Positions 1-64,000 of a DNA stretch of 64,000 nt are shown here, piece after piece (the stretch's first letter is position 1; the number at the start of each line of letters is the position of its first letter). A program made the translations under genes and the position numbers. Under the pieces are notes generated by a model. The model had not been told where the DNA came from and ran no database searches. It saw only the letters and a program-made list of their open reading frames with translations. This DNA is from a virus. The DNA lies in the IMG/VR virus record IMGVR_UViG_3300025872_000050, positions 14,348 to 78,347 of that record; one strand, given 5' to 3'.

Positions 1-2580
1 GGTCAGCCGTTCATCGAGATCGACGACAAGACGTGGTGGCTCGAAGCCTGGGACGGCCGCACAGCTACGCTGACGGACGAGGGCGGCGAGCAGAAGTGGC
101 TGACCAAGGATCAGATCAGCGCTATCGTGATGCCCAAGTCGGACGCGTCGCGTGACCCGATGCGCAACGCGATCCCGGTCGGCAAGCGCGTCACGATGCG
201 CTTCGAGAAGCGGCGGCTCGACGATCCCGAGATGCGCCGCGGCACGGTCGTCGAGGTACGCCCTGGCGACCAGCGTGACCCGCGCGTCGGCACGGTCGTC
301 GAGTGGGACCACGCTCCCGGCCAACAGCGCGAGTACCGCATGGGCGAGGTCCGCGAGCTTCGCGAGGGTGAGGACGTGCCGAAGTTCGACTCCGACAAGC
401 CGATCCGCGCGAAGTCGTCGGGCAAGACGCTCGCGGACTTCAAGCCCGGCGATATCGTGATGCTGGGCGGTCGCGACCACACGACGCCGCGCGAGCAGAA
501 GCGCATGGCCGAAGGTTGGGCACTGCTGAACGGGCCGCATCAGATCCTGGGCACGGCGCCGAGTGGCGTCCGCGTCAAGCACCTGGAGTCCGGCCACGAG
601 TACACGCGCCTCCCGATCAACTCCGCCACGCTGATGCCGCCGGGGCAGATCGACTCGCTCAAGCTCCCCGGCCGGCGCAACCGCAAGGGCGAGGTCGGCA
701 CGGGCCTCACCGAGTGGGACATCTTCGAGAAGCCCAAGTACGAGAAGCGCAAGGCGGAGGCCAAGAAGCTGCGGCCCAAGGGCGCTACCGAGGTCGTCAT
801 GACGACTCGCGGTCCTCAGCGGGTGCGTCCGCCGTTCGACAGCTCGCGCGAGGTCGCCGCTGTCAGCGCCTGGAAGACCCCGGGTGGGGAGCAGATCAAG
901 GCCAAGCACGTCTCGCGCTTCAAGTACGAGGTCTCGATCGGCAGGGAGGGCGGCTTCCACATCACCGCCCGCAACAAGACCGAGGCGAGAGACCTCTTCA
1001 AGGAGGGCATGGCCCGCGGCGACTGGGGCAACACGTGGAAGGAGCGCTACCTCGGGAAGAGCGTGCTGCCGTTCGACGACGCCAAGGAGCCCGAGCACCC
1101 CGAGATCGCGGCGGTGCGCAAGGCGATCAAGAAGCGCGAGCGCGAGCTTCTCAAGCAGTACGAGGTGGTCGACGAGGACGATAAGGAGCTCAAGCGGCTC
1201 CGCAACAAGCTCCGCCGCATGACCGCTCCCGAGAAGGCCCCGTTCACGGTCTACACCAAGGCGCGCAAGGAGCGGGACCTCGAGAAGGGCAACCAGATCA
1301 TCCGCAACAAGCTCGGTCGCGCCGGCAACCGCCCGCCTCGCCAGGTGCGCATGCCCTGGACGCCTCCCACGATGGAGGACAAGATCGGCTCGGTCTACCT
1401 CCACGAGGAGATCGTGGGTACGCGGTCGAGGTTCTTCGCCCGCATCTCGCTCAAGAACGGCACGACGTACGACGTCGACATCCCCGCGGAGGACCTCTAC
1501 CGTGGCGGCGACTACGTCCGTTCCCGCATGGACGAGCTCAATGCCCGTCGGCAGCGCGTGGGCGAGGCAGCGGTCAGCAACCTCAACCCGCGGTACGCCG
1601 ACGTAGACAGCAAGACGCTCGCGAAGTGGCTCCGCTACTGGACGCGCCAGGGCAACAACCAGGACGAGGTCGCGTCCCTCAACAAGGAGCTCGCGGCTCG
1701 CAAGGCCACCGGAGCTGTGGAAGGCGACTTCGGGCTCAGGCGGCAGCTCGGGAAGATCAACGCGGGACGGCTCGAGGCGGCCCGTGCGGCGCTCAACCCC
1801 GAGTGGAAGGACGTCGACGACCGGACGCTGACCAAGTGGATGCGGTACTGGGCACGCAAGAAGGACCAGAACGCGGTCAAGAAGCACGAGCTTGAGCTCG
1901 AGAGCCGGCGCATCATCCGCAACATGGAGGGCGACGGCGCTCTCGCTGAGGCCCTGAGCGGGCTCGGCGTTCCGGTCGACAGCTCCAAGTACCCGTCCTG
2001 GACGGCTGAGAGCAAGGTCGTCGAGCATCTCAAGACGAGCCCCGGCGGCACCGCGTACGAGGTGCTGAAGGCCGTCGGTCTGGACCCGTACGACCCCAAC
2101 AACAAGTCGATGCTCAAGGACCTCGCAGATCGCGGCGTGCTCAAGACAGGCATCGCCTTCGTCGGTGAGCGGCGGTTCAGGGAGACGACGTACAGCCACA
2201 ACCCCTACTACGAGGACCCGAACACGCCGCCGGCGATCCCGGACGAGTACGCGCTTCGCGAGCCCGAGTACTCGAACGACGGCCTGCGCAAGGCGGCCCG
2301 GTTCCACGGCATCACGCCCGACAACCCGCAGGTCGGCGACGGGAGCGCGCCGGACTACTCCTACGAGACGCTGCAGGACAAGCTGATGAGCGACGGGTTC
2401 CCCGTCCCGCTCAGCAAGGCGAGCGAGGCGCAGCTGCGGCAGTGGGCCGCAGCTCTCATGGAGTCGCTCCAGGACGAGTACGACCGTGGCGACGCGGACT
2501 GGGGTCGCGGCGAGGAGCGTCGCAAGCTCCTGGCGGCGGTGCTCACGGAGCTCAACAAGAGGTTCGTCCCAAAAGCGTAA
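1..2580 (+). CDS. Large polyvalent-type head-module protein (5' truncated by the window); contains a repeated DVDxxTLxKWxRYW helical motif and a winged-helix-like segment
   Basis: Frame +1 is open from base 1 (GQPFIEIDDKTWWLEAWD...) to TAA 2578-2580. Modular charged sequence lying upstream of the scaffold and capsid genes. Confidence 0.7.
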   Translation, partial: GQPFIEIDDKTWWLEAWDGRTATLTDEGGEQKWLTKDQISAIVMPKSDASRDPMRNAIPVGKRVTMRFEKRRLDDPEMRRGTVVEVRPGDQRDPRVGTVVEWDHAPGQQREYRMGEVRELREGEDVPKFDSDKPIRAKSSGKTLADFKPGDIVMLGGRDHTTPREQKRMAEGWALLNGPHQILGTAPSGVRVKHLESGHEYTRLPINSATLMPPGQIDSLKLPGRRNRKGEVGTGLTEWDIFEKPKYEKRKAEAKKLRPKGATEVVMTTRGPQRVRPPFDSSREVAAVSAWKTPGGEQIKAKHVSRFKYEVSIGREGGFHITARNKTEARDLFKEGMARGDWGNTWKERYLGKSVLPFDDAKEPEHPEIAAVRKAIKKRERELLKQYEVVDEDDKELKRLRNKLRRMTAPEKAPFTVYTKARKERDLEKGNQIIRNKLGRAGNRPPRQVRMPWTPPTMEDKIGSVYLHEEIVGTRSRFFARISLKNGTTYDVDIPAEDLYRGGDYVRSRMDELNARRQRVGEAAVSNLNPRYADVDSKTLAKWLRYWTRQGNNQDEVASLNKELAARKATGAVEGDFGLRRQLGKINAGRLEAARAALNPEWKDVDDRTLTKWMRYWARKKDQNAVKKHELELESRRIIRNMEGDGALAEALSGLGVPVDSSKYPSWTAESKVVEHLKTSPGGTAYEVLKAVGLDPYDPNNKSMLKDLADRGVLKTGIAFVGERRFRETTYSHNPYYEDPNTPPAIPDEYALREPEYSNDGLRKAARFHGITPDNPQVGDGSAPDYSYETLQDKLMSDGFPVPLSKASEAQLRQWAAALMESLQDEYDRGDADWGRGEERRKLLAAVLTELNKRFVPKA

Positions 2581-2598
2581 GCCCGGCTGAGATCGGGC
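2568..2598 (+). promoter_or_regulatory. Candidate -1 programmed ribosomal frameshift signal (C CCA AAA, 6-nt spacer, stem-loop)
   Basis: In-frame X XXY YYZ heptamer at 2568-2574, then GCGTAA, then hairpin GCCCGG-ctgaga-TCGGGC at 2581-2598. The -1 frame is open to 4220. Confidence 0.7.
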
Positions 2599-4220
2599 CC
2601 ATCGACCAAGCGAGGCCGCCTGACGTCCCGTGGGTTCACGGGGAGCGTGACGTGGCCCCGCTAGAGCCGATCGACAACGCTCTCAGGAGAGCTTCCATCT
2701 GGGTCGACGGGCTGAGCCGCTTCATGGCTCTCGACATCTACGTCGACCTGCGCGAGGAGAAGGGCTACTCCCCGGACGAGGGGATCCGCGAAGAGGACAA
2801 GCCGATCCTGCTGGCGCGGTACCGCGTCTGGCTTCTGCAGAACGGCGTCACCGCTGAGGGCATCAGGGCCCTGGATCGCAGCGAGATCACGTTCGACGAG
2901 GCCAAGATCGACCGGACCTACATGAACGTGATGCAGCTTCCCGACGACCCGCGCCTCTCGCCCAAGGCCACCGCACGAAGGCAGGGCAAGGCGTTCCGCG
3001 GGACGGCGAGCAAGGGCCGGTTCACCGCTCGCTCGGTGACGAAGCCGCATCAGCACCACCTGTTGACGGTCAAGACGCCTCAGTTCGACAAGTCCACGAT
3101 GCCGCAGTTCGATGAGGCGAAGGTTGGCTTGGACCCCAAGCCGATGGACGAGGGCCTCATCCCAGCGCACATCAAGGACGACGTCTACTTCAACGTCGCG
3201 ACCATGGTCGAGCACGCAGAGGTTGACCAGCCTACGTTGGTGCGGTGGGTCGCGTACTGGAGAAAAGAGGCGCGCAAGGCCGAACGTGCGCTCAGCGCAG
3301 ATCCGCGAAACCTCCAGCACGCGGACGACTACGACTACGCGATGTCCGCAGTCAAGTCCCTACTTGCACTGATGTACGCGAAGGGGTACAATGTCACATA
3401 TGAGCTTGATCCTGACAACGTGTTCCTCGCTCCCCTCGTCAAGCTCCAGCGCCAGGCTGAGAAGGCCATCGACAACGGCGACATCGGGCAGTTCAACCAG
3501 TACCTCGACGAGCTCGATCGCCGAGCTCAGGAAGACCCAGTCTTCATGAACGTGGTCTCGACCACCCTCGGCACGCTCAACGACGAGTGGCGCAGCTGGG
3601 CGGACGACATCAGGTGGGGCTACGTGCATCAGACCGACGTGCTCGGCAACGCCGCTCCGACGCTGAACAGGATCGGCCTCAGCCCCGGTGAGAGCGGGAT
3701 GCACGCGACCGCGATCCACGAGCTCGGCCACATGCTCGACTACAGGCTCGGCTCCCTCCTCTTGGAGGAGAGGCTGGGTCAGATCAGGCTGATCACGCGA
3801 GAGGCGCTCTCAGAGGTCCCGCTGGACGTCTTGAACCACTACCACACGCGGCTCGGGCGTGCGATGCGAGACTGGAAGGAGATCGCCAACTTCAAGCGCT
3901 TCACGATCAAGCACCTCGAGCCGGCCATCGGCAAGAAGGACGCCGAGTACCTCATGCGCTGGCGCGAGATCTGGGCCCGAGCCATGGAGATGTACGCGGC
4001 TCAGACCCTCGGCGGCCAGTGGAAGCGAGACCTCGACAACAAGCGCGCACGCTACGGCGAGGTCGGCTTCGAAGCGATCTACTGGAACCCCGAGGGCGAC
4101 GAGTGGAAGGACCTGTTCGAGGCCATCCAAGAAGTGCTCGACGCCGCCGGCATCGAGCTGACGGCCGTTCAGGTCGGTGAGTTCAGCATCCCAGTCCTGC
4201 GCATCAGGAGGAGGTCGTGA
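2574..4220 (+). CDS. Zincin metallopeptidase / LPD1-like domain protein, probably a -1 frameshift extension of the upstream ORF (alternative independent GTG start at 2652)
   Basis: HExxH motif (IHELGHMLD) plus downstream EIWARAMEMY, typical of LPD1/MPTase domains of phage polyvalent proteins. Shares the TLxxWxxYW motif with the upstream ORF. Confidence 0.65.
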   Translation, partial: SVSPAEIGPIDQARPPDVPWVHGERDVAPLEPIDNALRRASIWVDGLSRFMALDIYVDLREEKGYSPDEGIREEDKPILLARYRVWLLQNGVTAEGIRALDRSEITFDEAKIDRTYMNVMQLPDDPRLSPKATARRQGKAFRGTASKGRFTARSVTKPHQHHLLTVKTPQFDKSTMPQFDEAKVGLDPKPMDEGLIPAHIKDDVYFNVATMVEHAEVDQPTLVRWVAYWRKEARKAERALSADPRNLQHADDYDYAMSAVKSLLALMYAKGYNVTYELDPDNVFLAPLVKLQRQAEKAIDNGDIGQFNQYLDELDRRAQEDPVFMNVVSTTLGTLNDEWRSWADDIRWGYVHQTDVLGNAAPTLNRIGLSPGESGMHATAIHELGHMLDYRLGSLLLEERLGQIRLITREALSEVPLDVLNHYHTRLGRAMRDWKEIANFKRFTIKHLEPAIGKKDAEYLMRWREIWARAMEMYAAQTLGGQWKRDLDNKRARYGEVGFEAIYWNPEGDEWKDLFEAIQEVLDAAGIELTAVQVGEFSIPVLRIRRRS

Positions 4221-4873
4221 GTGGAACTTCGTTTGCCTCCAGAGTCTTCGGTCGAAGACGTGATCGACGAACAGGGGAACCCGATGCCGGTGCCGCAGGA
4301 CGACTGGCCGCTGCCGACGGGCCCCTACAAGCCTTCGCCCAAGACGGGCGAGGATCCCGACCCGACGAACCCACGGAAGGAGGTGTAACCATGCCGGAGG
4401 ACATCATGGAGCTGTCGCAGGAGGACCTCGAGCGGATCATCGACGAGCGGGCCGACGCCCGCCTCGCCGAGCTCGAGGCGTCCCGCCGCGACGAGCTCGA
4501 GGAGGCGCAGATGGAGCTCGCGCGCACGCGGAACGAGGTGCGTGAGATGCGGGTCCAGGCTCGCCGGACCGAGCTCGAGCTGTCGGGCTATCCGCCCGCA
4601 GTCGTCGCGACCGCGTGCGAGCTGCTGCTCGCATCGGACGACGAGGCGGTCCTCTCGCTCTCGATCGAGGGCGAGCAGCGCTACCTCACGGTGCAGGACG
4701 TGGTCGAGCGCATGCTCGCCGCGATCCCCGCCGACTCGCTCCTGCTCTCCCAGCCCCGCGTCAAGCAGGGCGACGAGAAGCCGGAGGAGGAGAACGAGGT
4801 CGATCCCGCCGCGGCAGCCGAGAAGCTGCTGTCGGATCTCGGACGCGGTTCCGAGACCACCCCACTCATCTAG
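4217..4873 (+). CDS. Capsid scaffolding protein (two SD-supported starts, GTG 4217 and ATG 4391)
   Basis: Acidic coiled-coil protein directly upstream of the decoration and capsid genes. AGGAGG lies before both starts. Confidence 0.65.
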   Translation: MSGTSFASRVFGRRRDRRTGEPDAGAAGRLAAADGPLQAFAQDGRGSRPDEPTEGGVTMPEDIMELSQEDLERIIDERADARLAELEASRRDELEEAQMELARTRNEVREMRVQARRTELELSGYPPAVVATACELLLASDDEAVLSLSIEGEQRYLTVQDVVERMLAAIPADSLLLSQPRVKQGDEKPEEENEVDPAAAAEKLLSDLGRGSETTPLI

Positions 4874-4891
4874 GAAGGGAGGTGACATAAC

Positions 4892-5395
4892 ATGGCAGGA
4901 GTTGTGAAGAAGACCGAGTTCATCTACGCCGACGAGATCCTCAAGGGTCCCAGCGGCCTCGATGACGTCCGCTCGTACGTGCTCGACGCGAGCCTCTGCA
5001 ACACGTCGATCTCCGGCGTGGCGGGCCGGTACTTCATCCCCGCCGGCAGCGTGCTCGTGAAGAGCGACTCGTGGACGGCGGACAAGAAGGTGGCTCCGCT
5101 GTACATGAACGACGGCACGGCCGGCATGGGCGCCCTTCTGGGGTCCGGCGGCGGTGGCGCGTACGTGGCCGGCGACATCATCGGCATCCTGGGTCGCGAC
5201 GTCGAGCTCATCGTCGACGACAGCGGTACGACCCCGGGCGCCGTGTCCGATCAGGACGTCCCCGTGATCTGGTTCAACGCGCACTTCGACATCTCGGCCC
5301 TCTGGGGCTACAACGATGCCGTCGACGCGGGGACCCACGGCGACGACAACTCGACCATCGTCAAGGCGGCTCTGCCGCACTGCGTCTTCAGCTAG
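4892..5395 (+). CDS. Head decoration / capsid cement protein
   Basis: IPAGSVL and GILGRDV motifs; position between scaffold and major capsid; strong SD. Confidence 0.65.
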   Translation: MAGVVKKTEFIYADEILKGPSGLDDVRSYVLDASLCNTSISGVAGRYFIPAGSVLVKSDSWTADKKVAPLYMNDGTAGMGALLGSGGGGAYVAGDIIGILGRDVELIVDDSGTTPGAVSDQDVPVIWFNAHFDISALWGYNDAVDAGTHGDDNSTIVKAALPHCVFS

Positions 5396-5412
5396 AAAGG
5401 AGGTGACATCAC

Positions 5413-6501
5413 ATGGCACTGGGTGACTTCTGGGACCAGCAGGTCCTGACGTTCACGGTCCGCCGCAACATCGAGATGGAGGCCAACTCCTCCCCTGGCG
5501 CGGCGGCACCGGCGTATGTCGGCCAGGGCGCGGAGAACCGGGCGTACTACGGAGCGAACATCGCTCCGCTCGTCACGGTCCAGTCGCGTTCCTCCCGCAT
5601 CCGCATCACCGACGTCCTCCCGCATGGCATGGGCCAGTTCAAGGCACGGAGCGCGACTCCGCCGCTGATGAAGACCAAGCCCAAGTCGCGCGAGGAGGCC
5701 ATCGAGCTCGTCCTGCTCGAGGAGATGGAGCGCTTCGACTCCGAGGAGTGGCTCTCCCTCAACTCGGGTGACGAGCGGATCGCCCGCGGCGCGATGCTCT
5801 CGCTCGTGGACCGCCTGACCATCATGGCCAAGCGGAACGCCACGCTGACGGAGTGGATGCGCTGGGAGGCGTTCAAGGGCGGGTTCACCGTCACGTTCCC
5901 CGACGGGTCCGAGGAGACGTTCGACTACGACTTCGACGTCTCGCACACCCCGACGGCGGGCACGGCGTGGACCGACCACGTCAACTCCGACCCGGTCGAG
6001 GACCTCTTCACGTGGTCCATCGTCGGCGCGGACGACGCGGGCGAGTACCTCAAGAACGTCCACCTCAACAGCAACACGTTCCGGCACGTCCAGCTGAACG
6101 AGAAGATCGCCGGCTACCTGAGCTCGTACGGGCGCAGCATCATGCGTCCGACGGTCGCCGACATCAACTCGCTCATGCGGGCGGGCTCGAACTGGGAGGT
6201 CCTCGACGCAGGCTACCTGCCCGAGGGCGCGACCAACCGCCAGCTCACGAAGTGGCTGCCGGACAACCGCGTGCTCTTCACGACGGGCTACACGCTCTTC
6301 GGCCAGAGGATCGCGGACGTCGCGGACGGTCAGGTCCTCGTGGGCGGCGACTCCACGTCGCCTCCGTCGATCCAGCAGGGTGCGCAGTCGGAGATCATCA
6401 CGAACCCGTTCACGAAGAACGTGTTCCGGCGCTACGCCACGGCTCGCGTCCCCCGGCTGTACTTCCCGGAGGCCTTCCTCTACGCCACAGTCGGCGCCTA
6501 G
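5413..6501 (+). CDS. Major capsid protein (HK97 fold, lambda gpE-like)
   Basis: 362 aa with the E-family pattern (TEWMRWEAF..G, AWTD..SDP.ED, C-terminal VPRLYFPEAFLYATV); synteny. Confidence 0.85.
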   Translation: MALGDFWDQQVLTFTVRRNIEMEANSSPGAAAPAYVGQGAENRAYYGANIAPLVTVQSRSSRIRITDVLPHGMGQFKARSATPPLMKTKPKSREEAIELVLLEEMERFDSEEWLSLNSGDERIARGAMLSLVDRLTIMAKRNATLTEWMRWEAFKGGFTVTFPDGSEETFDYDFDVSHTPTAGTAWTDHVNSDPVEDLFTWSIVGADDAGEYLKNVHLNSNTFRHVQLNEKIAGYLSSYGRSIMRPTVADINSLMRAGSNWEVLDAGYLPEGATNRQLTKWLPDNRVLFTTGYTLFGQRIADVADGQVLVGGDSTSPPSIQQGAQSEIITNPFTKNVFRRYATARVPRLYFPEAFLYATVGA

Positions 6502-6514
6502 GAGGTGATCTAGC

Positions 6515-6973
6515 TTGGCCGAAGAGAAGTTCGTCAAGCCGATCAGAGCGACGGCTGTGCATCTGGCAAGCGGCGGAAGCGTCGCCCTCATGCCAGGTCA
6601 GCCGATCGCCCTGTCGGAGCTCGCTCCACACGTCGTGGAGGCTCTGGAGAGCGGCGACCCGTTCACCAGCGCGATCTTCGAGGACTCCAGCGAGGACGAG
6701 TTCAAGGCGTACGAGGCCGGTCTTCCGGTCCCGCCGCCGAAGGACTTCGTCCGCAATCTCGGTTCGATGACCCTGCCGCAGGCCAACGAGGCCGGCGAGC
6801 AGGTCGGATCGCCCGAGACGCAGGAGGGTTCCGAGGAGCTCCCGGCTCCGGCGCCCCGAGGCCGCGGGCGCAAGAAGCCACAGCAGGAGGAAGAGCAGCA
6901 GCCCGACGCACAGCCCGAGCCCGAAGCCGGTCAGGCCGAGGAGCCCGAGGCTGCACCTGAGGGAGAGGGCTGA
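6515..6973 (+). CDS. Hypothetical virion-module protein with an acidic low-complexity C-terminus
   Basis: TTG start after GGAGGTG; follows the major capsid gene. Confidence 0.6.
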   Translation: MAEEKFVKPIRATAVHLASGGSVALMPGQPIALSELAPHVVEALESGDPFTSAIFEDSSEDEFKAYEAGLPVPPPKDFVRNLGSMTLPQANEAGEQVGSPETQEGSEELPAPAPRGRGRKKPQQEEEQQPDAQPEPEAGQAEEPEAAPEGEG

Positions 6974-6978
6974 TCTAG

Positions 6979-7518
6979 ATGTCCTCCACGATCCGCGAAC
7001 ACGTGCGCGTCAACATGCCGGAGACGTACAACGTCTTGACGGCCGAGGCCAGCGCGACCATGGACGGTCAGGAGCGTCCCGACGTTGTCGGGATCGCGAT
7101 CAGCTCCGCCATGTCGTACTTCTTCCCCTCCGGGGACAAGAAGGAGACGGACCTCACGCCGTTCCAGGCTCAGTACGTCGGGGCATACGCGACGCGCTTG
7201 GTCATCCCAGCAGGCATCGACTACTACATGGTGAGGACGGGCACCTCTGACGCCTTCAACCGCGGAGCTGGGGTCACACCCCTCGGCGGTGAACAGCGCC
7301 AGAACTACAACCGCGTCCAAGCTCTGAAGGACCTCGACGCCATGCTCGAGAAGCGGCTCGCCACGATGGAGGCCGCGTTCAACGAGACGCTGGCGACGAG
7401 CGGATCGACCACGGCAGGCATGATGATCGATTCGACTCCGGACAAGCTGCTGACGCTCGATCCGTACAAGGCGATGCCGAGGCCGGACAACGCGCCTCCG
7501 GCGGAGCATTGGACATGA
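6979..7518 (+). CDS. Putative head-tail adaptor
   Basis: Size, helical character and position after the capsid gene. Confidence 0.5.
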   Translation: MSSTIREHVRVNMPETYNVLTAEASATMDGQERPDVVGIAISSAMSYFFPSGDKKETDLTPFQAQYVGAYATRLVIPAGIDYYMVRTGTSDAFNRGAGVTPLGGEQRQNYNRVQALKDLDAMLEKRLATMEAAFNETLATSGSTTAGMMIDSTPDKLLTLDPYKAMPRPDNAPPAEHWT

Positions 7519-8084
7519 TCGACGTCCAGCTCGAGGAGATCGAACGCGCCCTTCTGCTGCAGGTCAAGAACGGCCTGCCGCAGGCGTTGCTCGACATCGA
7601 GTCAGAGTACACCTCTCTCGATGCGGCGTTCTTTGCGGAGCTAGGGGTCTCGCCCGTCCCGCTCACGCCGCTCCCACCGCCCGCGCTGTACCTCAACGGG
7701 CACCATCCGTACATCCTGGAGAGGCCGTTGACCGACTTCCCCAACGTCGTGGTCAACTGCACCTCGCATCCCTCCGGCGACGCCGGCGGGTTTGACCAGA
7801 CGGAGGAGATCGGTTCGTCCGCATACGTGGAAGTGTTCTGCGTGCACGAGGACCCTTCCACCGTCAACAGGATGATCAAGCGGTACGCCAAGGCGCTTCA
7901 TCGCGTCGTGTCGGCCGACTTGACTCTGGGAGGAGCGGCGACGCTCACCCCGGAGCTATCGCCGGAGGTGCTCTTGTCCAACCAACAGGCTGGACGAGTC
8001 GACAACCTGCACGACGAAGTCGTGTACTTCCAGGGCACCAAGCTGGAGTACACCTTCGTCTCAACGACAGGGACATGGTGGTAG
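7515..8084 (+). CDS. Putative tail terminator / head-tail joining protein
   Basis: ATGA overlap with the upstream gene; FPNVVV...DLTLGG pattern; upstream of the major tail gene. Confidence 0.5.
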   Translation: MIDVQLEEIERALLLQVKNGLPQALLDIESEYTSLDAAFFAELGVSPVPLTPLPPPALYLNGHHPYILERPLTDFPNVVVNCTSHPSGDAGGFDQTEEIGSSAYVEVFCVHEDPSTVNRMIKRYAKALHRVVSADLTLGGAATLTPELSPEVLLSNQQAGRVDNLHDEVVYFQGTKLEYTFVSTTGTWW

Positions 8085-8092
8085 GAGGAAAC

Positions 8093-8338
8093 GTGGCAAA
8101 GAAGAAGTCGTACGTGTTCGTCGGTTGCGCCGACCCGCGCAACAAGACGGCACGCATCAAGGGCAGCTTCGGAGAAGTCGCCCTAGGCGAGACGATCGAG
8201 CTCGAGGACGCAGACATCGAGATGCTGCGCACCAAGGGCTTCGTCTTCAACGAAGACGGTCTGGAGGAGCCGGCCCCGGCCGACGATCCCGAGCCCGTCG
8301 TCGACAACGACGACCCCTCTGGAGAGGAGGTGAACTAG
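8093..8338 (+). CDS. Small hypothetical virion-module protein
   Basis: GTG after TAGGAGG; typical codon usage. Confidence 0.6.
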   Translation: MAKKKSYVFVGCADPRNKTARIKGSFGEVALGETIELEDADIEMLRTKGFVFNEDGLEEPAPADDPEPVVDNDDPSGEEVN

Positions 8339-8342
8339 CAGC

Positions 8343-8951
8343 ATGGGATTCCACAGAGTCGACACGAGCAACGTCAGGCGCGGCGCAGGCCGCATCATGT
8401 ACGCGGCCATCGGCACGACCAAGCCGGCCGACATCGCCGACGTCATCAACGTGACGTCGTACGACGCGGTGTCTCCGTGGGAGGATCTCGGGGCGACCCG
8501 CGAGGGCATCCAGATCACCATCAACAACACGGAGTCCGGGTTCGACGTGGACCAGGTCGCAGGCCTGATCGACGTGGCTCCGGAGGAGTGGGAGGTCTTC
8601 GTGACCACCCGCCTCGCGGAGATCACGCTCGAGAACATGGTCCTCGCATGGGAAGGCGCGGCGATCACGACCGACACCGCGCCGACACCCGACGAGCGCG
8701 AGACCGGCTTCGTCGGAGCGACGACGTACACCGAGCGCCGCATGGCGGTGCTCTTCAGGGAGCCGAAGGCGGGCGGGATCACCGCTCACTTCTTCCACCG
8801 CGCAGTCCGAGCCCCACAGGAGTCGGGACTCGACTACCGGCGGGGAGGCGACCCGATGACGATCCAGGTGCGGTTCCGCATCCTGGCGGACGACACGGAG
8901 ACCGATCCCGCGTTCGCGTTCTTCCGCGTCCGCGAGCAGATCATCCCGTAA
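8343..8951 (+). CDS. Major tail (tube) protein
   Basis: NVRRGAGRIMYA...WEDLGATREG motif typical of siphoviral tail tube proteins; synteny. Confidence 0.8.
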   Translation: MGFHRVDTSNVRRGAGRIMYAAIGTTKPADIADVINVTSYDAVSPWEDLGATREGIQITINNTESGFDVDQVAGLIDVAPEEWEVFVTTRLAEITLENMVLAWEGAAITTDTAPTPDERETGFVGATTYTERRMAVLFREPKAGGITAHFFHRAVRAPQESGLDYRRGGDPMTIQVRFRILADDTETDPAFAFFRVREQIIP

Positions 8952-8973
8952 CCCCAGAACAAGGAGCAGAACA

Positions 8974-9504
8974 GTGGCTAACCGAAGGGCAGCCGCTCGC
9001 CAATCAGCGGCGAGGACGTGGAACATCGGCGGCGTCGACTTCATCCAGGACGAGCTCACGTTCTTCGAGAAGAACGACGTCTTCGCGCTCATCCTGGACG
9101 CGCTTCAGGAGTCGATCTCCTCCGGCAAGACGGATCTCAGCAAGGTCGCCGAGGCGTTCGAGTTCATCGAGTCTCAGGACGGCCGCAACGCGCTCATGAG
9201 CCTCAGGCAGGGCGAGCGCGATCCCAAGGCGGTCGAGGCCGCCATGGGCATGGGGCAGTTCCTGCTGCAGCTCGTCAGCACCGCCCCCGGCATCCTCAAG
9301 GAGCTGTACCTCATCGTGCTGAGCGTCCCCGAGCACGATCGGGCGCAGGTCTCGCGCATGCTCGACACGATCGACGACGACACCGGGTTCGGCATCATGG
9401 AGCTCTTCGTCGAGCAGAACGCGGAGACGCTGCGGGATTTCGGGAAGCGCTGGTGGGAGACCGCCAAGTCGATGGTGACAACGAGCCAGGCGCCCGTGTC
9501 CTGA
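8974..9504 (+). CDS. Tail assembly chaperone (gpG-like)
   Basis: Lies between the major tail and tape measure genes, with an overlapping -1 frame ORF downstream. Confidence 0.7.
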   Translation: MANRRAAARQSAARTWNIGGVDFIQDELTFFEKNDVFALILDALQESISSGKTDLSKVAEAFEFIESQDGRNALMSLRQGERDPKAVEAAMGMGQFLLQLVSTAPGILKELYLIVLSVPEHDRAQVSRMLDTIDDDTGFGIMELFVEQNAETLRDFGKRWWETAKSMVTTSQAPVS

Positions 9505-9818
9505 CGCCGCTGGAGCGCGTAGAGGAGATGATGGCCGCCTACGGCATGACGTACAACGAGGTAGGCGGTCTGCCGGCTTCGCGCTTCGAACAGCTTTGGA
9601 AGGCCTACGCCATCCGTACGTCTCTCGACAAGCTCGATCGAGAGTACGACCGCCAGCGCACGACTGTCCAGAGCAGCATGGGTGAGCCCGAGAAGATCAA
9701 GGAAGCGCTCGAAGATCTTCATCACGCGTACCTCGCGCAGCGAGACGAGATCGCGTCCGGGAGGGCCTTCGAGGCCCAAGAGGAGCGCTTGGAAGACGAG
9801 ATCTGGTGGCCGAGATAA
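9435..9818 (+). CDS. Tail assembly chaperone -1 frameshift extension (gpT-like); candidate slippery site G GAT TTC at 9435-9441
   Basis: The -1 frame reads FREALVGD...MAAYGMTYNEVGGLP.. to TAA 9818; canonical G/GT arrangement. Confidence 0.6.
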   Translation, partial: GFREALVGDRQVDGDNEPGARVLTPLERVEEMMAAYGMTYNEVGGLPASRFEQLWKAYAIRTSLDKLDREYDRQRTTVQSSMGEPEKIKEALEDLHHAYLAQRDEIASGRAFEAQEERLEDEIWWPR

Positions 9819-9840
9819 CTCGGACGAGTATATTACCGTA
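9815..9840 (+). promoter_or_regulatory. Motif B copy (ATAACTCGGACGAGTATATTACCGTA), putative late promoter/operator
   Basis: Near-identical to 26888-26913 and similar to 41846-41871. Confidence 0.5.
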
Positions 9841-9930
9841 CTCGTTACGCCTGGTCCGCTCCGTTCGAGCTGATTCGGTCTAGGGGTACCGTAGACTGGT
9901 GCCCGATACGCGAAAACCGGCTTAGAGGAG

Positions 9931-10386
9931 GTGGTGCGCGTGCTTGTGACGGTCCAAGTGGTCGGTGACGAGCTCGTCGTCGCGAAGCTGCGCACGAGCG
10001 AAGCGGTGATCCGTGAGGAGTCGCGCTTCGCGATGGAGAAGACGCGCGACGTGCTCCAGGCGGCTCGCTTCGCCAACGTGCCGAAGGACACGGGCCTGCT
10101 CTCGAGCAGGCTCTCCGCGGACATCAAGGTCGATCGCTCGGTCAAGCGGGTCACGAGCGAGTACGGCTACGCGCCGCCGGCCGAGTACGGTCGGTTCGTC
10201 GACAAGGGCACCGGGGTCTACGGCCCGCTCAAGCGGCCGTTCATGGTGCGGCAGGGCACTAACGTTTACCTCCATCCGGGCATGGCCGGCCGCTACTTCG
10301 AGTCGCGGTCGCTGTACGAGACCCGAGGGCCGATGAAGGCCTTCTGGGGAGACGCCGGACGCCGGATCGCTGAGAGGCTCAACTGA
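9931..10386 (+). CDS. HK97 gp10-like tail completion protein
   Basis: PKDTGLL, YGRFVDKGTG and HPGMAGRYF motifs. Confidence 0.8.
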   Translation: MVRVLVTVQVVGDELVVAKLRTSEAVIREESRFAMEKTRDVLQAARFANVPKDTGLLSSRLSADIKVDRSVKRVTSEYGYAPPAEYGRFVDKGTGVYGPLKRPFMVRQGTNVYLHPGMAGRYFESRSLYETRGPMKAFWGDAGRRIAERLN

Positions 10387-13300
10387 TGGCCGACGTCATC
10401 GAGATCATCATCCGCGCGACGGACCTCGCGTCGGCCCAGATCGATCGCGTCGCCGACAAGATCGAGCAGCGCTTCGGTCGGCTCGAGCGCTCCTACGCGA
10501 GCCTCGGCAGCAAGACCAAGGACCTCGAAGACGACCACTTCCACCTCTCGCGCTCGCTCGACAAGACCGCCGACTCGATCGGCGACCTCGACAACGCGGT
10601 CAAGAAGTACACCGCCTCGGTCGACATCGCTGGCGATCGCACGGCCGCTTGGACGCGCCACATGGAGGGCATCAACTCCCCGATCAAGCGCGCGTCGTCC
10701 GAGCTCGGAGACTTCGACTCGATCCTGCGCCGCCACGGCGTCACGCTCGGCAACACCGACGTCGACCGCAACCGCTTCCAGCGCGCATGGCTCGCGATCG
10801 CCGACGGGATCATGAAGGCCGTGTCAGCGGCCACCGACTGGCTCAGCCTCAACATGGGGCCGAACCTAGCGGGGCTCGCGACGCACGCGAAGGGGCTGTC
10901 AGTCGCCTTCTCCGCGATCTCGACGGTGTTCCTCATCATCCTGGGTCTGGCGCCGCTCATCGTGGCCGCCATCGCGGCGATCACCATCGCGGTCGAAGGG
11001 CTCGCCGGCGTGATCGTAGCGCTCGGCGCAGCCATCGGCGTGCTCGTAGCCGCTCTGTCGACGCTGGTCTCGATCGCGGGCGTGCTGCCTCTGGCCATGC
11101 TCGGCATGCTGGGGATCTTCGCCGCCATCGCGACCGTGATCGGGCCGGCGGTGACGCAGATCTTCGGTGGCGTCAAGGCTCTGGAGGAGGCTGAGGCCAA
11201 GGCCAAGGAGTCCGCGGCCGCCACGACCAAGGCCCAGCAGGAGGCGCAGGAGAACCTCGCTCGGATCAGGCGCAACGCCTCCGAGCGCGAGAAGGACGCG
11301 GAGACGTCCCTGGCTCGGCTCAAGCGCGACAACCGCGAAGAGGAGCTCAACGCGGAGCGGCGTATCGGGGACATCCGCGAGCGCGTCGCCAACGCAGTCG
11401 CAGCGGCCGAAGCGCGGCTCGCTCAGCTTCGACGGCAGAACGCGCTGCTCCAGACGGAGCTCGAGCAGGACCTCAACAACGCTCGGGCTGAGCTCGCCGG
11501 CCTCGAGACTCGAGGCGCCAGCCCAGCAGAGATCGCAGCCGCAAGAGCTCGCGTCGACGAGCGCGAGCTCGCGCTGAAGCTCTTCAACACCGGCAAGGAG
11601 AAGCAGGCCGAGGTCGAGGCGGCCAACGCCGTCAAGAAGGCCAAGAAGGACGGCCAGCGCGAACTCGCAGACGCGATCAAGCAGCTCGCGGTCACGATCC
11701 GCAACAACAACGAGCAGGAGCTCGACGCCGAGGTCCGGCTCACGCGCCTCAAGCGCAACAACCGCGAGGAGATCGCGGCGGCTGAGAAGCGCGTCCAGGA
11801 GGCGGCGGTCACGTCGGCTCTGGCGGCCAACACCGCGTGGACGCAGCTCGACGAGACGCAGCAGAGGATCGCGCGCCGCATCAAGGACATCAAGGACCGC
11901 TTCGACGAGCTCTCCGAGCCGACGCGCAACAAGTTCCTCGCGTTCATGGAGCGGTTCCTGGACGTGGTCGACAAGCGGCTGCCGGGCGCGGTCTCGGTCA
12001 TCGACAAGTTCACCACGTCGCTGATCTCCATGGGCGACGCGTGGCTCAAGCTGAGCGAAGACGAGATCTTCAGCGACAACTTCAACACGAACGTCGACAC
12101 GGCGAACGAGGGCCTGCTCGACGTCAACCACGCGTTCATGGGGATCGCGGACGGGATCAACGCCGTGCTGGCGGCCGGTCAGCCGTTCTACGAGTGGCTC
12201 GGGAACCAGATCGCGGCGTTCGGCGACTACGTCTCCGAGAGCGCTCGCGTCAACCAGGCCAACGGCGAGATCGCCAACTTCTTCGACGCGTCCAAGAAGG
12301 TGCTGGAGGTCTTCGGCCGCACCCTCCGCGACGTCTTCTTCGCGCTCAAGAACATCCTGGAGATCGGCTTCAACGTCGGCTTCGACGCCCTCTTCGGTGA
12401 GAAGGGCTTCGGCGGCATGACCAAGAAGTTCCGCGAGTTCACCGAGTCGACCAAGGGCCGCAACGCGATCCGGGAGTTCTTCAAGGACGCGATCCCCGTC
12501 GCGAAGGAGACGTTCGGGCTGATCGGCGACATCCTCGGAGCGATCGCGAAGCTCGGGCGTGAGGCCATCCGTGGCGGCGAGGAGAGCCCGCTCTTCAAGG
12601 CGTTGAGCTTCCTGCGCGAGTTCTTCCAGAGCCTGCCCGATCGCATCCGCCGCTTCAATCAGCAGTGGGGTCCGACGGTCAAGAACGTCATCGCCGCGGT
12701 CATCGAGCTCGGCAAGGCATTCAACAAGCTCGCTGAGTTCATGAAGCCGGTGCTGAACGTCTTCGCGTTCATCTTCTACTGGATCGGGAAGATCCTGCAG
12801 TCCAAGTTCGTGCAGTGGGTGCTCCTCATCGTCGGCGCGATCGCAGCCGCGCTCGTGGTGGCTCTCGCGTTCGCAACCGGAGTCGGTGAAATCGGGGTCG
12901 GGATCTACGCGCTCATCACGGCCATCGCGGTCTTGGGCGTCTACTGGATCAAGGTCTGGGACCAGATCATCAGCTGGATCAAGCACTTCTTCAAGTGGAT
13001 GGGCGCGCTGTTCGACAAGTTCGACGAGTGGCTCACACGCTTCACCGAGTGGTGGGCCGACATGTACTTGGCGGTCCGGCAGTTCACCATCGACGCGTTC
13101 AAGGCGCTAGTCGGCTGGCTCGCCGACATCAGGAACTTCTTCACGAGCACGATCCCCAGCTTCGCCAGCACCGCAGCCAACGCTGTGGCCAACTTCTTCA
13201 AGGCCGTGTTCGACAAGATCGGCGAGCAGCTCGACGGCGTCTGGAAGCGGATCACCGGCTGGTGGGACGACATCAAGAACTTCTTCACGAACACGATCCC

Positions 13301-13913
13301 AGGCTTTGCGGGACGCGCCGCCGAAGCCTTCGGCGGGCTGTTCAAGACGATCGGCAACGCGGCCATCGCCGCGCTGAACGGCCTGATCGGAGCGCTGGAG
13401 ACCGGCATCGACCTCGTCTTCCAGGCGATCAACGAGATCCTCGAGCCCGCGCGCAAGGTCGGCGGCCTGATCAACAAGCTCGCTCCCGGCCCGGACATCA
13501 ACATCCCGAAGTTCGGAGAGGACACGATCGAGCTGCCACGTGTCCCTGCTCTCGCAGAGGGCGGCATCGTCCCCGCGACCCCGGGCGGCGTCTACCGCGT
13601 CGCGGAGGGCGGGTACCCGGAGGCGGTGCTCTCCCTGGACCCGAAGTACGCGGCGCGCACCATGTCGCTCGTCCAGAGGGTCATGTCGCACCTGGCCGGC
13701 ACCGCTCCGATGATCTCAGCCGCGACCAAGCTGAGCCCGGCGTCGCTGAACCGCAGGCTCCCGTCCTTCGCAGCGGGCGGGCTCGTGCAGGCCGCCGCCG
13801 TGGGCGGCAACACGAACCAGTTCAACATCGAGATCAACACGACGCAGGTGGAGCTGGACATCCCCTACATCATGAGGAGGCTGGAAGTGGAAGTAGGTGG
13901 CGTCCTTGCTTGA
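10386..13913 (+). CDS. Tape measure protein
   Basis: 1175 aa, Ala-rich coiled coil, hydrophobic stretches, W/F periodic repeats, C-terminal LAEGGIV...AEGGYPEAV. Confidence 0.9.
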   Translation: MADVIEIIIRATDLASAQIDRVADKIEQRFGRLERSYASLGSKTKDLEDDHFHLSRSLDKTADSIGDLDNAVKKYTASVDIAGDRTAAWTRHMEGINSPIKRASSELGDFDSILRRHGVTLGNTDVDRNRFQRAWLAIADGIMKAVSAATDWLSLNMGPNLAGLATHAKGLSVAFSAISTVFLIILGLAPLIVAAIAAITIAVEGLAGVIVALGAAIGVLVAALSTLVSIAGVLPLAMLGMLGIFAAIATVIGPAVTQIFGGVKALEEAEAKAKESAAATTKAQQEAQENLARIRRNASEREKDAETSLARLKRDNREEELNAERRIGDIRERVANAVAAAEARLAQLRRQNALLQTELEQDLNNARAELAGLETRGASPAEIAAARARVDERELALKLFNTGKEKQAEVEAANAVKKAKKDGQRELADAIKQLAVTIRNNNEQELDAEVRLTRLKRNNREEIAAAEKRVQEAAVTSALAANTAWTQLDETQQRIARRIKDIKDRFDELSEPTRNKFLAFMERFLDVVDKRLPGAVSVIDKFTTSLISMGDAWLKLSEDEIFSDNFNTNVDTANEGLLDVNHAFMGIADGINAVLAAGQPFYEWLGNQIAAFGDYVSESARVNQANGEIANFFDASKKVLEVFGRTLRDVFFALKNILEIGFNVGFDALFGEKGFGGMTKKFREFTESTKGRNAIREFFKDAIPVAKETFGLIGDILGAIAKLGREAIRGGEESPLFKALSFLREFFQSLPDRIRRFNQQWGPTVKNVIAAVIELGKAFNKLAEFMKPVLNVFAFIFYWIGKILQSKFVQWVLLIVGAIAAALVVALAFATGVGEIGVGIYALITAIAVLGVYWIKVWDQIISWIKHFFKWMGALFDKFDEWLTRFTEWWADMYLAVRQFTIDAFKALVGWLADIRNFFTSTIPSFASTAANAVANFFKAVFDKIGEQLDGVWKRITGWWDDIKNFFTNTIPGFAGRAAEAFGGLFKTIGNAAIAALNGLIGALETGIDLVFQAINEILEPARKVGGLINKLAPGPDINIPKFGEDTIELPRVPALAEGGIVPATPGGVYRVAEGGYPEAVLSLDPKYAARTMSLVQRVMSHLAGTAPMISAATKLSPASLNRRLPSFAAGGLVQAAAVGGNTNQFNIEINTTQVELDIPYIMRRLEVEVGGVLA

Positions 13914-14400
13914 GAAGCCGATCGTCTTCAACGGGTTCACCCTCAACAACAAGGCAGTCCGCGACGCGCTTAGGTCCACCGCTCCGTACTACGACTTCTG
14001 GGTGCGCAAGACCGACGGCCTCTTCGGCGGGCGGCAGATCAACCAGGGCGAGTACAACATCCCGCGCAAGCTCGGCGACTACGCGATCAACTCCGACGTC
14101 GGCGGTCAGCGGATCACGCTGTCGGGCGTGCTCAAGGCGCGCAACCTCCAGTACCTGCGAGCCGGAGGCCGCGCGTTCGAGCAGGCGCTCTGGGACGGCG
14201 GCTACCACCAGCTTCGGTTCCAGCTCTGGAACGAGCCGCAGCTCTACTACAACGCCCGCGTCTCGCAGGACCTCGTCATGAGCGAGGAGCAGCAGAACGG
14301 GACGATCTGGCAGCGCGTGTTCACGGTGCAGTTCTACGCCGCCGATCCCAGGACCTACCGCGTCAGCGACGGGAGCGTGTACCCAGCATGGCGAACGTGA
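13897..14400 (+). CDS. Distal tail protein (Dit-like)
   Basis: RITLSG...F.AADP motif; immediately after the tape measure. Confidence 0.75.
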   Translation: MASLLEKPIVFNGFTLNNKAVRDALRSTAPYYDFWVRKTDGLFGGRQINQGEYNIPRKLGDYAINSDVGGQRITLSGVLKARNLQYLRAGGRAFEQALWDGGYHQLRFQLWNEPQLYYNARVSQDLVMSEEQQNGTIWQRVFTVQFYAADPRTYRVSDGSVYPAWRT

Positions 14401-15653
14401 ACTACAGGGTCAAGCTCTACAGCCGCACGGGAGCCTACCTCGCCGACCTGTCCGAAGAGCTCACCAACCGCCGGCGCAGCGTCATCCTGAACGGCATCGA
14501 CGAGTTCGGCTTCGGCCTGTCGACGCGAGCCACCAACTCCGGTCTGGTGCAGCCGCTCAAGACGTTCGTGCGCGTCTGGCGCGACGTCGAGGGCCGAGCG
14601 CCCCGGCCCGAGAACCTGCCCAACTTCTGCGGTTGGGTGGCCTCTCCGACGCGATCGGCGAAGTCCAAGACGATGACCTTCAAGGCGTACGCGCCGGTCT
14701 GGAGGTTGCAGCACCGTTTCCACTTCGACAAGCACGACTTCAGCGACCCCACGGCCAAAGGCGCGCCGCTCGAGGCGATCGACAACACCCCCAAGACCCC
14801 GAGCGAGATCATCTGGCAGATGATCACGTACACAGCACAGATCCTCTCCGGCACGTGGGGCGACGACTACATGGGCCTGTCTCTCGGGTCGCTGAACACG
14901 CTCAACGAGGAGATCTGGTACGACCGCTACCCGCGCGGCCAGAACACGTGGAAGCTGCTGGACGACTTCCTCGCCAAGCGCATCTTCGACCTCTACCTCG
15001 CGTACTGGAACGACCCGGGCGAGCCGCAGACCCTCGCCAAGTTCAACACGCTCGCAGTCCGCGGGATGCGGCGCGACAGCCCGAAGTTCGAGTACGGCGT
15101 CGGCTCCGACAACCTGGAGGACATCACGGAGGTCGTCATCACCGACCCCAACGCCGTCGCCAACTACGTCGTCGTGCAGGGCCCGGGAGACACCAAGGCC
15201 GACAGGTCCATCTGGATCGCCAACGGCTCGACGCGGACGTTCGACTGGCTCGCAGCTCCTGTGATGCTCCCGAACGGGACGTGGACGCGACCGGGCGCGC
15301 CGGCCGTCACGTTGCCGGACACGCTCAACGAGTACGGCATCTACATGTCCTGGATGAAGAACGAGCTCGCGCTGTTCGCCGACCAGAGGGACGCCACCGC
15401 GTACCGCAAGCTCTCGCGGTCCGCGTACGCTCCGCAGGTGCTCAGCTGCGTCTTCCCGACGGGCAGCGACTCCGGCTTCGAGCATGACTGGGACGTCGGA
15501 GACGGGATGCTCGCTTCGTGCGACGAAGGCGCGATGCAGTTCACCGACGTCCGTCGGCGCGTCGCTCGAGTGGACCTCACGCTCGACGATCTGGGCGCTG
15601 AGTCGACCAACGTAACGTTGGTGGAGGACTACACCGCGGGGGTGAGCTCGTGA
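14388..15653 (+). CDS. Minor tail / baseplate hub protein
   Basis: NYVVVQG and DWDVGD..V..V patterns; synteny. Confidence 0.7.
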   Translation: MANVNYRVKLYSRTGAYLADLSEELTNRRRSVILNGIDEFGFGLSTRATNSGLVQPLKTFVRVWRDVEGRAPRPENLPNFCGWVASPTRSAKSKTMTFKAYAPVWRLQHRFHFDKHDFSDPTAKGAPLEAIDNTPKTPSEIIWQMITYTAQILSGTWGDDYMGLSLGSLNTLNEEIWYDRYPRGQNTWKLLDDFLAKRIFDLYLAYWNDPGEPQTLAKFNTLAVRGMRRDSPKFEYGVGSDNLEDITEVVITDPNAVANYVVVQGPGDTKADRSIWIANGSTRTFDWLAAPVMLPNGTWTRPGAPAVTLPDTLNEYGIYMSWMKNELALFADQRDATAYRKLSRSAYAPQVLSCVFPTGSDSGFEHDWDVGDGMLASCDEGAMQFTDVRRRVARVDLTLDDLGAESTNVTLVEDYTAGVSS

Positions 15654-15988
15654 AGTCGTACGAGGGCAACAAGGACCTCGCCGACAGGCTCCAGTCTGTC
15701 GCTCCGAGCGGCGGGCCGATGGTCGACTGGCTCACGTTCGTGCTCGAGGATCCCTGGACGAACATCGCGGACCATCGGCCGTTGCAGTTCCACCTAGGCG
15801 CCAACGGCAAGATCTACATCGAGGGAGCGTGCCAGGGCGGCGGCGTAGGGGATGTCATCGCGTACCTGCCGAACGGGTACCGACCCAAGTACAAGGTGCG
15901 GCTCAAGATCGCCGCGGGGGACGTCGGACACGCCACGGTCGAGGTCACGCCAGACGGAGCTCTGACGGTGATCGGAGTCTCCGTCTGA
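15650..15988 (+). CDS. Minor tail protein
   Basis: LPNGYRP motif common in tail-fibre C-terminal domains. Confidence 0.6.
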   Translation: MKSYEGNKDLADRLQSVAPSGGPMVDWLTFVLEDPWTNIADHRPLQFHLGANGKIYIEGACQGGGVGDVIAYLPNGYRPKYKVRLKIAAGDVGHATVEVTPDGALTVIGVSV

Positions 15989-15989
15989 G

Positions 15990-18900
15990 ATGGCGCCTCC
16001 TCAGAGCGACAACAAAGGCGCCGGCTACTACCTGCCGGCACAGCCTCGCGGGTGGTGGGGCATCAGCAACGCCGAGGCCACCACCCAGGCAGGGGAGCCG
16101 GCGCACGGCGGCGTGGGGCCGTTCCACTCCGTGTGGTGGGTCTTCGAGGTCTACCACATCGGGACGTACACCTTCTCGATCGAGCGCACGTGGGGCGGGC
16201 TCGACCCCGTGCTCGCCGCCTACAAGAACGTCCCCTTCAGCGGGTTCGCCGGCATCACGGAGCTCGACAGCGACGGAGCTTCGGCGCTGCCGACGATCAG
16301 CTTCACCGTCACCGAGGCAGACCGCTTCTCGGAGATCGCGATCGTCGTCGCGAGCAAGGCTGCGGGCGACTATGGCGGCTGCATCCTGACGTGGGACTTC
16401 GTCCCGGACGCCGCGAACAACAGCTTCGAGACCCCGACGCTGATCAGCGGCTCGGGCAGCGTCACAGACGTCGGCTTCGATGGGGCCGACTACAGCCACC
16501 TCGATCCGTGGCCGGAGTACTTCGACAACGCGAGCGGCAACCATTGGTACAAGGCTGAGCCGTCTGCAGACGGCAGCCTCAAGATCACGCTCACCAACAA
16601 GTACGCCTTCACGTTCTACAACGACCTCGGGGCCCGGATCTGGAAGGGCACGGATCCCAAGACCATGGAGGTCGTCGGGAACGCGTGGTGGTGGACGGGC
16701 GGCAACATCCCTGTCAACTCGACCCAGTCGGTGTCTGTGCCTGTCGAAGCGGGCGAGACCTACTACGTGGAGGTCTACGGAGACCTGCCGGAGACGCCGA
16801 TCGCCTACTCGCTCGCGTGGGTGCTGAACACGGACGTCGGAGTCGACTTTCAGCCTGCGACGCTGGGAGACTTCAGCAGCAACACGGGCGGCTCAGGCAG
16901 CGGCGGAAGCTTCACGTTCGCGCCGGGCCAGTTCGCTACCAAGACGTTGTACGGGTCGGGGCACCTGCGAGCGAACGACGACCACTACATCTGCTTCAAC
17001 GTCTGGTACGGGAACTCGACGCGGATCACGCCGACGAGCGGCGACGGGACGATCCCGATCCTCCGCGTCAAGAACCCAGCAGGGACGGTCATCTGGCAGG
17101 CCGTGATCTGGGAGACGCTCGCTGAGAACGGGTCGAACGATCAGCTCGCGTTCGGGTCCCAGGGGACGCTGTCTGGGTTCAAGGTCTCCGAGACGCCGCT
17201 GTTCGTGGAGGTCTTCATCTCCAAGACGGCCTACAGCAACCACATCTTCGATGTGATCGTGAACGGGCACCCGGTGCATTACTCCGTCATGCAGTACAAC
17301 TACGGCACCGGTGAGCTCGGCAGCGTGGAGATCGGCTACATCGTCGACAACAACGTGTCAGACCTCGACCTGCGGATCAGCGACGTTCGCATCAAGGACG
17401 TGCTCTGGGACCCGATCCCGGATCCTCCGTGGGGGACCCAGCCGAAGCATCGCGTGCTCGGCGGCTCGGGCTATACCGCCACGGGTTGGCCGACCACGGG
17501 CATGGGTCTCTCAGCTTCGTACAGCTCTGCCGTCGCGGACCCCACCGGCATGGGCATGGGCAAGGTGCTGCCGACCGGGAACAGCGCGGTCATGCGCGAG
17601 ATGTGGGCGCACAAGAGCCTGTCGTGGGGAGCGTGGTTCTACTGGGGCGACATCATCGGGCTGAACCAGACGATCATCTCGCTCGAGGCCAACGAGGACC
17701 CCAACACGTTCTTCGACGAGACGCTGTCCGTGATCGTCGACGACGGCGAGTGCTACGTCGACCTGCCCGGCTCGTACACCCACACGCTAGGCGAGCGCGC
17801 GAGCTGGTACGCGCACCGCAAGCTCGAGGTCGGGTCGTGGAACTTCATCGAGCTCTCGGTCGACGAAATCTACCCGCGCATGCGAGGACGGCTCTGGATC
17901 AACGGCGAGCTCCAGGCTGAGTGGACCGAGCCGAGGTCCGTCTGCCGTCAGTTCACGAGCCTGCAGACGCCCTACGTGGCCATCGGCAGCACGGGGACGT
18001 CCGGCTACATCGGCACGCACGTCTACGGCTTGAAGGGGCCCATCGGCCCGGTCAAGGCTGTGGAGCTCCTGCCGAACGCGTCCGGGACGCACAACACGAC
18101 GCCACCCTGGGACCCGCCCAACGACAACCCCAACCTGGGGCCGCTCCCCGAGGGCTGGTTCACGACCACGGACAACGGCAACACGTGGACGAGCATGGAC
18201 CCGTCGACCGCTATCCATCAGCTGTTGGACGAGAATCCTCCAGTGACGTCGGGTTCGAGCGACTTCGTCGGCAACGCGACGATGGACGCTGGAGCGTACG
18301 CGCAGATCGGCTATCAGGACGTGGCCAACGACGAGACGGTGTTGAAGGTGACGGCGTTCAACGCCTATCGAGCGATGCGCACTCTCAAGAGCGACGGCGG
18401 CCTCATCGAGGACGCGTCTCCAGACTTCCAACCCTGGACAACTGGAGGCTACGGAGGCAACGCTGAGTTCGACCAGAAGTACATCGTCGGCGGCGAGGAG
18501 ATCGTGCAATCGGCTGGGTTCCACACCTTCACCGTGCACGGCCCCGGCTCGATGCAGACCGACATGCCCGCTACGGCTCCGTCACGCGAGGCGTGGACAC
18601 CGACGCTGCTGAACGACCTGGTCGCGAGATGGGGCTTCCACAACGGCTGGGACGGTCAGAACGGCAACGCGTGGCTCGCTTCTCGGCTCGAGGTGCTGCT
18701 CGCTGAGGCGGCTCCAGAGATGACGCTGCCGGTGTTCACGATGCCCGCTCCGACGTTCGAGACGCGGACGACGCTCGACACCCTCGACAACTACACCACG
18801 ACGCTGGACTCGTGCGACGGGCCGATCTGGACGAACCGCGGCCACGACCCGCAGATGTACAACAAGGTCTGGTGGCAGATCTGGTTCCAGCCGTACAACG

Positions 18901-19352
18901 ACGGTGAGACCATCTGGTGGCGCGTCGTCCCGGCCTACGACCCGGACGTCCCCGGCCTCGACGGGACGTTCACCGATCAGGGGCTCTCGATCACGGAGTG
19001 GACGATCGGCGGCAAGTACCGCAAGACGTTCAACCGGCAGGAGCAGCTCGACGTCCACTGGATGACGCCGCACATCACCGAGCCGCGAGTCAAGTCCAAC
19101 ACGCTGATCTACAACGCCTGCTCGACCGACAAGCTCGACGTCAACCGACAGGTGCGCATCGAGGCGTACACCGTCGACCAGAACGGCGTCGCCTCTCCGA
19201 CCGCCACGCTGACCCTGGACGTGGAGAAGGGCCTGTGCTGCATCGATGACCTCTACTTCTCGACGGTGTTCGACCGCGGCGAGGGAGTCGGCAGCGTCGC
19301 CACTCCGGTCGGCGCGCTCCTGTTCAGCGACGTCTCGTTCGACAGGGCCTGA
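15990..19352 (+). CDS. Large minor tail / receptor-binding protein with beta-sandwich (PPC-like and LamG-like) domains
   Basis: 1120 aa, rich in Thr, Gly and Trp; NNSFETPT and WNFIEL...LWING motifs. Confidence 0.65.
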   Translation: MAPPQSDNKGAGYYLPAQPRGWWGISNAEATTQAGEPAHGGVGPFHSVWWVFEVYHIGTYTFSIERTWGGLDPVLAAYKNVPFSGFAGITELDSDGASALPTISFTVTEADRFSEIAIVVASKAAGDYGGCILTWDFVPDAANNSFETPTLISGSGSVTDVGFDGADYSHLDPWPEYFDNASGNHWYKAEPSADGSLKITLTNKYAFTFYNDLGARIWKGTDPKTMEVVGNAWWWTGGNIPVNSTQSVSVPVEAGETYYVEVYGDLPETPIAYSLAWVLNTDVGVDFQPATLGDFSSNTGGSGSGGSFTFAPGQFATKTLYGSGHLRANDDHYICFNVWYGNSTRITPTSGDGTIPILRVKNPAGTVIWQAVIWETLAENGSNDQLAFGSQGTLSGFKVSETPLFVEVFISKTAYSNHIFDVIVNGHPVHYSVMQYNYGTGELGSVEIGYIVDNNVSDLDLRISDVRIKDVLWDPIPDPPWGTQPKHRVLGGSGYTATGWPTTGMGLSASYSSAVADPTGMGMGKVLPTGNSAVMREMWAHKSLSWGAWFYWGDIIGLNQTIISLEANEDPNTFFDETLSVIVDDGECYVDLPGSYTHTLGERASWYAHRKLEVGSWNFIELSVDEIYPRMRGRLWINGELQAEWTEPRSVCRQFTSLQTPYVAIGSTGTSGYIGTHVYGLKGPIGPVKAVELLPNASGTHNTTPPWDPPNDNPNLGPLPEGWFTTTDNGNTWTSMDPSTAIHQLLDENPPVTSGSSDFVGNATMDAGAYAQIGYQDVANDETVLKVTAFNAYRAMRTLKSDGGLIEDASPDFQPWTTGGYGGNAEFDQKYIVGGEEIVQSAGFHTFTVHGPGSMQTDMPATAPSREAWTPTLLNDLVARWGFHNGWDGQNGNAWLASRLEVLLAEAAPEMTLPVFTMPAPTFETRTTLDTLDNYTTTLDSCDGPIWTNRGHDPQMYNKVWWQIWFQPYNDGETIWWRVVPAYDPDVPGLDGTFTDQGLSITEWTIGGKYRKTFNRQEQLDVHWMTPHITEPRVKSNTLIYNACSTDKLDVNRQVRIEAYTVDQNGVASPTATLTLDVEKGLCCIDDLYFSTVFDRGEGVGSVATPVGALLFSDVSFDRA

Positions 19353-19355
19353 CCG

Positions 19356-20075
19356 ATGACCGAGCTCTACTTCTCAGGCGAGCGCTTCACGCCGACGTCG
19401 GGCTTCTCGGATGGAGACCCCGTAGACCCCGGCGGCGGAGGCGGCGGAGGCGGCGGAGGCACCAAAGTCCTCGAGCTGTCGTTCGACCCGGACGTGCGGT
19501 CGTTCGTGGAGTACAACCTCTCGGTCGCGGAGCCCGAGTTCTGGGTGCAGTTCAGGGTCATGTTCCCGGCCGATTCGTACACCGAGATCTTCACGTGGCA
19601 ACCCGACATCATCGCGTTCGCCTCGTCGACCGGCATCCGCTCGAGCATCTTCGCCGACGACAGCACCGACAAGCTGTGGGACTGGTGGTCGAGCTATCCG
19701 GCCTGGGGCGACATCCCCGCAGACACCTGGGTGACCATCGACGCGCACATGGCTATCGTCGACTCTACAAGCCCTCCAGTCAAGACGCTGCAGTTCGGCT
19801 TCCGCGTGAACAGCGGCGCGCTCGTGGCGCCGGAGGAGACGTCCGAGGAGTCGTTCAACGACACCTTCTCGGGCTCGACCACGTGGGACTTCATCCGGAT
19901 GGGCAACGCAGGCTTCCCGTCGGTGCCGCTGCACTGGTACATGGACGATCTGAAGGTGTCGTACGACAACTGGGTGTGCGACGGAGGCGCGATCGCCTTC
20001 AGCGACGACTACGAGTCGGGCTCGGTCTCCGGAGGGTCGGTCGGCGGCGCGGCGGCGGTGGTCCCGACCCCGTGA
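19356..20075 (+). CDS. Minor tail protein with a LamG/lectin-like domain after a poly-Gly linker
   Basis: G10 linker, beta-rich domain, WYMDDLKV; ends the tail module. Confidence 0.55.
   Translation: MTELYFSGERFTPTSGFSDGDPVDPGGGGGGGGGGTKVLELSFDPDVRSFVEYNLSVAEPEFWVQFRVMFPADSYTEIFTWQPDIIAFASSTGIRSSIFADDSTDKLWDWWSSYPAWGDIPADTWVTIDAHMAIVDSTSPPVKTLQFGFRVNSGALVAPEETSEESFNDTFSGSTTWDFIRMGNAGFPSVPLHWYMDDLKVSYDNWVCDGGAIAFSDDYESGSVSGGSVGGAAAVVPTP
19431..19460 (+). repeat. (GGCGGCGGA)3GGC tandem repeat encoding 10 Gly
   Basis: Read directly from the sequence. Confidence 0.9.
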
Positions 20076-20080
20076 TGCGG

Positions 20081-20141
20081 TGTACATGCCTCGGGCATTA
20101 GTATACAATTATCTTGTGTACATAAACCTCGCCCGAGGAGG
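20081..20141 (+). promoter_or_regulatory. Class A promoter (TGTACA-N17-TACAAT) plus start-associated hairpin CCTCGCCCGAGGAGG
   Basis: -35 at 20081-86, -10 at 20104-09, 15-mer at 20127-41. Confidence 0.75.
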
Positions 20142-20146
20142 CAGAG

Positions 20147-21136
20147 TTGCTCAAGACTCAGCGTGAAGTCCCCGGCACCATGCAGTGCCGCCCCGTGTTC
20201 TCGATCGCCGGCTTCGAGCCGGACGACCGCTACGTCATGGAGAAGAAGCTCGACGGCTTCCGTCTCCTCACCGTCGCTGACGGCCACGAGCTCGAGGGCT
20301 ACTCCCGAGCTCGCAAGCCGCAGCAGATCCGCGACCGGCTGCCGGTGATGCACATGGACCTGCGCCTGCGTCTCGCAGACGCGGGGGTCCGAGGCTACAC
20401 CGTCCTCGACGGGGAGCTCTCGACGCGCGACGACGACTTCGCATTCGTCGCCAGCGTCATGAAGTCGCTCCCCGACCGCGCCCGCAGGCTCCAGGTCCAG
20501 GAGCAGAACCTCGTCTACGTCGTCTTCGACGTGCTGTTCTGGAACGGCGAGGACGTGCGCGACTGGCCGTGGCGCGCTCGCCGCGCTCTGATCGACGACT
20601 ACCTTTTCCCGACCAACACGGCCGAGGAGATCAAGTCCTGGAAGAGCGAGAGCGCGACGGTGCTCCCCTCTGTCGTCGGCCCCGTGTTCCAGGGCCAGCT
20701 CGACAGCTGGCTCGAGGCCGGCGGAGAGGGCTGCATCGTCAAGCGGGTCGATCGCCCGTACGTCTCCGGCGGTCGCCCGACCGACAACTGGTACAAGTTC
20801 AAGGCTCGGTTCGACGCGGACGTCGTCGTCATGGGCTTCACGGACGGCCGCGAGGGCACCGGCGCGCGGCGCATGACGGACACCATCGGGGCCATCCAGT
20901 ACGGCCAGTACCGCGACGGCGTCCTGACGTACCGCGGCCAGTGCTCCGGGTTCGACGACAGCGTCCGCTTCGGCACGCTGGACATCGCCAACGGCGTCGA
21001 CGAGCGCGAGGCCATGATCGGCAAGGTCATGGTCATCGAGCACCGCGGCATCCAGAACCCAGGCTTCCGCCATCCGCAGTTCAAGGGCTTCCGCGACGAC
21101 AAGCTCGCGACCGAGTGCGTCTGGGACGAGGACTGA
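20147..21136 (+). CDS. lig: ATP-dependent DNA ligase
   Basis: EKKLDGFR (KxDG), LDGEL, VFDVL, EGCIVK and WYKFK motifs plus an OB domain (FRHPQF). Confidence 0.92.
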   Translation: MLKTQREVPGTMQCRPVFSIAGFEPDDRYVMEKKLDGFRLLTVADGHELEGYSRARKPQQIRDRLPVMHMDLRLRLADAGVRGYTVLDGELSTRDDDFAFVASVMKSLPDRARRLQVQEQNLVYVVFDVLFWNGEDVRDWPWRARRALIDDYLFPTNTAEEIKSWKSESATVLPSVVGPVFQGQLDSWLEAGGEGCIVKRVDRPYVSGGRPTDNWYKFKARFDADVVVMGFTDGREGTGARRMTDTIGAIQYGQYRDGVLTYRGQCSGFDDSVRFGTLDIANGVDEREAMIGKVMVIEHRGIQNPGFRHPQFKGFRDDKLATECVWDED

Positions 21137-21137
21137 G

Positions 21138-21344
21138 ATGATGGAGCGACTCATGATCGTCGAGCAGACCGCTCCTCCGTCGCAGCACTACTTGCGCTGC
21201 CCCTTCTGTCTGGGCTACAAGCACCTCCACGACCAGTACTGCGCACGCTGCGGAGCAGAGTGCGTCTCGATCGTCTGGAGGCGCGACGCCGACAAGGCCA
21301 TCAGCCCGGAGCTCGTCATGGTCGAGAGGACGTACTTCACATGA
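21138..21344 (+). CDS. Small zinc-ribbon protein
   Basis: CPFC...CARC. Confidence 0.55.
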   Translation: MMERLMIVEQTAPPSQHYLRCPFCLGYKHLHDQYCARCGAECVSIVWRRDADKAISPELVMVERTYFT

Positions 21345-21538
21345 GAGAGATGCGAGTCGAGCTGACCTTCACGCACAAGCCCCTCAACGAGGGGATGCTC
21401 CCGGACGAGGCTGCGACCGAGTTCACGGAGCTCATGGACTACGTCCTGGATCGGCTGCCCGACTACATGGGCGAGCTGATGAAGGGGTTCCCTGAGATCA
21501 GCCACACGGTCACGGTCAAAATCGACAACGGGAGCTGA
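21341..21538 (+). CDS. Hypothetical protein
   Basis: ATGA overlap; typical codon usage. Confidence 0.5.
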   Translation: MREMRVELTFTHKPLNEGMLPDEAATEFTELMDYVLDRLPDYMGELMKGFPEISHTVTVKIDNGS

Positions 21539-21540
21539 GG

Positions 21541-21654
21541 ATGCGCAAGAAGAGCCAGAGGCGGCTCGAGAAGAGGCTCGCCCGCGCGCTGGCGTGGGAC
21601 GCACGGTTCAAGGGTCGCGACGGCTTCAAGCGCCCCGGGTCCAACAAGAAGTGA
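21541..21654 (+). CDS. 37-aa Arg/Lys-rich peptide (MRKKSQRRLEKRLARALAWDARFKGRDGFKRPGSNKK)
   Basis: Fills the gap between two genes exactly; GGGAG upstream; below the ORF-track cutoff. Confidence 0.6.
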   Translation: MRKKSQRRLEKRLARALAWDARFKGRDGFKRPGSNKK

Positions 21655-21668
21655 GGAGGAGGTGAGCA

Positions 21669-23258
21669 ATGAGCTACGAGAAGGTCAGAGACGGCGGCAC
21701 GGTGCTCGTGATGCTCGGCGAAGACGTCAAGGCGATCTTCACCAGCGAGGTCTTGGCCGACGCCTGGATCCGCGACAACCCGGCGCCCGCAGAGCTCGCG
21801 CTCTCGGTGGCGGACTTCGACGAGAGCAAGCACCCGCGCTGGCCCAAGGGCACGCCGGCTGGCAAGGGCGGCAAGTTCCGCGAGGTCGCGGACCTCTTCG
21901 ATCTGGTGAAGAACTCGATCAGCGGCAGCTTCCGTTTCAAGGACGGGAGCACGACGTACGAGGTGCGACGCCATCTCGGCACAGTCACCGCCTTCAAGGT
22001 CGGCAGCGGCGGGAACCTCGGACGACCGATCCCGCTTCACAAGGACGACACATGGCAGGCGTTCCTCGTTCGCATGGACGGGCGTTCCACAGACGCAGAC
22101 GCCATCAATGCTGGCTGGCCCGACAAACATGCAGCCGCATGGCTCAACAGCGGTCGAGAGAAGTTCTCCGATGCAGCGGTCAAGAAGGCTGCTGACAAGA
22201 TGGAGAAGACCGGCTTCAACGCCGATGAGGTCGCGAAAGTTCGCGCGCTTGGTTCAACAGAGCAGAGCGCGGCCGATGAGATGGCGCGCAATCGGCAGAT
22301 CCGCGCCGATCGCGAGAAGGAAGCCCGGGCGAACGCGAACCCCAAGCTGTCCGAGTTCGATCGGCTGATCAAGCCGCGCATGAAGGACCCTCAGAGCGCG
22401 GACTTCTACTCGCAGATCGACTACGCGGGGCTCGCCGAGGACAACGGCGTGAGCGAGGACGAGATCGTCCGCGCGGTCGCGTCCATGACCGGAGCCGACT
22501 TCAACACGACCGAGAAGGGCGCCACGCGAGACGAGGATATCGGCCACGTCACGCTCGGCGGTTCCGGTCGACGGACCAAGCTCGACATGGGCGAGTGGGA
22601 CCGCGCTACGTTCGACGCGCTCATCGAGGACGCGAGCGGCGGCCGGAGGCCCAGCGGCAGCCCCGAGCGCAAGCACTACGCCGATCGCGAGAAGGAAGCT
22701 TCGATGTCCGAGTTCGATCGGCTGATCAAGCCCCGCATGAAGGACCCGGATAGCGCTGACCTCTACTCGCAGATCGACTACGCCGGCCTCGCCGAGGACA
22801 ACGGCGTGAGCGAGGACGTGATCGCTGTGGCCATCGCGACCATGAAGGACGCTCGCTTCGAGGAGACCGACACCCCAGCCGCTATCGACGACGACATCGG
22901 CCGCGTCATGATCGGCAAGCTCGACATGGGCGAGTGGGACCGCACTACGTTCGACACGCTCGTCCAAGACGCCAAGGCCAACAAGCGCGGCAACGGGAAG
23001 CCGGCTGTCGTCGTCGAGGACGTCGACATCATGAACGAGCGCATCAGCAACCCGTACAAGCTGGAGGAGGGCCTCAACGCGCGCTTCAAGCGCGTCCGCT
23101 TCAAGCTCGTGAAGGAGCGCGGTCCGGGCGGCGGCAACCCGACGTTCAACATCGAAGGTGCTCCGGCCGACGTCGCGAAAGCTCTGCAGCGGCTCGGCTA
23201 CGACAAGGGCGACTTCGCGGAGATGTTCCCCGAGCTTGCGAAGGCGCTCAAGGCGTGA
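21669..23258 (+). CDS. Putative packaged/internal virion protein with an FDESKHPR..GGKF motif and an internal duplication
   Basis: HPR...GxF motif seen in phage head-associated proteins; two near-identical ~100-aa repeats. Confidence 0.55.
   Translation: MSYEKVRDGGTVLVMLGEDVKAIFTSEVLADAWIRDNPAPAELALSVADFDESKHPRWPKGTPAGKGGKFREVADLFDLVKNSISGSFRFKDGSTTYEVRRHLGTVTAFKVGSGGNLGRPIPLHKDDTWQAFLVRMDGRSTDADAINAGWPDKHAAAWLNSGREKFSDAAVKKAADKMEKTGFNADEVAKVRALGSTEQSAADEMARNRQIRADREKEARANANPKLSEFDRLIKPRMKDPQSADFYSQIDYAGLAEDNGVSEDEIVRAVASMTGADFNTTEKGATRDEDIGHVTLGGSGRRTKLDMGEWDRATFDALIEDASGGRRPSGSPERKHYADREKEASMSEFDRLIKPRMKDPDSADLYSQIDYAGLAEDNGVSEDVIAVAIATMKDARFEETDTPAAIDDDIGRVMIGKLDMGEWDRTTFDTLVQDAKANKRGNGKPAVVVEDVDIMNERISNPYKLEEGLNARFKRVRFKLVKERGPGGGNPTFNIEGAPADVAKALQRLGYDKGDFAEMFPELAKALKA
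22304..22970 (+). repeat. Intragenic direct duplication (about 22304-22630 and 22679-22970)
   Basis: SEFDRLIKPRMKDP.SAD.YSQIDYAGLAEDNGVSED and KLDMGEWDR.TFD occur twice with high nucleotide identity. Confidence 0.9.
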
Positions 23259-24214
23259 GGATCCTCTTCGGTCCCGTGGAAAGCCTCGGGCACCCCTTCC
23301 ACCCCCATCCGGCGGAGCTCCTCAAGGAGCGCGAGATCGGCAAGCACGACGTGACGTGCTTCTCGCTCGCGACGCTCGAGACGCCCAACTGGTGGGACAG
23401 CGTCTCGAACATCGACGCGGTCGTCATCTGGGACCCGATGTGGCGTACCGTCGAGGCTCTGACCAAGCCGCTGGCCCTGGCCACGGCGCTCGACGCGCCC
23501 AAGGTCGGGATCTTCGGCGACTGGTCTGCAGGCTGGTACTCGCGCTTCGAGCACGCCGGCGTGCAGCGGTCTCTGCCCATGTTCGACGCGGTGCTGACCT
23601 GCCGTGCGGGCAAAGTGGCGCTCGCTCCGGGCTTCAACGGCCCGATCATCGCGACGCCGAACCTGCTCACCTACGGGCGCATGATCGACAGAGGCGATCC
23701 TCTGACCGGTGACGACCTCGTGCGCGAGTGGCCGAGCCACGAAGAGCGCGAGATCGACGTCTGCTTCGTCGGCCACAAGCAGAGCAACTCGGTACCGCTG
23801 AGGCCGTACATGCTCGAGCAGCTCGAGCAGATCTGCGCCAGGAACGGCTGGTCGCTGACGAACGCGATGATGCCATGGGACCTGCTCGAAGGGGAGCTGC
23901 TCAGGTCCAAGGTCTGCTTCAACTGGTCCCTCGGCACGACACTGAACTGCCGCGTCTACGAAGCGGCGGCTGCCGGCTGCACGCTGGTCACGGATTACCA
24001 TTGCATCGACAACGGCCAGATCAACAGCTGGGCACGGTTCTACGCGAACGAGGCTCAGCTGGAGGTTCAGCTCGAATGGCTGCTGCGCAGAGACTTCACG
24101 TCGATGCGCACTGGGCTCGCCTGGGAGGCGACGCGTTGGGCCATCGAGCACAGCCCATACCGTACCTGGAAGAGGAACTTCGATGCCATCGAAGAAGCCC
24201 TACAGGCGCTATAA
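23255..24214 (+). CDS. GT-B glycosyltransferase (CgeB/Glyco_trans_1_2-like)
   Basis: DVCFVG...R...SKVCFN...NCRVYEAAAAGC..LVTD. Confidence 0.8.
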   Translation: MRILFGPVESLGHPFHPHPAELLKEREIGKHDVTCFSLATLETPNWWDSVSNIDAVVIWDPMWRTVEALTKPLALATALDAPKVGIFGDWSAGWYSRFEHAGVQRSLPMFDAVLTCRAGKVALAPGFNGPIIATPNLLTYGRMIDRGDPLTGDDLVREWPSHEEREIDVCFVGHKQSNSVPLRPYMLEQLEQICARNGWSLTNAMMPWDLLEGELLRSKVCFNWSLGTTLNCRVYEAAAAGCTLVTDYHCIDNGQINSWARFYANEAQLEVQLEWLLRRDFTSMRTGLAWEATRWAIEHSPYRTWKRNFDAIEEALQAL

Positions 24215-24237
24215 CACCCCGATGGGGACTCGCGCGA

Positions 24238-24266
24238 CCGCGGCGTTCATCGCCGCGGCTTTTCTT
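24238..24266 (+). terminator. Rho-independent terminator
   Basis: CCGCGGCG-ttcat-CGCCGCGG followed by CTTTTCTT. Confidence 0.8.
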
Positions 24267-24305
24267 ATGCTCGCTTTCGTCGTCTACCGCATACTGGGAG
24301 GGTGA

Positions 24306-24512
24306 ATGGCTAACGACAACATCGAAGATCTCCCGGCGTCCACGCCTGGGATCGTCGTCATCAAGGACTACCCGAACGGGACGTCTCTGATCGAGTGCCA
24401 CCACCACTCAAGCCAGGTCACCGGGGTCATCTGCGGCGTCTGCAGGGCGTCGATCTCCGAGACGCGTCCCGTGAAGAAAGTCGTCCGGCTCACGGCTGGG
24501 AAGCTGCTATGA
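24306..24512 (+). CDS. Small zinc-binding hypothetical protein
   Basis: CHHH...CGVC; GGGAGG SD. Confidence 0.55.
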   Translation: MANDNIEDLPASTPGIVVIKDYPNGTSLIECHHHSSQVTGVICGVCRASISETRPVKKVVRLTAGKLL

Positions 24513-25189
24513 CGACTGGCCACGAGCACAAGACGATCACCGAGCTGCGCAACCAGCTCAACTGGTGGAAGAACAACCCGAAGGCGCGCAGGCAGCATCC
24601 CAAAGACGTCGTCGACGAGATGGTGGACTCGCTCGAAGCTGAGATCGCCAAGCGCCCGCGAGGCCCAGGCCGTCCAGTCGGGTACAAGGTCAGCGACGAG
24701 ACCAAGGCCAAGATCTCGCGTTCGCGCAAGGAGGGCAAGGCTCTTCGCGAGACCTTGAAAGCGGGCGCCGTGCCGCCCGAGCGCGTCCACGAGAGCATCC
24801 CGCCTCCTCCGGCCACGGCGGACATCGACGAGGGCCTGAGGCGCGAGATCTGGGAACGGGATCAGCGGCGATGTCGGGGATGCCACTCGCCGTCGCACGA
24901 GAGCAGCTTCAACAAGAAGCGCGGACGCTGGAAGGTGCGCTACCGCTCCGAGGATGGCGTCATGGTCACGCAGATCAACAGAGATGCCCCGTCCGGCGAG
25001 AACCTCATCACGCTCTGCGCGTTCTGCCGCGAGATGGTCGCTCAGGGCGGCCTGAGCATGATCGGGCTGCGAGGGACGTACTTCAGCGCGTCGGACATCG
25101 TCAACGAGCCGCAGTCTGGAGACCTGCTCGAAGGCGTCGACCCCATGTCGCTGGTCGGCGGTACTGGGAAGGAGTACAATGCCGGTTGA
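24509..25189 (+). CDS. NUMOD3 plus degenerate HNH-like protein
   Basis: GYKVSDETKAKIS (NUMOD3); LRREIWERD..CRGC...NLITLCAFC lacking the usual His residues. Confidence 0.6.
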   Translation: MTTGHEHKTITELRNQLNWWKNNPKARRQHPKDVVDEMVDSLEAEIAKRPRGPGRPVGYKVSDETKAKISRSRKEGKALRETLKAGAVPPERVHESIPPPPATADIDEGLRREIWERDQRRCRGCHSPSHESSFNKKRGRWKVRYRSEDGVMVTQINRDAPSGENLITLCAFCREMVAQGGLSMIGLRGTYFSASDIVNEPQSGDLLEGVDPMSLVGGTGKEYNAG

Positions 25190-26891
25190 AGCGCGCAGGG
25201 TGCGCAACGCGATCAGAGTCGGGTTCCCGTACGACCGCGGGGTCATCGACCGCGTGAAGCAGATCCCCGGCTACGAGTGGGACAAGGGGAAGCGCGAGTG
25301 GAAGTTCCCGCTCGACACGCTCACGGTGGACTACCTCGTGCGCATGTTCGACGACCTGACGATCGACCCGAGCCTGTCCGACTGGTACGACGCGGCCAAG
25401 AAGCGCGCCGACCGCATCAAGCTGGCGCGATCAGGCGAGCTCGACCAGCTGCTGTACGAGCACTCACTCAAGCTCTACCCCTACCAGAAGACGATGGTCG
25501 CCTTCATGACCGAGGCCAAGCGCTGCCTCAACAGCGACCAGATGGGCTTGGGCAAGACGATCGAGACGATCGCGTCCATCCGTGAGCTCGATCTGAGAGG
25601 CGAGCTCGAGAATCGGCGCTTCCTGATCGTCTGCCCCAACTCGATGCGGTACACGTGGATGCGGGAGATCGCGACGTGGTACCCCGAGACGCTGCCTGTC
25701 GCGGTCGTCAACAGCGGGCGTGAGCTCGAGGCCGACGAGGGCTGGTTCATCATCAACTGGGAGAAGCTCTGGAGGCGCGAGGCTGCGCTCCTGGCCAAGC
25801 CGTTCGGTGCCATCGTCGGTGACGAGTCGCATCGCATGAAGAACAAGGACGCGAAGCAGTCGAAGGCGATGCACAAGCTCGACTCCAAGGTGAAGTTCCT
25901 GCTGTCGGGCACGCCGATCAAGAACCACGTGCCCGAGCTCTGGTCACAGCTGCACTGGCTCGACCGCGCGCGGTTCTCGAGCTACTGGAAGTTCATGGAC
26001 CAGTACGTCATGCTCCAGGAAGACTTCTGGGGCCACAAGCAGATCGTCGGCACCAAGAACGAGGACGAGCTGCGCGAGGTCCTGACCACGATCCAGATGG
26101 GCCGCACGATCGACGAGGCTTGGCACGATCGGCCGACGCTCGTCGGTCCGAAGCTGCTGCGCGTCACGCTCGGAGACCGGCAGCGCAAGGCGTACACGCA
26201 GATGCAGGAGGAGCTCGTCGCCGAGATCGAGCGCACCGACAGCGACGTGGGCGACATCATCAAGGCGCCCAACTGGATGACGCAGTTCCTGAGGCTCAAG
26301 CAGATCGCGGGCTCGCTGGGCATCTTCAGCGACGAGCACAAGGACTCCGCCAAGCTGGACCTCCTGTTCGAGAAGATGGAGGAGGCCGAGGGCGAGAAGA
26401 TCGTCGTCATGTCTCAGTTCCGCACGCTCACGATGGAGCTGCATGAGCGCCTCAAGCAGGCGGGCGAGCCGCACATCGTCCTGACTGGGCAAGGCGTCGG
26501 ATCGTGGGACCCCTCTGACGGCTACAAGAAGTTCGCCACCAGAGACGATGCCTGCGTCGCGTTCAACACCGACCCCAAGTGGCGGCTCTTCATCGCGACC
26601 ACGCAGACTGGAGGCGAGGGGCTCACGCTCGTGGGAGCGCGCTACTTCTTCTTCCTCGACCTGCTCTGGACTCCGGCCGACAACGATCAGGCCTGGGCCC
26701 GCGTCTACCGCCGCGGCCAGACGCGCACCACGTTCGTCTACGCGATCGTCGCCGACGACACCATCGACTTCAGCGGCATCTTGCCAAAGCTGAAGACCAA
26801 GAGGGACATCATCGAGGCGGTGTTGGGTAAGCGAGACGAGTCGGAGGTGCCGCTCAGCACGAACGACGCGAACGAGCCCGACGAGGCATAA
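25179..26891 (+). CDS. SNF2-family helicase/annealase with an N-terminal HARP-like domain
   Basis: DQMGLGKT, DESH, LSGTP, GGEGLTL and QAWARVYRRGQ motifs. Confidence 0.92.
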   Translation: MPVEARRVRNAIRVGFPYDRGVIDRVKQIPGYEWDKGKREWKFPLDTLTVDYLVRMFDDLTIDPSLSDWYDAAKKRADRIKLARSGELDQLLYEHSLKLYPYQKTMVAFMTEAKRCLNSDQMGLGKTIETIASIRELDLRGELENRRFLIVCPNSMRYTWMREIATWYPETLPVAVVNSGRELEADEGWFIINWEKLWRREAALLAKPFGAIVGDESHRMKNKDAKQSKAMHKLDSKVKFLLSGTPIKNHVPELWSQLHWLDRARFSSYWKFMDQYVMLQEDFWGHKQIVGTKNEDELREVLTTIQMGRTIDEAWHDRPTLVGPKLLRVTLGDRQRKAYTQMQEELVAEIERTDSDVGDIIKAPNWMTQFLRLKQIAGSLGIFSDEHKDSAKLDLLFEKMEEAEGEKIVVMSQFRTLTMELHERLKQAGEPHIVLTGQGVGSWDPSDGYKKFATRDDACVAFNTDPKWRLFIATTQTGGEGLTLVGARYFFFLDLLWTPADNDQAWARVYRRGQTRTTFVYAIVADDTIDFSGILPKLKTKRDIIEAVLGKRDESEVPLSTNDANEPDEA

Positions 26892-26913
26892 CTCAGTCGG
26901 GTATATTCCCGTA
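26888..26913 (+). promoter_or_regulatory. Motif B copy (ATAACTCAGTCGGGTATATTCCCGTA)
   Basis: 22 of 26 positions identical to 9815-9840. Confidence 0.5.
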
Positions 26914-26939
26914 ACCATTATCTCGAAAGCGAGGTGATC

Positions 26940-27365
26940 ATGCAGACGTTCCTCCCGTACGACGACTTCGTGCAGACGTCGCGCTGTCTCGACCGCCAGC
27001 GTCTCGGCAAGCAGCGAGTCGAGGTTCTTCAGCTGCTGAAGGCCTTCGACACAGGTAAGGGCTGGGTCAACCACCCAGCCGCGAAGATGTGGCGCGGGTA
27101 CGAGGGCAAGCTGATCGACTACGGCCACGAGATCTGCCAGGAGTGGAAAGAGCGCGGCTACAAGGACACGTGCGACGAGAAGATCTGTGCCTACGAGCTC
27201 GTGTTCGACGTCGATCGCCTCATGGACCCGATGCCGCCGTGGATGGGCGATCCCGCGTTCCACCTGAGCCACAAGAGCAACCTGCTGCGCAAGATGCCCG
27301 ACCACTACCGTCAGTTCTGGCCGGACGTGCCCGACGATCTGCCCTACGTGTGGCCTGTGAACTAA
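26940..27365 (+). CDS. Pyrimidine-dimer DNA glycosylase (endonuclease V / MSMEG_6728-like)
   Basis: MQTFLPY...LDRQRLGKQRVE...HPAAKMWRGY...SHKSNLLRK. Confidence 0.88.
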   Translation: MQTFLPYDDFVQTSRCLDRQRLGKQRVEVLQLLKAFDTGKGWVNHPAAKMWRGYEGKLIDYGHEICQEWKERGYKDTCDEKICAYELVFDVDRLMDPMPPWMGDPAFHLSHKSNLLRKMPDHYRQFWPDVPDDLPYVWPVN

Positions 27366-27410
27366 AGTAAACTACACGAGAGCGGCTCGAATAAAACTCG
27401 GGCTGCTAGG

Positions 27411-27439
27411 TATCTTCTTCCTCCGCAAAATGTTACAAT
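27411..27439 (+). promoter_or_regulatory. Promoter with extended -10 (TGT-TACAAT) driving the replication operon
   Basis: AT-rich gap; shares TCTT.TTCCCTCCG.AAA..TACAATAC-like context with 43519-43549. Confidence 0.6.
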
Positions 27440-27473
27440 ACACTAGTACAACTCGAAGGAAAGGCTGCGTACC

Positions 27474-27710
27474 GTGACCCAAGACTTGCGCTCGCGCGTC
27501 GAGCGAACCGAAGCGCTGATGCGCCGGTTCATCGCGCTGAAGATCAGTGCCGCGCGCTGGGCCCAGCACACTCGCGACATCGACCAGGAGGTGAGCTATC
27601 GCACGATCCGTCGCGTGATCGAGGGAGACATCCCAACGCTGACAACCATCGATCGCCTTGAGAAGGCGCTCGACGCAGAAGAGGAGAATCGGCTTGCAAC
27701 AGCAGCATAG
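27474..27710 (+). CDS. XRE/Cro-like HTH regulator
   Basis: SYRTIRRVIEG..PTLTTIDRLEKAL. Confidence 0.6.
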   Translation: MTQDLRSRVERTEALMRRFIALKISAARWAQHTRDIDQEVSYRTIRRVIEGDIPTLTTIDRLEKALDAEEENRLATAA

Positions 27711-28143
27711 CGCCGTTTCGCCGAGCCTCGACAACGAGATCAGAAACTACGTCTCCAAGAGACGCAGGTACGAGCATCTCCAGGCTGAGGCAGATGAAGC
27801 GAAACGGACATGGAGAGAACAGGAGCAAGCGCTTTGGACGTTCCTGGAGTCCGAGGATCTGAAGACGGTGCACCACACGCTCGGCCGCATCACTCGCGGC
27901 ACTCGTCAGATCGCTCTCATCAAGGACCCGGAGTCGCTGATGCGTGAGCTGGACGATCTTGGCCTTCGAGGAGCGATGACCAAGATCGAGTTCCGCAAGG
28001 CTGAGATCAACAAGCTCACGCGCGAGCGCGAGAACGCCGGCAAGGACCTGCCCGCCGGGATCGAGCTGCTCACGTCCAACACGATCACGTACACGCCGTC
28101 GCGGGTAGCCCCCGAGGGGATGGAAAGGGAGGTCGAGGACTGA
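27694..28143 (+). CDS. Conserved phage coiled-coil protein (Gp157/gp33-like)
   Basis: TTG after GAGGAG; C-terminal LPAGIE. Confidence 0.55.
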   Translation: MQQQHSAVSPSLDNEIRNYVSKRRRYEHLQAEADEAKRTWREQEQALWTFLESEDLKTVHHTLGRITRGTRQIALIKDPESLMRELDDLGLRGAMTKIEFRKAEINKLTRERENAGKDLPAGIELLTSNTITYTPSRVAPEGMEREVED

Positions 28144-28985
28144 TGACCGGCAAGGAAGTCGCCGTACCGGAAGGAGCCGAGCTCGAGCTGACAGCCGAGC
28201 AGCAGGCCTACATGGACGAGCTGTCTCGCGATGCCAAGTCGGGCATCGACATGCGGGAGGACATCACCCTCCCCGCGCTCAAGCTCGTCCAGGCAACGTC
28301 GTCCGACGTGGGAGACGCCCGCAAGGGTGAGATCTACCACACGTTGTCAGGCGAGGCGTTCAAGACGGTGCAGTTCCTCATCATCACGACCTTCAAGACG
28401 AGGACGTACTGGGGCGATCGCGAGGACCTCGGTGGTCCTCCGGTGTGCTCGTCCGACAACGCCCTTGACGGCTGGGGCACGCCCACCGAAGAGGAGGTCG
28501 AGCGCGACGGCGGCGTGCCGTACGGCCAGCTCCTCACCCAGAAGGGCCCTCACGGTGGCGGTTCCTGCCGCGCGTGCCCGAAGGCCGTCTTCGGCGCGGG
28601 CTGCCAGGAGCAGTACAACTACCTGGGCTACATCATCGGCGACGAGGGAGGCATCGACGGGCAGCTGCCCGCCGGCGTCCTCATGAAGCGCACCAGCGTC
28701 AAGGTCGCGAAGCGGCTCAACGCGCTGATCCTCAACATGAAGTACCCGTGGTCGAACATCATCGAGCTGACGTCCAAGGACGACGTCAACAAGGCGGGCC
28801 AGGCCTTCCAGATCTGGGAGATCAAGAAGGGTCGGCCGGCCACGATGGACGAGATGGTGGGAGCGGCACGCGCTGCTGCCCAGCTCAAGGAGGCGAGGGA
28901 CGCCGGCCAGCGCATCACGGTCGACGACTCCGATCCCGCGTCCGAGAGCTCCTCGGCCACCGGCGACAGCGACATCCCGTTCTGA
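28143..28985 (+). CDS. ssDNA-binding protein-like
   Basis: DITLPALKLVQ...CSSDN...C..C; acidic C-terminus ending DIPF; upstream of the primase. Confidence 0.65.
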   Translation: MTGKEVAVPEGAELELTAEQQAYMDELSRDAKSGIDMREDITLPALKLVQATSSDVGDARKGEIYHTLSGEAFKTVQFLIITTFKTRTYWGDREDLGGPPVCSSDNALDGWGTPTEEEVERDGGVPYGQLLTQKGPHGGGSCRACPKAVFGAGCQEQYNYLGYIIGDEGGIDGQLPAGVLMKRTSVKVAKRLNALILNMKYPWSNIIELTSKDDVNKAGQAFQIWEIKKGRPATMDEMVGAARAAAQLKEARDAGQRITVDDSDPASESSSATGDSDIPF

Positions 28986-28991
28986 GACATG

Positions 28992-29015
28992 AGGGGCCGC
29001 CGAAAGGCGGCCCCT
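28992..29015 (+). terminator. GC hairpin with a GAAA loop (terminator/attenuator without a U-tract)
   Basis: AGGGGCCGCC-GAAA-GGCGGCCCCT. Confidence 0.65.
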
Positions 29016-29046
29016 ACGTCTCCTTGCTCGGAGACGGGGGTCGTCT

Positions 29047-31995
29047 GTGTCTATCAATGAACTACTGAGATCGCTGCTGGGAGACCGGATCCCTCCGGGC
29101 TCGCACGGCGATGTCTCGATCAAGTGCTTCCATCACGAGGATGAGCATAACTCGTGCTCGCTCAACCTCGACACGGGGTTGTGGGTCTGCCATTCGTCTG
29201 GGCAGGGCGGGAACCTGCTCACGGCCGTGAAGCACATCAAGGGATGCTCGTCAGCTGAGGCTAAGAAGTTCATCGCTGAAGCTGGGATCGACATGGGGAA
29301 GGCTCAGCCGAAGACCAAGGCGGACGAGCCCGACAAGATCATCGACGAGTCGATCTCGAAGGTCTATCAGAAGAACCTCGCCCACAATCCCGAGGCGCGC
29401 TCGACTGCGATCACCGACTTTGGCTGGTCGGACGAGGCGATGCGCGAGTTCGAGATCGGCTGGGACGAGAAGACCCAGCGCTACGTCTACCCCATCCGCA
29501 ACGAGATGGGGCAGCTCGTCAACTTCAGGCTGTACGACCCGAAGGCGTCCGGCGAGAACAAGGTCATCTCCTGGAAGAGAGGCCACGGCCAAGTTAGGCT
29601 GTGGCCTTTCACGTCTCTGGACGCGGACACGCTCGTGCTCTGCGAGGGCGAGAAGGACTGCGTCATCATGAACCAGGTCCTTCGCGACAACCGCGTCGAG
29701 GGCTGGGCAGCGATCACCGGCACGGGTGGAGCAGGCACGTGGAAGTCCGCCTGGAACGAGCGCTTCGCTGAGAAGGACGTCATCATCATCTACGACCGCG
29801 ATCCCGCTGGGATCGAGGCTGCGCAGAAGGTGGCGACTGAGCTGATCGACCACGCGACGCGCGTCAAGGTGATCACGCTCGACATCATCCAACCCAAGAA
29901 CGCAGACGTCACCGACTACTTCGTCGTCGGAGGCAAGGGGTGGGACGACCTCAAGCGGCTGATCGACGAGACTGACTACTTCACGCCGCAGACCAAGGTG
30001 CACAAGCCGGTCGGGGTCAAGGACGAGACGCTCTACAAGCCGCACCTCGCAGAGGCGTCAGAGGACCGTTACCTCTACAAGAGGCTCGAGCTCAAGGTCA
30101 TGGTGGCCGGCAAGGACCTCGCGCCGTATGCGGTGCCGAGGACGATGACCTTCGACTGCTACATGGACCAAGGCAACATGTGCAACGGCTGCTCGAACGC
30201 CAACAACAACGGGCTGCAGGTCGTCGACATCCACGACGACGACCCCGACATCATCAAGCTCGTCAAGGTGCCTGAGGACGTGCAGCAGAACGTCATCCGA
30301 CGCAAGCGAGGCATCAACACGCGCTGTCGAGCGGTCGAGGTGACGTCCGACGACTACCACAACGTGGAAGAGGTCACGCTGATCCCGGAGCTCGACTTCA
30401 GCTCGCAGCTCGAACGTGAGCACGTGAGCCGCACGGCGTACGTCATGGAGCACGGGATCATGGCCAACAAGAGCTACGTCATGCGCGGCACGTCTGTGCC
30501 CCATCCCAAGAGCCAGCACGTTGTCCACTTCGTCGAGCAGGTCGACCCGGCACAGGACTCGATCGACGGCTTCGAGCTGGACGACGTCAAGATCGACCGG
30601 CTCAAGAAGTTCCAGGTCAACAAGCCCGGCATCGAGGGAGTGCGCGCCAAGTTCGAGGAGATCGCCCACGACCTGACGATCAACGTGACGCGGATCTACG
30701 GCCGCGAGGACCTGATCGTCTCGGCCGATCTCTGCTACCACTCGGTGATCGCCTTCGACTTCATGGACAAGCCTGTCGCGAAGGCCTGGGGCGACATCAT
30801 CATCCTCGGCGATACGAGGACGGGGAAGTCAGAGACGATCGCGGCGCTCGTGAAGCACTACCGCCTCGGCTCCATGAGCGTGGCCGAGAACACGAGCTTT
30901 GCCGGACTGATCGGCGGCCTGCGTCAGGAAGCTGGCGGACGTTGGTCGATCATGTGGGGCTCGATCCCGCTCAACGATCGGCGGCTGCTCGTGATCGACG
31001 AGGCCTCGGGCCTGTCGGTCGACTCGATCGGAGCCATGTCCGGCATCCGCTCGAACGGCATCGCTGAGATGATCAAGATCGCGGGCATCCAGAGGACGAT
31101 GGCCCGCACGCGGCTGATCTGGATCACCAACCCTCGGAACCCGAGAGCCATGAGCGAGTACTCGCACGGGGTCGAGGTGATCAGGGAGGTGATCGGCCGG
31201 CCGGAGGACATCGCTCGCTTCGACTTCGCCATCAGCGCGGCGACGAACGAGGTCTCGATCGACCTCATCAACGCGTTCACACACGAGCACGTGCCACACG
31301 AGTACACGAGCGACATGTGCCGCTTGCTGATCCTCTGGGCCTGGAGTCGCAAGTCGGAGAACATCGTCTTCACCGAGCCCGCGGTCAAGAAGGTGCTCGA
31401 GCTCGCTACCGAACAGAGCTCCCGCTACGCATCGGAGGGCGGCATCCCGCTCGTCGAAGGAGGCAACCACCGCATCAAGCTCGCCAAGCTGGCGGTCGCC
31501 GCAGCGATCAGAGTCTTCAGCACAGAGGACGGCGTCAACGTCATCGTCAAGCCGGAGCACGTCGAGTTCGTGGCGGGGCACCTCGACCAGCTGTACGAAA
31601 AGCGCTCGCTCGACTACTCCGGCTTCAGCCAGGCAGTGCTGGCGAGGTCGCATGTGCCTGACTCCGCGATCCTCGACGCCGAGGAGTGGGTCAAGCAGAA
31701 CCCCGAGTGGGCCGAGCTCTGGCTGCTCTACCCGGCCCTCAGGGTGGACGACTTCAAGAACCAGTTCGATCTCGAGGTGAAGGAGGTCAAGAGCGAGATC
31801 ATCAGGCCGCTGAGCAAGCTGCGCATGATCGAGAAGTCGCGGGAGAGCGCGTTCCGCAAGACTCCGGTCTTCATCGACGTGCTCAAGCGTATGCGCGAGG
31901 TCGGCCACATCTCGTTCGGCCAGGCCAACGGGTCCGCTCCTGCTGCGGCACCTGTCGCAGCGGCTGTGGCGGATGACGACGACATCCCGTTCTAG
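29047..31995 (+). CDS. DNA primase-helicase fusion: CHC2 zinc finger, TOPRIM and MCM-like AAA+ helicase
   Basis: CFHH..C..C; CEGEKD and DRD; GDTRTGKS, LLVIDE, ARTRLIWITNP, IARFD; C-terminal DDDDIPF. Confidence 0.85.
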   Translation: MSINELLRSLLGDRIPPGSHGDVSIKCFHHEDEHNSCSLNLDTGLWVCHSSGQGGNLLTAVKHIKGCSSAEAKKFIAEAGIDMGKAQPKTKADEPDKIIDESISKVYQKNLAHNPEARSTAITDFGWSDEAMREFEIGWDEKTQRYVYPIRNEMGQLVNFRLYDPKASGENKVISWKRGHGQVRLWPFTSLDADTLVLCEGEKDCVIMNQVLRDNRVEGWAAITGTGGAGTWKSAWNERFAEKDVIIIYDRDPAGIEAAQKVATELIDHATRVKVITLDIIQPKNADVTDYFVVGGKGWDDLKRLIDETDYFTPQTKVHKPVGVKDETLYKPHLAEASEDRYLYKRLELKVMVAGKDLAPYAVPRTMTFDCYMDQGNMCNGCSNANNNGLQVVDIHDDDPDIIKLVKVPEDVQQNVIRRKRGINTRCRAVEVTSDDYHNVEEVTLIPELDFSSQLEREHVSRTAYVMEHGIMANKSYVMRGTSVPHPKSQHVVHFVEQVDPAQDSIDGFELDDVKIDRLKKFQVNKPGIEGVRAKFEEIAHDLTINVTRIYGREDLIVSADLCYHSVIAFDFMDKPVAKAWGDIIILGDTRTGKSETIAALVKHYRLGSMSVAENTSFAGLIGGLRQEAGGRWSIMWGSIPLNDRRLLVIDEASGLSVDSIGAMSGIRSNGIAEMIKIAGIQRTMARTRLIWITNPRNPRAMSEYSHGVEVIREVIGRPEDIARFDFAISAATNEVSIDLINAFTHEHVPHEYTSDMCRLLILWAWSRKSENIVFTEPAVKKVLELATEQSSRYASEGGIPLVEGGNHRIKLAKLAVAAAIRVFSTEDGVNVIVKPEHVEFVAGHLDQLYEKRSLDYSGFSQAVLARSHVPDSAILDAEEWVKQNPEWAELWLLYPALRVDDFKNQFDLEVKEVKSEIIRPLSKLRMIEKSRESAFRKTPVFIDVLKRMREVGHISFGQANGSAPAAAPVAAAVADDDDIPF

Positions 31996-32003
31996 GAGGT
32001 GAC

Positions 32004-32441
32004 ATGGAAAGACAGGAGATGAAGGACCTTGAGCTGTTCCAAGCTCCCGCTGAGTTCGATCCCCTCGAGTCTCAGCGCGAGCTCCAGCGCAAGATCTGGG
32101 CCCGCGGTGTCAACGAAGGCAGAGCACCGGTGCCGCATCACGCGACCGCCGTCACGTACGAACAGCTGCTGCAGCGCATCCGCTTCAACCACGAGGCGGA
32201 CGCCGCAGAGAAGATCGAGATGCTCGACTGGCTGCCGTGGAAGTCATGGAAGACGTACGAGGTCTACCTCGACAAGCCGGTGGACGAAGACACGCGGCTC
32301 GAGCTCAAGTTCGAGCTGATCGACCGCTTCCACTTCATGCTCAACGAAGCGCTCGCGCTGGGCATGACGTGGTCGGAGTTCATGGACATCTTCTTCACCA
32401 AGCAGCTCGAGAACCACCGACGACAGGGCGAGGGATATTGA
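32004..32441 (+). CDS. All-alpha dCTP/dUTP pyrophosphatase (T4 gp56-like)
   Basis: PWKSWK...FELIDRFHF...KQLENHRRQGEGY. Confidence 0.8.
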   Translation: MERQEMKDLELFQAPAEFDPLESQRELQRKIWARGVNEGRAPVPHHATAVTYEQLLQRIRFNHEADAAEKIEMLDWLPWKSWKTYEVYLDKPVDEDTRLELKFELIDRFHFMLNEALALGMTWSEFMDIFFTKQLENHRRQGEGY

Positions 32442-32575
32442 TGGACTTCGAAGATCAGCTGGAGGAGAACTTGCGCGAAGCCGTCCGCAAGATGCTCCGC
32501 AATGAGGCGCCGCTGTGGCACGTGCTCTCAGTGGTCGCAGAAGTCGGCCAGGAGGAAGCAGAGACCGATGACTGA
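32441..32575 (+). CDS. Small hypothetical protein
   Basis: TGATG coupling with the upstream gene. Confidence 0.5.
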   Translation: MDFEDQLEENLREAVRKMLRNEAPLWHVLSVVAEVGQEEAETDD

Positions 32576-33659
32576 CGTGAAGGCTCTGAGCATCATGATG
32601 GGCACGGGAGGCATGGCCGTCGGCTTCGAGAACGCCGGCGTCGAGACGGTCGCCTACCTCGAGAACAACCCGAACTACGGAGCTCCGACCAGGCGCAACT
32701 TCCCCGACGCGTGGCACACCACCGACATGGAGGAGTGGGACGCTGTCGTCGAGGAGTACACGGGAGAGATCCCGATCGTCTACGGCAACCCGCCGTGCCA
32801 GGGCTTGACAGGCGCGAACAAGGCGGCGTCTCCCGACCACTGGAAGAACAAGCTCTTCCCGCAGGCCGTCGAGTGGGCGGTGAAGCTCGAGCCCGAGATC
32901 ATCGCCTTCGAGAACATCCCGCGCATGCTCTCGATGGGTCGCGAGCACCTCGCAGCTGCGGACGAGATCGCGAAGCATCACGGCTACCACCTCTCGATCC
33001 ATCGACACGCAGCTGGAGACTTCGGAGTCTCCCAGCGTCGGCCACGAGTGATGTTCGTCTGGAGCAGGCGGCAGTACCTCTGGCCCAGCCACGAGTACCG
33101 CCCGCCGGCGACGGTCAAGGACGCGATCTCAGACCTCTACGAGGTCACGCCCAACGATGACGGCTCGTGGATGAAGCACGAGGTCCCTCCACAGAGCGAG
33201 TACCAGGAGCTAATGCGCCTCACTCGCGACAGGGCGGGCACGGTCAAAGGCTTCGTCAACCACTACGCTATGTGGACAGCGCCGCATCACAGCGACATCC
33301 CTCAAGGCGGAGCATGGATGGAGATGGAGCGCGAGCTCCTCACCGACAAGGAGCGCGAGCGGCTCGACGCGGGCAGGATCTTCAACGCCGCTGAGATCAG
33401 GCGGCTTCGAGAGGACAAGCACGCGTCCACCGTCACGGCCATGCAGAACAAGATGCACCCGCTCGAGCCTCGGCTGATCAGCGTGCGCGAGGCGGCTCGG
33501 CTGATGGGCTTCCCAGACTGGTTCGAGTTCCCCAACTCGTGGGACTACGGGCAGATGTCAGCGGGCGTGTGTCCGCCGGTCACCGAGTGGTTCGCCAAGA
33601 TGTTCTCGCACGTGCTCGCAGGGACGCCGATCCCGGTCCCTGTCGGAAGGCTCTTCTAA
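32568..33659 (+). CDS. DNA (cytosine-5) methyltransferase
   Basis: GNPPCQG (IV), FENI (VI), QRRPRV (VIII), ISVREAARLMGFPD (IX); motif I is atypical (MMGTGG). Confidence 0.88.
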   Translation: MTDVKALSIMMGTGGMAVGFENAGVETVAYLENNPNYGAPTRRNFPDAWHTTDMEEWDAVVEEYTGEIPIVYGNPPCQGLTGANKAASPDHWKNKLFPQAVEWAVKLEPEIIAFENIPRMLSMGREHLAAADEIAKHHGYHLSIHRHAAGDFGVSQRRPRVMFVWSRRQYLWPSHEYRPPATVKDAISDLYEVTPNDDGSWMKHEVPPQSEYQELMRLTRDRAGTVKGFVNHYAMWTAPHHSDIPQGGAWMEMERELLTDKERERLDAGRIFNAAEIRRLREDKHASTVTAMQNKMHPLEPRLISVREAARLMGFPDWFEFPNSWDYGQMSAGVCPPVTEWFAKMFSHVLAGTPIPVPVGRLF

Positions 33660-33695
33660 GATGTATAATCAAAATATCCACAACTTCAAGGAGGC
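33659..33695 (+). promoter_or_regulatory. Putative promoter (TG-TATAAT) upstream of the clamp/glycosyltransferase operon
   Basis: Perfect TATAAT at 33664-69 in an AT-rich gap, followed by AAGGAGG. Confidence 0.55.
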
Positions 33696-33698
33696 TGC

Positions 33699-34793
33699 AT
33701 GTCCACAGTAGCGACCAAGACAGAGGTCTCGGTCGACCGCGACGAGCTGCTCAACGCTCTCCTGTCCGTCGGAGGGTACGCAGCGAAGTCGCATCACGTC
33801 GACCAGTACCGCTGGCTCCGGCTGACCGTCACAGCCGACAGCGCGATGTTCTCGGCCAGCAACGGCGACGTCGCGGCGTCGCGGTACCTCTCGCTTTCGG
33901 GCCCGGAGATGGACATCCTCGTCCCGCGGCGTCTGATCGACGTCACCAAGGCGATGCCGTCCGGCGCGACGCTCAAGCTGACGTTCGGGGATGGCAAGGT
34001 GAGCGTGTATGGAGGCAAGGGCACGACGCGCTTCAAGCTCGGGCTCTCGTCGCAGGAACCGCTCGGGATCGACACGGGCACGAGGCTCGACTGGAGCGAC
34101 GCCATCGTCCTCACCCAGAGGACGCTGGACGCGTTCGCAGTCGCGTCTCAGTTCTGCGGGTACGACCCCTCGCGGCCGATGCTCCAGAACGTCCAGCTCA
34201 AGGACGGGATGATGATGTCGACCGACACGCACCGCATGTTCTGCGCCAAGGTCGACGGCATCGATCTCGACGACCTCGCGATCCCGGGCTCGGTCATCGG
34301 GCAGCTGAACAACTTCGGCGCGGCCCAGCTCATGTTCAACGACTCCACCGTCTACGGGCGCAACAGCGACTTCTTCTTCCGCGCTCGCCGGATCGACGGT
34401 GCGTTCCCGGACCTGTCCACCATGATCCAGAACGTCCTGGACACGGACGGCTCGTTCAACGTGGGCGTCGACGCAGACTCGCTGATCGACGCGCTCAACA
34501 GCGTCGCGGTCATCTCGTCCGGGCCGTCGCAGACCATCTCGATGAAGCTGGGCGAGGGTCAGCTGGCGCTCGACTTGACGAACCAGGACGGCGACGCTCG
34601 CGAGGAGGTCTCAGCCACGGACTCTCGCGACCTGCGGGTCGGCTTCAACCTCGAGCAGCTCCGGAGCGGGCTCAAGCTGTTCTCCGGCAAGAAGCTCACG
34701 ATGACGTTCGTCAACGAGCTGCGACCCGTCGTGCTGTCCAGCCCAGACGCGACGGACGAGACCCGATTCATGATCGCACCGGTGCGGATCTGA
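33699..34793 (+). CDS. dnaN: DNA polymerase III beta sliding clamp
   Basis: 364 aa; SRPMLQNV, STDTHRM, IDGAFPD, VGFN and MIAPVR motifs. Confidence 0.9.
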   Translation: MSTVATKTEVSVDRDELLNALLSVGGYAAKSHHVDQYRWLRLTVTADSAMFSASNGDVAASRYLSLSGPEMDILVPRRLIDVTKAMPSGATLKLTFGDGKVSVYGGKGTTRFKLGLSSQEPLGIDTGTRLDWSDAIVLTQRTLDAFAVASQFCGYDPSRPMLQNVQLKDGMMMSTDTHRMFCAKVDGIDLDDLAIPGSVIGQLNNFGAAQLMFNDSTVYGRNSDFFFRARRIDGAFPDLSTMIQNVLDTDGSFNVGVDADSLIDALNSVAVISSGPSQTISMKLGEGQLALDLTNQDGDAREEVSATDSRDLRVGFNLEQLRSGLKLFSGKKLTMTFVNELRPVVLSSPDATDETRFMIAPVRI

Positions 34794-34987
34794 TGGCTGC
34801 CGATATTCGTTACTACGAGGCGATCGCTCGCAAGCTGGTCGACATCGGCGCGGAGCTCGATCCTGAGCACCAAGCGGCATGGGACGAGATCGACAGAGGC
34901 GAGCAGAACTTCGCCATCGAGGTCATCCGCAAGGCCGTCGACGACAAGATCATCGAGCCAGGCGTCTGGCTCTTTCCCAAGCCGTAG
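34793..34987 (+). CDS. Small hypothetical protein
   Basis: TGATG coupling with the upstream gene. Confidence 0.5.
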   Translation: MAADIRYYEAIARKLVDIGAELDPEHQAAWDEIDRGEQNFAIEVIRKAVDDKIIEPGVWLFPKP

Positions 34988-34996
34988 GAGGCTGCA

Positions 34997-36265
34997 ATGA
35001 AGCTGTTCTGGTACGACCGCGGGCTCTGCAACCAGAGCTCAGCGATCGCGAACCTCCCCGAAGAGGACGAAGTCTTCATGGTCTTCAGCCCGGGGCTCAA
35101 GCACACCGAGCCGAACATGACCGGCAACGAGCTCTGGAAGGTGCCGCTGCTGCACCACCTTGCAGACTCGGGTCACGAGATCACGCGCGGGTCGACTCGC
35201 AGGATCGAGCCGTCGGAGGAGCGGGACTTCGACCTGCGTCGCCTGCGCGACATGTACCCCGAGTACGGAGCCTTCGTCCGCGATCGCGACCCGATGCTGG
35301 ACACGGCGATCTGGGACATCCACAAGGAGCTCGAGCAGGAGTACATCAAGGAGGGCGTCGGCGACCGCATCAACACGGCCGACGTCATCAAGAAGTGGCT
35401 CAAGGAGAAGCCGTTCGGCACCGGGCCGGACGTCGACCTAGCGCTGTTCATCGTCATGAGGAGCAACCCGATCTCTGCTCTCGAGCAGACGTACCAGATC
35501 GCCATGTTCCTCATGCGCGGCATCCCGGTCATGCTCTGGGACCACGATCGGCAGATCGCCGGCACCGCTCGCAGCCTCATGCACGGCGGGCTCGACTGGC
35601 CGCACCCGCTGATCACGGTCATCGCTCCGTACGACGTCGACAACAACTGGGGAGTCCCGGAGCTGATCGACTTCCCCTACACGGAGCACCTCGAGACCTA
35701 CACGCCGATCGCGGAGCGCGAGTACCCGGGGCAGGTCTACTGCGGCAACGACTACGCTCGCGACGCGGAGTTCGCCGCGTACGTCTTCCCGCAGGCCGCC
35801 GCCGGCACGCCCACGTGGATCTGGGGCAAGTTCGACGGCCCTGACGGGCTCGACAAGCAGACCAAGTGGCCGATGGTCAACTGGATGGGGCGCGTGCCGG
35901 CGAACAAGGTCCCGCGCAAGCTGGCACAGGGCCTCTTCACCGTCAACATCGTCAAGAACACGTACCCCAAGATCGGCCTCATCACGCAGCGCACGTTCGA
36001 CTCCGTCTGCTACGGCACGCTGCAGATGGCGGACGGCAAGATCCACCGCATCGGGAAGTACGTCCCCGAGGACTACATCGTCCGCTCCGAGCGCGAGGCC
36101 GTCGAGCTCGGACAGAAGATCCTCACGTACAGCGACGAGGAGTACCGCGACGAGCTCCAGAAGCAGCGGGCGCTCGTGAAGACCAACACGCTGGAGGGCT
36201 ACTTCTTCCCGCGGTTCGACGAGCTCATGGAGCTCGCCCTCTCAAAGGCTGGTGTGGCTGCGTGA
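34997..36265 (+). CDS. GT-B glycosyltransferase, DNA beta-glucosyltransferase-like
   Basis: YCGNDY.R...IWGK...GRVP...VNIVK..Y....ITQRTFD..; position in the DNA metabolism operon. Confidence 0.6.
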   Translation: MKLFWYDRGLCNQSSAIANLPEEDEVFMVFSPGLKHTEPNMTGNELWKVPLLHHLADSGHEITRGSTRRIEPSEERDFDLRRLRDMYPEYGAFVRDRDPMLDTAIWDIHKELEQEYIKEGVGDRINTADVIKKWLKEKPFGTGPDVDLALFIVMRSNPISALEQTYQIAMFLMRGIPVMLWDHDRQIAGTARSLMHGGLDWPHPLITVIAPYDVDNNWGVPELIDFPYTEHLETYTPIAEREYPGQVYCGNDYARDAEFAAYVFPQAAAGTPTWIWGKFDGPDGLDKQTKWPMVNWMGRVPANKVPRKLAQGLFTVNIVKNTYPKIGLITQRTFDSVCYGTLQMADGKIHRIGKYVPEDYIVRSEREAVELGQKILTYSDEEYRDELQKQRALVKTNTLEGYFFPRFDELMELALSKAGVAA

Positions 36266-37023
36266 CCGCGCGAGAGCACCTCAGCCAGCTCCCGATGTAC
36301 TACATCAACCTCGACAAGGACGTCTCGCGCCACACGGGGTTCCTCACGGAGATGGCTCCGCTCTTCGGGTCCGCGACCAGGATCGCGGGCATCGAGGGGT
36401 GGACGCTCCCGGACGAAGAGGTCGTCGCGTTTCGCCTGCGGCACGCCGAACACGCCGGCAAGCCTGCGCCGACCAAGTGGACGGAGCGGGTTTGGCGCAT
36501 CGCGCGTGGGATGCTCGGGTGCTCGCGCTCGTTCCAGCTCGCGCTGCGGACGGGGCTCGAAGCGGGTCACGAGCGGTTCGTCCTGTGCGAGGACGACGCG
36601 AGGCCCCGCCTCGAGCTGCTGGACATCGTCGAGCCTCCTGGCGGCGACATGGTCGGGTGGGGAGGCATGCAGTTCGCCGCAGCCGCGACGGACGACGCGC
36701 TCTTCCTCTCCGGAAAGCCGCACCGCTGGAAGCCGCTCGACAAGCCGCAGCACGGGTCGCACGGGTTCTTCTGCATGCACTGCTACGAGGTCACGCCTCG
36801 GTTCGCGGAGGCCCTGCTCGAAGTCATGGCGCTCGAGGACCGCTATAACGATTGGTGCTGGAACGTGCTGTGGGGGCCGCGGTTCACCGCATGGCAGAGC
36901 CTGCCGCAGGTCTTCTGCATCAGGTCTGGGAACCTGAGCACCATCCGTGGGACGGTCTCCGCGAACGGCAGGACGGACAGCTTCAACCCAGTACCCCAAC
37001 TCACCCAGGAGCCGCTGCTATGA
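36262..37023 (+). CDS. Glycosyltransferase family 25-like
   Basis: YYINLD...R...GCSRS...VLCEDDA. Confidence 0.75.
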   Translation: MTAREHLSQLPMYYINLDKDVSRHTGFLTEMAPLFGSATRIAGIEGWTLPDEEVVAFRLRHAEHAGKPAPTKWTERVWRIARGMLGCSRSFQLALRTGLEAGHERFVLCEDDARPRLELLDIVEPPGGDMVGWGGMQFAAAATDDALFLSGKPHRWKPLDKPQHGSHGFFCMHCYEVTPRFAEALLEVMALEDRYNDWCWNVLWGPRFTAWQSLPQVFCIRSGNLSTIRGTVSANGRTDSFNPVPQLTQEPLL

Positions 37024-37742
37024 AGGTCTCATGCGTCATGCCCGTCTGCGGGAGGCTCGACTTCACCCGCAAGGCTGTGGACTACTTCTTCCGACAGACG
37101 GAGGCTGACTCCGAGCTCATCATCGTCGACGACTGGGACGAGCCGACACGCACCGTCTACGAAGAGGCGCTCGACATCCCGACGTGGAAGCCACGCATCC
37201 GCTACGTGCGAGGGTACGCAGCAGAGATGCCTGCTGGGCCTAAGCGCAACATGGGCGCCGCAGCTGCGATCGGCGAGTACATCCTCCACTGGGATGACGA
37301 TGACTGGTACGCTCCCACGAGGATCGAGCACCAGATCTCCCGTCTCGAGGGCAACGACGACGTGGACATCACGTGGATGCCCAACGCCGTCTCGTTCTAC
37401 ATCAACACAGGATCGTCATGGGTGCCTCGTCCCGACTCGCACTGGCTCACGAACGGGACCGTGGTCCTCGGAGGCTCGCTCGCGTACAAGCGGCACGTGT
37501 GGGACGCGGGTGTGCGCTACGAGAACCGCACGTACGCCGACGAAGAGAACTTCTGCCGCGACGCACGAAAGATGGGGTTCAAGCAGGAGCGCGACGTCAC
37601 GCCTGAGCAGTGGATGATCATCAGGCACGACGGCCACGGGCGCAAGCATCGGCCGGGCCCATCAATGATGGCCGGCAAGCCGACCTACGTCCCCGAGAGC
37701 GATCTCGAGTTCTACCGCATGATGGGAGGGGCGCTGCTGTGA
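37020..37742 (+). CDS. Glycosyltransferase family 2
   Basis: VSCVMP, ELIIVDD, KRN, HWDDDDWY. Confidence 0.85.
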   Translation: MKVSCVMPVCGRLDFTRKAVDYFFRQTEADSELIIVDDWDEPTRTVYEEALDIPTWKPRIRYVRGYAAEMPAGPKRNMGAAAAIGEYILHWDDDDWYAPTRIEHQISRLEGNDDVDITWMPNAVSFYINTGSSWVPRPDSHWLTNGTVVLGGSLAYKRHVWDAGVRYENRTYADEENFCRDARKMGFKQERDVTPEQWMIIRHDGHGRKHRPGPSMMAGKPTYVPESDLEFYRMMGGALL

Positions 37743-38386
37743 TCAGCGTCGTCACGCCCAGCCTCAACCAGGGCCGCTTCATCCGCAAGAACATCGAGTC
37801 GGTGCTTGACCAGGACGTGGTAGCTGAGCACATCGTCATCGACGGCGGCAGCACAGACGAGACGCTGAGCATCCTGGCCGAGTACCCTCATCTGAAGTGG
37901 GTGAGCGAGCCGGACAGCGGGCAGTCTGAGGCGATCAACAAAGGGCTGCGCATGGCGACGGGCGACATCTTGGTCTGGCTCAACAGCGACGACATGCACA
38001 TGCCGCAGACGTACGGGCTCGTGCAGGTCTTGCTCGAGGAGAGCGACGTGATCGCAGGCAACTGCTACGCGATCCAGATGGACGGGTCGTGGAAGCTACA
38101 TCGTGCGAGGTTCACGTGCCTCGCAGACCTCATGAGCAAGCACTACCACGTACATCAGCCCGCCGTCTTCCTGAAGCGCAAGGTGTACGAAGAGGTTGGA
38201 GACTTGAGGGAGGACCTGCACCTGATCATGGACTTCGACTACTGGGTCAGAGTCATCTTGGCTGGGTTCCGAGTGACTACGGTCAAACACGCTCTGGCCG
38301 CGGTGCACAGGCATCCGGACGCCAAGACGGGCGTCAGCTACGCGCAGTACAACCGTGAACGTATGAGTTACATCAAGGAGCTGTGA
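37739..38386 (+). CDS. Glycosyltransferase family 2 (WfgS/WcaE-like)
   Basis: ISVVTPSLNQ, IDGGSTDET, GQSEAINKG, WLNSDD. Confidence 0.9.
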   Translation: MISVVTPSLNQGRFIRKNIESVLDQDVVAEHIVIDGGSTDETLSILAEYPHLKWVSEPDSGQSEAINKGLRMATGDILVWLNSDDMHMPQTYGLVQVLLEESDVIAGNCYAIQMDGSWKLHRARFTCLADLMSKHYHVHQPAVFLKRKVYEEVGDLREDLHLIMDFDYWVRVILAGFRVTTVKHALAAVHRHPDAKTGVSYAQYNRERMSYIKEL

Positions 38387-38751
38387 TGCCTGAAGACATC
38401 GGTCCCGGCCACAAGTTCGACGACGGAAAGCCGAAGGTCGACCTCGTCGACCCGGAGTTCATCTACGACGTCGCGATCGCAGCGGAGTACGGCGCCAAGA
38501 AGTACGCGCCGTGGAACTGGCTCGGCGGCTTCGCGTACATGCGCTGCTTCGCATCGATCATGAGGCACCTGCTGGAGTGGGCTCGAGGGCGCGACGTGGA
38601 CGAGGAGTCCGGGCTGCCCCACCTCAGTATGGCGGCCGCTCAGCTGATGTTTCTCATGCACCAAGTCCGCAGGCCCGAGCAGTACGGGCACCTGGACGAC
38701 CGCCCCAAGTTCGAAGACGTCGAGATCAAGAAGGAGGATGATCGCTGGTGA
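38386..38751 (+). CDS. dATP/dGTP diphosphohydrolase-domain protein (DUF5664-like)
   Basis: KFDDGKP...YGAKKY..WNW..G...RHL..W..G...DEESGLPHL. Confidence 0.85.
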   Translation: MPEDIGPGHKFDDGKPKVDLVDPEFIYDVAIAAEYGAKKYAPWNWLGGFAYMRCFASIMRHLLEWARGRDVDEESGLPHLSMAAAQLMFLMHQVRRPEQYGHLDDRPKFEDVEIKKEDDRW

Positions 38752-39527
38752 GCCTACGAGTGATAGATCGGCTCTCGATGCGCTACCCGGATCTGCTGAA
38801 GGAGGTGCTCGCGAAAGGCGCTGATGTCGAGAGTCGCGTGGGCATGACGCGCGAGCTGATCGCGTACAACCTCGTGCTGACGGAGCCCAAGCACTGCGTC
38901 GTCGATCGCGACGGCTTCAGCCGCGAGTTCATGGACGCTGAGATCGCGATGCTGCTCGCCGGCGTGTACGACAGCGGCATCATCCAGAGCATCTCGCGGA
39001 AGGCGGGAACGCTCATGGCGCCGGCGACGGCTTACGGGCCCCGCATCAAGACGCAGATCTTCTCAGCGAGGAACGAGCTCAGGAACGATCGCTCAAGCCG
39101 ACGAGCCGTCGTCTACGTCGGCCACGCAGACGACCTCTACAACGCCACGACGTCGCCGCTGTGGAAGGGCGAGATGCCCTGCACGATGACGTGGCAGTTC
39201 CTCGTACGAGACGCGAAGCTGCACATGATCGTCAACATGCGGTCGTGGGACCTCGTCTGGGGTCTGTGCTACGACGTGCCGTCGTTCGTCTCAGTCCAGA
39301 AGGCGCTGTCCAGGGACCTCAAGATCCCGATGGGCCACTACTACCACAACGCGGGATCGGCGCACGTGTACGAGCACCATTTCGGCGTCGAAGCTCGGCC
39401 CAACCTGCACGGAAAGCTCAAGCTAGACATCGTCGCGAACGAGCTCGAGCAGACGCGCATGCTCGCGATCGGGCGAGTGTCGAAGCTGCGCGGCACGGCT
39501 CCCCTTCACCGCGAGGACCTTCCGTGA
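38748..39527 (+). CDS. Thymidylate synthase homolog, likely a dCMP hydroxymethylase (or other dCMP C5-modifying enzyme)
   Basis: AYGPRI, SRRAV, MPC, MRSWDLVWGLCYD (Asp at the Asn177/Asp179 specificity position), GSAHVY. Confidence 0.8.
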   Translation: MSLRVIDRLSMRYPDLLKEVLAKGADVESRVGMTRELIAYNLVLTEPKHCVVDRDGFSREFMDAEIAMLLAGVYDSGIIQSISRKAGTLMAPATAYGPRIKTQIFSARNELRNDRSSRRAVVYVGHADDLYNATTSPLWKGEMPCTMTWQFLVRDAKLHMIVNMRSWDLVWGLCYDVPSFVSVQKALSRDLKIPMGHYYHNAGSAHVYEHHFGVEARPNLHGKLKLDIVANELEQTRMLAIGRVSKLRGTAPLHREDLP

Positions 39528-39931
39528 AGAAGCGTCAGCTCCGCTACCTCATGGACATCGCAGACCTCACCGCGGCGATGTCGCGCTGCAAGCGGCTTCA
39601 GGTCGGAGCTGTCCTCGCCAGCGTGGACCTCACCCAGTTCGTCGTCGGCTACAACGGCGGCGTCAAGGGCGGGCCCAACACGTGCCTGCGCGAGGACGAG
39701 GGCGCGTGCGGCTGCGTCCACGCGGAAATGAACGCGATCGCCAAGGCGACCGCCGGCGTGCATCGCGTCGCGATCCTCACGGTATCCCCGTGCGAGCTGT
39801 GCGCGACGCTACTGGCCAACGCAGGCGTGACGCACGTCTACTACCACTACCTCTACCGTGAGAGCCTCAGAGGGATCGAGGCGCTCGATCGGGGCGGAGT
39901 TGTGCGCTTCACGTGGGAGGAAGTGCTGTGA
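39524..39931 (+). CDS. dCMP deaminase
   Basis: SRCKRLQVGA, GYNG, HAEMNA, SPCELC. Confidence 0.9.
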   Translation: MKKRQLRYLMDIADLTAAMSRCKRLQVGAVLASVDLTQFVVGYNGGVKGGPNTCLREDEGACGCVHAEMNAIAKATAGVHRVAILTVSPCELCATLLANAGVTHVYYHYLYRESLRGIEALDRGGVVRFTWEEVL

Positions 39932-41844
39932 ACCTGCTCGAGCAGTTCGACGACTTCGACGCGCGAGAGCTCGTCTCGGCTGATACAGTGCTGCAGCTGT
40001 GGCGCGAAGACCGTCCCGCAGTCGTGGCGCTCGACACGGAGTCTCCCACATGGCGCTGGTACGAGTCCGACGCCGACCCGTTCGCGGTGACGCTCTCGTG
40101 GGGCCGCGACCGCACGTTCTACGTCGTGACCCGCAACGAGGACGCCGTCTACCAGAAGACGCACTACGTGGACGACCCGGGGAACCATCGCATCCGCGAG
40201 GACGCGGCGAAGATGGTCTTCGAGATCTTCAACGACACGCCGACGATCGTCATGCACAACGCGAAGTACGACCTCCACGTCTTCAAGCGCATGTTCGACG
40301 CTCACGGGCTCGAGCTGATGGAGCGCGAGGTGCACGACACGATGATCATGAGCCCGATCCTCAACGAAAAGAGGCACCACGGCCTCAAGGAGCTCTCTAC
40401 GGCGCTCGGGATCAGCTACGACACCGACGGGACTCCCGCCGACTTCTACCGCTCGCAGATCGATGGGTGGCGCGAGTCGCAGGCCAAGGTCGAGGGGCGG
40501 GAGATCCGCTACGACGAGGTCCCGCTTCGGCTCATGGTGCCGTACGCAGTGGGCGACGCCTACCTCACGCTCGCGCTCTTCGCCGAGTTCATGCACGAGA
40601 TGGAGAAGACGTCCGCTCCTCAGTCCAAGCCTTTCGCGGAGCGAGACCTGCCTCGGATCTACGCGACCGAGCTCGATGTCATGTGGGTGCTCTTCTGGGC
40701 AGAGGAGAGAGGCATGCGCATCGACCTCGACTTCGTCAACACGCGCATCGCTGAGCTGACGCCGACCATCGAAGAGATCAGGGTGGAGATGACTCAGCAG
40801 CTCGGCTGGGACATGAACCCCGGCTCGACGGACGATGTCGCGAAGGCGCTGGAGCAGTTCGGCATCAAGGGCGACTGGGTCAACCCGCGCACGGGCAGGG
40901 TCAAGCTTCCAGAGTGGGTTCTCGAGGGCCTCGACCACCCGTTCGCCAAGCGCGTCCTGGAGTACCGTTCCGCGACCAAGATGCTCGGGTCGTACTACGA
41001 GCACCTTGCTCAGCAACATCGCATGATCGGCGAGCTCGCGATCATCAGCTGCAATTTCAAGCAGATGGGCGCACGCACTGGGCGCATGAGCATCACAGAG
41101 CCCGCGCTCCAGACGATCCCGCGCGAGAAGGGCGGGGTGAGAGGGGCGTTCATCGCGCGACCCGGGCATCAGCTCATCTTCGCCGACTTCAAGGCGCAGG
41201 AGCTTCGCGTGCTCGGGCACTACATGGCCAAGGTCGGAGACGACTCCATGCTCCGCATCTTCGAGCAGGACGACCCAGACCCGCATCGCGAGACCGCCGC
41301 AGCGATGTACCGCGTCCGCCCCGAAGAGGTCACCAAGCAGATGCGGGCCGACGGCAAGACGATGAACTTCGCCATCGTCTACGGAGCGGGCCAGCAGAAG
41401 ATCGCGGACATGCTCGGCGTCGAGCTCGACCAAGGCAAGAAGATGCTCTACGCGTTCTACGATCGGTTCCCCGGCATCCGCAAGCTGAAGAGCGCCACCG
41501 AACAGGCCATGCGCGAGCGCGGCTACATCGTCACGGTCTTCGGCCGCAGGCATCGTGAAGAAGAAGGGCGGTTCGCGTACAAGGCTGTGAACTCCCTCGT
41601 CCAGGGGACGTCAGCTGACCAGGCGAAGAGCGCGATGGTGCGACTGCATCGCCGGTTCGAGAAGGACGGCATGCGATCGCGCGTTCTGCTGCAGATCCAC
41701 GACGAAGTCGTGGTCGAATGTCCGGAGGAAGAGCTCGATCTGGCTCGAGAGACGGTCAGAGCAGTCATGTGCGACTGGCCAGAGCTCCTCGTACCCATGG
41801 ATGTGGACATCAACCACGCGACGCGCTGGTCGGACGCAAAGTAA
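39928..41844 (+). CDS. polA: DNA polymerase family A with 3'-5' exonuclease
   Basis: DTE, HNAKYD, RTGRMS..PALQTIPR, ADFKAQELR, KTMNFAIVYG, QGTSAD, QIHDE. Confidence 0.95.
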   Translation: MNLLEQFDDFDARELVSADTVLQLWREDRPAVVALDTESPTWRWYESDADPFAVTLSWGRDRTFYVVTRNEDAVYQKTHYVDDPGNHRIREDAAKMVFEIFNDTPTIVMHNAKYDLHVFKRMFDAHGLELMEREVHDTMIMSPILNEKRHHGLKELSTALGISYDTDGTPADFYRSQIDGWRESQAKVEGREIRYDEVPLRLMVPYAVGDAYLTLALFAEFMHEMEKTSAPQSKPFAERDLPRIYATELDVMWVLFWAEERGMRIDLDFVNTRIAELTPTIEEIRVEMTQQLGWDMNPGSTDDVAKALEQFGIKGDWVNPRTGRVKLPEWVLEGLDHPFAKRVLEYRSATKMLGSYYEHLAQQHRMIGELAIISCNFKQMGARTGRMSITEPALQTIPREKGGVRGAFIARPGHQLIFADFKAQELRVLGHYMAKVGDDSMLRIFEQDDPDPHRETAAAMYRVRPEEVTKQMRADGKTMNFAIVYGAGQQKIADMLGVELDQGKKMLYAFYDRFPGIRKLKSATEQAMRERGYIVTVFGRRHREEEGRFAYKAVNSLVQGTSADQAKSAMVRLHRRFEKDGMRSRVLLQIHDEVVVECPEEELDLARETVRAVMCDWPELLVPMDVDINHATRWSDAK

Positions 41845-41845
41845 G

Positions 41846-41879
41846 ATAATCGGATTCGGTATATTACCGAACCCGTAAA
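41846..41879 (+). promoter_or_regulatory. Motif B copy with an inverted repeat (TTCGGTA-tat-TACCGAA) followed by CCCGTAA
   Basis: Intergenic; matches the 9815 and 26888 copies. Confidence 0.5.
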
Positions 41880-41903
41880 CTCAAGATCTTGGAGGATCGC
41901 TCA

Positions 41904-42083
41904 GTGGCACGCAACACACTTCAGAACCGCATGGAGATCCTGCACGACCGGCTGGAGAAGGCGAACTTGAAGCATCGACGTCGAGTGCTCGCCATCTCAG
42001 ATGACTATCAGACCAAGCTGAACGCAGAGCGCGCGAGGCACGCAGCGGAAGTGAGCAAGATCCGTGAACGGCTACGCGACTAG
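41904..42083 (+). CDS. Small coiled-coil hypothetical protein
   Basis: GTG after GGAGG. Confidence 0.5.
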   Translation: MARNTLQNRMEILHDRLEKANLKHRRRVLAISDDYQTKLNAERARHAAEVSKIRERLRD

Positions 42084-42510
42084 CACGCACGTGCCGATCG
42101 ACGCGCGCATGCTCGCGATCGATCCCGGCGACGTTCACGTCGGGGTGTCGTGCTGGGCCAACCGAAGATGGCAGTACGCTGAAGAACTGACTCAAGCTCA
42201 ACTATGGGAGGTGATCACCGGGTGGCGACCTACGTTGATCGTCTTGGAGCGCTTCCACCTCTATCCGTGGATGGCGAAGACGCAGTCGTTCTCCACGATG
42301 CCTACGTCTCAGCTGATCGGGGCGATCAAGCGCACGGCCGAGGTCAACGGGATCCACTTGGTGGAGCAGCAGACGCAGGTGCTCAACCTCACGCGCAAGA
42401 CGCCCTACTACAAGAACCACATCGCAGAGCACGGGAAGCCGTGGTCGGAGCACGCGGAGAGCGCGCTGCTCCATGGCCTGTACTACCTCAACCTGGGGAA
42501 GGGGTCGTGA
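42064..42510 (+). CDS. RuvC-like Holliday junction resolvase
   Basis: LAIDPG..HVG, IVLERF, H..SA..H. Confidence 0.75.
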   Translation: MNGYATSTHVPIDARMLAIDPGDVHVGVSCWANRRWQYAEELTQAQLWEVITGWRPTLIVLERFHLYPWMAKTQSFSTMPTSQLIGAIKRTAEVNGIHLVEQQTQVLNLTRKTPYYKNHIAEHGKPWSEHAESALLHGLYYLNLGKGS

Positions 42511-43127
42511 CCAACGAGCTTCCAACACAGATGCCTTGTGGGCATTGCGGCTACAAGCATCACAAGAAGTCCGGCTGGCTGAAGTACTACGTCGGAGCTC
42601 TCGTCTGCCCGCGTTACGTGTCCCTGTTGCTTGAAGAGGTGGAGAGCTGGGGCATGCCCTTTCCAGCGACGGTGAAGCCGGGCAGGGAGCACAACCTCAA
42701 GAAGTGCAACGCTCCGGAGGACAAGTTCTGCGCCCACAAGGGGACGCCTGACGATCGCGGCATCAAGCGCTGCCTCTCGCCTGACGGGTTCAGCGCTGGG
42801 ATCAGGGCTGAGAACAAGCTCAAGATCTTGGACAACGGCGAGGTCGATCGCAACGACGCCCTGCAGTGCGAGCACATCGGGACGTTCGTCCGCCAGCGCG
42901 TCAAGCCTAGTGGCATCCGCGCACGACCGCACGGTTCCAAGAACCACAAGGTCTATGAGGGCAACCTGATGCCGTCGAGCGGAGACGCGAGGAAGTCGCT
43001 CGTGTACCGCGAGCTGTGGCGCCGGATCGAGTACCTCAAGATGCATAACATCGCCCCGACCCCTGAGCGCATCGCGTTCCTCGCAGGACATGCAGCCTGG
43101 AAGAAGGGCGACGTCCACGTTGACTAA
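42507..43127 (+). CDS. Cys/His-rich hypothetical protein
   Basis: GTGA overlap; several Cys/His clusters. Confidence 0.5.
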   Translation: MTNELPTQMPCGHCGYKHHKKSGWLKYYVGALVCPRYVSLLLEEVESWGMPFPATVKPGREHNLKKCNAPEDKFCAHKGTPDDRGIKRCLSPDGFSAGIRAENKLKILDNGEVDRNDALQCEHIGTFVRQRVKPSGIRARPHGSKNHKVYEGNLMPSSGDARKSLVYRELWRRIEYLKMHNIAPTPERIAFLAGHAAWKKGDVHVD

Positions 43128-43515
43128 GTTCCAGCCGAACGACTACCGCGTCCGCGACTACGAGATCGTCGAAGCGGAGCCGCTTGGAGAGATCCTGCGA
43201 GCGTGGATCGTCAGGTACCTCGCTGCTCGTCCGGCCAAAGCGATGGCCGTGACCACTGACCCAGACTACTCCACACCGGTGGCCCACTTCGGGCCGATCC
43301 AGTGGCTCTCGTTCCACACAGGCATCCACATCAAGCGCACGAGCGAGATCTGCAACTCCAAGCTCGAGTTCGTCACCTTCAGCGAAGCGGACAAGCTCCT
43401 CACCGCGATCGGCGAGGAGCACCACCTACGCGAGGGCACCGTCGAGGTCTTCCCCAACCCGCACCTGTCTCGGGAGGAGTACGAGCGCCGGCGCGCCGAG
43501 CGCGGCTGCGCCTAG
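43120..43515 (+). CDS. Hypothetical protein, possible HTH
   Basis: LSFHTGIHIKRTSEI..ADKLL. Confidence 0.5.
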   Translation: MTKFQPNDYRVRDYEIVEAEPLGEILRAWIVRYLAARPAKAMAVTTDPDYSTPVAHFGPIQWLSFHTGIHIKRTSEICNSKLEFVTFSEADKLLTAIGEEHHLREGTVEVFPNPHLSREEYERRRAERGCA

Positions 43516-43518
43516 CCC

Positions 43519-43580
43519 TGTCTTTTTCCCTCCGAAAAGTATACAATACTAGTGTCCTGAAAATCCCTGCCCGAAGGGAG
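43519..43580 (+). promoter_or_regulatory. Class A promoter (AGTA-TACAAT) plus variant start hairpin TCCCT-GCCCGA-AGGGA
   Basis: -10 at 43542-47; hairpin at 43564-79. Confidence 0.65.
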
Positions 43581-43585
43581 TTGCT

Positions 43586-44050
43586 TTGATCATCGGCTTC
43601 ACAGGAACACAACAGGGTCTCAGCTTCGAGCAGCGCGAGACGCTCGCGGACGTGCTGGAAAACTCCGACTTCGACATCGCGATGCACGGCGACTGCATCG
43701 GAGCAGATCGCGACTTCCACGACATCGTCAGGAACCTCGACTTCGACGTCAAGGTCGTGGTCTTCCCGTCGAACATCGAGGGGAAGCGCGCGTTCTGCGA
43801 CGCCGACTCCGTCATGGACTCCGCCGACCCGCTCGTCCGCAACGCAGCGATCGCCCAGCTCTGCGACACGCTGATCGCGTGTCCCAAGGAGTTCAGCGAG
43901 GTCTTGCGATCCGGGACATGGGCCACAGTCCGCTACGCGATGAAGGCCCAGAAGACGATCGTGCTGATCCTCCCGGACGGCGTGCCGATCCTCTGCGTGG
44001 CCGCCGAGCCGATCGCCGCATCGATCGCGCGACAGGCGAGGTTGAACTGA
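43586..44050 (+). CDS. SLOG/DprA-like Rossmann-fold protein
   Basis: IGFTGT, HGDCIGAD, RN, SGTWATVRYA. Confidence 0.7.
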   Translation: MIIGFTGTQQGLSFEQRETLADVLENSDFDIAMHGDCIGADRDFHDIVRNLDFDVKVVVFPSNIEGKRAFCDADSVMDSADPLVRNAAIAQLCDTLIACPKEFSEVLRSGTWATVRYAMKAQKTIVLILPDGVPILCVAAEPIAASIARQARLN

Positions 44051-44505
44051 TGCTGCTTCAGGAGATCCTCCTCGGCGGTCATCCTCACGGAGCGACCGAA
44101 CAGTGGCAGATGCTCGTCGGCTGCATCCTGCTCAACCAGACGTCGCGCGCTCAGGTGGACGGCGTCTACCCCGAGCTGTTCCGGTACTTCCCCGGGCCCT
44201 ACTCGGTCGAAGACCTGACCGACGAGGAGCTCGCCTCGCTGGCCATCATCATCAAGCCGCTCGGGCTCCAGAACGTACGGGCGCTTCGGCTGCGGCAGTT
44301 CTCAGCGCGCTGGATCGACACCATCGACATCCGCGAGCACGACATCGAGACGATGCCGCTGACCGACTGGGAGCTGCGCCAGCTGCCGGGGATCGGAGAC
44401 TACGCCGTCGACAGCTACGCGATCTTCGTCCGTGGCGAGCTCGACCGTCAGCCGCAGGACAAGGAGCTCAAGCGGTACCTGGCCGGTGTACAGAGCTCGC
44501 GTTGA
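44050..44505 (+). CDS. HhH-GPD DNA glycosylase (MBD4-like)
   Basis: WQMLVGCILLNQT, PLGLQNVRA, LPGIGDYAVDSY, PQDKEL. Confidence 0.85.
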   Translation: MLLQEILLGGHPHGATEQWQMLVGCILLNQTSRAQVDGVYPELFRYFPGPYSVEDLTDEELASLAIIIKPLGLQNVRALRLRQFSARWIDTIDIREHDIETMPLTDWELRQLPGIGDYAVDSYAIFVRGELDRQPQDKELKRYLAGVQSSR

Positions 44506-44544
44506 AGTATACAATGTAACTATACAGTCCCTCGCCCGAGGAGG
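44487..44544 (+). promoter_or_regulatory. Class A promoter (TGTACA-N17-TACAAT) plus CCTCGCCCGAGGAGG
   Basis: -35 at 44487-92, -10 at 44510-15, 15-mer at 44530-44. Confidence 0.75.
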
Positions 44545-44549
44545 TGAAG

Positions 44550-44978
44550 TTGCAGACAGACGTCAAGAGCTGCCCCGTCTGCGGCAAGCATCATCGCCGC
44601 GATACATGGGTGTTCCCCACGGTCATGAACCGCCGATGCAACGAGCTGTTCATGCGTCGTCGAGAGCGGGTCGCCGACGAGCCTTTCGGCCACCGCGGAC
44701 ATCCGCTCAGCAACGAGAAGGATCGCGCAGCGTACATCGCCGAACGGCTCGGAGTCCTGGTCGAGCGCCTCGAGCGCGAGGGCCTGACCGAGAAGGAGGC
44801 GATCGCGTTCATCGCCGGCGCAGCGTTCGAGGCTGCGGCGCTGACCGGCGAGACGTGGCACGACGCGCAGGGCTGCATCAGAACGATCAACGGCCTGCTG
44901 TTCGAGGCCAGGGCTGCACGGACGTGGTCGATGGACGCCATCGAGCTGGCCATCGGCTCCATCTGGGAGATCATCTAA
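44550..44978 (+). CDS. Hypothetical protein (TTG start)
   Basis: SD spacing favours TTG 44550; CPVC near the N-terminus. Confidence 0.6.
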   Translation: MQTDVKSCPVCGKHHRRDTWVFPTVMNRRCNELFMRRRERVADEPFGHRGHPLSNEKDRAAYIAERLGVLVERLEREGLTEKEAIAFIAGAAFEAAALTGETWHDAQGCIRTINGLLFEARAARTWSMDAIELAIGSIWEII

Positions 44979-44992
44979 CACTCAAAGGAGTG

Positions 44993-45337
44993 ATGCTTGT
45001 GTCGTTCTACATCGGCAACACATCGGTCTTCGTCGACAGCGTCACGGGCCTGGTCTTCGGCCCGCTGTTCACGGACGAGGACGAGGCGGAGGACTTCGTC
45101 AAGTGGCTGGAGGCCTGCTGCGAGCAGGGCGAGGGCTACCGCGACGACGTCGCGCGCTACCTCATCAACAGCGACCCCCGCTCGCTCGACGGCCACGTGG
45201 ACTGGTCGGCGCTGAAGGCCGCCTACGACAAGGCGGCAGAGGCCGGGGTGACGCCCATGACCGAGAGCGGCGAGCGGGTCATCACCGAGGACCCCTACCC
45301 CGGTGCGATCGTCCGCTACGCGACTCCGGAGCACTGA
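44993..45337 (+). CDS. Hypothetical protein
   Basis: AAAGGAG SD; FGPLF..EDEAEDF. Confidence 0.6.
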   Translation: MLVSFYIGNTSVFVDSVTGLVFGPLFTDEDEAEDFVKWLEACCEQGEGYRDDVARYLINSDPRSLDGHVDWSALKAAYDKAAEAGVTPMTESGERVITEDPYPGAIVRYATPEH

Positions 45338-45338
45338 C

Positions 45339-45701
45339 ATGGACACCATCGACGTCGATGTCACCTGCCCGTTCTGCCAGAAGCAGAGCACCCTCACCGT
45401 CTCGGCCGAGGGCTACAACAAGTGGGGCACGGGAACGCTGATCCAGGAGGCGTTCCCCGAGCTCGGGCCGTCCGAGCGCGAGGGCCTCATGACCGGGATC
45501 TGCGGCCCGTGCTGGGACAAGATGTGGGCCGAAGACGATGACGAGCCCGAGACGCTCGACCTGACAGACCTGGTCGAGCGCGGCGCCGCCGGTCGCGCCA
45601 AGCGCTTCGTGGAGTCCGGGTTCGACACGCGCGTGTTGACCGAGGGCATGATCGACAGCGGAGCGGCGGACCTCGCACGCGACATCGCGAGGGGCAAGTG
45701 A
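45339..45701 (+). CDS. Zinc-finger phage protein
   Basis: CPFC...IQEAFP...RE.LMTGIC..CWD. Confidence 0.65.
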   Translation: MDTIDVDVTCPFCQKQSTLTVSAEGYNKWGTGTLIQEAFPELGPSEREGLMTGICGPCWDKMWAEDDDEPETLDLTDLVERGAAGRAKRFVESGFDTRVLTEGMIDSGAADLARDIARGK

Positions 45702-46198
45702 ACGTCCTCTTCATCGGCGACTCGCTCATGGTCGGCGCCGAGCCGCTGATCCAGCTGAACGCCTCACGACGTGCGGTCGACTCGAGGGTCGGCCGCAACG
45801 TCGGCGAGGGGCTTCGCGAGGTCGTCAAGTTCCGCGGCATCCCGTGGGACTTCGTGCTCGTCAGCCTCGGGACCAACGACTGGTACCTGAACACGCCCTC
45901 GTGGTTCGACAGCCAGCTGATGCGGATGCGGACGATCGTCGGCCCGCATCCCGTCATCGTCTGGAGCACGATCCACCGCCCCCTCGCGGATTCGACCAAC
46001 GGCTACACGCACTGGAACGCCGCGCTGAGGAAGCGCGCCAAGGGCTCCTCGGGCCACTTCAGAGTGGCGGACTGGTCGCATGAGCTGGCCAAGGAGGCAT
46101 CACCTGACAAGTCGCTGCTGAGCAAGGACGGAGTCCACCCGAACAAGGCCGGGTACGCCGTGCTCGCGAAGCTCTTCAGAGAGGCGGTGCTGCTGTGA
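45698..46198 (+). CDS. SGNH/GDSL hydrolase
   Basis: GDSL, LGTND and DGVHP blocks. Confidence 0.85.
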   Translation: MNVLFIGDSLMVGAEPLIQLNASRRAVDSRVGRNVGEGLREVVKFRGIPWDFVLVSLGTNDWYLNTPSWFDSQLMRMRTIVGPHPVIVWSTIHRPLADSTNGYTHWNAALRKRAKGSSGHFRVADWSHELAKEASPDKSLLSKDGVHPNKAGYAVLAKLFREAVLL

Positions 46199-46467
46199 GA
46201 CGCCGCATGCAGATCGACCTCCACGACTTCGACGTCTACTCCGCCGAGACTGACGACAAGAAGACGCTCCGCCTGAGGATCTCCTGTCGATGGTGGAAGC
46301 GCGGGACGGTGAGCGTCTACATGGACACCGCGCAAGCGGAGAAGCTCGCCGTCTCGCTGCTGGAAGTCTCCGGCAGCGAGAAGCGCGTCGCGTACTGGGA
46401 CGGCACAGGAAGAGGCCATCGAACCGGGTGGCTCCCGGTTCCAAGAAAGGGGACACAGCATGGGTGA
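46195..46467 (+). CDS. Hypothetical protein
   Basis: GTGA overlap with the upstream gene. Confidence 0.45.
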   Translation: MRRRMQIDLHDFDVYSAETDDKKTLRLRISCRWWKRGTVSVYMDTAQAEKLAVSLLEVSGSEKRVAYWDGTGRGHRTGWLPVPRKGTQHG

Positions 46468-47113
46468 GTTGAGGGGCAAGCAGATCCCCGCCAAGGAGAT
46501 CGCGGCGCTCTGTTGGGCGCGAGGCTGGAAGGACTCGATAGACCTCGTCACGATCGTCGCGGTCTGCCTCAGCGAGTCGCAGGGGTACCAGCGCGCGTAC
46601 AACGACAACATCGACAAGGTGACGGGCGAGGTCAAGAGCCGCGACTGTGGCATCTTCCAGATCAACATCCCGGCATCGCAGATCGGCACCGAGGAAGAGG
46701 AGCAGCTCTACGCCGACCTCGAGTACAACGTCGACCGCGCGTACCGCCTCTTCGAGCGGCGCGGCTTCCAGCCGTGGTACGCGTGGACGCTGCGCGTCTA
46801 CCTCCGCGACGGCTACATCGAGCGCGCGAGCCGCGGCGTCGGCAACTTCCTGGCTGAGATGCTCCTGATGGAGGAGCCCACCGACACGCTCAAGAAGGAC
46901 GAGAACGGCAACCCCGTCCCGTACGTCCACAAGTACGAGCTCGGCAAGCCGGTGCTCAACTTCCAGCGCCGTGTCGAGGTGCTCGCCGGCACCTGCGAGA
47001 GGGCGATCACGATGGCGAAGGCGATCAAGCCGATCGCCCCTCCCGCCGTGGACGCCAAGATCGACGAGCTGGTGCGCATGATCACCATCGGACGGAACGA
47101 GGCCAAGAAGTGA
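46460..47113 (+). CDS. Lysozyme-like / lytic transglycosylase (SLT-type)
   Basis: AVCLSESQG (catalytic Glu), GIFQIN, GFQPW. Confidence 0.8.
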   Translation: MGELRGKQIPAKEIAALCWARGWKDSIDLVTIVAVCLSESQGYQRAYNDNIDKVTGEVKSRDCGIFQINIPASQIGTEEEEQLYADLEYNVDRAYRLFERRGFQPWYAWTLRVYLRDGYIERASRGVGNFLAEMLLMEEPTDTLKKDENGNPVPYVHKYELGKPVLNFQRRVEVLAGTCERAITMAKAIKPIAPPAVDAKIDELVRMITIGRNEAKK

Positions 47114-47268
47114 TCCACCACGACGACGTCTGGAACGAAGACATGGACGAGCTCGAGTGGAGCGACTGCTACCGCACCAACTGGGGCTTGATCCTCGCCA
47201 TGCTCATCGTCGTGGCCATGTGGACGTTGGTGGGCTTCGGGATCTGGGCAGCGTTCAAGTACTCATGA
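47110..47268 (+). CDS. Small membrane protein
   Basis: One hydrophobic helix (WGLILAMLIVVAMWTLVGFGIW); overlap-coupled at both ends. Confidence 0.5.
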   Translation: MIHHDDVWNEDMDELEWSDCYRTNWGLILAMLIVVAMWTLVGFGIWAAFKYS

Positions 47269-47573
47269 GCCCGCTGAGCCGCCCGACACTGCGTCCGACA
47301 CCGTTCACCGAGGTCGTGGCGATCATGGACGTGTCCCCGGTCAACATGACCTCCGGAGACAAGGTCGAGGTGGTCGGCCACGTAGCGGGTCAGCCGTTCA
47401 AGACTGAGCGCTTCGCGTCTGGAGACATGCACGTCGACTGCGCGATCATCGTCCGCACCAAGAAGGGAGCTCTCGTCCCAGTCCCGACTTCGAAGACGAC
47501 GACTGACGGGATTCCCTACCGGCAGCTTAGGCAACCGATCGCGTGGCCTCCTCCGGGAAGCGTGTCGTACTGA
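47265..47573 (+). CDS. Hypothetical protein
   Basis: ATGA overlap with the upstream gene. Confidence 0.5.
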   Translation: MSPLSRPTLRPTPFTEVVAIMDVSPVNMTSGDKVEVVGHVAGQPFKTERFASGDMHVDCAIIVRTKKGALVPVPTSKTTTDGIPYRQLRQPIAWPPPGSVSY

Positions 47574-48061
47574 TGTCGCACCAAGTCTTCATGGGCTCCT
47601 GCCCGTCAGACGATCGCTTCGAGGCCGCGCAGTGGGATCCGCACATCGGCACCATCGGCAAGCCGAAGGGCGGCCTGTGGACGTCCGACCTGCTGCCGGA
47701 AGGGACGTCGCCTTGGCTCGAGTGGGTGCGAACTGAGCAGCCGGACTGGAGGAGAGAGGCGTGGGTCTGTGAGTTGAAGCCGGACATCCACACCGCTCAC
47801 GTCTGGAGCCGCCGCGACCTGGTCCGGCTGGGCATCCCAGAGAGCTGGGATCAGCTCAGCCAGAGATTCCACCGCGTCCGCTTCACTCAGTCGGTGATCG
47901 ACTCGCGGTTCTCCTCGAAGTTCGACGTCGACGAAGTGTCGCGCTTGCCTAGCATACGCGAGATGCTCGTGTGGTCGCTTGACGTCCCGAGCTCCGTCTG
48001 GCTGCGTCCGCCGTCGGAGTGCTTCGCCCGCGTCTACCAACTGGAGACCGCAGATGTCTGA
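47573..48061 (+). CDS. Conserved phage hypothetical protein (KPxGGLWTS family)
   Basis: KPKGGLWTS...WLEW...W..LS...DVPS.VW. Confidence 0.6.
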   Translation: MSHQVFMGSCPSDDRFEAAQWDPHIGTIGKPKGGLWTSDLLPEGTSPWLEWVRTEQPDWRREAWVCELKPDIHTAHVWSRRDLVRLGIPESWDQLSQRFHRVRFTQSVIDSRFSSKFDVDEVSRLPSIREMLVWSLDVPSSVWLRPPSECFARVYQLETADV

Positions 48062-48287
48062 GTCAGAACCCACCGACGAAGAAGTCACCGAAGCGGTCGA
48101 CCACCTTATCTCGTGGGCGCAGGGACGATCATGGACGCTGGAGGACGACGGCCTCTCCCAACGCCTCGCGAACGTGAGCGTGTGCATCCGCTGCGGGAAG
48201 CGCACAGCGGGCTGGTTCCACAGCGACTACATGCTCACATCTGAGGGCCTCATCTGCCTCGACTGCGCCTTCCCAGACAGGCGGTAG
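48054..48287 (+). CDS. Small zinc-finger protein
   Basis: CIRC...CLDC. Confidence 0.5.
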   Translation: MSESEPTDEEVTEAVDHLISWAQGRSWTLEDDGLSQRLANVSVCIRCGKRTAGWFHSDYMLTSEGLICLDCAFPDRR

Positions 48288-48290
48288 CTG

Positions 48291-48370
48291 TTTACTTTGC
48301 CCCGGCATTAGTATACAATATTTATGTCGGGATATTCCCCGGCAAACCGCTACTACCTCGCCCGAGGAGG
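48291..48370 (+). promoter_or_regulatory. Class A promoter (TTTACT-N17-TACAAT) plus CCTCGCCCGAGGAGG
   Basis: Shares GGCATTAGTATACAAT with the 20.1-kb promoter; 15-mer at 48356-70. Confidence 0.75.
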
Positions 48371-48375
48371 CTGCG

Positions 48376-48825
48376 ATGACAGCGACATTCTGTGACACCG
48401 CGCGGACGCCCTGCGGCTACTGCCGCCGCTGCGCCATCCACGACGACCCTTGCGGCTGCACCACCGTCGAGGCCTGGGACCGCCGGGTCGAGGCGGCTCT
48501 GCTCGCGCTGGCCGCCGTCGACGGCGGGAACTCCGGGCTCGCTGAGCGCTACCGGCGCGAGTGGGATCGCGGGCTGGTCACGCTCGAGGAGCTCGAGGCG
48601 CTGGCCAACCGCCGGCGCCCCACCGACCGCGGCTGCGACACGTTCGAGACGCTGGCGGCTCGCTACGAGTTCGTCGCGCGCAAGGCGGCGAAGGGCTACA
48701 ACCACTTCACCGGCTTCAAGGACAGCGGCGACCCCGCCAAGCCCTACGGCCTCAGCTGGGGCTTCAGCGAGGGGATCGTCCTGGACGGCCTCTACCTCAA
48801 GGATCTGGAGGGGCTGATCCACTGA
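48376..48825 (+). CDS. Hypothetical early protein
   Basis: Directly follows the promoter and RBS motif. Confidence 0.6.
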   Translation: MTATFCDTARTPCGYCRRCAIHDDPCGCTTVEAWDRRVEAALLALAAVDGGNSGLAERYRREWDRGLVTLEELEALANRRRPTDRGCDTFETLAARYEFVARKAAKGYNHFTGFKDSGDPAKPYGLSWGFSEGIVLDGLYLKDLEGLIH

Positions 48826-48996
48826 CCCTGTTGGGAGACGCAGCACTAAGCTGGCGACAACGGGAGCATCCGGAACCTACCGGCTCTGCTTCCCGGCTCC
48901 CAACCGAAGCTGCCGCGGGTTGCGGGATACAAGAGGGTGGTAAGGAGGAAGACCGCGCCAGATGAGTTGCCACCGCCCGCGGCAGTACTGACCCTG
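48821..48996 (+). ncRNA. Structured intergenic element flanked by 10-bp direct repeats (ACTGACCCTG)
   Basis: Stems GTTGGGAG/CTCCCAAC, CGGGAGCA/TGCTTCCCG, CTGCCGCGGG/CCCGCGGCAG and GGTGGTAA/TTGCCACC. Confidence 0.45.
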
Positions 48997-49000
48997 ACAA

Positions 49001-49015
49001 CCTCGCCCGAGGAGG
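49001..49015 (+). promoter_or_regulatory. Start-associated hairpin CCTCGCCCGAGGAGG
   Basis: Exact copy, 4 nt before ATG 49020. Confidence 0.75.
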
Positions 49016-49019
49016 GAAC

Positions 49020-49448
49020 ATGAACGACAAGCTCGACATCATCACCCAGGACACAGCGCTCTTCGACATCGACGATCTCGAGGAGCTGCCCACCGTCATC
49101 GACGACATCCACTCGGTCGGCGCGGCGCTGACCGCCAAGCGCATCGAGGAGATCAAGGCGAACCTCGCCCTCCTGGACGCCAAGGCGGCCGAGCTCAAGG
49201 CGCGGCTGGCGCAGGAGCAGGACCGCATCCGCGGCGTGCTCCCTCCCGGCGTCAGCGTCCAGGTCGGCGACTACGTCATGCGCCGCACCGAGGTCGCCGC
49301 GACCGAGCGCTTCAGCCTCCGGGCGATGCGCGAGGCGGGCGAGACCCTGCCCAAGAAGCTCGAGCGCTTCGTGAACCTCTCCGGCGCGCACGAGCGCTGG
49401 ACGGTGAAGCGCGCGGCCGAGCGGACGTCCCTGACCAAGAAGGACTGA
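49020..49448 (+). CDS. Coiled-coil hypothetical protein
   Basis: Strong codon bias and SD. Confidence 0.65.
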   Translation: MNDKLDIITQDTALFDIDDLEELPTVIDDIHSVGAALTAKRIEEIKANLALLDAKAAELKARLAQEQDRIRGVLPPGVSVQVGDYVMRRTEVAATERFSLRAMREAGETLPKKLERFVNLSGAHERWTVKRAAERTSLTKKD

Positions 49449-49453
49449 CGCAG

Positions 49454-49663
49454 ATGTCGACGTCACCCTGGAAGCGGGTGTCCGTGGACTACCCCGGCCG
49501 CCCGCGACACCGCGCGCACACGGTGGAGGTGCAGCCGTGGGGCGACCAGCACGTCATGCTGGTCCTCATGAGCGACACGCGCGTGGTCGAAACGCTGCTC
49601 AGTCGCGAGCAGCTCGAGCAGGTGTTCGAGACCGCCAAGACCGAGATGGGGAGAGGAGGCTGA
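49454..49663 (+). CDS. Hypothetical protein
   Basis: Present in the ORF track; typical codon usage. Confidence 0.5.
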   Translation: MSTSPWKRVSVDYPGRPRHRAHTVEVQPWGDQHVMLVLMSDTRVVETLLSREQLEQVFETAKTEMGRGG

Positions 49664-49798
49664 TTGGCGAACGACAAGCGCAAGCCCACGGCTGCGGACA
49701 AGGCGCGGATCGCGGCGTTCGTCGCGGCCCTCGCCAAGAAGCACGGGGTGCCGCTCTCGAAGGTCTACCCCGACTACCCCTCAAAGGAGGGCGCATGA
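49664..49798 (+). CDS. Small basic hypothetical protein (TTG start)
   Basis: GAGGAGG SD; MANDKRKPTAADKARI... Confidence 0.5.
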   Translation: MANDKRKPTAADKARIAAFVAALAKKHGVPLSKVYPDYPSKEGA

Positions 49799-50082
49799 CA
49801 ACCACGTTGACCGACAAGCAGAAGATCGCGGCGGTGGAGGACTGGCCGATGTGGCCGGTCCTCCCCGTCAAGAAGCCGGCGACCGAGCCAGGGACGTTTC
49901 CCGACCTCGGCGTCGTCACGGCCGACTACCCGGAGACTGTGATCCACGTCAACCTCTTCGGTGTCGATCGAGCCAAGCTCGTGCTGGTGCAGCTCGAGAA
50001 CGACGGCGAGGTTCCCGGCGTCAAGACGACGCGGTACGCGGACGTCGACACGATGCTCGCCGACGGATGGGCGGTCGACTGA
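49795..50082 (+). CDS. Conserved actinophage-type hypothetical protein
   Basis: WPMWPVLPVK...DGWAVD. Confidence 0.6.
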   Translation: MTTTLTDKQKIAAVEDWPMWPVLPVKKPATEPGTFPDLGVVTADYPETVIHVNLFGVDRAKLVLVQLENDGEVPGVKTTRYADVDTMLADGWAVD

Positions 50083-50282
50083 TGATCGTCGCCATCGCCA
50101 ACATCGACATCGCAGTCCTGCTGCTCGTGGCGATCACGTGCGGCTGGGCCGGGTACCGCGAGGGACGCCGCGACGAACGCGAGCGCTGGCGTCGTCGCCT
50201 GCGCGAGAACGCGTGGTACGCTACGTTGCGCGCAGCTGAGTTCCAGGCTCAGCAGATCGACGAGACGCAGACCGAGCGATGA
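50082..50282 (+). CDS. Small membrane protein
   Basis: N-terminal TM segment followed by GYREG. Confidence 0.5.
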   Translation: MIVAIANIDIAVLLLVAITCGWAGYREGRRDERERWRRRLRENAWYATLRAAEFQAQQIDETQTER

Positions 50283-50447
50283 CGACGTGCGACCACCACG
50301 TCATCAACCTCAACCAGGACTACACCGGCGCCTACGTCTCCTGCCCGACCTGCAAGCTCAGGGAGACGCTGACCCCGGCGGACGTCGCGGCGCTCAGCAC
50401 CGCCGGTCTGAGCATGACCGAGCACCACAAGGTGTACAAGCAGGTAC

Positions 50448-50544
50448 TTGACAGGGCCTCAGCAAAAGTATACAATACAAGTGTAGGGAATCCTGGGTCC
50501 GAGCCGCCGGGAAGTGGCAAAGACCCCAACCTCGCCCGAGGAGG
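50448..50544 (+). promoter_or_regulatory. Near-consensus sigma70 promoter (TTGACA-N17-TACAAT), leader hairpin and CCTCGCCCGAGGAGG
   Basis: -35 at 50448-53, -10 at 50471-76, 15-mer at 50530-44. Confidence 0.85.
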
Positions 50545-50548
50545 AAAC

Positions 50549-51415
50549 ATGGCTGCGATTCGTCCCCTTCCCAAGCCGCCGGCCGAGATCGACTCGGTCG
50601 CCGCGCGCTTCGTCCCTGACGGGGCGGAGGACATCATCAACATGGCGAACGAGCGCACGGCCGTCGCCATGACCATGGAGACCGGCGTCCCGCTGGTCCT
50701 CGTCGGTCACACCGGCGTCGCGAAGACGGCGCTGCTGCAGCGCCTCCACCAGGAGGCCGGGTGGCCGTACCACTCGGTGCCGGGCCACGGCCAGGTCGAC
50801 GTCGACACCCTCGTCGGCAAGATCTGGGTCGAGGACGGCACGATGCAGTTCCGCCCGGGGATCCTCCCCTTCGCCATGAAGCACGGCATCGCCATCGGCT
50901 TCCAGGAGATCAACGCGGTGGTGCCCGAGGTCCTCATCATGCTTCACGAGTACCTCGACGAGGGCTTCGTCACCATCACGGACCTCCCGCCGGAGCACCC
51001 GGACTTCATCATCCGCCCGCACGAGAACTTCCGCCTCTACGGGACGATGAATCCGCCGGAGCTGTACCCCGGCGTCCGGGAGCTCTCGCCCGCTCTGGCG
51101 CGGCGCCTGCTGATCCGCCGCGTCGACCTGCTCACGCCCGAGGACGAGCTGAAGGTGCTGCTCAACCGGGTGCCCACGCTGGACGAGGACCTCGGGCGCC
51201 AGATGGTGCAGACCGCGCAGGGCGTGCGCAACAACTTCAACGACAACAAGGGCCTCTTCTGGCTCTCGACCGCCGACCTCGTCATGTGGGCTGACTTCAC
51301 GGTCCGCCTCGGCGATGCCTTCCAGGCCGCTGAGCTGGCGATCTACGGCAAGGCCCCACACCACGAGGAGCAGTTCATCCGCTCGCTCGTGTCCACGACG
51401 ATCGCGAGGGTCTGA
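50549..51415 (+). CDS. MoxR-family AAA+ ATPase (CbbQ/NorQ/CobS-like); the frame is also open from 50279
   Basis: GHTGVAKT, FQEIN, NFRLYGTMNP, LSPALARR. Confidence 0.85.
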   Translation: MAAIRPLPKPPAEIDSVAARFVPDGAEDIINMANERTAVAMTMETGVPLVLVGHTGVAKTALLQRLHQEAGWPYHSVPGHGQVDVDTLVGKIWVEDGTMQFRPGILPFAMKHGIAIGFQEINAVVPEVLIMLHEYLDEGFVTITDLPPEHPDFIIRPHENFRLYGTMNPPELYPGVRELSPALARRLLIRRVDLLTPEDELKVLLNRVPTLDEDLGRQMVQTAQGVRNNFNDNKGLFWLSTADLVMWADFTVRLGDAFQAAELAIYGKAPHHEEQFIRSLVSTTIARV

Positions 51416-51416
51416 C

Positions 51417-53405
51417 ATGAGCTTCTCTGTCACTGAGCACAACCTCCGCACCTTCGTCGACAAGCTGACGACAGCGCTCCTGGAGGAGGGCTCCCCGGTC
51501 ATCGTGGAGCCCGGCGAGTACTGGGCCGCTGCTCCGACCGCAGATCCGCCACGGCTGACGTACCGCGTGGCGGATGTCGCGGTGCTCGGGGAGGCCATCG
51601 TCACTGTCACCGCGCACGAGGTCGGGCATCTGCTCTTCACCGGCGAGGTCGACCTCTCGGCCTGGAACAAGAAGCGGCCCAACGCGGCGCTGCTCCTGTT
51701 CAACATCGTCGAGGACGGGCGAATCGAGTGGAAGATGTCCGAGCGCTACGCCGGCTGCGGCACGCTGTTCCGCGAGGCCCAGGTCGGTCTCTGGCAGCCC
51801 CACGTCGAGAAGCAGTTCGGCGCCTTCCCGACCAAGTGGCGCTTCATCCACAACATCGGCCGGGTCATCAACGGCTTCCCCGCCCTCGGAGACGAGCGGG
51901 ACAAGGCCGCCATCGCCGAGATCGAGGCGATCGTCAAGGCCGCTTCGCGAGCGGAGACCGGCCAGGACTGCGCAGACATGCTCGGCCCCGTCCACGCGGT
52001 GCTGAACCGCCTCATGGACGAGGACAAGCGCAAGCGCGACGCCGAGCGCAAGAAGGCGAAGCGCGACGAGGAGAAGCAGCAGGGCGTCGCCAAGCAGCCG
52101 TCCTCGATGGCCCAGATGAACGAGGACACCGAGGACGCCACCGAGGGCGACCACGCCCCTGCCGCACAGGACGACGGCCAGCCCGGCGGAGACGACGGCC
52201 AGCCCGGCAAGCGGCAGGGCGGCTCCGGCGAGGCGACCGAGGGTGCCCCCGGCGAGGACGATGGCGGCGAGGGCGACGGCGAGGCCGATGTCCAGATGCG
52301 CGGCGCCGGCGGCAACGGCGGTGCGGGGCCCAAGCAGATGCACGATGACGACGAGGACCTCGCAGACGTCGAGTCCGGGGACGCGGTCGACGACGACGAG
52401 CCCGCGGGCGACGACGTCAAGACCGGCAACCCGATCCAGCAGATGGTCAAGGAGATGTCCAAGCAGGCCGACAAGCCGACCTTGATCAAGAACTGGGAGG
52501 CCCACTTCAAGCGCCTCAACCGCCAGGCCGCCCAGGTCGAGAAGCAGATCCAGGCGGAGAACGAGGCGGCGATGTCGCGCCTGGCCGAGGGCATGGGCCT
52601 GACCAAGAAGTCGGCCCAGCTGCGCGACCGCATGGCGCGGAACGCTCCGATCTACGAGCAGATCCGGGCCGAGGTCGCTCCGTACATCAGCACGGTGCGG
52701 CGCTACGCGGTCGGCGTCCTGCGCGAGAACGCCCGCGACCGCTGGGGCGGCAGCTACGTCTCCGGCCGGCGGATCAAGGCGAACCGCCTCTACCGCGTCA
52801 CGAACGAGGACAACCGCATCTTCGAGAAGAAGCGCGAGCTCGGTGGCCGGAGCTACTGGGTCGGCATCTGCCTCGACCAGTCCTCGTCCATGAACGGACC
52901 GCGGATGCAGACGGCGGCACGGTCGGCGATCGTGGTGCTCGAGGCCCTGGAGGGCATCATCGAGACCTCGGCCGTCGGCTTCCTGACCCGGGCCTCGCGA
53001 TGGGCCCACATGGGAGAGGCCGACCTGAGGCTCTACAAGCGCCTCGACGAGAACATCCAGAACGTGAGGCCGCTGCTCGCTGAGATGCGGAACTCGGACG
53101 GCACCACGCCGATGGCCGATGGCCTGCGGCACCTCTTCCCTGACGCGGCGAAGTCGACCGCCGATGAGAAGGTCGTCCTGCTGATCAGCGACGGCCAGCC
53201 GAACAACGCACCGTCCGCTGCGCGCGAGATCCATCGCCTGCAGCGGAACGGGGTGAAGGTCTTCGCCCTCGCCATCGGCGGGAGGAACAAGTTCCTCGAG
53301 GAGACCTGCGACCGCGTCGTCGACGTCGTCGACGTGGCGGACATCCCGAACGCACTCCTCTACCTGCTGCGCTCCTTCGTCAAGCGGAGCGACATGGCAG
53401 CGTAG
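51417..53405 (+). CDS. CobT/NorD-like VWA protein with an N-terminal HExxH domain and acidic linker
   Basis: AHEVGH, NIVEDGRIE; MIDAS DQSSS, GTTP and ISDG. Confidence 0.85.
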   Translation: MSFSVTEHNLRTFVDKLTTALLEEGSPVIVEPGEYWAAAPTADPPRLTYRVADVAVLGEAIVTVTAHEVGHLLFTGEVDLSAWNKKRPNAALLLFNIVEDGRIEWKMSERYAGCGTLFREAQVGLWQPHVEKQFGAFPTKWRFIHNIGRVINGFPALGDERDKAAIAEIEAIVKAASRAETGQDCADMLGPVHAVLNRLMDEDKRKRDAERKKAKRDEEKQQGVAKQPSSMAQMNEDTEDATEGDHAPAAQDDGQPGGDDGQPGKRQGGSGEATEGAPGEDDGGEGDGEADVQMRGAGGNGGAGPKQMHDDDEDLADVESGDAVDDDEPAGDDVKTGNPIQQMVKEMSKQADKPTLIKNWEAHFKRLNRQAAQVEKQIQAENEAAMSRLAEGMGLTKKSAQLRDRMARNAPIYEQIRAEVAPYISTVRRYAVGVLRENARDRWGGSYVSGRRIKANRLYRVTNEDNRIFEKKRELGGRSYWVGICLDQSSSMNGPRMQTAARSAIVVLEALEGIIETSAVGFLTRASRWAHMGEADLRLYKRLDENIQNVRPLLAEMRNSDGTTPMADGLRHLFPDAAKSTADEKVVLLISDGQPNNAPSAAREIHRLQRNGVKVFALAIGGRNKFLEETCDRVVDVVDVADIPNALLYLLRSFVKRSDMAA

Positions 53406-53412
53406 CACAAGG

Positions 53413-53501
53413 CTTGGAGCGCGACCCCGTTCTCTCCCCCCGCGCTCCAAGTACGATCGAGACCCCCTCCCTGACTCGGGCAGACGGGAGGGGGTCTCGA
53501 T
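53413..53501 (+). terminator. Tandem hairpins ending the MoxR/VWA operon
   Basis: 11-bp stem (53413-23/53441-51) and perfect 16-bp stem (53456-71/53486-501). Confidence 0.7.
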
Positions 53502-53536
53502 TCGTATTCCCGTAAGCCAGTAGGAGGTAACATGAG

Positions 53537-53959
53537 GTGAAGTCATTGTCAGCGGTCGCCGCATGCCTAACGGCGACCCTCGCGCTGGGGCTGACAACCC
53601 CGGCTCCAGCCCTGGCGGGCAAGCCCGCGCGCAAGCAGGCATGGCAGTGGGACTACAAGAAGTGGATGCCGAAGCACTGGCAGAACCTCGCGGCGTGCGA
53701 GACCGGGACGGATCCTCCGAACTGGGCGCACAACAGCGGGACGTACCAGGGCGCCTTCGGCTTCTACTACGTTAGCTGGGACAGCTTCAAGCTACCTGGA
53801 TATCCGTCGGAGGCGTATCTTGCGACTCCGTGGCAGCAGTGGCGAGTCGCCAAGCGTATCGCACAGCGGTACGGCATGGCCGAGCCTTGGGGTTGCTGGC
53901 GCGGGTCGCATCACGCCTGGGTCAGAGCCGGGATGCCGGAGTACGGCTTCCGCGGCTGA
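53537..53959 (+). CDS. Secreted resuscitation-promoting-factor (Rpf)-like transglycosylase
   Basis: Signal peptide (...APALA), W..LAACETG..NW, YQGAFGF..SW, ATPWQQ..VA, PWGC. Confidence 0.8.
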   Translation: MKSLSAVAACLTATLALGLTTPAPALAGKPARKQAWQWDYKKWMPKHWQNLAACETGTDPPNWAHNSGTYQGAFGFYYVSWDSFKLPGYPSEAYLATPWQQWRVAKRIAQRYGMAEPWGCWRGSHHAWVRAGMPEYGFRG

Positions 53960-53975
53960 GCAGAGAAGGGACGAA

Positions 53976-54200
53976 GTGGAGGAAGCTCCTTACCTGGTCG
54001 CCGTGCGGGCGAATGGAGAGGTGCATCAGTTTCCGTTCTGCCTAGGGATGACCGAGAGGACGAAGGTCGAAGCCCAGATCCGCGCCATTGCCAGGAACGC
54101 GAAGGCGGCAGGCGCGGACTGGGTCGGCCTCAAGCAGGGAGATCGCGTGCTGCTGCGAGGAAAACTTCAAGAAGACGGAGGTTGGCTGTGGGAGTCCTGA
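53976..54200 (+). CDS. Hypothetical protein
   Basis: Fills the intergenic gap; GTG start. Confidence 0.45.
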   Translation: MEEAPYLVAVRANGEVHQFPFCLGMTERTKVEAQIRAIARNAKAAGADWVGLKQGDRVLLRGKLQEDGGWLWES

Positions 54201-54826
54201 CGAAGCGGTACCCCATGTCAGGTGTAGGCACGCCGCGAGTGATGCCGTGGCAAGATCGGCCGTTCAACGGCGACAGCTTGGTCGCTGTGCGCATCCTCGA
54301 CATCAGTGACAGGCTGAACCTGACGCGAGCGGTGGAGACCGGGACGTGCTACGGGTCCACCGCGATGTGGCTGGCCGAGCACTTCGAGTCCGTGACGTCG
54401 TTCGAGGTGGAGGAGGCGTACTTTCGCGAAGCGCAGCTGCGTTGCAGCCTCCGCGGGCTGCAGGTCAACCTGATCCACGGCGACAGCGTCTCGGGGCTCA
54501 GGGACTACCTCCGCGAACACGGCTCAGACGCCACGCTGTTCTTCCTGGACGCCCACTGGGGCGAGCACTGCCCGCTCCACGACGAGCTCCGCCTCATCGC
54601 CGAGTCGTCGGGCGGGGCCTTCAGCTCGGCCATCGTCGTCCACGACGTCAAGGTCCCAGACAGGCCGGATCTCGGCTACGACACGTACCCCGACGGCGAG
54701 CCGTTCACCCTCGCGAGCATGGAGGAGCTCCTGGACGAGATCTACGGCCGCGGCCGCTACAAGGCCGACTACAACTCCGACGCTGCGGGCGCACGGCGAG
54801 GGGTGCTCTACGTGGAGCCGGCGTGA
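54182..54826 (+). CDS. Class I SAM-dependent methyltransferase (start uncertain, possibly 54215)
   Basis: VETGTCYGST, SFE, GDS, FFLDAH, VVHD. Confidence 0.8.
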   Translation: MAVGVLTKRYPMSGVGTPRVMPWQDRPFNGDSLVAVRILDISDRLNLTRAVETGTCYGSTAMWLAEHFESVTSFEVEEAYFREAQLRCSLRGLQVNLIHGDSVSGLRDYLREHGSDATLFFLDAHWGEHCPLHDELRLIAESSGGAFSSAIVVHDVKVPDRPDLGYDTYPDGEPFTLASMEELLDEIYGRGRYKADYNSDAAGARRGVLYVEPA

Positions 54827-55008
54827 GGAGCTGCAAGGTCTGCGGAGGCGAGCTGCCGCCTCGTTCGCGCGAGTACGCCGACCCCTACTGCTCGTCCAAG
54901 TGCGCTCGAGAAGACCACGGGGTCGTCTTCGACTCAGACACCAGGGTGCCCGGTCGCACCGGGAAGCCCAAGATGTACCACCGCAAGAAGGGAGCGAAAG
55001 ATGCCTGA
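54823..55008 (+). CDS. Small zinc-finger protein
   Basis: CKVCG...YCSSKC. Confidence 0.55.
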   Translation: MRSCKVCGGELPPRSREYADPYCSSKCAREDHGVVFDSDTRVPGRTGKPKMYHRKKGAKDA

Positions 55009-55231
55009 CTCATCTGTGCTGCCGGGGCCGGCCAAGCGCGTGTACGAGGCCCTGGACGCGGAGCGCTGGTCGACCGCCATGGCGCTCGTGGACAAGCTCG
55101 GCATGGCCGAGACCGAGATCGTCCGACAGCTTCGACAGCTCGAGGACGCCGGCTGGGTCGAGACGGGCTTCGTCCCGGAGGGGTCCCCGAGCGGAGCGGC
55201 GGCCGTCGGCTACCGGAAGAAGGCGAGATGA
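55001..55231 (+). CDS. Winged-helix DNA-binding protein
   Basis: RVYEAL...LVDKLGM....IVRQLRQLEDAGWV. Confidence 0.7.
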   Translation: MPDSSVLPGPAKRVYEALDAERWSTAMALVDKLGMAETEIVRQLRQLEDAGWVETGFVPEGSPSGAAAVGYRKKAR

Positions 55232-55671
55232 CCGCCCCCGCGCTCGACCCGTCCGTGTACGCGCAGCGGTTCCACGAAGCCTACGAGCGGCTCGCTCCCA
55301 CATTCGGCTACGAGACGCGCCCGGAGTCCGCCGTCCCGTGGGACGAGGTGCCAGAGGAGAACCGGCAACTGATGATCGCCGTCTGCGCGGTCGTGCTGGC
55401 CGACCTGACCGCCGAACGAGAGAGGGCGCATCAGTGGCTCATCGAGCACATGGCGGATCCCGATGACGATGACGACTTCGCTCGTCTCCTTGATCGTCTG
55501 TTCCGATTCGGAGATGCGGCGTGGGGTACGGCGGGCAGTCAGATCGCTCGGGTGGAGACACTGGAGAAAGCGCTGCGGGCGGGAGCGGAGGGCAACGGCC
55601 TGCACAAGTCGGCCTGCCGGGATCTCCTGGCGTCGGGAGAGGCCTGCACATGCTCCCGCGTCGGGAGGTGA
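55228..55671 (+). CDS. Hypothetical protein
   Basis: AQRFHEAYERLAP.FGYETR...W..VPE.NR.LM motif common in phages. Confidence 0.6.
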   Translation: MTAPALDPSVYAQRFHEAYERLAPTFGYETRPESAVPWDEVPEENRQLMIAVCAVVLADLTAERERAHQWLIEHMADPDDDDDFARLLDRLFRFGDAAWGTAGSQIARVETLEKALRAGAEGNGLHKSACRDLLASGEACTCSRVGR

Positions 55672-55911
55672 CCCCGCAGGCCCGCCGACCAGGGTCTTCC
55701 TCGCCCGATCTGAGCTGCGGGTACGCGAGCGGCCTCCGGGGGATCTGGGCCGTGGGACGTGGGTCGTCGGCCGCCGGGCGTCGTCCTCCGAGCAAAGGTT
55801 CTGGGCATCTGGAGATCAACGCGGAGGGGCACGGGACTTCCGCTCAGGTCCGCGCGGTAAAACCGAAGGGGGCCTCGGCCGTGGGCCGACGGCCGCCGAC
55901 CGAGGAGCCCT

Positions 55912-55993
55912 CGAGCCTTGTTTACAGCCGAGAAAACAGAGCGCGAGCCGAGAGGCTCGCGTTCCTCGTTTTCCGGCCTGTAAACAGAGCTCG
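55912..55993. repeat. Imperfect inverted repeat of about 80 nt with a GAGA loop
   Basis: CGAGC..TGTTTACAGCCG.GAAAAC.GAGCGCGAGCC-gaga-GGCTCGCGTTC...GTTTTCCGGC.TGTAAACA..GCTCG. Confidence 0.8.
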
Positions 55994-56847
55994 TGCGCAG
56001 AGGCACAGCAGCCTCGAGCGCGGAGGCCTGCCACTTGGCAGAGACTTGTCAGCTCTGTAAACAGGGCGCGGGCCCTCGGCCCTGGGATGTGGGCCAGGGT
56101 AGCACAGCAGGGCTACTTGGCTTCGACTTGTCAGCCTTGTATACACGGCCCTCGTCCCTCGGCTTGTTTTCGTCCAGGAAACGTGCCTCCGCTCGCGCTA
56201 CGCGGCAGGGCTGTATACACTGCTGTAAACGCGGGCCCTCGGCCGCCGTGCGTAGGCCGCTTTTTCTGAGCATTCCCGCAAAAACTTGGTGCCCATCCAT
56301 CGCGAGTCGGAAGGTAGCGAGCCTCAGACGCCTTCTACGGGCCTCAGACGCGCGTAGAACGTGCAGATGTGTTACAAGCGTTTTCTAACCAGAATACGGC
56401 TTTTGCTCGGTTTTGCTCAGATACGTTCGGATTTGCTGTTTACATGATGATTTTGTGTAAACATAGAGTTACTATACGTATACACATTTTCGGGCATTTT
56501 CGCGCTGTTTACACCAGAATTGACCAAGAAGTATACAAAGATGTCGAGCAACACGTGCAATCTCGTACGAGTTTTTTTTCTTCAGCCCTTCCCATTCCCC
56601 GAAAAACTTCTAGAATATGATGATGAAACAAGGGGAACCAGAACGGCCTGGAAAAAAATATTTGCGAGCTGGCTCTTGTTACTAACTCTGGCCGTCCAAG
56701 GCCCGAGGGCCGACGACCGACGCCCCAGTCCCGACAGCCCTCTCGCGCGTACGCGCGCGTAGGGGACAGAGAGCCCCGGGAAGACCTCTCGCGTACCCGC
56801 CCGCGAGACGGGACCAGGCGAGACGAACTTCCTGGGCCGCCCCGCTG

Positions 56848-56876
56848 TTTACAGCCGGGACGCGGGAGTATACAAT
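56848..56876 (+). promoter_or_regulatory. Class A promoter (TTTACA-N17-TACAAT)
   Basis: Upstream of the RHH gene. Confidence 0.75.
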
Positions 56877-56916
56877 GACGATAAGAGCACCCTAAAGAGG
56901 GACGAGAGGAGAGCGC

Positions 56917-57321
56917 ATGAAGCGCGAGGACCAGGAGACGATAGTCATCAACACGAGGCTGGGCGAGTTCGACGCCTGGCGCATGGACCGCGAACGCGAA
57001 CGGCTTGGCCTGCGGAGGGCGGCCTTCGTCCGGGACGCGATCCGCGAGAAGCTTGGGGAGCCGCGGCCGCAGGAGCTCGCGCTCTATCGCAAGGAGCGCG
57101 AGGTCACGGTCACCAAGCAGACGGGCGGATCCGGATCGTCTACGGGGACCAAGCCCAGCGAGCGGGTCCCGCTGCACACCACCGCGGGCCCGTGCCCGTC
57201 ATGCGGGCGCGTAGAGGACGCCATGGGACCGGCGCTGCTCATCAGCAAGGCCCGAGGGACGTGGGTCTGCAACGGCTGCGGGGCGACAGGGTCGCTGTAC
57301 GAGGAGGGGAGCGGGTCGTGA
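56917..57321 (+). CDS. Ribbon-helix-helix regulator with a C-terminal zinc ribbon
   Basis: IVINTRL....MD......GLRRAAFVRDAIREKL; CPSC...CNGC. Confidence 0.7.
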   Translation: MKREDQETIVINTRLGEFDAWRMDRERERLGLRRAAFVRDAIREKLGEPRPQELALYRKEREVTVTKQTGGSGSSTGTKPSERVPLHTTAGPCPSCGRVEDAMGPALLISKARGTWVCNGCGATGSLYEEGSGS

Positions 57322-57551
57322 AGACGCTCGAATCTGTGAAGCAGCTGCTGCAGGACCTCGACGGCGTCGAGACCTTCGAGCGCGACGAGGTGAGCAACAA
57401 CGTCATCCTGACGTGGAGGTGCCTCGGATGCGGCTGGACCGTGAACATCGCGGCTCCCGGCTTCGCGGGCGACGGCTTCACGCACTATCGCGAGGGCAGC
57501 CCAGAGGGGTCCTGCGGCCCGCTCGTGGCCTATCGGAGGAGGGTCTCGTGA
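57318..57551 (+). CDS. Small hypothetical protein
   Basis: GTGA overlap; CLGC. Confidence 0.5.
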   Translation: MKTLESVKQLLQDLDGVETFERDEVSNNVILTWRCLGCGWTVNIAAPGFAGDGFTHYREGSPEGSCGPLVAYRRRVS

Positions 57552-57733
57552 GCGATGCGCAGACGATCAAGGTCACCGTCGCGCTGACGCGCGACGAGGT
57601 CGCGTTCTTGGCCAAGCACCGGTCCAGCACGCCGCCGTGGACCGCGTCTCCGGGGCCGCCGACGACGATCCTGTCGAAGCTGGCGCACGAAGTCATGTCG
57701 ACCCTCTACACGTCCGGGGTGGTGAGCGACTGA
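57548..57733 (+). CDS. Small hypothetical protein, RHH-like N-terminus
   Basis: IKVTVALTRDEVAFL. Confidence 0.45.
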   Translation: MSDAQTIKVTVALTRDEVAFLAKHRSSTPPWTASPGPPTTILSKLAHEVMSTLYTSGVVSD

Positions 57734-58122
57734 TGCAGAAGTGGTGCTGCGCGACGTGCGGCCGCTTCTTGAGCGACTCAGCTGCGGAGGAGTTTCCCAG
57801 CAGGTGCCCGTCCTGCGGCGGGGTCGTCATCGTGACGCGGACCGTTCCCGAGCCGCCGCTCCAGCGGCGCGACCTGCGGGACCCGCTCGCTCTCGGGGAG
57901 ATCTACCTGTTCCATCGGCGCAACGGCGGCTCGATCTCGGACTGCGTGACTCTGCGGGTCCCCGACTACCGCGACGACCCGGAGGGCGCCAACGTCAAGA
58001 AGGGCGAGGAGCGGGAGGCGCTGCTTCGCAGGTTCAGCGAGCCCGAGGTCGTCCCGCAGTTCAAGCGGCCGCTCAGCAACGGCGAGTCCGCGACGTTCAC
58101 CTACACGAAGCGCGTCACGTGA
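57733..58122 (+). CDS. Zinc-ribbon hypothetical protein
   Basis: CATCG...CPSCG. Confidence 0.55.
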   Translation: MQKWCCATCGRFLSDSAAEEFPSRCPSCGGVVIVTRTVPEPPLQRRDLRDPLALGEIYLFHRRNGGSISDCVTLRVPDYRDDPEGANVKKGEEREALLRRFSEPEVVPQFKRPLSNGESATFTYTKRVT

Positions 58123-58241
58123 GGCGGGCGTTCGCGTTCGTCCTCGACGTGGTCTGGCCGGCGGTCGTCGCCGCCGCGGTGATCTCGGCTGGGCTCGCCT
58201 ACGCGTACCTCGCCCACTTCTGGGTCTTCGACCCGCGTTAG
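58119..58241 (+). CDS. Small membrane protein
   Basis: Hydrophobic 40-aa ORF; GTGA overlap. Confidence 0.4.
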   Translation: MRRAFAFVLDVVWPAVVAAAVISAGLAYAYLAHFWVFDPR

Positions 58242-58248
58242 GCTGCCC

Positions 58249-58531
58249 TGTACAGCTATCCGGTCCGTAATGTACAGTGTACTTACGGGTACGCACCTCC
58301 TGGGGCGTCCCGTACCGGGCACCGCTCCCGTCTCTGGTGGGCTTGGTATCTCGCTAAGCCCTCTCTCGCGACCCCCGCAGCCGGTCGACCGAGATGACGA
58401 CGCCAGATTCGGTAGAGCGCGTCCGCTCCAGCCCTCCCGCTGTGGAGCCTCCCGACGCGATGCGTTGACGGCGCGCAGCGCGCTCCCCACCTCTGCAGCG
58501 GGAGGGCGAAAGTCCGGCTAGGAGGTGGTCC
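58249..58531 (+). promoter_or_regulatory. Promoter (TGTACA-N18-TACAGT, -10 inside a CCGTAA..TTACGG palindrome) and a ~245-nt structured leader with an anti-SD
   Basis: CACCTCCTGG (58294-303) is complementary to CTAGGAGGTG (58518-27); several internal stems. Confidence 0.55.
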
Positions 58532-59305
58532 GTGGACGTACGCAAGACCGCTCGCCTGACGATCCCTCCCGAGAGCCTCGCGCCCAGCGTCGTTCTGGAC
58601 GTGGACCCGTACACGGGGATCCAGAGCATCGCGGTCTGCGCGGAGTGCGGCTGGGCCGTCGACGACGAGGGTCTCTGGCCGGACCGCGACGTGCACAACC
58701 CCAAGCAGGTCGGCCAGCACTGTTGGCGCTGCGGCCGGCGCTGGTTCTACCGGGTCCGCGAGTCCTCGATCAGGGCGCTCGCAGAGCACGGTCGCTCGTG
58801 GGGCGAGACCGCGCCCAAGACGCCCGAGGCCGAGGTCCGTCAGCTGCCACGCGTGCTCCCGTCGCCCGAGGCGCCTCCAGGCCAGGCGGTCCAGCAGCAG
58901 CCCAGCTTTCCGCTGGTCCCGCTCACGGGCGGGAACCGCGGCGAGCCCCGGGTCATGGACCTGATGCGCGAGAAGATGGACACGCTCGCCGAGGACATGC
59001 TGCGGCCCTTCGAAGAGGGGCTCAAGCTGCGGCCGGACCACGCGAACATGACGGACGACAAGCTGCTGCGCTTCTACACGTCCCAGGCTCGCCTGTCTGA
59101 GCGGCTCATGGACCGCGTCATCGGCACCCCGATCCAGCGGCAGCACACCCTACACGCGGACGCGACGCGCGTGTTGGGTGATCAGGTCTCGCTCCGAGCC
59201 GTGGACGAGGCCATCGTCTCGCTGCTCCAGGGCCGCATGATCGAGGTCCAGGCTCCGGGCGAGGTGGTTGAGGGCGACGTCGAAGAAGCGGAGATCATCG
59301 AATAG
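58532..59305 (+). CDS. Putative terminase small subunit
   Basis: Zn-finger N-terminus, MDRVIGTPIQR motif, acidic C-terminus; first gene of the apparent late unit. Confidence 0.45.
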   Translation: MDVRKTARLTIPPESLAPSVVLDVDPYTGIQSIAVCAECGWAVDDEGLWPDRDVHNPKQVGQHCWRCGRRWFYRVRESSIRALAEHGRSWGETAPKTPEAEVRQLPRVLPSPEAPPGQAVQQQPSFPLVPLTGGNRGEPRVMDLMREKMDTLAEDMLRPFEEGLKLRPDHANMTDDKLLRFYTSQARLSERLMDRVIGTPIQRQHTLHADATRVLGDQVSLRAVDEAIVSLLQGRMIEVQAPGEVVEGDVEEAEIIE

Positions 59306-59323
59306 AGGAGAGGTGAAAGCACC

Positions 59324-59707
59324 TTGACTTCAGTCCCTGCGCACGAGCTCACGACTACCCAGTTCTGCAAGGTCGACGGCTGCACGAACGAGTCCACCGC
59401 CAACGTCGGACCGTACGCCAAGCTCTGCGAGACCCACAAGTTCGAGGCGCGCCAGATGCTCAGCGACGCTCATCGAGCGTCTGCGGCTGAGCGCAAGGCT
59501 GCGAGGACAAACGGGTCCGGCACGGCCGCGCAGGACGTGGGGTCGTTCGAGGAGCGCGCCAAGGGCTTGGTGGCTGTGGGTCGCCGGCTCGACAGGGCGC
59601 GCAGGGACTACGTCAAGAGGCGAGCGTCCATCGCGCCTGCAGAGGCCGAGTTCAAGAAGGCGATGGAGCTCTGGAAGGCGGAGCTTCGGAGGCTCGCCGG
59701 AGACTAG
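59324..59707 (+). CDS. Hypothetical protein with a CxxxxC...CxxH finger
   Basis: CKVDGC...LCETH. Confidence 0.55.
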   Translation: MTSVPAHELTTTQFCKVDGCTNESTANVGPYAKLCETHKFEARQMLSDAHRASAAERKAARTNGSGTAAQDVGSFEERAKGLVAVGRRLDRARRDYVKRRASIAPAEAEFKKAMELWKAELRRLAGD

Positions 59708-59715
59708 GAGGCGAC

Positions 59716-59997
59716 ATGACGCTGACGAACAACACGCAGGGCCGCTGCTTTCTCCTCCCGTACCGCCACGCGCTTCTTCCGGGCGGCACTGTCAGCGTCG
59801 CCGACGCGCTCTACGAGAACGACGATCGCATGGCTGCTGCGGTCAACAGGCTTTCGCTTGCTGGGTTCGCTGCTGTCAGCGGCTACTCAGGCGCGTTCCC
59901 GCGCAAGGTCGAGTGGGACCCAGACGGAAGGCAGCGCAGAGGGGCTGCGGTCAAGGGCGCGACGATCACCGACTCGATCGCCGCGCTCAAGGTCTGA
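59716..59997 (+). CDS. Hypothetical protein, possibly virion
   Basis: TAGGAGG SD. Confidence 0.55.
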   Translation: MTLTNNTQGRCFLLPYRHALLPGGTVSVADALYENDDRMAAAVNRLSLAGFAAVSGYSGAFPRKVEWDPDGRQRRGAAVKGATITDSIAALKV

Positions 59998-60016
59998 CCG
60001 AGGAGGTAGCGGTGCG

Positions 60017-60212
60017 ATGTCTCTTCTACACCAGGCCCGCGACGATCGCGCGCAAGTCGACGTGTGGCGGGCCGAACAGCTGCTCAAGGCGGGGTACCCG
60101 CAGAAGCTCGCGATCCAGATCGGCGAGGACGACCGGATCGACCTGCACCTGGCGATCCGCATGATCCAGCAGGGCTGCAGCCCCCGAGACGGCGGCTCAG
60201 ATCCTGCTCTGA
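60017..60212 (+). pseudogene. Small Thermoleophilia-type protein apparently frameshifted at the C5 run 60181-85
   Basis: WRAEQLLKAGY...IDLH.A...GCSP; the +1 frame gives ETAAQILL-stop. Confidence 0.5.
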
Positions 60213-60226
60213 ACGAGGAGGTCACG

Positions 60227-60430
60227 ATGGGAGAGCTCATCGACCTGACGGCGAGGCGGCTTCGCAAGAAGGGCTACGTCGCGCTCGACATCCCCGGTCC
60301 CACCCAGCTCGCGTGCTTCGGCGCGTGTCCGAGCTGCGGCGAGCAGATCGTCGGCGTCGCGATGTACTCGATCCAGCTCCGCCTGCCGGTCTGCCAGGCG
60401 TGCGGCGAGAGCGAGAAGAGCAGCGCGTGA
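60227..60430 (+). CDS. Small zinc-ribbon protein
   Basis: Own GAGGAGG SD; CPSC...CQAC. Confidence 0.55.
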   Translation: MGELIDLTARRLRKKGYVALDIPGPTQLACFGACPSCGEQIVGVAMYSIQLRLPVCQACGESEKSSA

Positions 60431-61311
60431 TCAGCAAGACCGAGTTCCAGTGGCGCGAGTGGCGCCTGGGCGAGGGGCGCTGGAGGGGCAAGGGCCCGAA
60501 GTCGCAGCCCAGGCCTGCCTGGTTCCCGATGGTGATCCCGCCGGCGTGGTTCGCGAGGCTCGCGCTCTTCCTCAAGCGCAGGACCTCCGTGCCCGTACAG
60601 CCGCCGGCTCCGCAGCTCGGGGCCTTCGGCAGGCCGTTCGCGTTCTACCGCAACCCGCAAGGCGGCGTCGAGTCGGTCGGCCGCGCACACGGGGCCGGGC
60701 TCCGCACCGCGCTGCTCAACATCGGGGACCACAGCACCTCGTCGTGGTCCACCGTGACCGCGCGCATGGACACGTGGGACATCACGTGGGGATACTGGTG
60801 GCACTGCAGGACGATGGCCCACATCGAGCAGCTGCTCGCGGCGAGCGTCCGCAACAAGCGCCCGATCGTCGGGATCAACGTCGAGGCGGAGCTCGGAGGC
60901 GCGCTGGGTCCGTGGGTGATCCGCGATTGCGTGGCTCGGTCCGGCTTCCAGGGCCAAGTCGCCACGGTGCTCATGGGCTGGGTCCAGAACAACGTCGACT
61001 GCCGGCCGATCGGGGACTGGGTCGCGATGCTGGAGATCTTCCCGCAGGACGCCGCCGAGCTGTGGGACCCCAAGGTCAAGGTCTACCACTGCCTCGAACA
61101 CGCGCGCAACCTCGGTCTCAAGCTTCCGGTGCCGTTCTACGCGACCTATCCGATGCGGCCGGAGCAGCGAGTCAAGATCGGCGCGATCCACCCGGACCCG
61201 CCGACGACGCTGGTCGCGCAGCCGTCGTGGTACGACAGGACGCTCATGCACGGGCTCTACACCGTCGATGACACTGCCGAAGACTGGGACACGTGGAGGT
61301 GGCCGTCGTGA
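60427..61311 (+). CDS. Putative endolysin / glycoside-hydrolase-like protein
   Basis: Trp/Pro-rich N-terminal domain, Pro linker, TIM-barrel-like region (WGYWW, INVEAE). Confidence 0.4.
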   Translation: MISKTEFQWREWRLGEGRWRGKGPKSQPRPAWFPMVIPPAWFARLALFLKRRTSVPVQPPAPQLGAFGRPFAFYRNPQGGVESVGRAHGAGLRTALLNIGDHSTSSWSTVTARMDTWDITWGYWWHCRTMAHIEQLLAASVRNKRPIVGINVEAELGGALGPWVIRDCVARSGFQGQVATVLMGWVQNNVDCRPIGDWVAMLEIFPQDAAELWDPKVKVYHCLEHARNLGLKLPVPFYATYPMRPEQRVKIGAIHPDPPTTLVAQPSWYDRTLMHGLYTVDDTAEDWDTWRWPS

Positions 61312-62414
61312 ACGTCACGCTCACAATCACAGATGCTGACGGCCTGGGGCTCGCGGGGATAGTTCCAGTTAGCGCTCTCGCTGAGCCAGCGACCAACCTC
61401 AAGTCGTTCACCATCCTGATCGACGGCCGGGTTGTGAAGACCGGAGTTCCAGTTGCGGGCCAGCCGCTTGTATATCAGTGGGATACGCGTGGCACTTCAG
61501 ATGGCACTCATGTCGTCGAGGCGATCGCGCAGTACAAGACGCGCAAGAGCACCGCGCGGCTTGCGGTCACCGTCAACAACGCTGAGGTGCCACCTCCCCC
61601 TCCTCCGCCGCCGGGCGCTGGCGTGCTGGGACTCGTCCCGAACGGTGGCTTCCCTGGCACCTACGGGCCGATGGCCGCGAGCCTCAAGCCCAGGTTCATC
61701 CGCGAGGATCACCTCTCGCCCGACCTGTTCGCGTGGGCTGCCGCACAGGGGATCCCGGTGATCCTGCTCGCGACCGGACGCACGACGACGCAGACGATGG
61801 ATCTGGTGCGCTACTTCAAGCCGCGGATCGTCGAGACGGACAACGAGCCGTACTACCCGACGGGCGTCGTCGACCTCGCGACGTGGTCGCGGCAGCAGCT
61901 CGAGACGGCGAAGGCGATCAAGGCGTACGACCCGTCGATCGAGGTGATCGTCCCGGTCAACGCGAGCGCGAACGGCGGCGACTACCCGACCCCGTCTGGT
62001 GGGTGGGCGCCGTGGGTCAACCAGATGCTCGACGCCGCGCCGACGCTGCCGCAGTACGTCGACAGTTGGGCGGCGCACCCGTACTCGAACCCGCGTGACG
62101 CGCCGCCGCAGTGGGCGCTGCTGGAGAGGGTGCGCGGCCAGTTGATCGCCCGCAACGCTGACCGGCCGTTCTCGATCACCGAGGTCGGCTGGTCGGTCGG
62201 CACCGCGACCGGGCCGAAGGGGCAGACGACGCTCGACGAGCAGGCCGCGTACGTCGGCCAGTACATCGACGAGGCACGCACCCGCCCGTGGATCAGGCGC
62301 ATCACGATCTACTGTCTACGCACGTGGGGCACCGACTTCGAGGGCTCGTTCGGCCTGTTCGAGCAGAACGGTACCGAACGGCCCGCTGCTGTCGCGTACA
62401 GAGCGCGCGTGTAG
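61308..62414 (+). CDS. Ig-like domain, poly-Pro linker and clan GH-A glycoside hydrolase
   Basis: WDTRGTSDGTH (Big_7-like), NEP, AAHPY, ITEVGW, FGLF. Confidence 0.75.
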   Translation: MNVTLTITDADGLGLAGIVPVSALAEPATNLKSFTILIDGRVVKTGVPVAGQPLVYQWDTRGTSDGTHVVEAIAQYKTRKSTARLAVTVNNAEVPPPPPPPPGAGVLGLVPNGGFPGTYGPMAASLKPRFIREDHLSPDLFAWAAAQGIPVILLATGRTTTQTMDLVRYFKPRIVETDNEPYYPTGVVDLATWSRQQLETAKAIKAYDPSIEVIVPVNASANGGDYPTPSGGWAPWVNQMLDAAPTLPQYVDSWAAHPYSNPRDAPPQWALLERVRGQLIARNADRPFSITEVGWSVGTATGPKGQTTLDEQAAYVGQYIDEARTRPWIRRITIYCLRTWGTDFEGSFGLFEQNGTERPAAVAYRARV

Positions 62415-62438
62415 CGACCAACAAGAGGAGGTGATCCG

Positions 62439-62855
62439 ATGGCCGCAGTCGACTGGGACTTCACGATCGAGGCGAACGCCGACTTCGACCGCGTGCTCAC
62501 CTGGCTCGACGTCAACCTCGATCCAGTGGACGTCACCGGCTATTCGGCCAAGATGCAGGTCCGGGACATCGACGGCGCGCTCATCACGATGCTGTCGACG
62601 GGCAACGGGCGCATCACGCTCGGAGGCGTGGCCGGCACGATCACGCTGCACATGGACGCGGCGGACACGGCTCACCTGCTCGGCACCGAGACCGGCAGCC
62701 CGCACGTCCACGACCTGCTGATGATCGACGGTACGGGCAACGTCACTCGCCTCGTGCAGGGCGAAGTCGTGGTCTCGCCCGGCGTGACCGAGATCGCCTA
62801 CCGCGCGATCGAGGACGCTGGCGTCAGCTTCGGCGACACGCTGGTCGCGACATGA
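62439..62855 (+). CDS. Virion structural protein (baseplate/LtfC-like)
   Basis: DVTGYSAKMQVR...GTITL...HDL...RLVQGEVVVSPGVT. Confidence 0.65.
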   Translation: MAAVDWDFTIEANADFDRVLTWLDVNLDPVDVTGYSAKMQVRDIDGALITMLSTGNGRITLGGVAGTITLHMDAADTAHLLGTETGSPHVHDLLMIDGTGNVTRLVQGEVVVSPGVTEIAYRAIEDAGVSFGDTLVAT

Positions 62856-63274
62856 GCACAGTCATCGTAGACGAGGTGCCGCAGCACTTCGTCACGATCG
62901 GTGAAGTGGTGACGTCGGTCACGATCGCAGACCCGCCCGCGTTCTCGGTGGTCGAGGGCGAGGGGCTCGAGATCGGGACCAGCCACGATCGGGCGACTTC
63001 GGTCGTCGGCCTGACTCAGACGGACGCCGTCCTGAGCGCCCGCCGGCGCGTGGGGACCGACACGGGCCTGACGCTCACGGAGAGCCTGCTTCGAAGGCCG
63101 GATCGTCGCAAGACCGACACGGGCCTGACGAACACGGACTCGATGCGTCGGTACCTCGGCGTGTTCCCGAGCGATACGGGCCTTACCCAGACGGACTCGA
63201 TCGTCATGGCCCGCCTGCTGAGCGACACCGGCCTCAGCATGAGCGACTCCATCAACGCGGTCAAGGTCCCGTAG
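62852..63274 (+). CDS. Virion protein with DTGLT.TDS repeats
   Basis: Five or six ~15-18-aa repeats. Confidence 0.55.
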   Translation: MSTVIVDEVPQHFVTIGEVVTSVTIADPPAFSVVEGEGLEIGTSHDRATSVVGLTQTDAVLSARRRVGTDTGLTLTESLLRRPDRRKTDTGLTNTDSMRRYLGVFPSDTGLTQTDSIVMARLLSDTGLSMSDSINAVKVP

Positions 63275-63275
63275 C

Positions 63276-63614
63276 ATGGGCCGCGAGTGGGAGGTCTGGG
63301 GCACCGTCCTTCGGTGCGTGGACGGCGACACGTTCGACATGGACCTCGACCTCGGTTTCGGGATCTGGCTTCAGCGGCGCAGGCTTCGCCTCGCGCACGC
63401 GGACACGCCCGAAAGAGGATCGGTCGAGGGCAAGGAAGCCAAGGAGTACGTGCGCTCGTTGATCGAGGGCAAGACGCTTCGCGTGCGGTCGCACTCCCTG
63501 GACAAGTACGGCAGGGTCTTGGGCTCGGTCGTGCTCGATGACGGGCGATCGCTAGCGGACGTCCTCATCTCCGAAGGCAAGGCTAAGCCCTACGAGGGCG
63601 GAAGGAGGACCTGA
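63276..63614 (+). CDS. Thermonuclease (SNase-like)
   Basis: VDGDT, RLRL..ADTPE, DKYGRVLG. Confidence 0.9.
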   Translation: MGREWEVWGTVLRCVDGDTFDMDLDLGFGIWLQRRRLRLAHADTPERGSVEGKEAKEYVRSLIEGKTLRVRSHSLDKYGRVLGSVVLDDGRSLADVLISEGKAKPYEGGRRT

Positions 63615-64000
63615 TGGCAAGGACAGCAGATCAGCTCGCCGTCATCGTGGCGGACGCGCTCAAGGACAGCAAGCGAGGCCAGACGGGCGCGGGAGGTCGC
63701 GTCATCAAGTCGGCGAAGGTGATCGCCGGCGCGACCAAGGCGAGCGCTGAGACCGGCGTCATCGCCAACGACAACGCGCTTCGCTGGACCGCGAAGACCG
63801 CCGGCACCGGCGGCAACGCGATCACGGTCGAGTTCGTCGTCGCCGGCAACAACACGCCGCTCACCATCGGCGTCGTCAGCAACGCGATCACGGTCAACGT
63901 CGCCACGGACGGCGGCGGGCTGGCCACGTCCACGGCGGACCAGGTCAAGGACGCTGTGATCGCGAGCGGGCCTGCGTCCGCGCTCGTCGACATCGCCGAT
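63614..64000 (+). CDS. Virion structural protein (3' truncated by the window)
   Basis: TGATG coupling; TAKTAGTGGNAITV...ITVNVATD...STA.QV motif. Confidence 0.55.
   Translation, partial: MARTADQLAVIVADALKDSKRGQTGAGGRVIKSAKVIAGATKASAETGVIANDNALRWTAKTAGTGGNAITVEFVVAGNNTPLTIGVVSNAITVNVATDGGGLATSTADQVKDAVIASGPASALVDIAD

Follow-up and report, generated by a model that had tools for sequence, protein, structure and literature searches.

Genes of the head module

The window analyzed here, a stretch of 64,000 nucleotides (positions 14,348 to 78,347) of IMG/VR virus record IMGVR_UViG_3300025872_000050, opens within the head-gene module of an uncultured freshwater phage; the features described below for positions 1–6501 lie on the plus strand. 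Its first gene, ORF1, occupies positions 1–2580 with its 3′ part and continues 5′ beyond the window. The complete gene in the record begins with an ATG that follows AGGAGG (record position 12173, window position −2174) and encodes 1584 aa. The N-terminal module of the protein is conserved; its other parts are a prohead-protease fold, an acidic region, a Cys motif, a tag, and an extension. The tag (SKHPRWPK..GKGG.F), which opens the extension, is also present in another gene of the same phage. Pfam and PHROG searches of ORF1 returned no family, homologues of 312–568 aa match it only from residue 1 to about residue 555, and no recognizable domain was found in the extension of ~1,280 aa that follows the protease domain. 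An AF2 model compared with known structures by VIA-align resembled T4 gp21 (Z 8.9) and the VZV protease (Z 6.1). On the grounds of this modeled fold and of its position in the protease slot by synteny, the N-terminus of ORF1 is a prohead (capsid) maturation protease. An earlier reading, made from the sequence without database searches, had placed ORF1 in the head module, which the fold and the gene order bear out; its description of the protein as a generic polyvalent effector gives way to that of a prohead maturation protease.

ORF2 (2652–4220) would encode 522 aa if started at the GTG at 2652, the length also called by gene finders, and consists of a domain X (residues 1–78), an LPDDP module (residues 91–140), a TLxxWxxYW helix, and a conserved basic C-terminal tail. 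The HExxH and ExxARA motifs named in the sequence-only reading were located as HELGH (3717–3731) and EIWARA (3966–3983). ORF2 matches phrog_4529, annotated as "minor head protein and DNA pilot" (E 3e-5); its top Pfam match is LPD1, below threshold (E 0.11, and E 0.0038 for its homologue P0004), and LPD1 is found in 24 of the 30 ESM Atlas clusters nearest to it. MPTase models gave zero matches to ORF2. Of the zincin/LPD1 module proposed earlier, the LPD1-like part is backed by the sub-threshold Pfam match and the ESM Atlas neighbors, and we treat an LPD1-like identity for the C-terminal part of ORF2 as a lead. The TLxxWxxYW motif is indeed present in both genes, with two copies in ORF1 (about 1612–1641 and 1822–1851) and one in ORF2 (3234–3260). 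The motif amounts to a short helix, similar also to the LPD1 core helix of ORF2 itself, and tandem paralogy fits its distribution equally well, so that the suggestion of a single protein does not follow from it.

The sole relative of ORF2, P0004 (42% identity), is a stand-alone protein of 520 aa that begins with its own Met at a module boundary, indicating that ORF2-like proteins are able to stand alone. The region homologous to P0004 opens with residue 2 of ORF2 as started at the GTG, and the 24 codons upstream match nothing. Among 1.84 billion protein representatives, none was of a fused ORF1–ORF2 type; viral and genome collections yielded no DNA of any relative, P0004 being known as a protein alone.

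Directly 3′ of the ORF2 TGA and in the same frame lies a small Pro-rich ORF of 55 codons (4221–4388), whose GTG follows AGGAGGAGG (Shine-Dalgarno [SD] duplex, −12.5 kcal/mol). It is followed by ORF3 (4391–4873), which encodes a scaffold-like protein from an ATG after AAGGAGGTG, a strong SD of its own; by a gene in the decoration-protein slot (4892–5395), assigned by synteny, the order in Gordonia phage Austin being protease, decoration, capsid, whose product found no match in a family search; and by the gene for a major capsid protein of the lambda gpE type (5413–6501; Pfam Phage_cap_E, E 6e-11; phrog_29, E 5e-16). An adjoining MuF-slot protein carries ART and zeta-toxin domains, and the overall order of portal, MuF slot, protease, decoration, and capsid is that of actinophages, e.g., Gordonia phage Austin. 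ORF3 shares homology with the protease proteins of relatives in their C-terminal domain (E 4e-17, P0021 residues 230–342), and in the relatives P0018–P0021 protease and scaffold-like domains lie within one protein of ~500 aa. Because the scaffold gene is separate here, the intervening block, made up of the ~1,280-aa extension of ORF1, ORF2, and the small ORF, seems to have been inserted into a protease-scaffold gene.

The ORF1–ORF2 junction

In frame 1, ORF1 ends with GTC (2566), CCA (2569), AAA (2572), GCG (2575), and the stop codon TAA (2578–2580). This places a slippery heptamer, C CCA AAA (2568–2574), in the X XXY YYZ register of the ORF1 frame with the stop two codons on. The −1 frame is free of stops from 2169 to the TGA at 4218–4220 and thus stays open for 548 codons past the slip, through the end of ORF2; the predicted junction peptide is ..RFVPK-SVSPAEIGPIDQAR. 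Hairpin 1 (2581–2598), a 6-bp stem of GCCCGG (2581–2586) and TCGGGC (2593–2598) around a 6-nt loop, has a ΔG of −8.6 kcal/mol and begins 6 nt 3′ of the heptamer, the canonical spacing. By itself it is ordinary (18% of 30-nt genome windows fold equally well); the 90 nt 3′ of the heptamer are among the 1.7% most structured windows of the genome. No SD-like stimulator was seen 10–14 nt 5′ of the heptamer. Both codons of the site are rare in the genome, AAA making up 20 of 900 Lys codons (2%) and CCA 62 of 978 Pro codons (6%). Re-reading the sequence therefore agrees with the earlier description of the heptamer, stem-loop, open −1 frame, and rare Lys codon. An assembly artefact at the heptamer, such as an indel, was considered and ruled out: contigs from two runs in two studies span the site with zero differences. 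Identical proteins were found on three contigs for ORF1 and on two for ORF2.

The spacer, or candidate linker (2574–2651), reads S-V-SPAEIGPIDQARPPDVPWVHGERD in the −1 frame, which comprises 24 Pro-rich codons with neither a start nor a stop. Scored by codon usage, it gives no clear answer, ranking at the 3.5th percentile among coding windows, which is poor for coding, and at the 99th among off-frame windows, with frame 1 scoring nearly as high as the −1 frame. The gap between ORF1 and ORF2 (71 nt) is the largest of the head module, where the others range from −10 to 23 nt, and, of the codon positions in the −1 frame, the second has the lowest GC content there.

The only candidate start of ORF2 consists of GGGGAG (2640–2645), a 6-nt spacing, and the GTG (2652–2654), with an SD duplex of median strength (−7.6 kcal/mol vs. 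a genome median of −7.5). Both elements lie within hairpin 2 (2609–2662; −34.5 kcal/mol), which is more stable than expected from shuffled sequences (z −3.3; 1 of 200 shuffles). The minimum free energy of the ORF2 start region is the most negative of 56 genes, and the energy required to open its SD and start (22 kcal/mol vs. a median of 9) is the second highest. With SD and GTG buried in this hairpin, free initiation should be poor.

Chance expectation

CCCAAAA occurs once, counting both strands, in the 78,347-bp genome. By synonymous-codon resampling (1000 trials), in-frame CCCAAAA is expected 0.05 times and in-frame XXXYYYZ heptamers (Y = A/T) 12.1 times; two of the latter are found in ~20,000 codons, one of them the C CCA AAA site, and the lowest count of any trial was three. 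In-frame slippery heptamers thus appear to be selected against, except at the end of ORF1. The recoding signals reported from the sequence alone are accordingly present, rightly placed, and statistically unusual for this genome, as judged by heptamer counts and rare codons. Some coincidences of this kind are nevertheless to be expected, since the finding was selected from a very large scan.

Proposed explanation and its rivals

We propose that a programmed −1 ribosomal frameshift occurs at the end of the giant prohead-protease gene, a good yet unproven candidate to which we give about an even chance. Most ribosomes would terminate at the TAA (2578–2580), and a minority would shift −1 on C CCA AAA, with tRNA-Pro at CCA and a scarce tRNA-Lys(UUU) at AAA, aided by the rare AAA, which is decoded slowly, by the hairpin 6 nt on, and by the close stop. 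The shifted ribosomes would then translate the 24-codon linker and traverse the hairpin that masks the ORF2 ribosome-binding site, appending the whole of ORF2 to yield a protease–cargo–LPD1-like HExxH protein of 2131 aa; a length of at least 1400 aa, estimated earlier, is superseded by this figure from the full record. Initiation at GTG 2652 might in addition supply a little free ORF2. The fusion would take a metallopeptidase-like module into the procapsid, in a fixed and low proportion relative to the protease. AAA in place of AAG suits hosts that have a separate tRNA-Lys(CUU). In E. coli, C_CCA_AAG is highly shift-prone (PMC5009743). Known relatives lend the frameshift no comparative support: P0004 is a protein sequence only, and no fused homologue turned up among the 1.84 billion representatives.

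Two ordinary, separately translated genes are the chief competing explanation, one that we hold quite plausible at rather less than an even chance: ORF2 would be initiated from the SD at GTG 2652, the heptamer would be a coincidence of rare codons, and the strong hairpin over the start would keep down the expression of ORF2 as a low-copy minor head protein. The well-spaced SD and GTG of median strength, the 522-aa call of the gene finders, the stand-alone P0004 with its domain X homology beginning at the GTG-encoded N-terminus, the lack of any fused homologue, the poor coding score of the spacer, and the ordinary hairpin 1 all agree with it. Naive resampling likewise places a slippery heptamer within five codons of some gene end in 27% of such genomes; this rate, however, falls to ~1% or less once the 6-fold depletion of heptamers and the need for a next gene in an open −1 frame are counted. 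Separate genes also leave CCA-AAA as two rare codons precisely where the site arises, the most occluded start of the genome at ORF2, and a gap unusually long within the head module.

The two frames differ by one base at the A4 run, where one extra A would join ORF1 to ORF2, and the spacer is free of stops in the −1 frame. The pair could therefore be the relic of one former frame split by a 1-nt deletion (five A to four). A runs being hot spots for indels would account for the heptamer, and any present fusion would come only from unselected, low-level slippage. The L..W..YW.R helix motif common to ORF2 and the C-terminal part of ORF1, and the insertion-like character of the entire block, would suit such an origin. 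We consider it improbable, given that contigs of two runs have four A's as their consensus, a form thus fixed rather than a rare variant, that an ancestral CCA AAA AGC would likewise require the rare AAA codon, that hairpin 2 and the SD-GTG at a domain boundary are left unexplained, and that zero fused relatives are known. Still less credence, very little indeed, goes to other forms of coupling, namely transcriptional slippage on the A run, read-through of the TAA with re-initiation at GTG 2652, or RNA processing or termination at hairpin 2. Frame 1 is open from 2581 to a TAG at 2660–2662, overlapping the GTG region, so that read-through ribosomes could reach this stop and re-initiate, and hairpin 2 is significantly stable. 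Four A's, however, are insufficient for productive polymerase slippage, and of the bacterial stop codons TAA is the least prone to leak; neither hairpin is followed by a U tract, 2000–4600 held no site resembling a terminator or promoter, and an Rfam search gave zero family matches.

Comparison with known systems

Capsid frameshifts are known from T3/T7 (gene 10A/10B) and from Listeria phages, and Lactobacillus phage A2 reportedly uses the same C CCA AAA plus stem-loop. In A2, a −1 frameshift yields a second capsid protein (gp5A/gp5B; Garcia et al., 2004, cited in PMC5009743). The proposed frameshift resembles these systems in that a −1 slip near the end of a head gene gives a minor, C-terminally extended form beside a major short one. 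There, however, a short, often Ig-like domain that lacks a separate start extends the capsid protein, whereas the candidate extension here would be an entire protein of 522 aa that has a candidate start itself and is joined to a protease. Xu, Hendrix and Duda are said to have described in 2004 the G/GT frameshift of the tail assembly chaperones of tailed phages, which is likewise a −1 recoding in a structural operon with a fixed ratio of short to long product (here proposed), albeit in a different gene and conserved across hundreds of phages. In the present phage, the presumed G gene (9528–9818) is followed in the −1 frame by an ORF that is equipped with an SD-ATG, and a canonical heptamer is absent.

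Lambda C/Nu3 and Mu I/Z are nested protease/scaffold genes, and the ORF1 relatives P0018–P0021 similarly combine a protease with a scaffold-like domain; in the phage studied here, by contrast, ~6 kb separates the protease and scaffold parts, and the scaffold gene is separate. Polyvalent proteins that carry zincin-like MPTase and LPD domains, such as P1 DdrB and the N4 virion RNA polymerase, have been described in a paper in which frameshifting has zero occurrences (Iyer et al., 2017; PMC5512222). The putative fusion resembles them as a large head-associated protein in which an HExxH module is accompanied by a Glu helix further downstream and by an LPD1-like segment, and in having as its neighbor the MuF-slot protein with ART and zeta-toxin domains. 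It differs in that LPD1 falls below the Pfam threshold, MPTase is unmatched, no other effector domain is recognizable, and the prohead protease takes the place of MuF as carrier.

The ORF1–ORF2 junction

ORF1 is a giant plus-strand gene whose 3′ part fills window positions 1–2580, and it is followed in the −1 frame by ORF2 (2652–4220, plus strand), which encodes 522 aa when read from GTG 2652. An earlier sequence-only reading proposed that a programmed −1 frameshift joins the two, and its description of the site was borne out: ORF1 ends in GTC CCA AAA GCG TAA (2566–2580), so that C CCA AAA (2568–2574) forms an X XXY YYZ slippery heptamer when read in the zero frame of ORF1; the −1 frame has no stop between 2169 and the TGA at 4218–4220, which leaves 548 codons past the slip; and a stem-loop with a 6-bp stem, GCCCGG-N6-TCGGGC (hairpin 1, 2581–2598), starts 6 nt past the heptamer. 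The −1 product would carry the junction peptide ..RFVPK-SVSPAEIGPIDQAR, and GC3 in the −1 frame is 0.85–0.95 from 2700 onward.

CCCAAAA occurs a single time in the whole genome, both strands counted. The AAA codon is as rare as had been claimed (20 of 900 Lys codons), and CCA accounts for 62 of 978 Pro codons. The role of chance was evaluated by resampling synonymous codons 1000 times over 58 genes (~20,000 codons) and counting in-frame XXXYYYZ heptamers (Y = A/T). Two such heptamers are observed versus 12.1 expected, and no resampling gave fewer than three; thus, the genome avoids in-frame slippery heptamers, and the depletion is strong. The expectation for in-frame CCCAAAA is 0.05 under the same procedure. 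One of the genome’s two in-frame heptamers lies two codons ahead of a stop beyond which the following gene occupies the open −1 frame. In 27% of naive resampling trials, at least one gene end had a slippery heptamer no more than five codons away; corrected for the observed depletion and for the frame requirement, the chance falls to roughly 1% or less per genome, which is small, yet not negligible, since the finding came out of a very large scan.

An assembly indel, the artefact that the sequence-only reading had wished to exclude, is unlikely at the junction because the Logan contigs that span it, which come from two runs belonging to two studies, show no difference and because identical proteins are recorded on three contigs for ORF1 and on two for ORF2; a minority A5 variant could escape contigs, and the record itself may derive from these runs. 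The run data consist of contigs, not reads, and are uninformative on expression and on rare A5 variants.

RNA structure and the start of ORF2

Hairpin 1 has a folding energy of −8.6 kcal/mol, which 18% of 30-nt genome windows equal. The 90 nt past the heptamer are among the 1.7% most stable genome windows because of a second structure, hairpin 2 (2609–2662; −34.5 kcal/mol, z −3.3, 1/200 shuffles), which begins 35 nt past the heptamer and for that reason is too distant to act as a classical stimulator. Hairpin 2 encloses GTG 2652 together with ORF2’s only plausible Shine-Dalgarno (SD) sequence (GGGGAG, 2640–2645). The ORF2 start region has the most negative MFE of 56 gene starts, and its SD/start opening cost is the second-highest among them (22.3 versus a median of 9.1 kcal/mol). 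Ribosomes ending at the TAA would not get to hairpin 2, and shifted ribosomes would unwind it. No well-spaced SD-like element was found 10–14 nt upstream of the heptamer, and searches of the junction returned no Rfam family, tRNA, promoter-like or terminator-like site.

The frame of ORF2 contains no start codon between GTG 2442 and GTG 2652; GTG 2442 is deep within ORF1, where GC3 of ORF2’s frame is just 0.35–0.55. The SD duplex at GTG 2652 (−7.6 kcal/mol) equals the genome median, whereas head-module neighbours have much stronger ones (−11 to −13.6 kcal/mol). At 71 nt, the gap between ORF1 and ORF2 is the largest in the head module, where the other gaps range from −10 to 23 nt. The coding signal of this spacer is ambiguous: its codon-usage score in the −1 frame falls at the 3.5th percentile of coding windows and the 99th of off-frame windows, and frame 1 is nearly equal.

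ORF1 as a candidate prohead protease

Read in the full record, ORF1 encodes 1584 aa from ATG 12173, which is preceded by AGGAGG. Its N-terminal part is predicted to adopt the prohead maturation protease fold shared by herpesvirus assemblin, T4 gp21, and HK97 gp4. An AF2 model built on five homologues reaches a pLDDT of ~80 over residues 135–285, and in VIA-align searches with residues 127–285 of this model the T4 gp21 capsid assembly protease came first (Z 8.9, 127 aligned, rmsd 3.8), followed by the proteases of VZV (Z 6.1) and HCMV (Z 4.8), with unrelated rows at 4.9 or less. Foldseek pointed weakly to the same protease families (probability 0.69). H200, S256, and H279 are invariant in the five homologues and are candidate catalytic residues. 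At the sequence level, ORF1 had no Pfam or PHROG family match at E values up to 5, including the Pfam S78, S77, and Mu-like_Pro models and the PHROG protease families. Metagenome homologues of 312–568 aa cover residues 1 to ~555, and no homologue of the C-terminal 485 aa was found in the size range searched, 871–2772 aa.

ORF1 also occupies the protease slot, between the portal/MuF slot and the scaffold, decoration, and capsid genes. Gordonia phage Austin shares this order, namely portal (here record 7644–9206), MuF-slot ART/zeta-toxin protein, ORF1, further genes, decoration slot, and capsid, although the Austin protease has no BLASTP similarity to that of ORF1, so that gene order alone agrees.

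Domains and relatives of ORF2

Among 5.8 billion clusters, ORF2 has one homologue besides itself, P0004 (520 aa, 42% identity). An exhaustive HMMER search of 1.84 billion representatives added just nine proteins, of 60–82 aa, and found no fused ORF1–ORF2 homologue. Searches of viral contigs with ORF2, a profile of ORF2 and P0004, an ORF1 N-terminal profile, or the LPDDP module described below found no relative, nor did searches of genome contigs. PDB sequence searches gave no match.

The sequence-only reading had assigned ORF2 to the LPD1 and MPTase families. LPD1 is indeed the best Pfam match to ORF2, but at 13 bits (E 0.11) versus a cut-off of 27 it is sub-threshold; P0004 scores 17.7 bits (E 0.0038) against the same model (PF18796), and 24 of the 30 nearest ESM Atlas clusters carry LPD1 (score 0.96), which is to be read as a lead only. 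No MPTase model matched ORF2. Both of the motifs cited for this assignment, HExxH and ExxARA, are in place as HELGH (aa 356–360) and EIWARA, and HELGH and E439 of RWREIWARA are invariant between ORF2 and P0004. In the MPTases of polyvalent proteins, a second helix after the one with HExxH supplies a conserved Glu as third zinc ligand (PMC5512222), a zincin pattern that HELGH and the RWREIWARA Glu of ORF2 fit. The AF2 model of ORF2 (mean pLDDT 38) is too low in confidence to judge a zincin fold. The C-terminal third matches phrog_4529, annotated as “minor head protein and DNA pilot” (E 3e-5). ORF1 has two copies of the motif TLxxWxxYW and ORF2 has one, in line with the first observation that both carry it; the sharing does not show that the two are one protein, as was first suggested. 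The pattern L.P.....D...L..W..YW.R also resembles the LPD1 core helix of ORF2 itself and shows related segments only.

The nine small proteins all match a 50-aa module of ORF2 (aa 91–140, window 2922–3071; LPDDPRLS...RSVTK.HQHHLLT) with the pattern V..LPDDPRLS..A.RR....RF.PRSVTK.HQHHLLT. They are stand-alone proteins of 60–82 aa on metagenomic contigs and have no known family; examples of the free-standing module lie at L003:1700–1846, L004:883–1050, and L005:5001–5153, and one such protein adjoins a tape-measure gene. In P0004 the module is N-terminal and precedes domain X, whereas in ORF2 it follows domain X, so that the module has changed place. A duplicated FDEAK (direct repeat 3071–3088/3095–3112) flanks the ORF2 copy, and the module looks like a mobile mini-protein fused into larger genes.

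An apparently split protease–scaffold gene

Several relatives of ORF1 (P0018–P0021) carry a protease domain and then a scaffold-like C-terminal domain in a single polypeptide. Here, the scaffold-like domain is a separate gene (4391–4873) that starts at ATG 4391 behind AAGGAGGTG and matches residues 230–342 of P0021 (E 4e-17). Because the relatives join what is here separate, the ~1,280 aa of ORF1 past the protease domain, ORF2, and a 55-codon ORF look like an insertion of ~6 kb into an ancestral protease-scaffold gene, between a protease half that corresponds to ORF1 residues 1 to ~300, upstream of the window, and the scaffold half. The 55-codon ORF (4221–4388, plus strand; Pro-rich, VELRLPPESS...PTNPRKEV) starts with a GTG behind AGGAGGAGG directly after the TGA of ORF2, in the same frame, and ends 2 nt ahead of the scaffold ATG; it represents either a small gene in its own right or an extension of ORF2 made by read-through of the TGA. 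The idea that ribosomes also shift by −1 from ORF2 into the scaffold gene was set aside, as the latter has a perfect SD-ATG at 4391 and the small ORF codes in ORF2’s frame; this junction has no slippery site.

Past the conserved N-terminal module, from ~residue 556 on, ORF1 continues with a segment headed by a 37-aa tag, SKHPRWPK..P.GKGG.F....D..D......ISG, at residues 567–603 (record 13871–13981, upstream of the window). The tag recurs far from the head module, at window 21816–21926, where it starts the mature part of a 529-aa protein (gene 21669–23258); the two copies share 54% identity (E 2e-10), and the tag may serve in packaging or processing. Frameshift aside, the locus suggests how kilobases of cargo modules can break up and enlarge a compact protease-scaffold gene, and two short, reusable modules emerge from it, the SKHPRWPK..GKGG.F tag and the LPDDP..HQHHLLT mini-protein.

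Genome and host

The window covers bases 14348–78347 of an IMG/VR virus record. This record is linear, 78,347 bp long, with an estimated completeness of 87% and a GC content of ~65%, and almost all genes lie on the plus strand. The sequence is present in two runs, both freshwater metagenomes. No close cultured phage was found, in that 50,697 phage records gave no near-DNA match and no tblastn match for ORF1 or ORF2. The host is likely an actinobacterium, because the portal’s distant relatives (~23% identity) are nearly all from phages of Gordonia, Tsukamurella, Rhodococcus, and Nocardia. In the part of the record that precedes the window, a >2,250-aa giant ORF (record 1–6765) with Laminin_G_3 domains (E 4e-24) runs off the record’s 5′ end, and the MuF-slot protein after the portal (record 9160–11481) combines ADP-ribosyltransferase (E 6e-7) and zeta-toxin kinase (E 9e-37) domains and has no MuF match.

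Weighing the readings of the junction

We give a programmed −1 frameshift at the ORF1–ORF2 junction an even chance. It is favoured by a canonical, unique rare-codon heptamer at the classical position, in a genome from which such sites are otherwise purged, by the open frame, the hairpin spacing, and the occluded start of ORF2, as well as by a gap of unusual length and with an unusual amount of structure. A rationale could be that a head-internal enzyme module would need a ride into the procapsid, the protease being packaged. It is disfavoured by the lack of a fused homologue, the ambiguous spacer coding signal, and the ordinary hairpin 1; ORF2 also has a serviceable start of its own, situated exactly at a domain boundary, and its relative P0004 stands alone. 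These points speak for two separate genes and a coincidental heptamer, a reading that we hold to be plausible at somewhat less than an even chance. That the junction is the fixed relic of a one-base split seems quite improbable, and other coupling mechanisms are more improbable still.

A programmed −1 frameshift can be extended to a joint reading of the locus, which we consider unlikely as a whole. The prohead protease would be the carrier of a capsid-internal cargo system whose composition is set by recoding: the −1 shift would append a complete LPD1-like, metallopeptidase-like protein to a 1584-aa protease-cargo polyprotein, only frameshifting ribosomes would melt the hairpin that buries the ORF2 start, so that one slip would govern both the fused and the free form, and the ~6 kb would have been inserted between the protease and scaffold halves. 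If true, the system would parallel the polyvalent proteins built on MuF, with a protease in its place.

Comparison with known frameshifts

The presumed tail assembly chaperone pair of this genome (8974–9818) has a −1 frame offset, and its downstream ORF (9528–9818) has its own GAGGAG-ATG; no canonical slippery heptamer was found in the pair, and its use as an internal positive control was dropped for that reason. Frameshifting is not mentioned in the polyvalent-protein paper (PMC5512222), and a full-text literature search combining programmed frameshifting with capsid maturation proteases returned only an unrelated IS element case.

A shift at the ORF1–ORF2 junction, if real, would widen the range of phage structural genes that use programmed frameshifting past tail chaperones and capsid/tail decoration domains, attach a whole enzyme-like protein to a capsid maturation protease, and offer a simple means by which each capsid could receive a small, fixed number of copies of a potentially dangerous peptidase. 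It would share the −1 mechanism of phage A2 gp5A/5B and other capsid/tail frameshifts (PMC5009743), with the G/GT tail chaperone frameshift as an alternative mechanistic counterpart, but would differ from all of these in that the gene is a putative prohead protease and the extension is an entire protein of 522 aa that has a start of its own. A frameshift-extended prohead protease would, if true, be a variation on known capsid/tail or G/GT frameshifting.

Follow-up and report, generated by a model that had tools for sequence, protein, structure and literature searches.

The window analysed, 64,000 nucleotides of the IMG/VR virus record IMGVR_UViG_3300025872_000050, contains a compact block of genes between primase and a family A DNA polymerase (PolA, 39928..41844; PF00476, 4e-81). 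After re-setting frames and starts by GC3 and annotating the products with Pfam and PHROGs, we recovered all genes that the original prediction had listed here, at unchanged coordinates and on the + strand (32004-39931). The block, in which every gene lies on the + strand, opens with an all-alpha NTP pyrophosphatase similar to T4 gp56, a candidate dCTPase/dUTPase (32004..32441). Downstream of it lie a 385-aa C5 cytosine DNA methyltransferase (32502..33659; PF00145, 2.4e-34), a DnaN-type sliding clamp that represents replication context rather than a pathway enzyme (33699..34793; PF02768, PF00712, and PF02767; PHROG 947, 1e-46), and a 64-aa ORF (34793..34987) with coding-like GC3, no family match in Pfam or PHROGs, and a 1-nt overlap with the clamp gene at 34793. 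They are followed by a 422-aa GT-B glycosyltransferase (34997..36265), a GT25-like GT-A enzyme with an EDD motif (36262..37023), and two GT2 enzymes, GT2a with a WDDDDW motif (37020..37742; PF00535, 2.3e-15) and GT2b with an SDD motif (37739..38386; PF00535, 1.6e-24). A MazZ-like nucleotide diphosphohydrolase (38383..38751; PF18909, formerly DUF5664, 2.9e-27; PHROG 801), a thymidylate synthase (TS) homolog (38748..39527), and a dCMP deaminase (39524..39931; PF00383, 4e-16) complete the set. The methyltransferase and the 64-aa ORF were missing from the initial gene list, as was a candidate fifth glycosyltransferase elsewhere in the window (23255..24214). The long ORFs at 33539-34987, 35866-37023, 36252-36848, and 39161-39931 were rejected as wrong frames or over-long starts.

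Between neighbors among the eight genes from GT-B through PolA, start and stop codons overlap by 4 nt at all seven junctions, including that between the deaminase and PolA genes. Translational coupling across the cluster, proposed at the outset, is thus genuine. No promoter-like site was found within 32004-39931, and terminator-like sites were not in excess. The phage is tailed, lytic, and high in GC, its host is probably actinobacterial, and the module is built into its replication operon.

The proposal of a T4-like cytosine pathway was borne out by three of these genes. The gp56-like pyrophosphatase shares 42% identity with T4 gp56 across 71 aa (E 6e-15), matches PHROG 173 at 6e-11 and dUTPase_2 weakly, and has a homolog in the same place in the related loci L010/L014. 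The TS homolog carries the motif RSWDLVWGLCYD; aligned with E. coli ThyA and T4 gp42, it keeps C146 and D169 and shows L143E and N177D, the latter being the Asp expected at the dCMP-specificity site (GLCYD). Its best solved relatives are the MilA CMP hydroxymethylase and T4 gp42. These four residues form the published signature of 5-hydroxymethyl-dCMP (5hm-dCMP) synthases, which by the criteria of PMC13326640 predicts a product that is 5hm-dCMP and neither dTMP nor 5-hydroxy-dCMP. No second TS homolog and no ThyX were found in the 87% of the phage genome covered. The deaminase has intact zinc-binding HAE/PCxxC motifs and is kept after TS in L014, L015, and L017. The MazZ-like gene does not occur in the relatives' modules, and PurZ was not found in the genome. 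Neither was an hm-dNMP or thymidylate-type kinase found in 78 kb (87% of the genome); the relatives encode one.

We then considered which enzyme might glycosylate such a base. The AF2 model of the 422-aa GT-B protein (pLDDT 94.9) matched T4 BGT (1qkj) in VIA-align with a Z of 23.3 and T4 AGT with about 19.8, the BGT score being tied with those of the ordinary GT4 enzymes BshA (23.4), HepE, and PimA. In sequence, the protein resembled neither BGT nor AGT; in fold, it resembles BGT and BshA equally. Among the top viral matches by fold, many carry the annotation DNA glucosyltransferase or are glycosyltransferases of phages with glycosylated DNA (SP-15, RL2RES, S-TIM5). The family is tiny, as a search of 1.8 billion representatives gave 6 clusters at E<1e-100, and orthologs of this GT-B lie within the same TS/deaminase/PolA module in L014, L015, L016, and L017. 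Indeed, all GT-B relatives with usable context share the module NTPase, C5 methyltransferase, clamp, GT-B, TS, deaminase, and PolA. These relatives are members of a single phage family, with PolA proteins of about 50% identity, so part of the shared gene order reflects common descent and not independent association. Judged by modeled fold and context, this GT-B protein is the best candidate for glycosylating 5hmC in DNA. The product of 23255..24214 (319 aa, + strand) may correspond to the C-terminal half of a GT-B enzyme, with a weak PF13524 match (1.4e-4) and a structure model of pLDDT 36 only. Its homologs in L010/L014 (PF13524, 1.2e-9) and L015, 34 to 35% identical, are flanked within the module by the C5 methyltransferase and clamp genes.

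The segment preceding TS differs between the modules. In the relatives it holds a UDP-galactopyranose mutase, found in L014 and L015, and a thymidylate-kinase-like (TMK-like) gene, an arrangement beside TS that mirrors the kinase-GT-TS and mutase layout of Rhizobium phage RL38JI, whose system has been proven by chemical analysis. In this phage it holds the GT25-like, GT2a, GT2b, and MazZ-like genes. The three GT-A genes are missing from all three related module types compared. The trio is an insertion peculiar to this lineage, placed in the part of the module that varies, its "sugar slot."

The GT25-like protein had no Pfam match, but ESM Atlas related it to GT25 clusters (feature score 0.97, TM 0.64 to 0.72). 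The only homolog of its gene encodes Gordonia phage GodonK gp115 (31% identity), adjoins a gp56-like MazG and a C5 methyltransferase, and lies in a genome whose TS bears the same signature as ours. GT2b is a shorter version of a cell-wall-type GT2 that is very common in bacteria, with thousands of bacterial homologs (42 to 50% identity) named "cell wall biosynthesis." The nearest viral relatives of GT2a (27 to 38% identity) directly follow the major capsid gene in 13 of 18 loci, and in none of the 18 is a TS nearby. On their other side lies the head-tail adaptor gene, and they belong to cassettes of several glycosyltransferases and an FkbM methyltransferase; in two further loci a GT2a-like gene is paired with one resembling Che8 gp108.

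The original prediction had all four tandem enzymes build a single sugar chain on DNA, GT-B adding the first sugar and GT25, GT2a, and GT2b extending it to a tri- or tetra-saccharide. We consider this possible but hold it only tentatively, and it is not supported as first stated. In its favor, the four genes are coupled within the hmC operon and fill a slot that holds sugar-nucleotide genes in the relatives, and the GodonK homolog adjoins hmC-module genes. GT-A enzymes can start and extend glycans on 5hmC DNA (bioRxiv 10.1101/2023.12.21.572611), successive ones having experimentally built a tri-hexose on 5hmC in other phages, and DLP3 and RL38JI have tri-saccharide 5-hydroxycytosines. Against it stand the absence of the trio from the related modules, the capsid-proximal position of GT2a-like genes, and the fact that a limited search of the DNA-glycosylation literature found no GT25 acting on DNA. 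Furthermore, the family make-up of the trio equals that of the virion-glycosylation genes gp108 to gp110 of mycobacteriophage Che8, which are by Pfam a GT2 with a methyltransferase domain, a GT2, and a GT25.

This likeness leads to a second, equally tentative reading, in which GT-B enzyme(s) act on 5hmC DNA and the trio attaches O-linked glycans to proteins of the capsid or tail, as happens in the mycobacteriophages Che8, Corndog, and Myrna. PMC12363180 cites gp110 of Che8 as essential for glycosylation of the capsid, and both that article and PMC11256854 cite Freeman et al. 2023 for mycobacteriophage virion glycosylation genes. As in Che8, three small GT-A genes adjoin each other in an actinophage-like genome, and the viral relatives of GT2a lie in head modules. 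However, what the trio shares in sequence with the Che8 enzymes is limited to motifs (E 0.012 and 0.004), the GT25-like protein sharing with gp110 the EDD-motif region alone, and no methyltransferase domain is fused to a glycosyltransferase here. Moreover, the trio is embedded in and coupled to the nucleotide-modification and replication operon, not to head genes, and the major capsid protein has no obvious Ser/Thr-rich C-terminal tail. Given its absence from relatives, its Che8-like make-up, and the capsid context of GT2a, the trio is about equally likely to glycosylate virion proteins, as had been offered as an alternative, or to lengthen a DNA glycan.

It is unlikely that DNA glycosylation is absent altogether, with the nucleotide genes only managing pools or yielding a genome with unglycosylated 5hmC or with 5mC, and every glycosyltransferase acting on virion proteins or host envelope glycans. 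None of these enzymes shows a feature diagnostic of DNA binding, and the fold match of GT-B is a generic one. Actinobacterial cell-wall synthesis typically involves UDP-Galf and GT2 enzymes, and about 65% of phage GT contigs in a published survey have no base-modification neighbor. Nevertheless, every related module keeps GT-B in tight linkage with TS and deaminase even as neighboring genes vary, and published work treats the pairing of GT-B with ThyS as a hallmark of pre-replicative hypermodification. In addition, no tyrosine integrase was found in the 87% of the genome covered, making lysogenic surface conversion unlikely.

The C5 methyltransferase, whose true start is probably near 32568, has intact PCQ, ENI, QRRPR, and RE motifs; in motif X, SA-G replaces GN, as in its L014 and L015 homologs. 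With 38 to 40% identity to these two and 24% to GodonK gp110, it belongs to the inherited set of the module. An intact enzyme of this kind fits poorly with complete cytosine replacement, because C5 would be substituted beforehand, and as no TET/JBP dioxygenase was found, it is without a known partner here. A TS homolog acting as a dCMP methyltransferase (as in XP12) or forming another C5 product, and giving with this enzyme a 5-methylcytosine genome, is very improbable: Asp177 speaks to cytosine specificity alone and the methyltransferase is motif-intact, but Glu143 is tied to hydroxymethyl and not methyl products, the kept D169 excludes the 5-hydroxy-dCMP synthase signature, and the closest solved relatives are hydroxymethylases.

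The T4 pathway to glucosyl-5hmC consists of gp56 dCTPase, gp42 dCMP hydroxymethylase, gp1 dNMP kinase, Cd deaminase, and alpha- and beta-glucosyltransferases. Our phage shares with it the pyrophosphatase, the deaminase, the gp42-like states of TS (acidic at 143, D169, N177D), and the GT-B fold. Unlike T4, it is a high-GC siphovirus-like phage with a PolA-based replisome, a single coupled operon, a conserved C5 methyltransferase, and up to five glycosyltransferases, including GT-A types, and its GT-B lacks sequence-level similarity to BGT/AGT; no gp1-type kinase was found in 87% of the genome. RB69, DLP3, and RL38JI, with other hosts and belonging to other phage families, carry glycosylated 5-hydroxycytosine (Lee et al., NAR 2026, PMC13326640). 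There too, an enzyme of the TS superfamily produces the acceptor base while it is still a mononucleotide, and mono- to tri-saccharides are attached by more than one GT-B enzyme. Kinase, GT, and TS genes lie side by side, and a UDP-galactopyranose mutase is phage encoded; in our comparison the TMK-like kinase and the mutase occur in the relatives (the mutase in L014 and L015). Their diagnostic D169N is absent here, so that the predicted acceptor is methylene-linked 5hmC and not ether-linked 5hoC. Pyle et al. (bioRxiv 10.1101/2023.12.21.572611) described post-replicative C5-MT, 5mYOX(TET), and GT clusters, in which successive enzymes make di- and tri-saccharides on 5hmC, and ThyS-associated GT contigs. 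As in the post-replicative clusters, a C5 methyltransferase here adjoins GT-A and GT-B enzymes, and as in the ThyS-associated ones, dCMP deaminase, clamp, and polymerase genes are nearby. In contrast, the TET/JBP dioxygenase of the post-replicative clusters is missing, and GT25 and generic GT2 enzymes replace the characterized JGT/TarP-like and GT8-like GT-A classes.

We propose the following scheme. The gp56-like pyrophosphatase, perhaps with the MazZ-like enzyme, would convert dCTP to dCMP, which the TS homolog, given its active-site signature, would convert to 5hm-dCMP. A putative kinase, from the host or encoded in the remaining 13% of the genome, would raise this to the triphosphate for incorporation by PolA, and the deaminase would supply dUMP for host dTMP synthesis. 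Once the DNA has been made, the 422-aa GT-B would place a sugar on 5hmC, perhaps together with the 319-aa GT-B-like protein, as fold and conserved synteny suggest. The suggestion of a new hypermodified base was overstated, since cytosines bearing mono- to tri-saccharides have been reported before, as have ThyS+GT contigs in the thousands (PMC13326640; bioRxiv 10.1101/2023.12.21.572611). Overall, the gene content points to a pre-replicative cytosine-replacement and DNA-glycosylation module, and the genome of this phage probably contains glycosyl-5hmC.

The source record spans 78,347 bp and is rated 87% complete, and the window covers its bases 14348-78347. Because many spurious open reading frames (ORFs) open at its G+C content of about 65%, we set frames and starts by third-position GC (GC3) and then annotated the genes with Pfam and PHROGs. 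All credible genes lie on the + strand. The region of interest begins with a Toprim primase fused to an MCM-like helicase (29047-31995), followed by a gp56-like all-alpha NTP pyrophosphatase recognized by BLASTP against T4 gp56 (32004-32441), a C5 cytosine DNA methyltransferase (32502-33659; PF00145, 2.4e-34), a DnaN-type clamp (33699-34793), and a 64-aa ORF (34793-34987). Next come a 422-aa GT-B glycosyltransferase (34997-36265), a 253-aa GT25-like protein (36262-37023), two GT2 enzymes named here GT2a (37020-37742) and GT2b (37739-38386), a MazZ-like PF18909 protein (38383-38751), a thymidylate synthase (TS) homolog (38748-39527), a dCMP deaminase (39524-39931), and PolA (39928-41844). Consecutive genes from GT-B through PolA all overlap by 4 nt. 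The original prediction had described a mostly translationally coupled set of nucleotide enzymes and glycosyltransferases (GTs) between primase and PolA; all the genes it listed are present and the overlaps bear out the coupling, although it had missed the methyltransferase, the 64-aa ORF, and a candidate fifth GT located elsewhere in the window. No promoter-like site and no surplus of terminator-like sites were detected inside the cluster region, and no match to the region as a whole turned up when 50,697 phage records were searched with megablast. The ORFs at 33539-34987, 35866-37023, 36252-36848, and 39161-39931 were discarded as wrong frames or wrong starts by GC3.

The TS homolog was compared in an alignment with ThyA of E. 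coli and gp42 of T4, both taken from annotated records. The catalytic cysteine is kept, Leu143 is replaced by Glu, Asp169 is kept (motif RSWD), and Asn177 is replaced by Asp, confirming the cytosine-specific aspartate proposed earlier. According to Lee et al. (PMC13326640), N177D confers cytosine specificity, an acidic residue at position 143 goes with hydroxymethyl products, and D169N marks 5-hydroxy-dCMP synthases; under these rules, the enzyme is predicted from its residues to yield 5hm-dCMP rather than 5ho-dCMP. Among solved structures, its best relatives are the CMP hydroxymethylase MilA and T4 gp42. It is the sole TS homolog in the genome, and ThyX had no match in this 87% complete record. 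The gp56-like protein shares 42% identity with T4 gp56 over its C-terminal 71 residues (BLASTP, E 6e-15), a similarity that makes it a candidate dCTPase. A PDB sequence search returned only weak dimeric-dUTPase matches for it and no match for the MazZ-like protein. The zinc-binding motifs of the dCMP deaminase are intact.

The main gap in the pathway is the absent nucleotide kinase. We searched with PF02223 and PF13671, by tblastn with the TMK-like proteins of related phages, in which a TMK-like gene adjoins TS, and by a Walker A scan, and found no hm-dCMP/nucleotide kinase in the 78,347 bp of the 87% complete record. Both Pfam profiles matched only the zeta-toxin domain of a protein encoded after the portal gene, tblastn gave nothing, and the Walker A scan yielded no candidate; all searches combined surfaced only this domain and a helicase. 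A 154-aa protein (43586-44050) harboring the motifs GxTGTxxG...HGDCIGAD matches PHROG 289 ("GTP-binding domain"); lacking a Walker A motif, it does not look like the absent kinase. The protein with the zeta-toxin domain (757 aa; genome positions 9208-11481, outside the window) is encoded directly after the portal gene and joins an ADP-ribosyltransferase (PF03496) to a zeta-toxin kinase (PF06414, 9e-37). Sitting in the MuF slot, it resembles a toxin packaged in the phage head.

We scanned IMG/VR and the JGI metagenomes with an alignment of the GT-B family and recovered contigs of related phages, with PolA about 50% identical. Their genes run in the order primase-helicase, gp56-like NTPase, C5 methyltransferase, a 338- to 370-aa PF13524 GT, clamp, a second PF13524 GT, the ortholog of the 422-aa GT-B, a variable slot, a TS with the same signature, dCMP deaminase, and PolA. 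The first of the PF13524 GTs is a homolog of the window protein at 23255-24214. In locus L015, the stretch examined is without a gp56-like gene and ends short of any primase-helicase gene; two loci of TS relatives (L012 and L013) end at the TS gene and are uninformative on upstream GTs. The slot before TS holds three GT-A enzymes and the MazZ-like gene in our phage, a 297-aa protein, a UDP-galactopyranose mutase, and a thymidylate-kinase-like protein in L014, and a UDP-galactopyranose mutase plus kinase in L015 and L017, with a Polysacc_synt_2 epimerase upstream in L015. A core set that is kept while the sugar part varies is as expected of a DNA-glycan diversification locus. The mutase and kinase beside TS follow the same logic as in the chemically solved RL38JI, where kinase, GT, and TS lie side by side and the phage encodes a UDP-Galp mutase (PMC13326640).

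Relatives of the 422-aa GT-B are few: a word search of 5.8-billion sequences found three, and a full HMMER scan gave six clusters at E<1e-100, followed by a halo of PF13524 proteins of about 350 aa. An 85,042-bp contig encodes an identical GT-B. Neither tblastn against the phage records nor a related-locus search with GT-B alone returned a match, and hhalign of gp114, gp116, and gp118 of Gordonia phage GodonK against the GT-B profile was not significant. An AlphaFold model built from a 45-sequence alignment reached a pLDDT of 94.9. In Foldseek/VIA-align comparisons, T4 beta-glucosyltransferase (BGT) came out on top (Z 23.3, rmsd 3.4, 301 residues aligned), with a score tied with those of BshA, tetrahydrobiopterin glucosyltransferase, HepE, and PimA; T4 alpha-GT had a Z of about 19.8. 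Among the top matches in a viral model library, many carried a DNA glucosyltransferase annotation or were GTs from phages whose DNA is known to be glycosylated. The modeled fold is compatible with a DNA GT and no proof of one, and the conserved synteny of GT-B with TS supports a DNA role. For the candidate fifth GT, the 319-aa protein at 23255-24214, the AF2 model had a pLDDT of 36 and hhalign against the GT-B family was not significant.

The three GTs downstream of GT-B (36262-38386) could either extend a glycan on DNA or glycosylate the virion, and we give the two targets roughly equal odds. In a Pfam scan of mycobacteriophage Che8, gp108 was a GT2 with a methyltransferase, gp109 a GT2, and gp110 a GT25, so that adjacent GT2, GT2, and GT25 families are common to the Che8 cassette and to our phage; BLASTP between the two sets gave motif-level matches only (E 0.012 and 0.004). 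According to secondary citations (PMC12363180 and PMC11256854), the virions of Che8 carry glycans, and gp110 is reportedly indispensable for glycosylating its capsid (PMC12363180). The nearest viral relatives of GT2a (27 to 38% identity, 18 loci) point the same way: none lies near a TS, deaminase, gp56-like, or PolA gene, 13 of the 18 directly follow the major capsid gene within GT and FkbM-methyltransferase cassettes ending at the head-tail adaptor, and a further two are paired with a Che8 gp108-like gene. GT2b falls in a huge family of bacterial GT2 enzymes labeled "cell wall biosynthesis" (42 to 50% identity), and a related-locus search with it alone found nothing. The Che8-like make-up, the capsid-side relatives of GT2a, and the bacterial family of GT2b argue against a DNA role.

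The GT25-like protein tilts toward DNA. It has no Pfam match at E<=0.1, the threshold for GT25 (PF01755) not being reached, but in the ESM Atlas GT25 clusters accounted for 25/30 feature hits (score 0.97; structure TM 0.64-0.72), and its EDD motif aligns with that of Che8 gp110. Besides an identical sequence, its only sequence homologs are GodonK gp115 and the Phendrix counterpart (31% identity), and a related-locus search with the GT25 alignment led to GodonK itself only. There, gp115 has among its neighbors a further annotated GT, a MazG of the gp56 type, and a C5 methyltransferase, and the TS carries Asp/Asp/Asp, counted as the same signature as in the window; this neighborhood and signature favor a DNA role for the three GTs. 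In neither PMC13326640 nor bioRxiv 10.1101/2023.12.21.572611 did we find a GT25 enzyme reported to act on DNA. The latter work shows that GT-A enzymes are able both to initiate and to lengthen glycans on 5hmC, so both targets are chemically reasonable. As an observation in its own right, the multi-GT and FkbM-methyltransferase cassettes between the major capsid gene and the head-tail adaptor in uncultured IMG/VR phages (loci L024-L026, L029-L034, and L037) are candidate capsid-glycosylation cassettes within the head module.

The C5 methyltransferase has its PCQ, ENI, QRRPR, and RE motifs, with a motif X that reads SA-G-V-C-P-P-V instead of the usual GN-x-V, as it does in L014 and L015. Every related module retains the gene, as does GodonK. 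Complete replacement of cytosine would sit uneasily with an active C5 methylase, and the enzyme may act on residual cytosines or in some other way. Such a methyltransferase is common to this cluster and to MT-TET-GT clusters; the dioxygenase of the latter was not found, a search for TET/JBP (PF12851) giving no match at E<=1 in the 87% complete genome, which makes the known MT-TET-GT route inapplicable here. The D169N exchange that defines the 5-hydroxycytosine systems of RB69, DLP3, and RL38JI is absent from the TS. Finally, this is not a Z-genome system, since PurZ (PF00709) had no match in the 87% complete genome and the PF18909 domain of the MazZ-like protein is all that is present of the Z-genome set.

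The hydroxymethylcytosine reading brings the cluster close to T4, with which it shares the TS signature and the gp56-like pyrophosphatase, and the two modules would work alike. However, no kinase was found in the 87% complete record, the GT is not a BGT/AGT homolog by sequence, and the modified base is a prediction from the genes; we therefore do not file the cluster as a complete T4-type member. Cytosines with up to three sugars have already been published (PMC13326640; bioRxiv 10.1101/2023.12.21.572611), as have thousands of contigs with ThyS-associated GTs near deaminase, clamp, and polymerase genes (bioRxiv 10.1101/2023.12.21.572611). Our literature searches found no paper on 5hmC or its glycosides in actinophages. 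Four features set the present cluster apart: the rarity of its GT-B family, an unusually high number of GTs, a sugar slot whose content is swapped between relatives, and the puzzling methyltransferase. We consider it possible, though unlikely, that the GT-B/GT25/GT2 team builds a tri- to penta-saccharide on 5hmC DNA and that the "methyltransferase," with its altered motif X, joins the modification chemistry or marks cytosines escaping replacement, rather than being an ordinary restriction-modification methylase.

Several other genes deserve mention. Two encode DNA glycosylase-type proteins, a T4 endoV-like pyrimidine-dimer glycosylase (26934-27365; PF03013, 1e-22) and an HhH-GPD protein (44050-44505), which are of note given the predicted modified cytosine. 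Upstream of the replication operon lie an ATP-dependent DNA ligase (20147-21136), a NUMOD3-motif protein that is a possible homing endonuclease (24509-25189), and an SNF2 helicase with a HARP motif (25179-26891). A MoxR/CbbQ-type AAA_5 ATPase (50279-51415) is followed by a 662-aa VWA-domain protein (51417-53405); this conserved pair is not known to have a role in phages. A GDSL-type esterase (45698-46198) adjoins a lysozyme-like SLT_3 protein (46460-47113), and an esterase of the LysB type would suggest a host whose envelope contains mycolic acids. No tyrosine integrase was matched in the 87% complete genome.

The DNA chemistry could be tested directly in an isolate. In the cultured GodonK (MK620899), the protein annotated as "thymidylate synthase" bears the dCMP-hydroxymethylase signature, and the phage also encodes a thymidylate kinase, a dCMP deaminase, the gp56-like MazG, the C5 methyltransferase, and two GTs. 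Two puzzles are why a motif-intact C5 methyltransferase is kept where the genome should have no unsubstituted C5 and whether GT-A trios of the Che8 type can move from protein to DNA acceptors and back. Sugar-modified DNA of this kind is refractory to cloning, to restriction, and to some sequencing chemistries, a practical concern for those who study actinophages. If confirmed, our findings would take sugar-coated hydroxymethylcytosine beyond the T-even phages, which infect enterobacteria, to PolA-based phages whose hosts are high-GC and probably actinobacterial, and would add a new, rare family of DNA glycosyltransferases and possibly a glycan longer than any other known on a DNA base. The sugar slot, with GT25, GT2, and GT2 here and UDP-galactofuranose synthesis plus a kinase in the relatives, would then be a natural experiment in the diversification of phage DNA glycans, directed against restriction, Type IV nucleases, and CRISPR.
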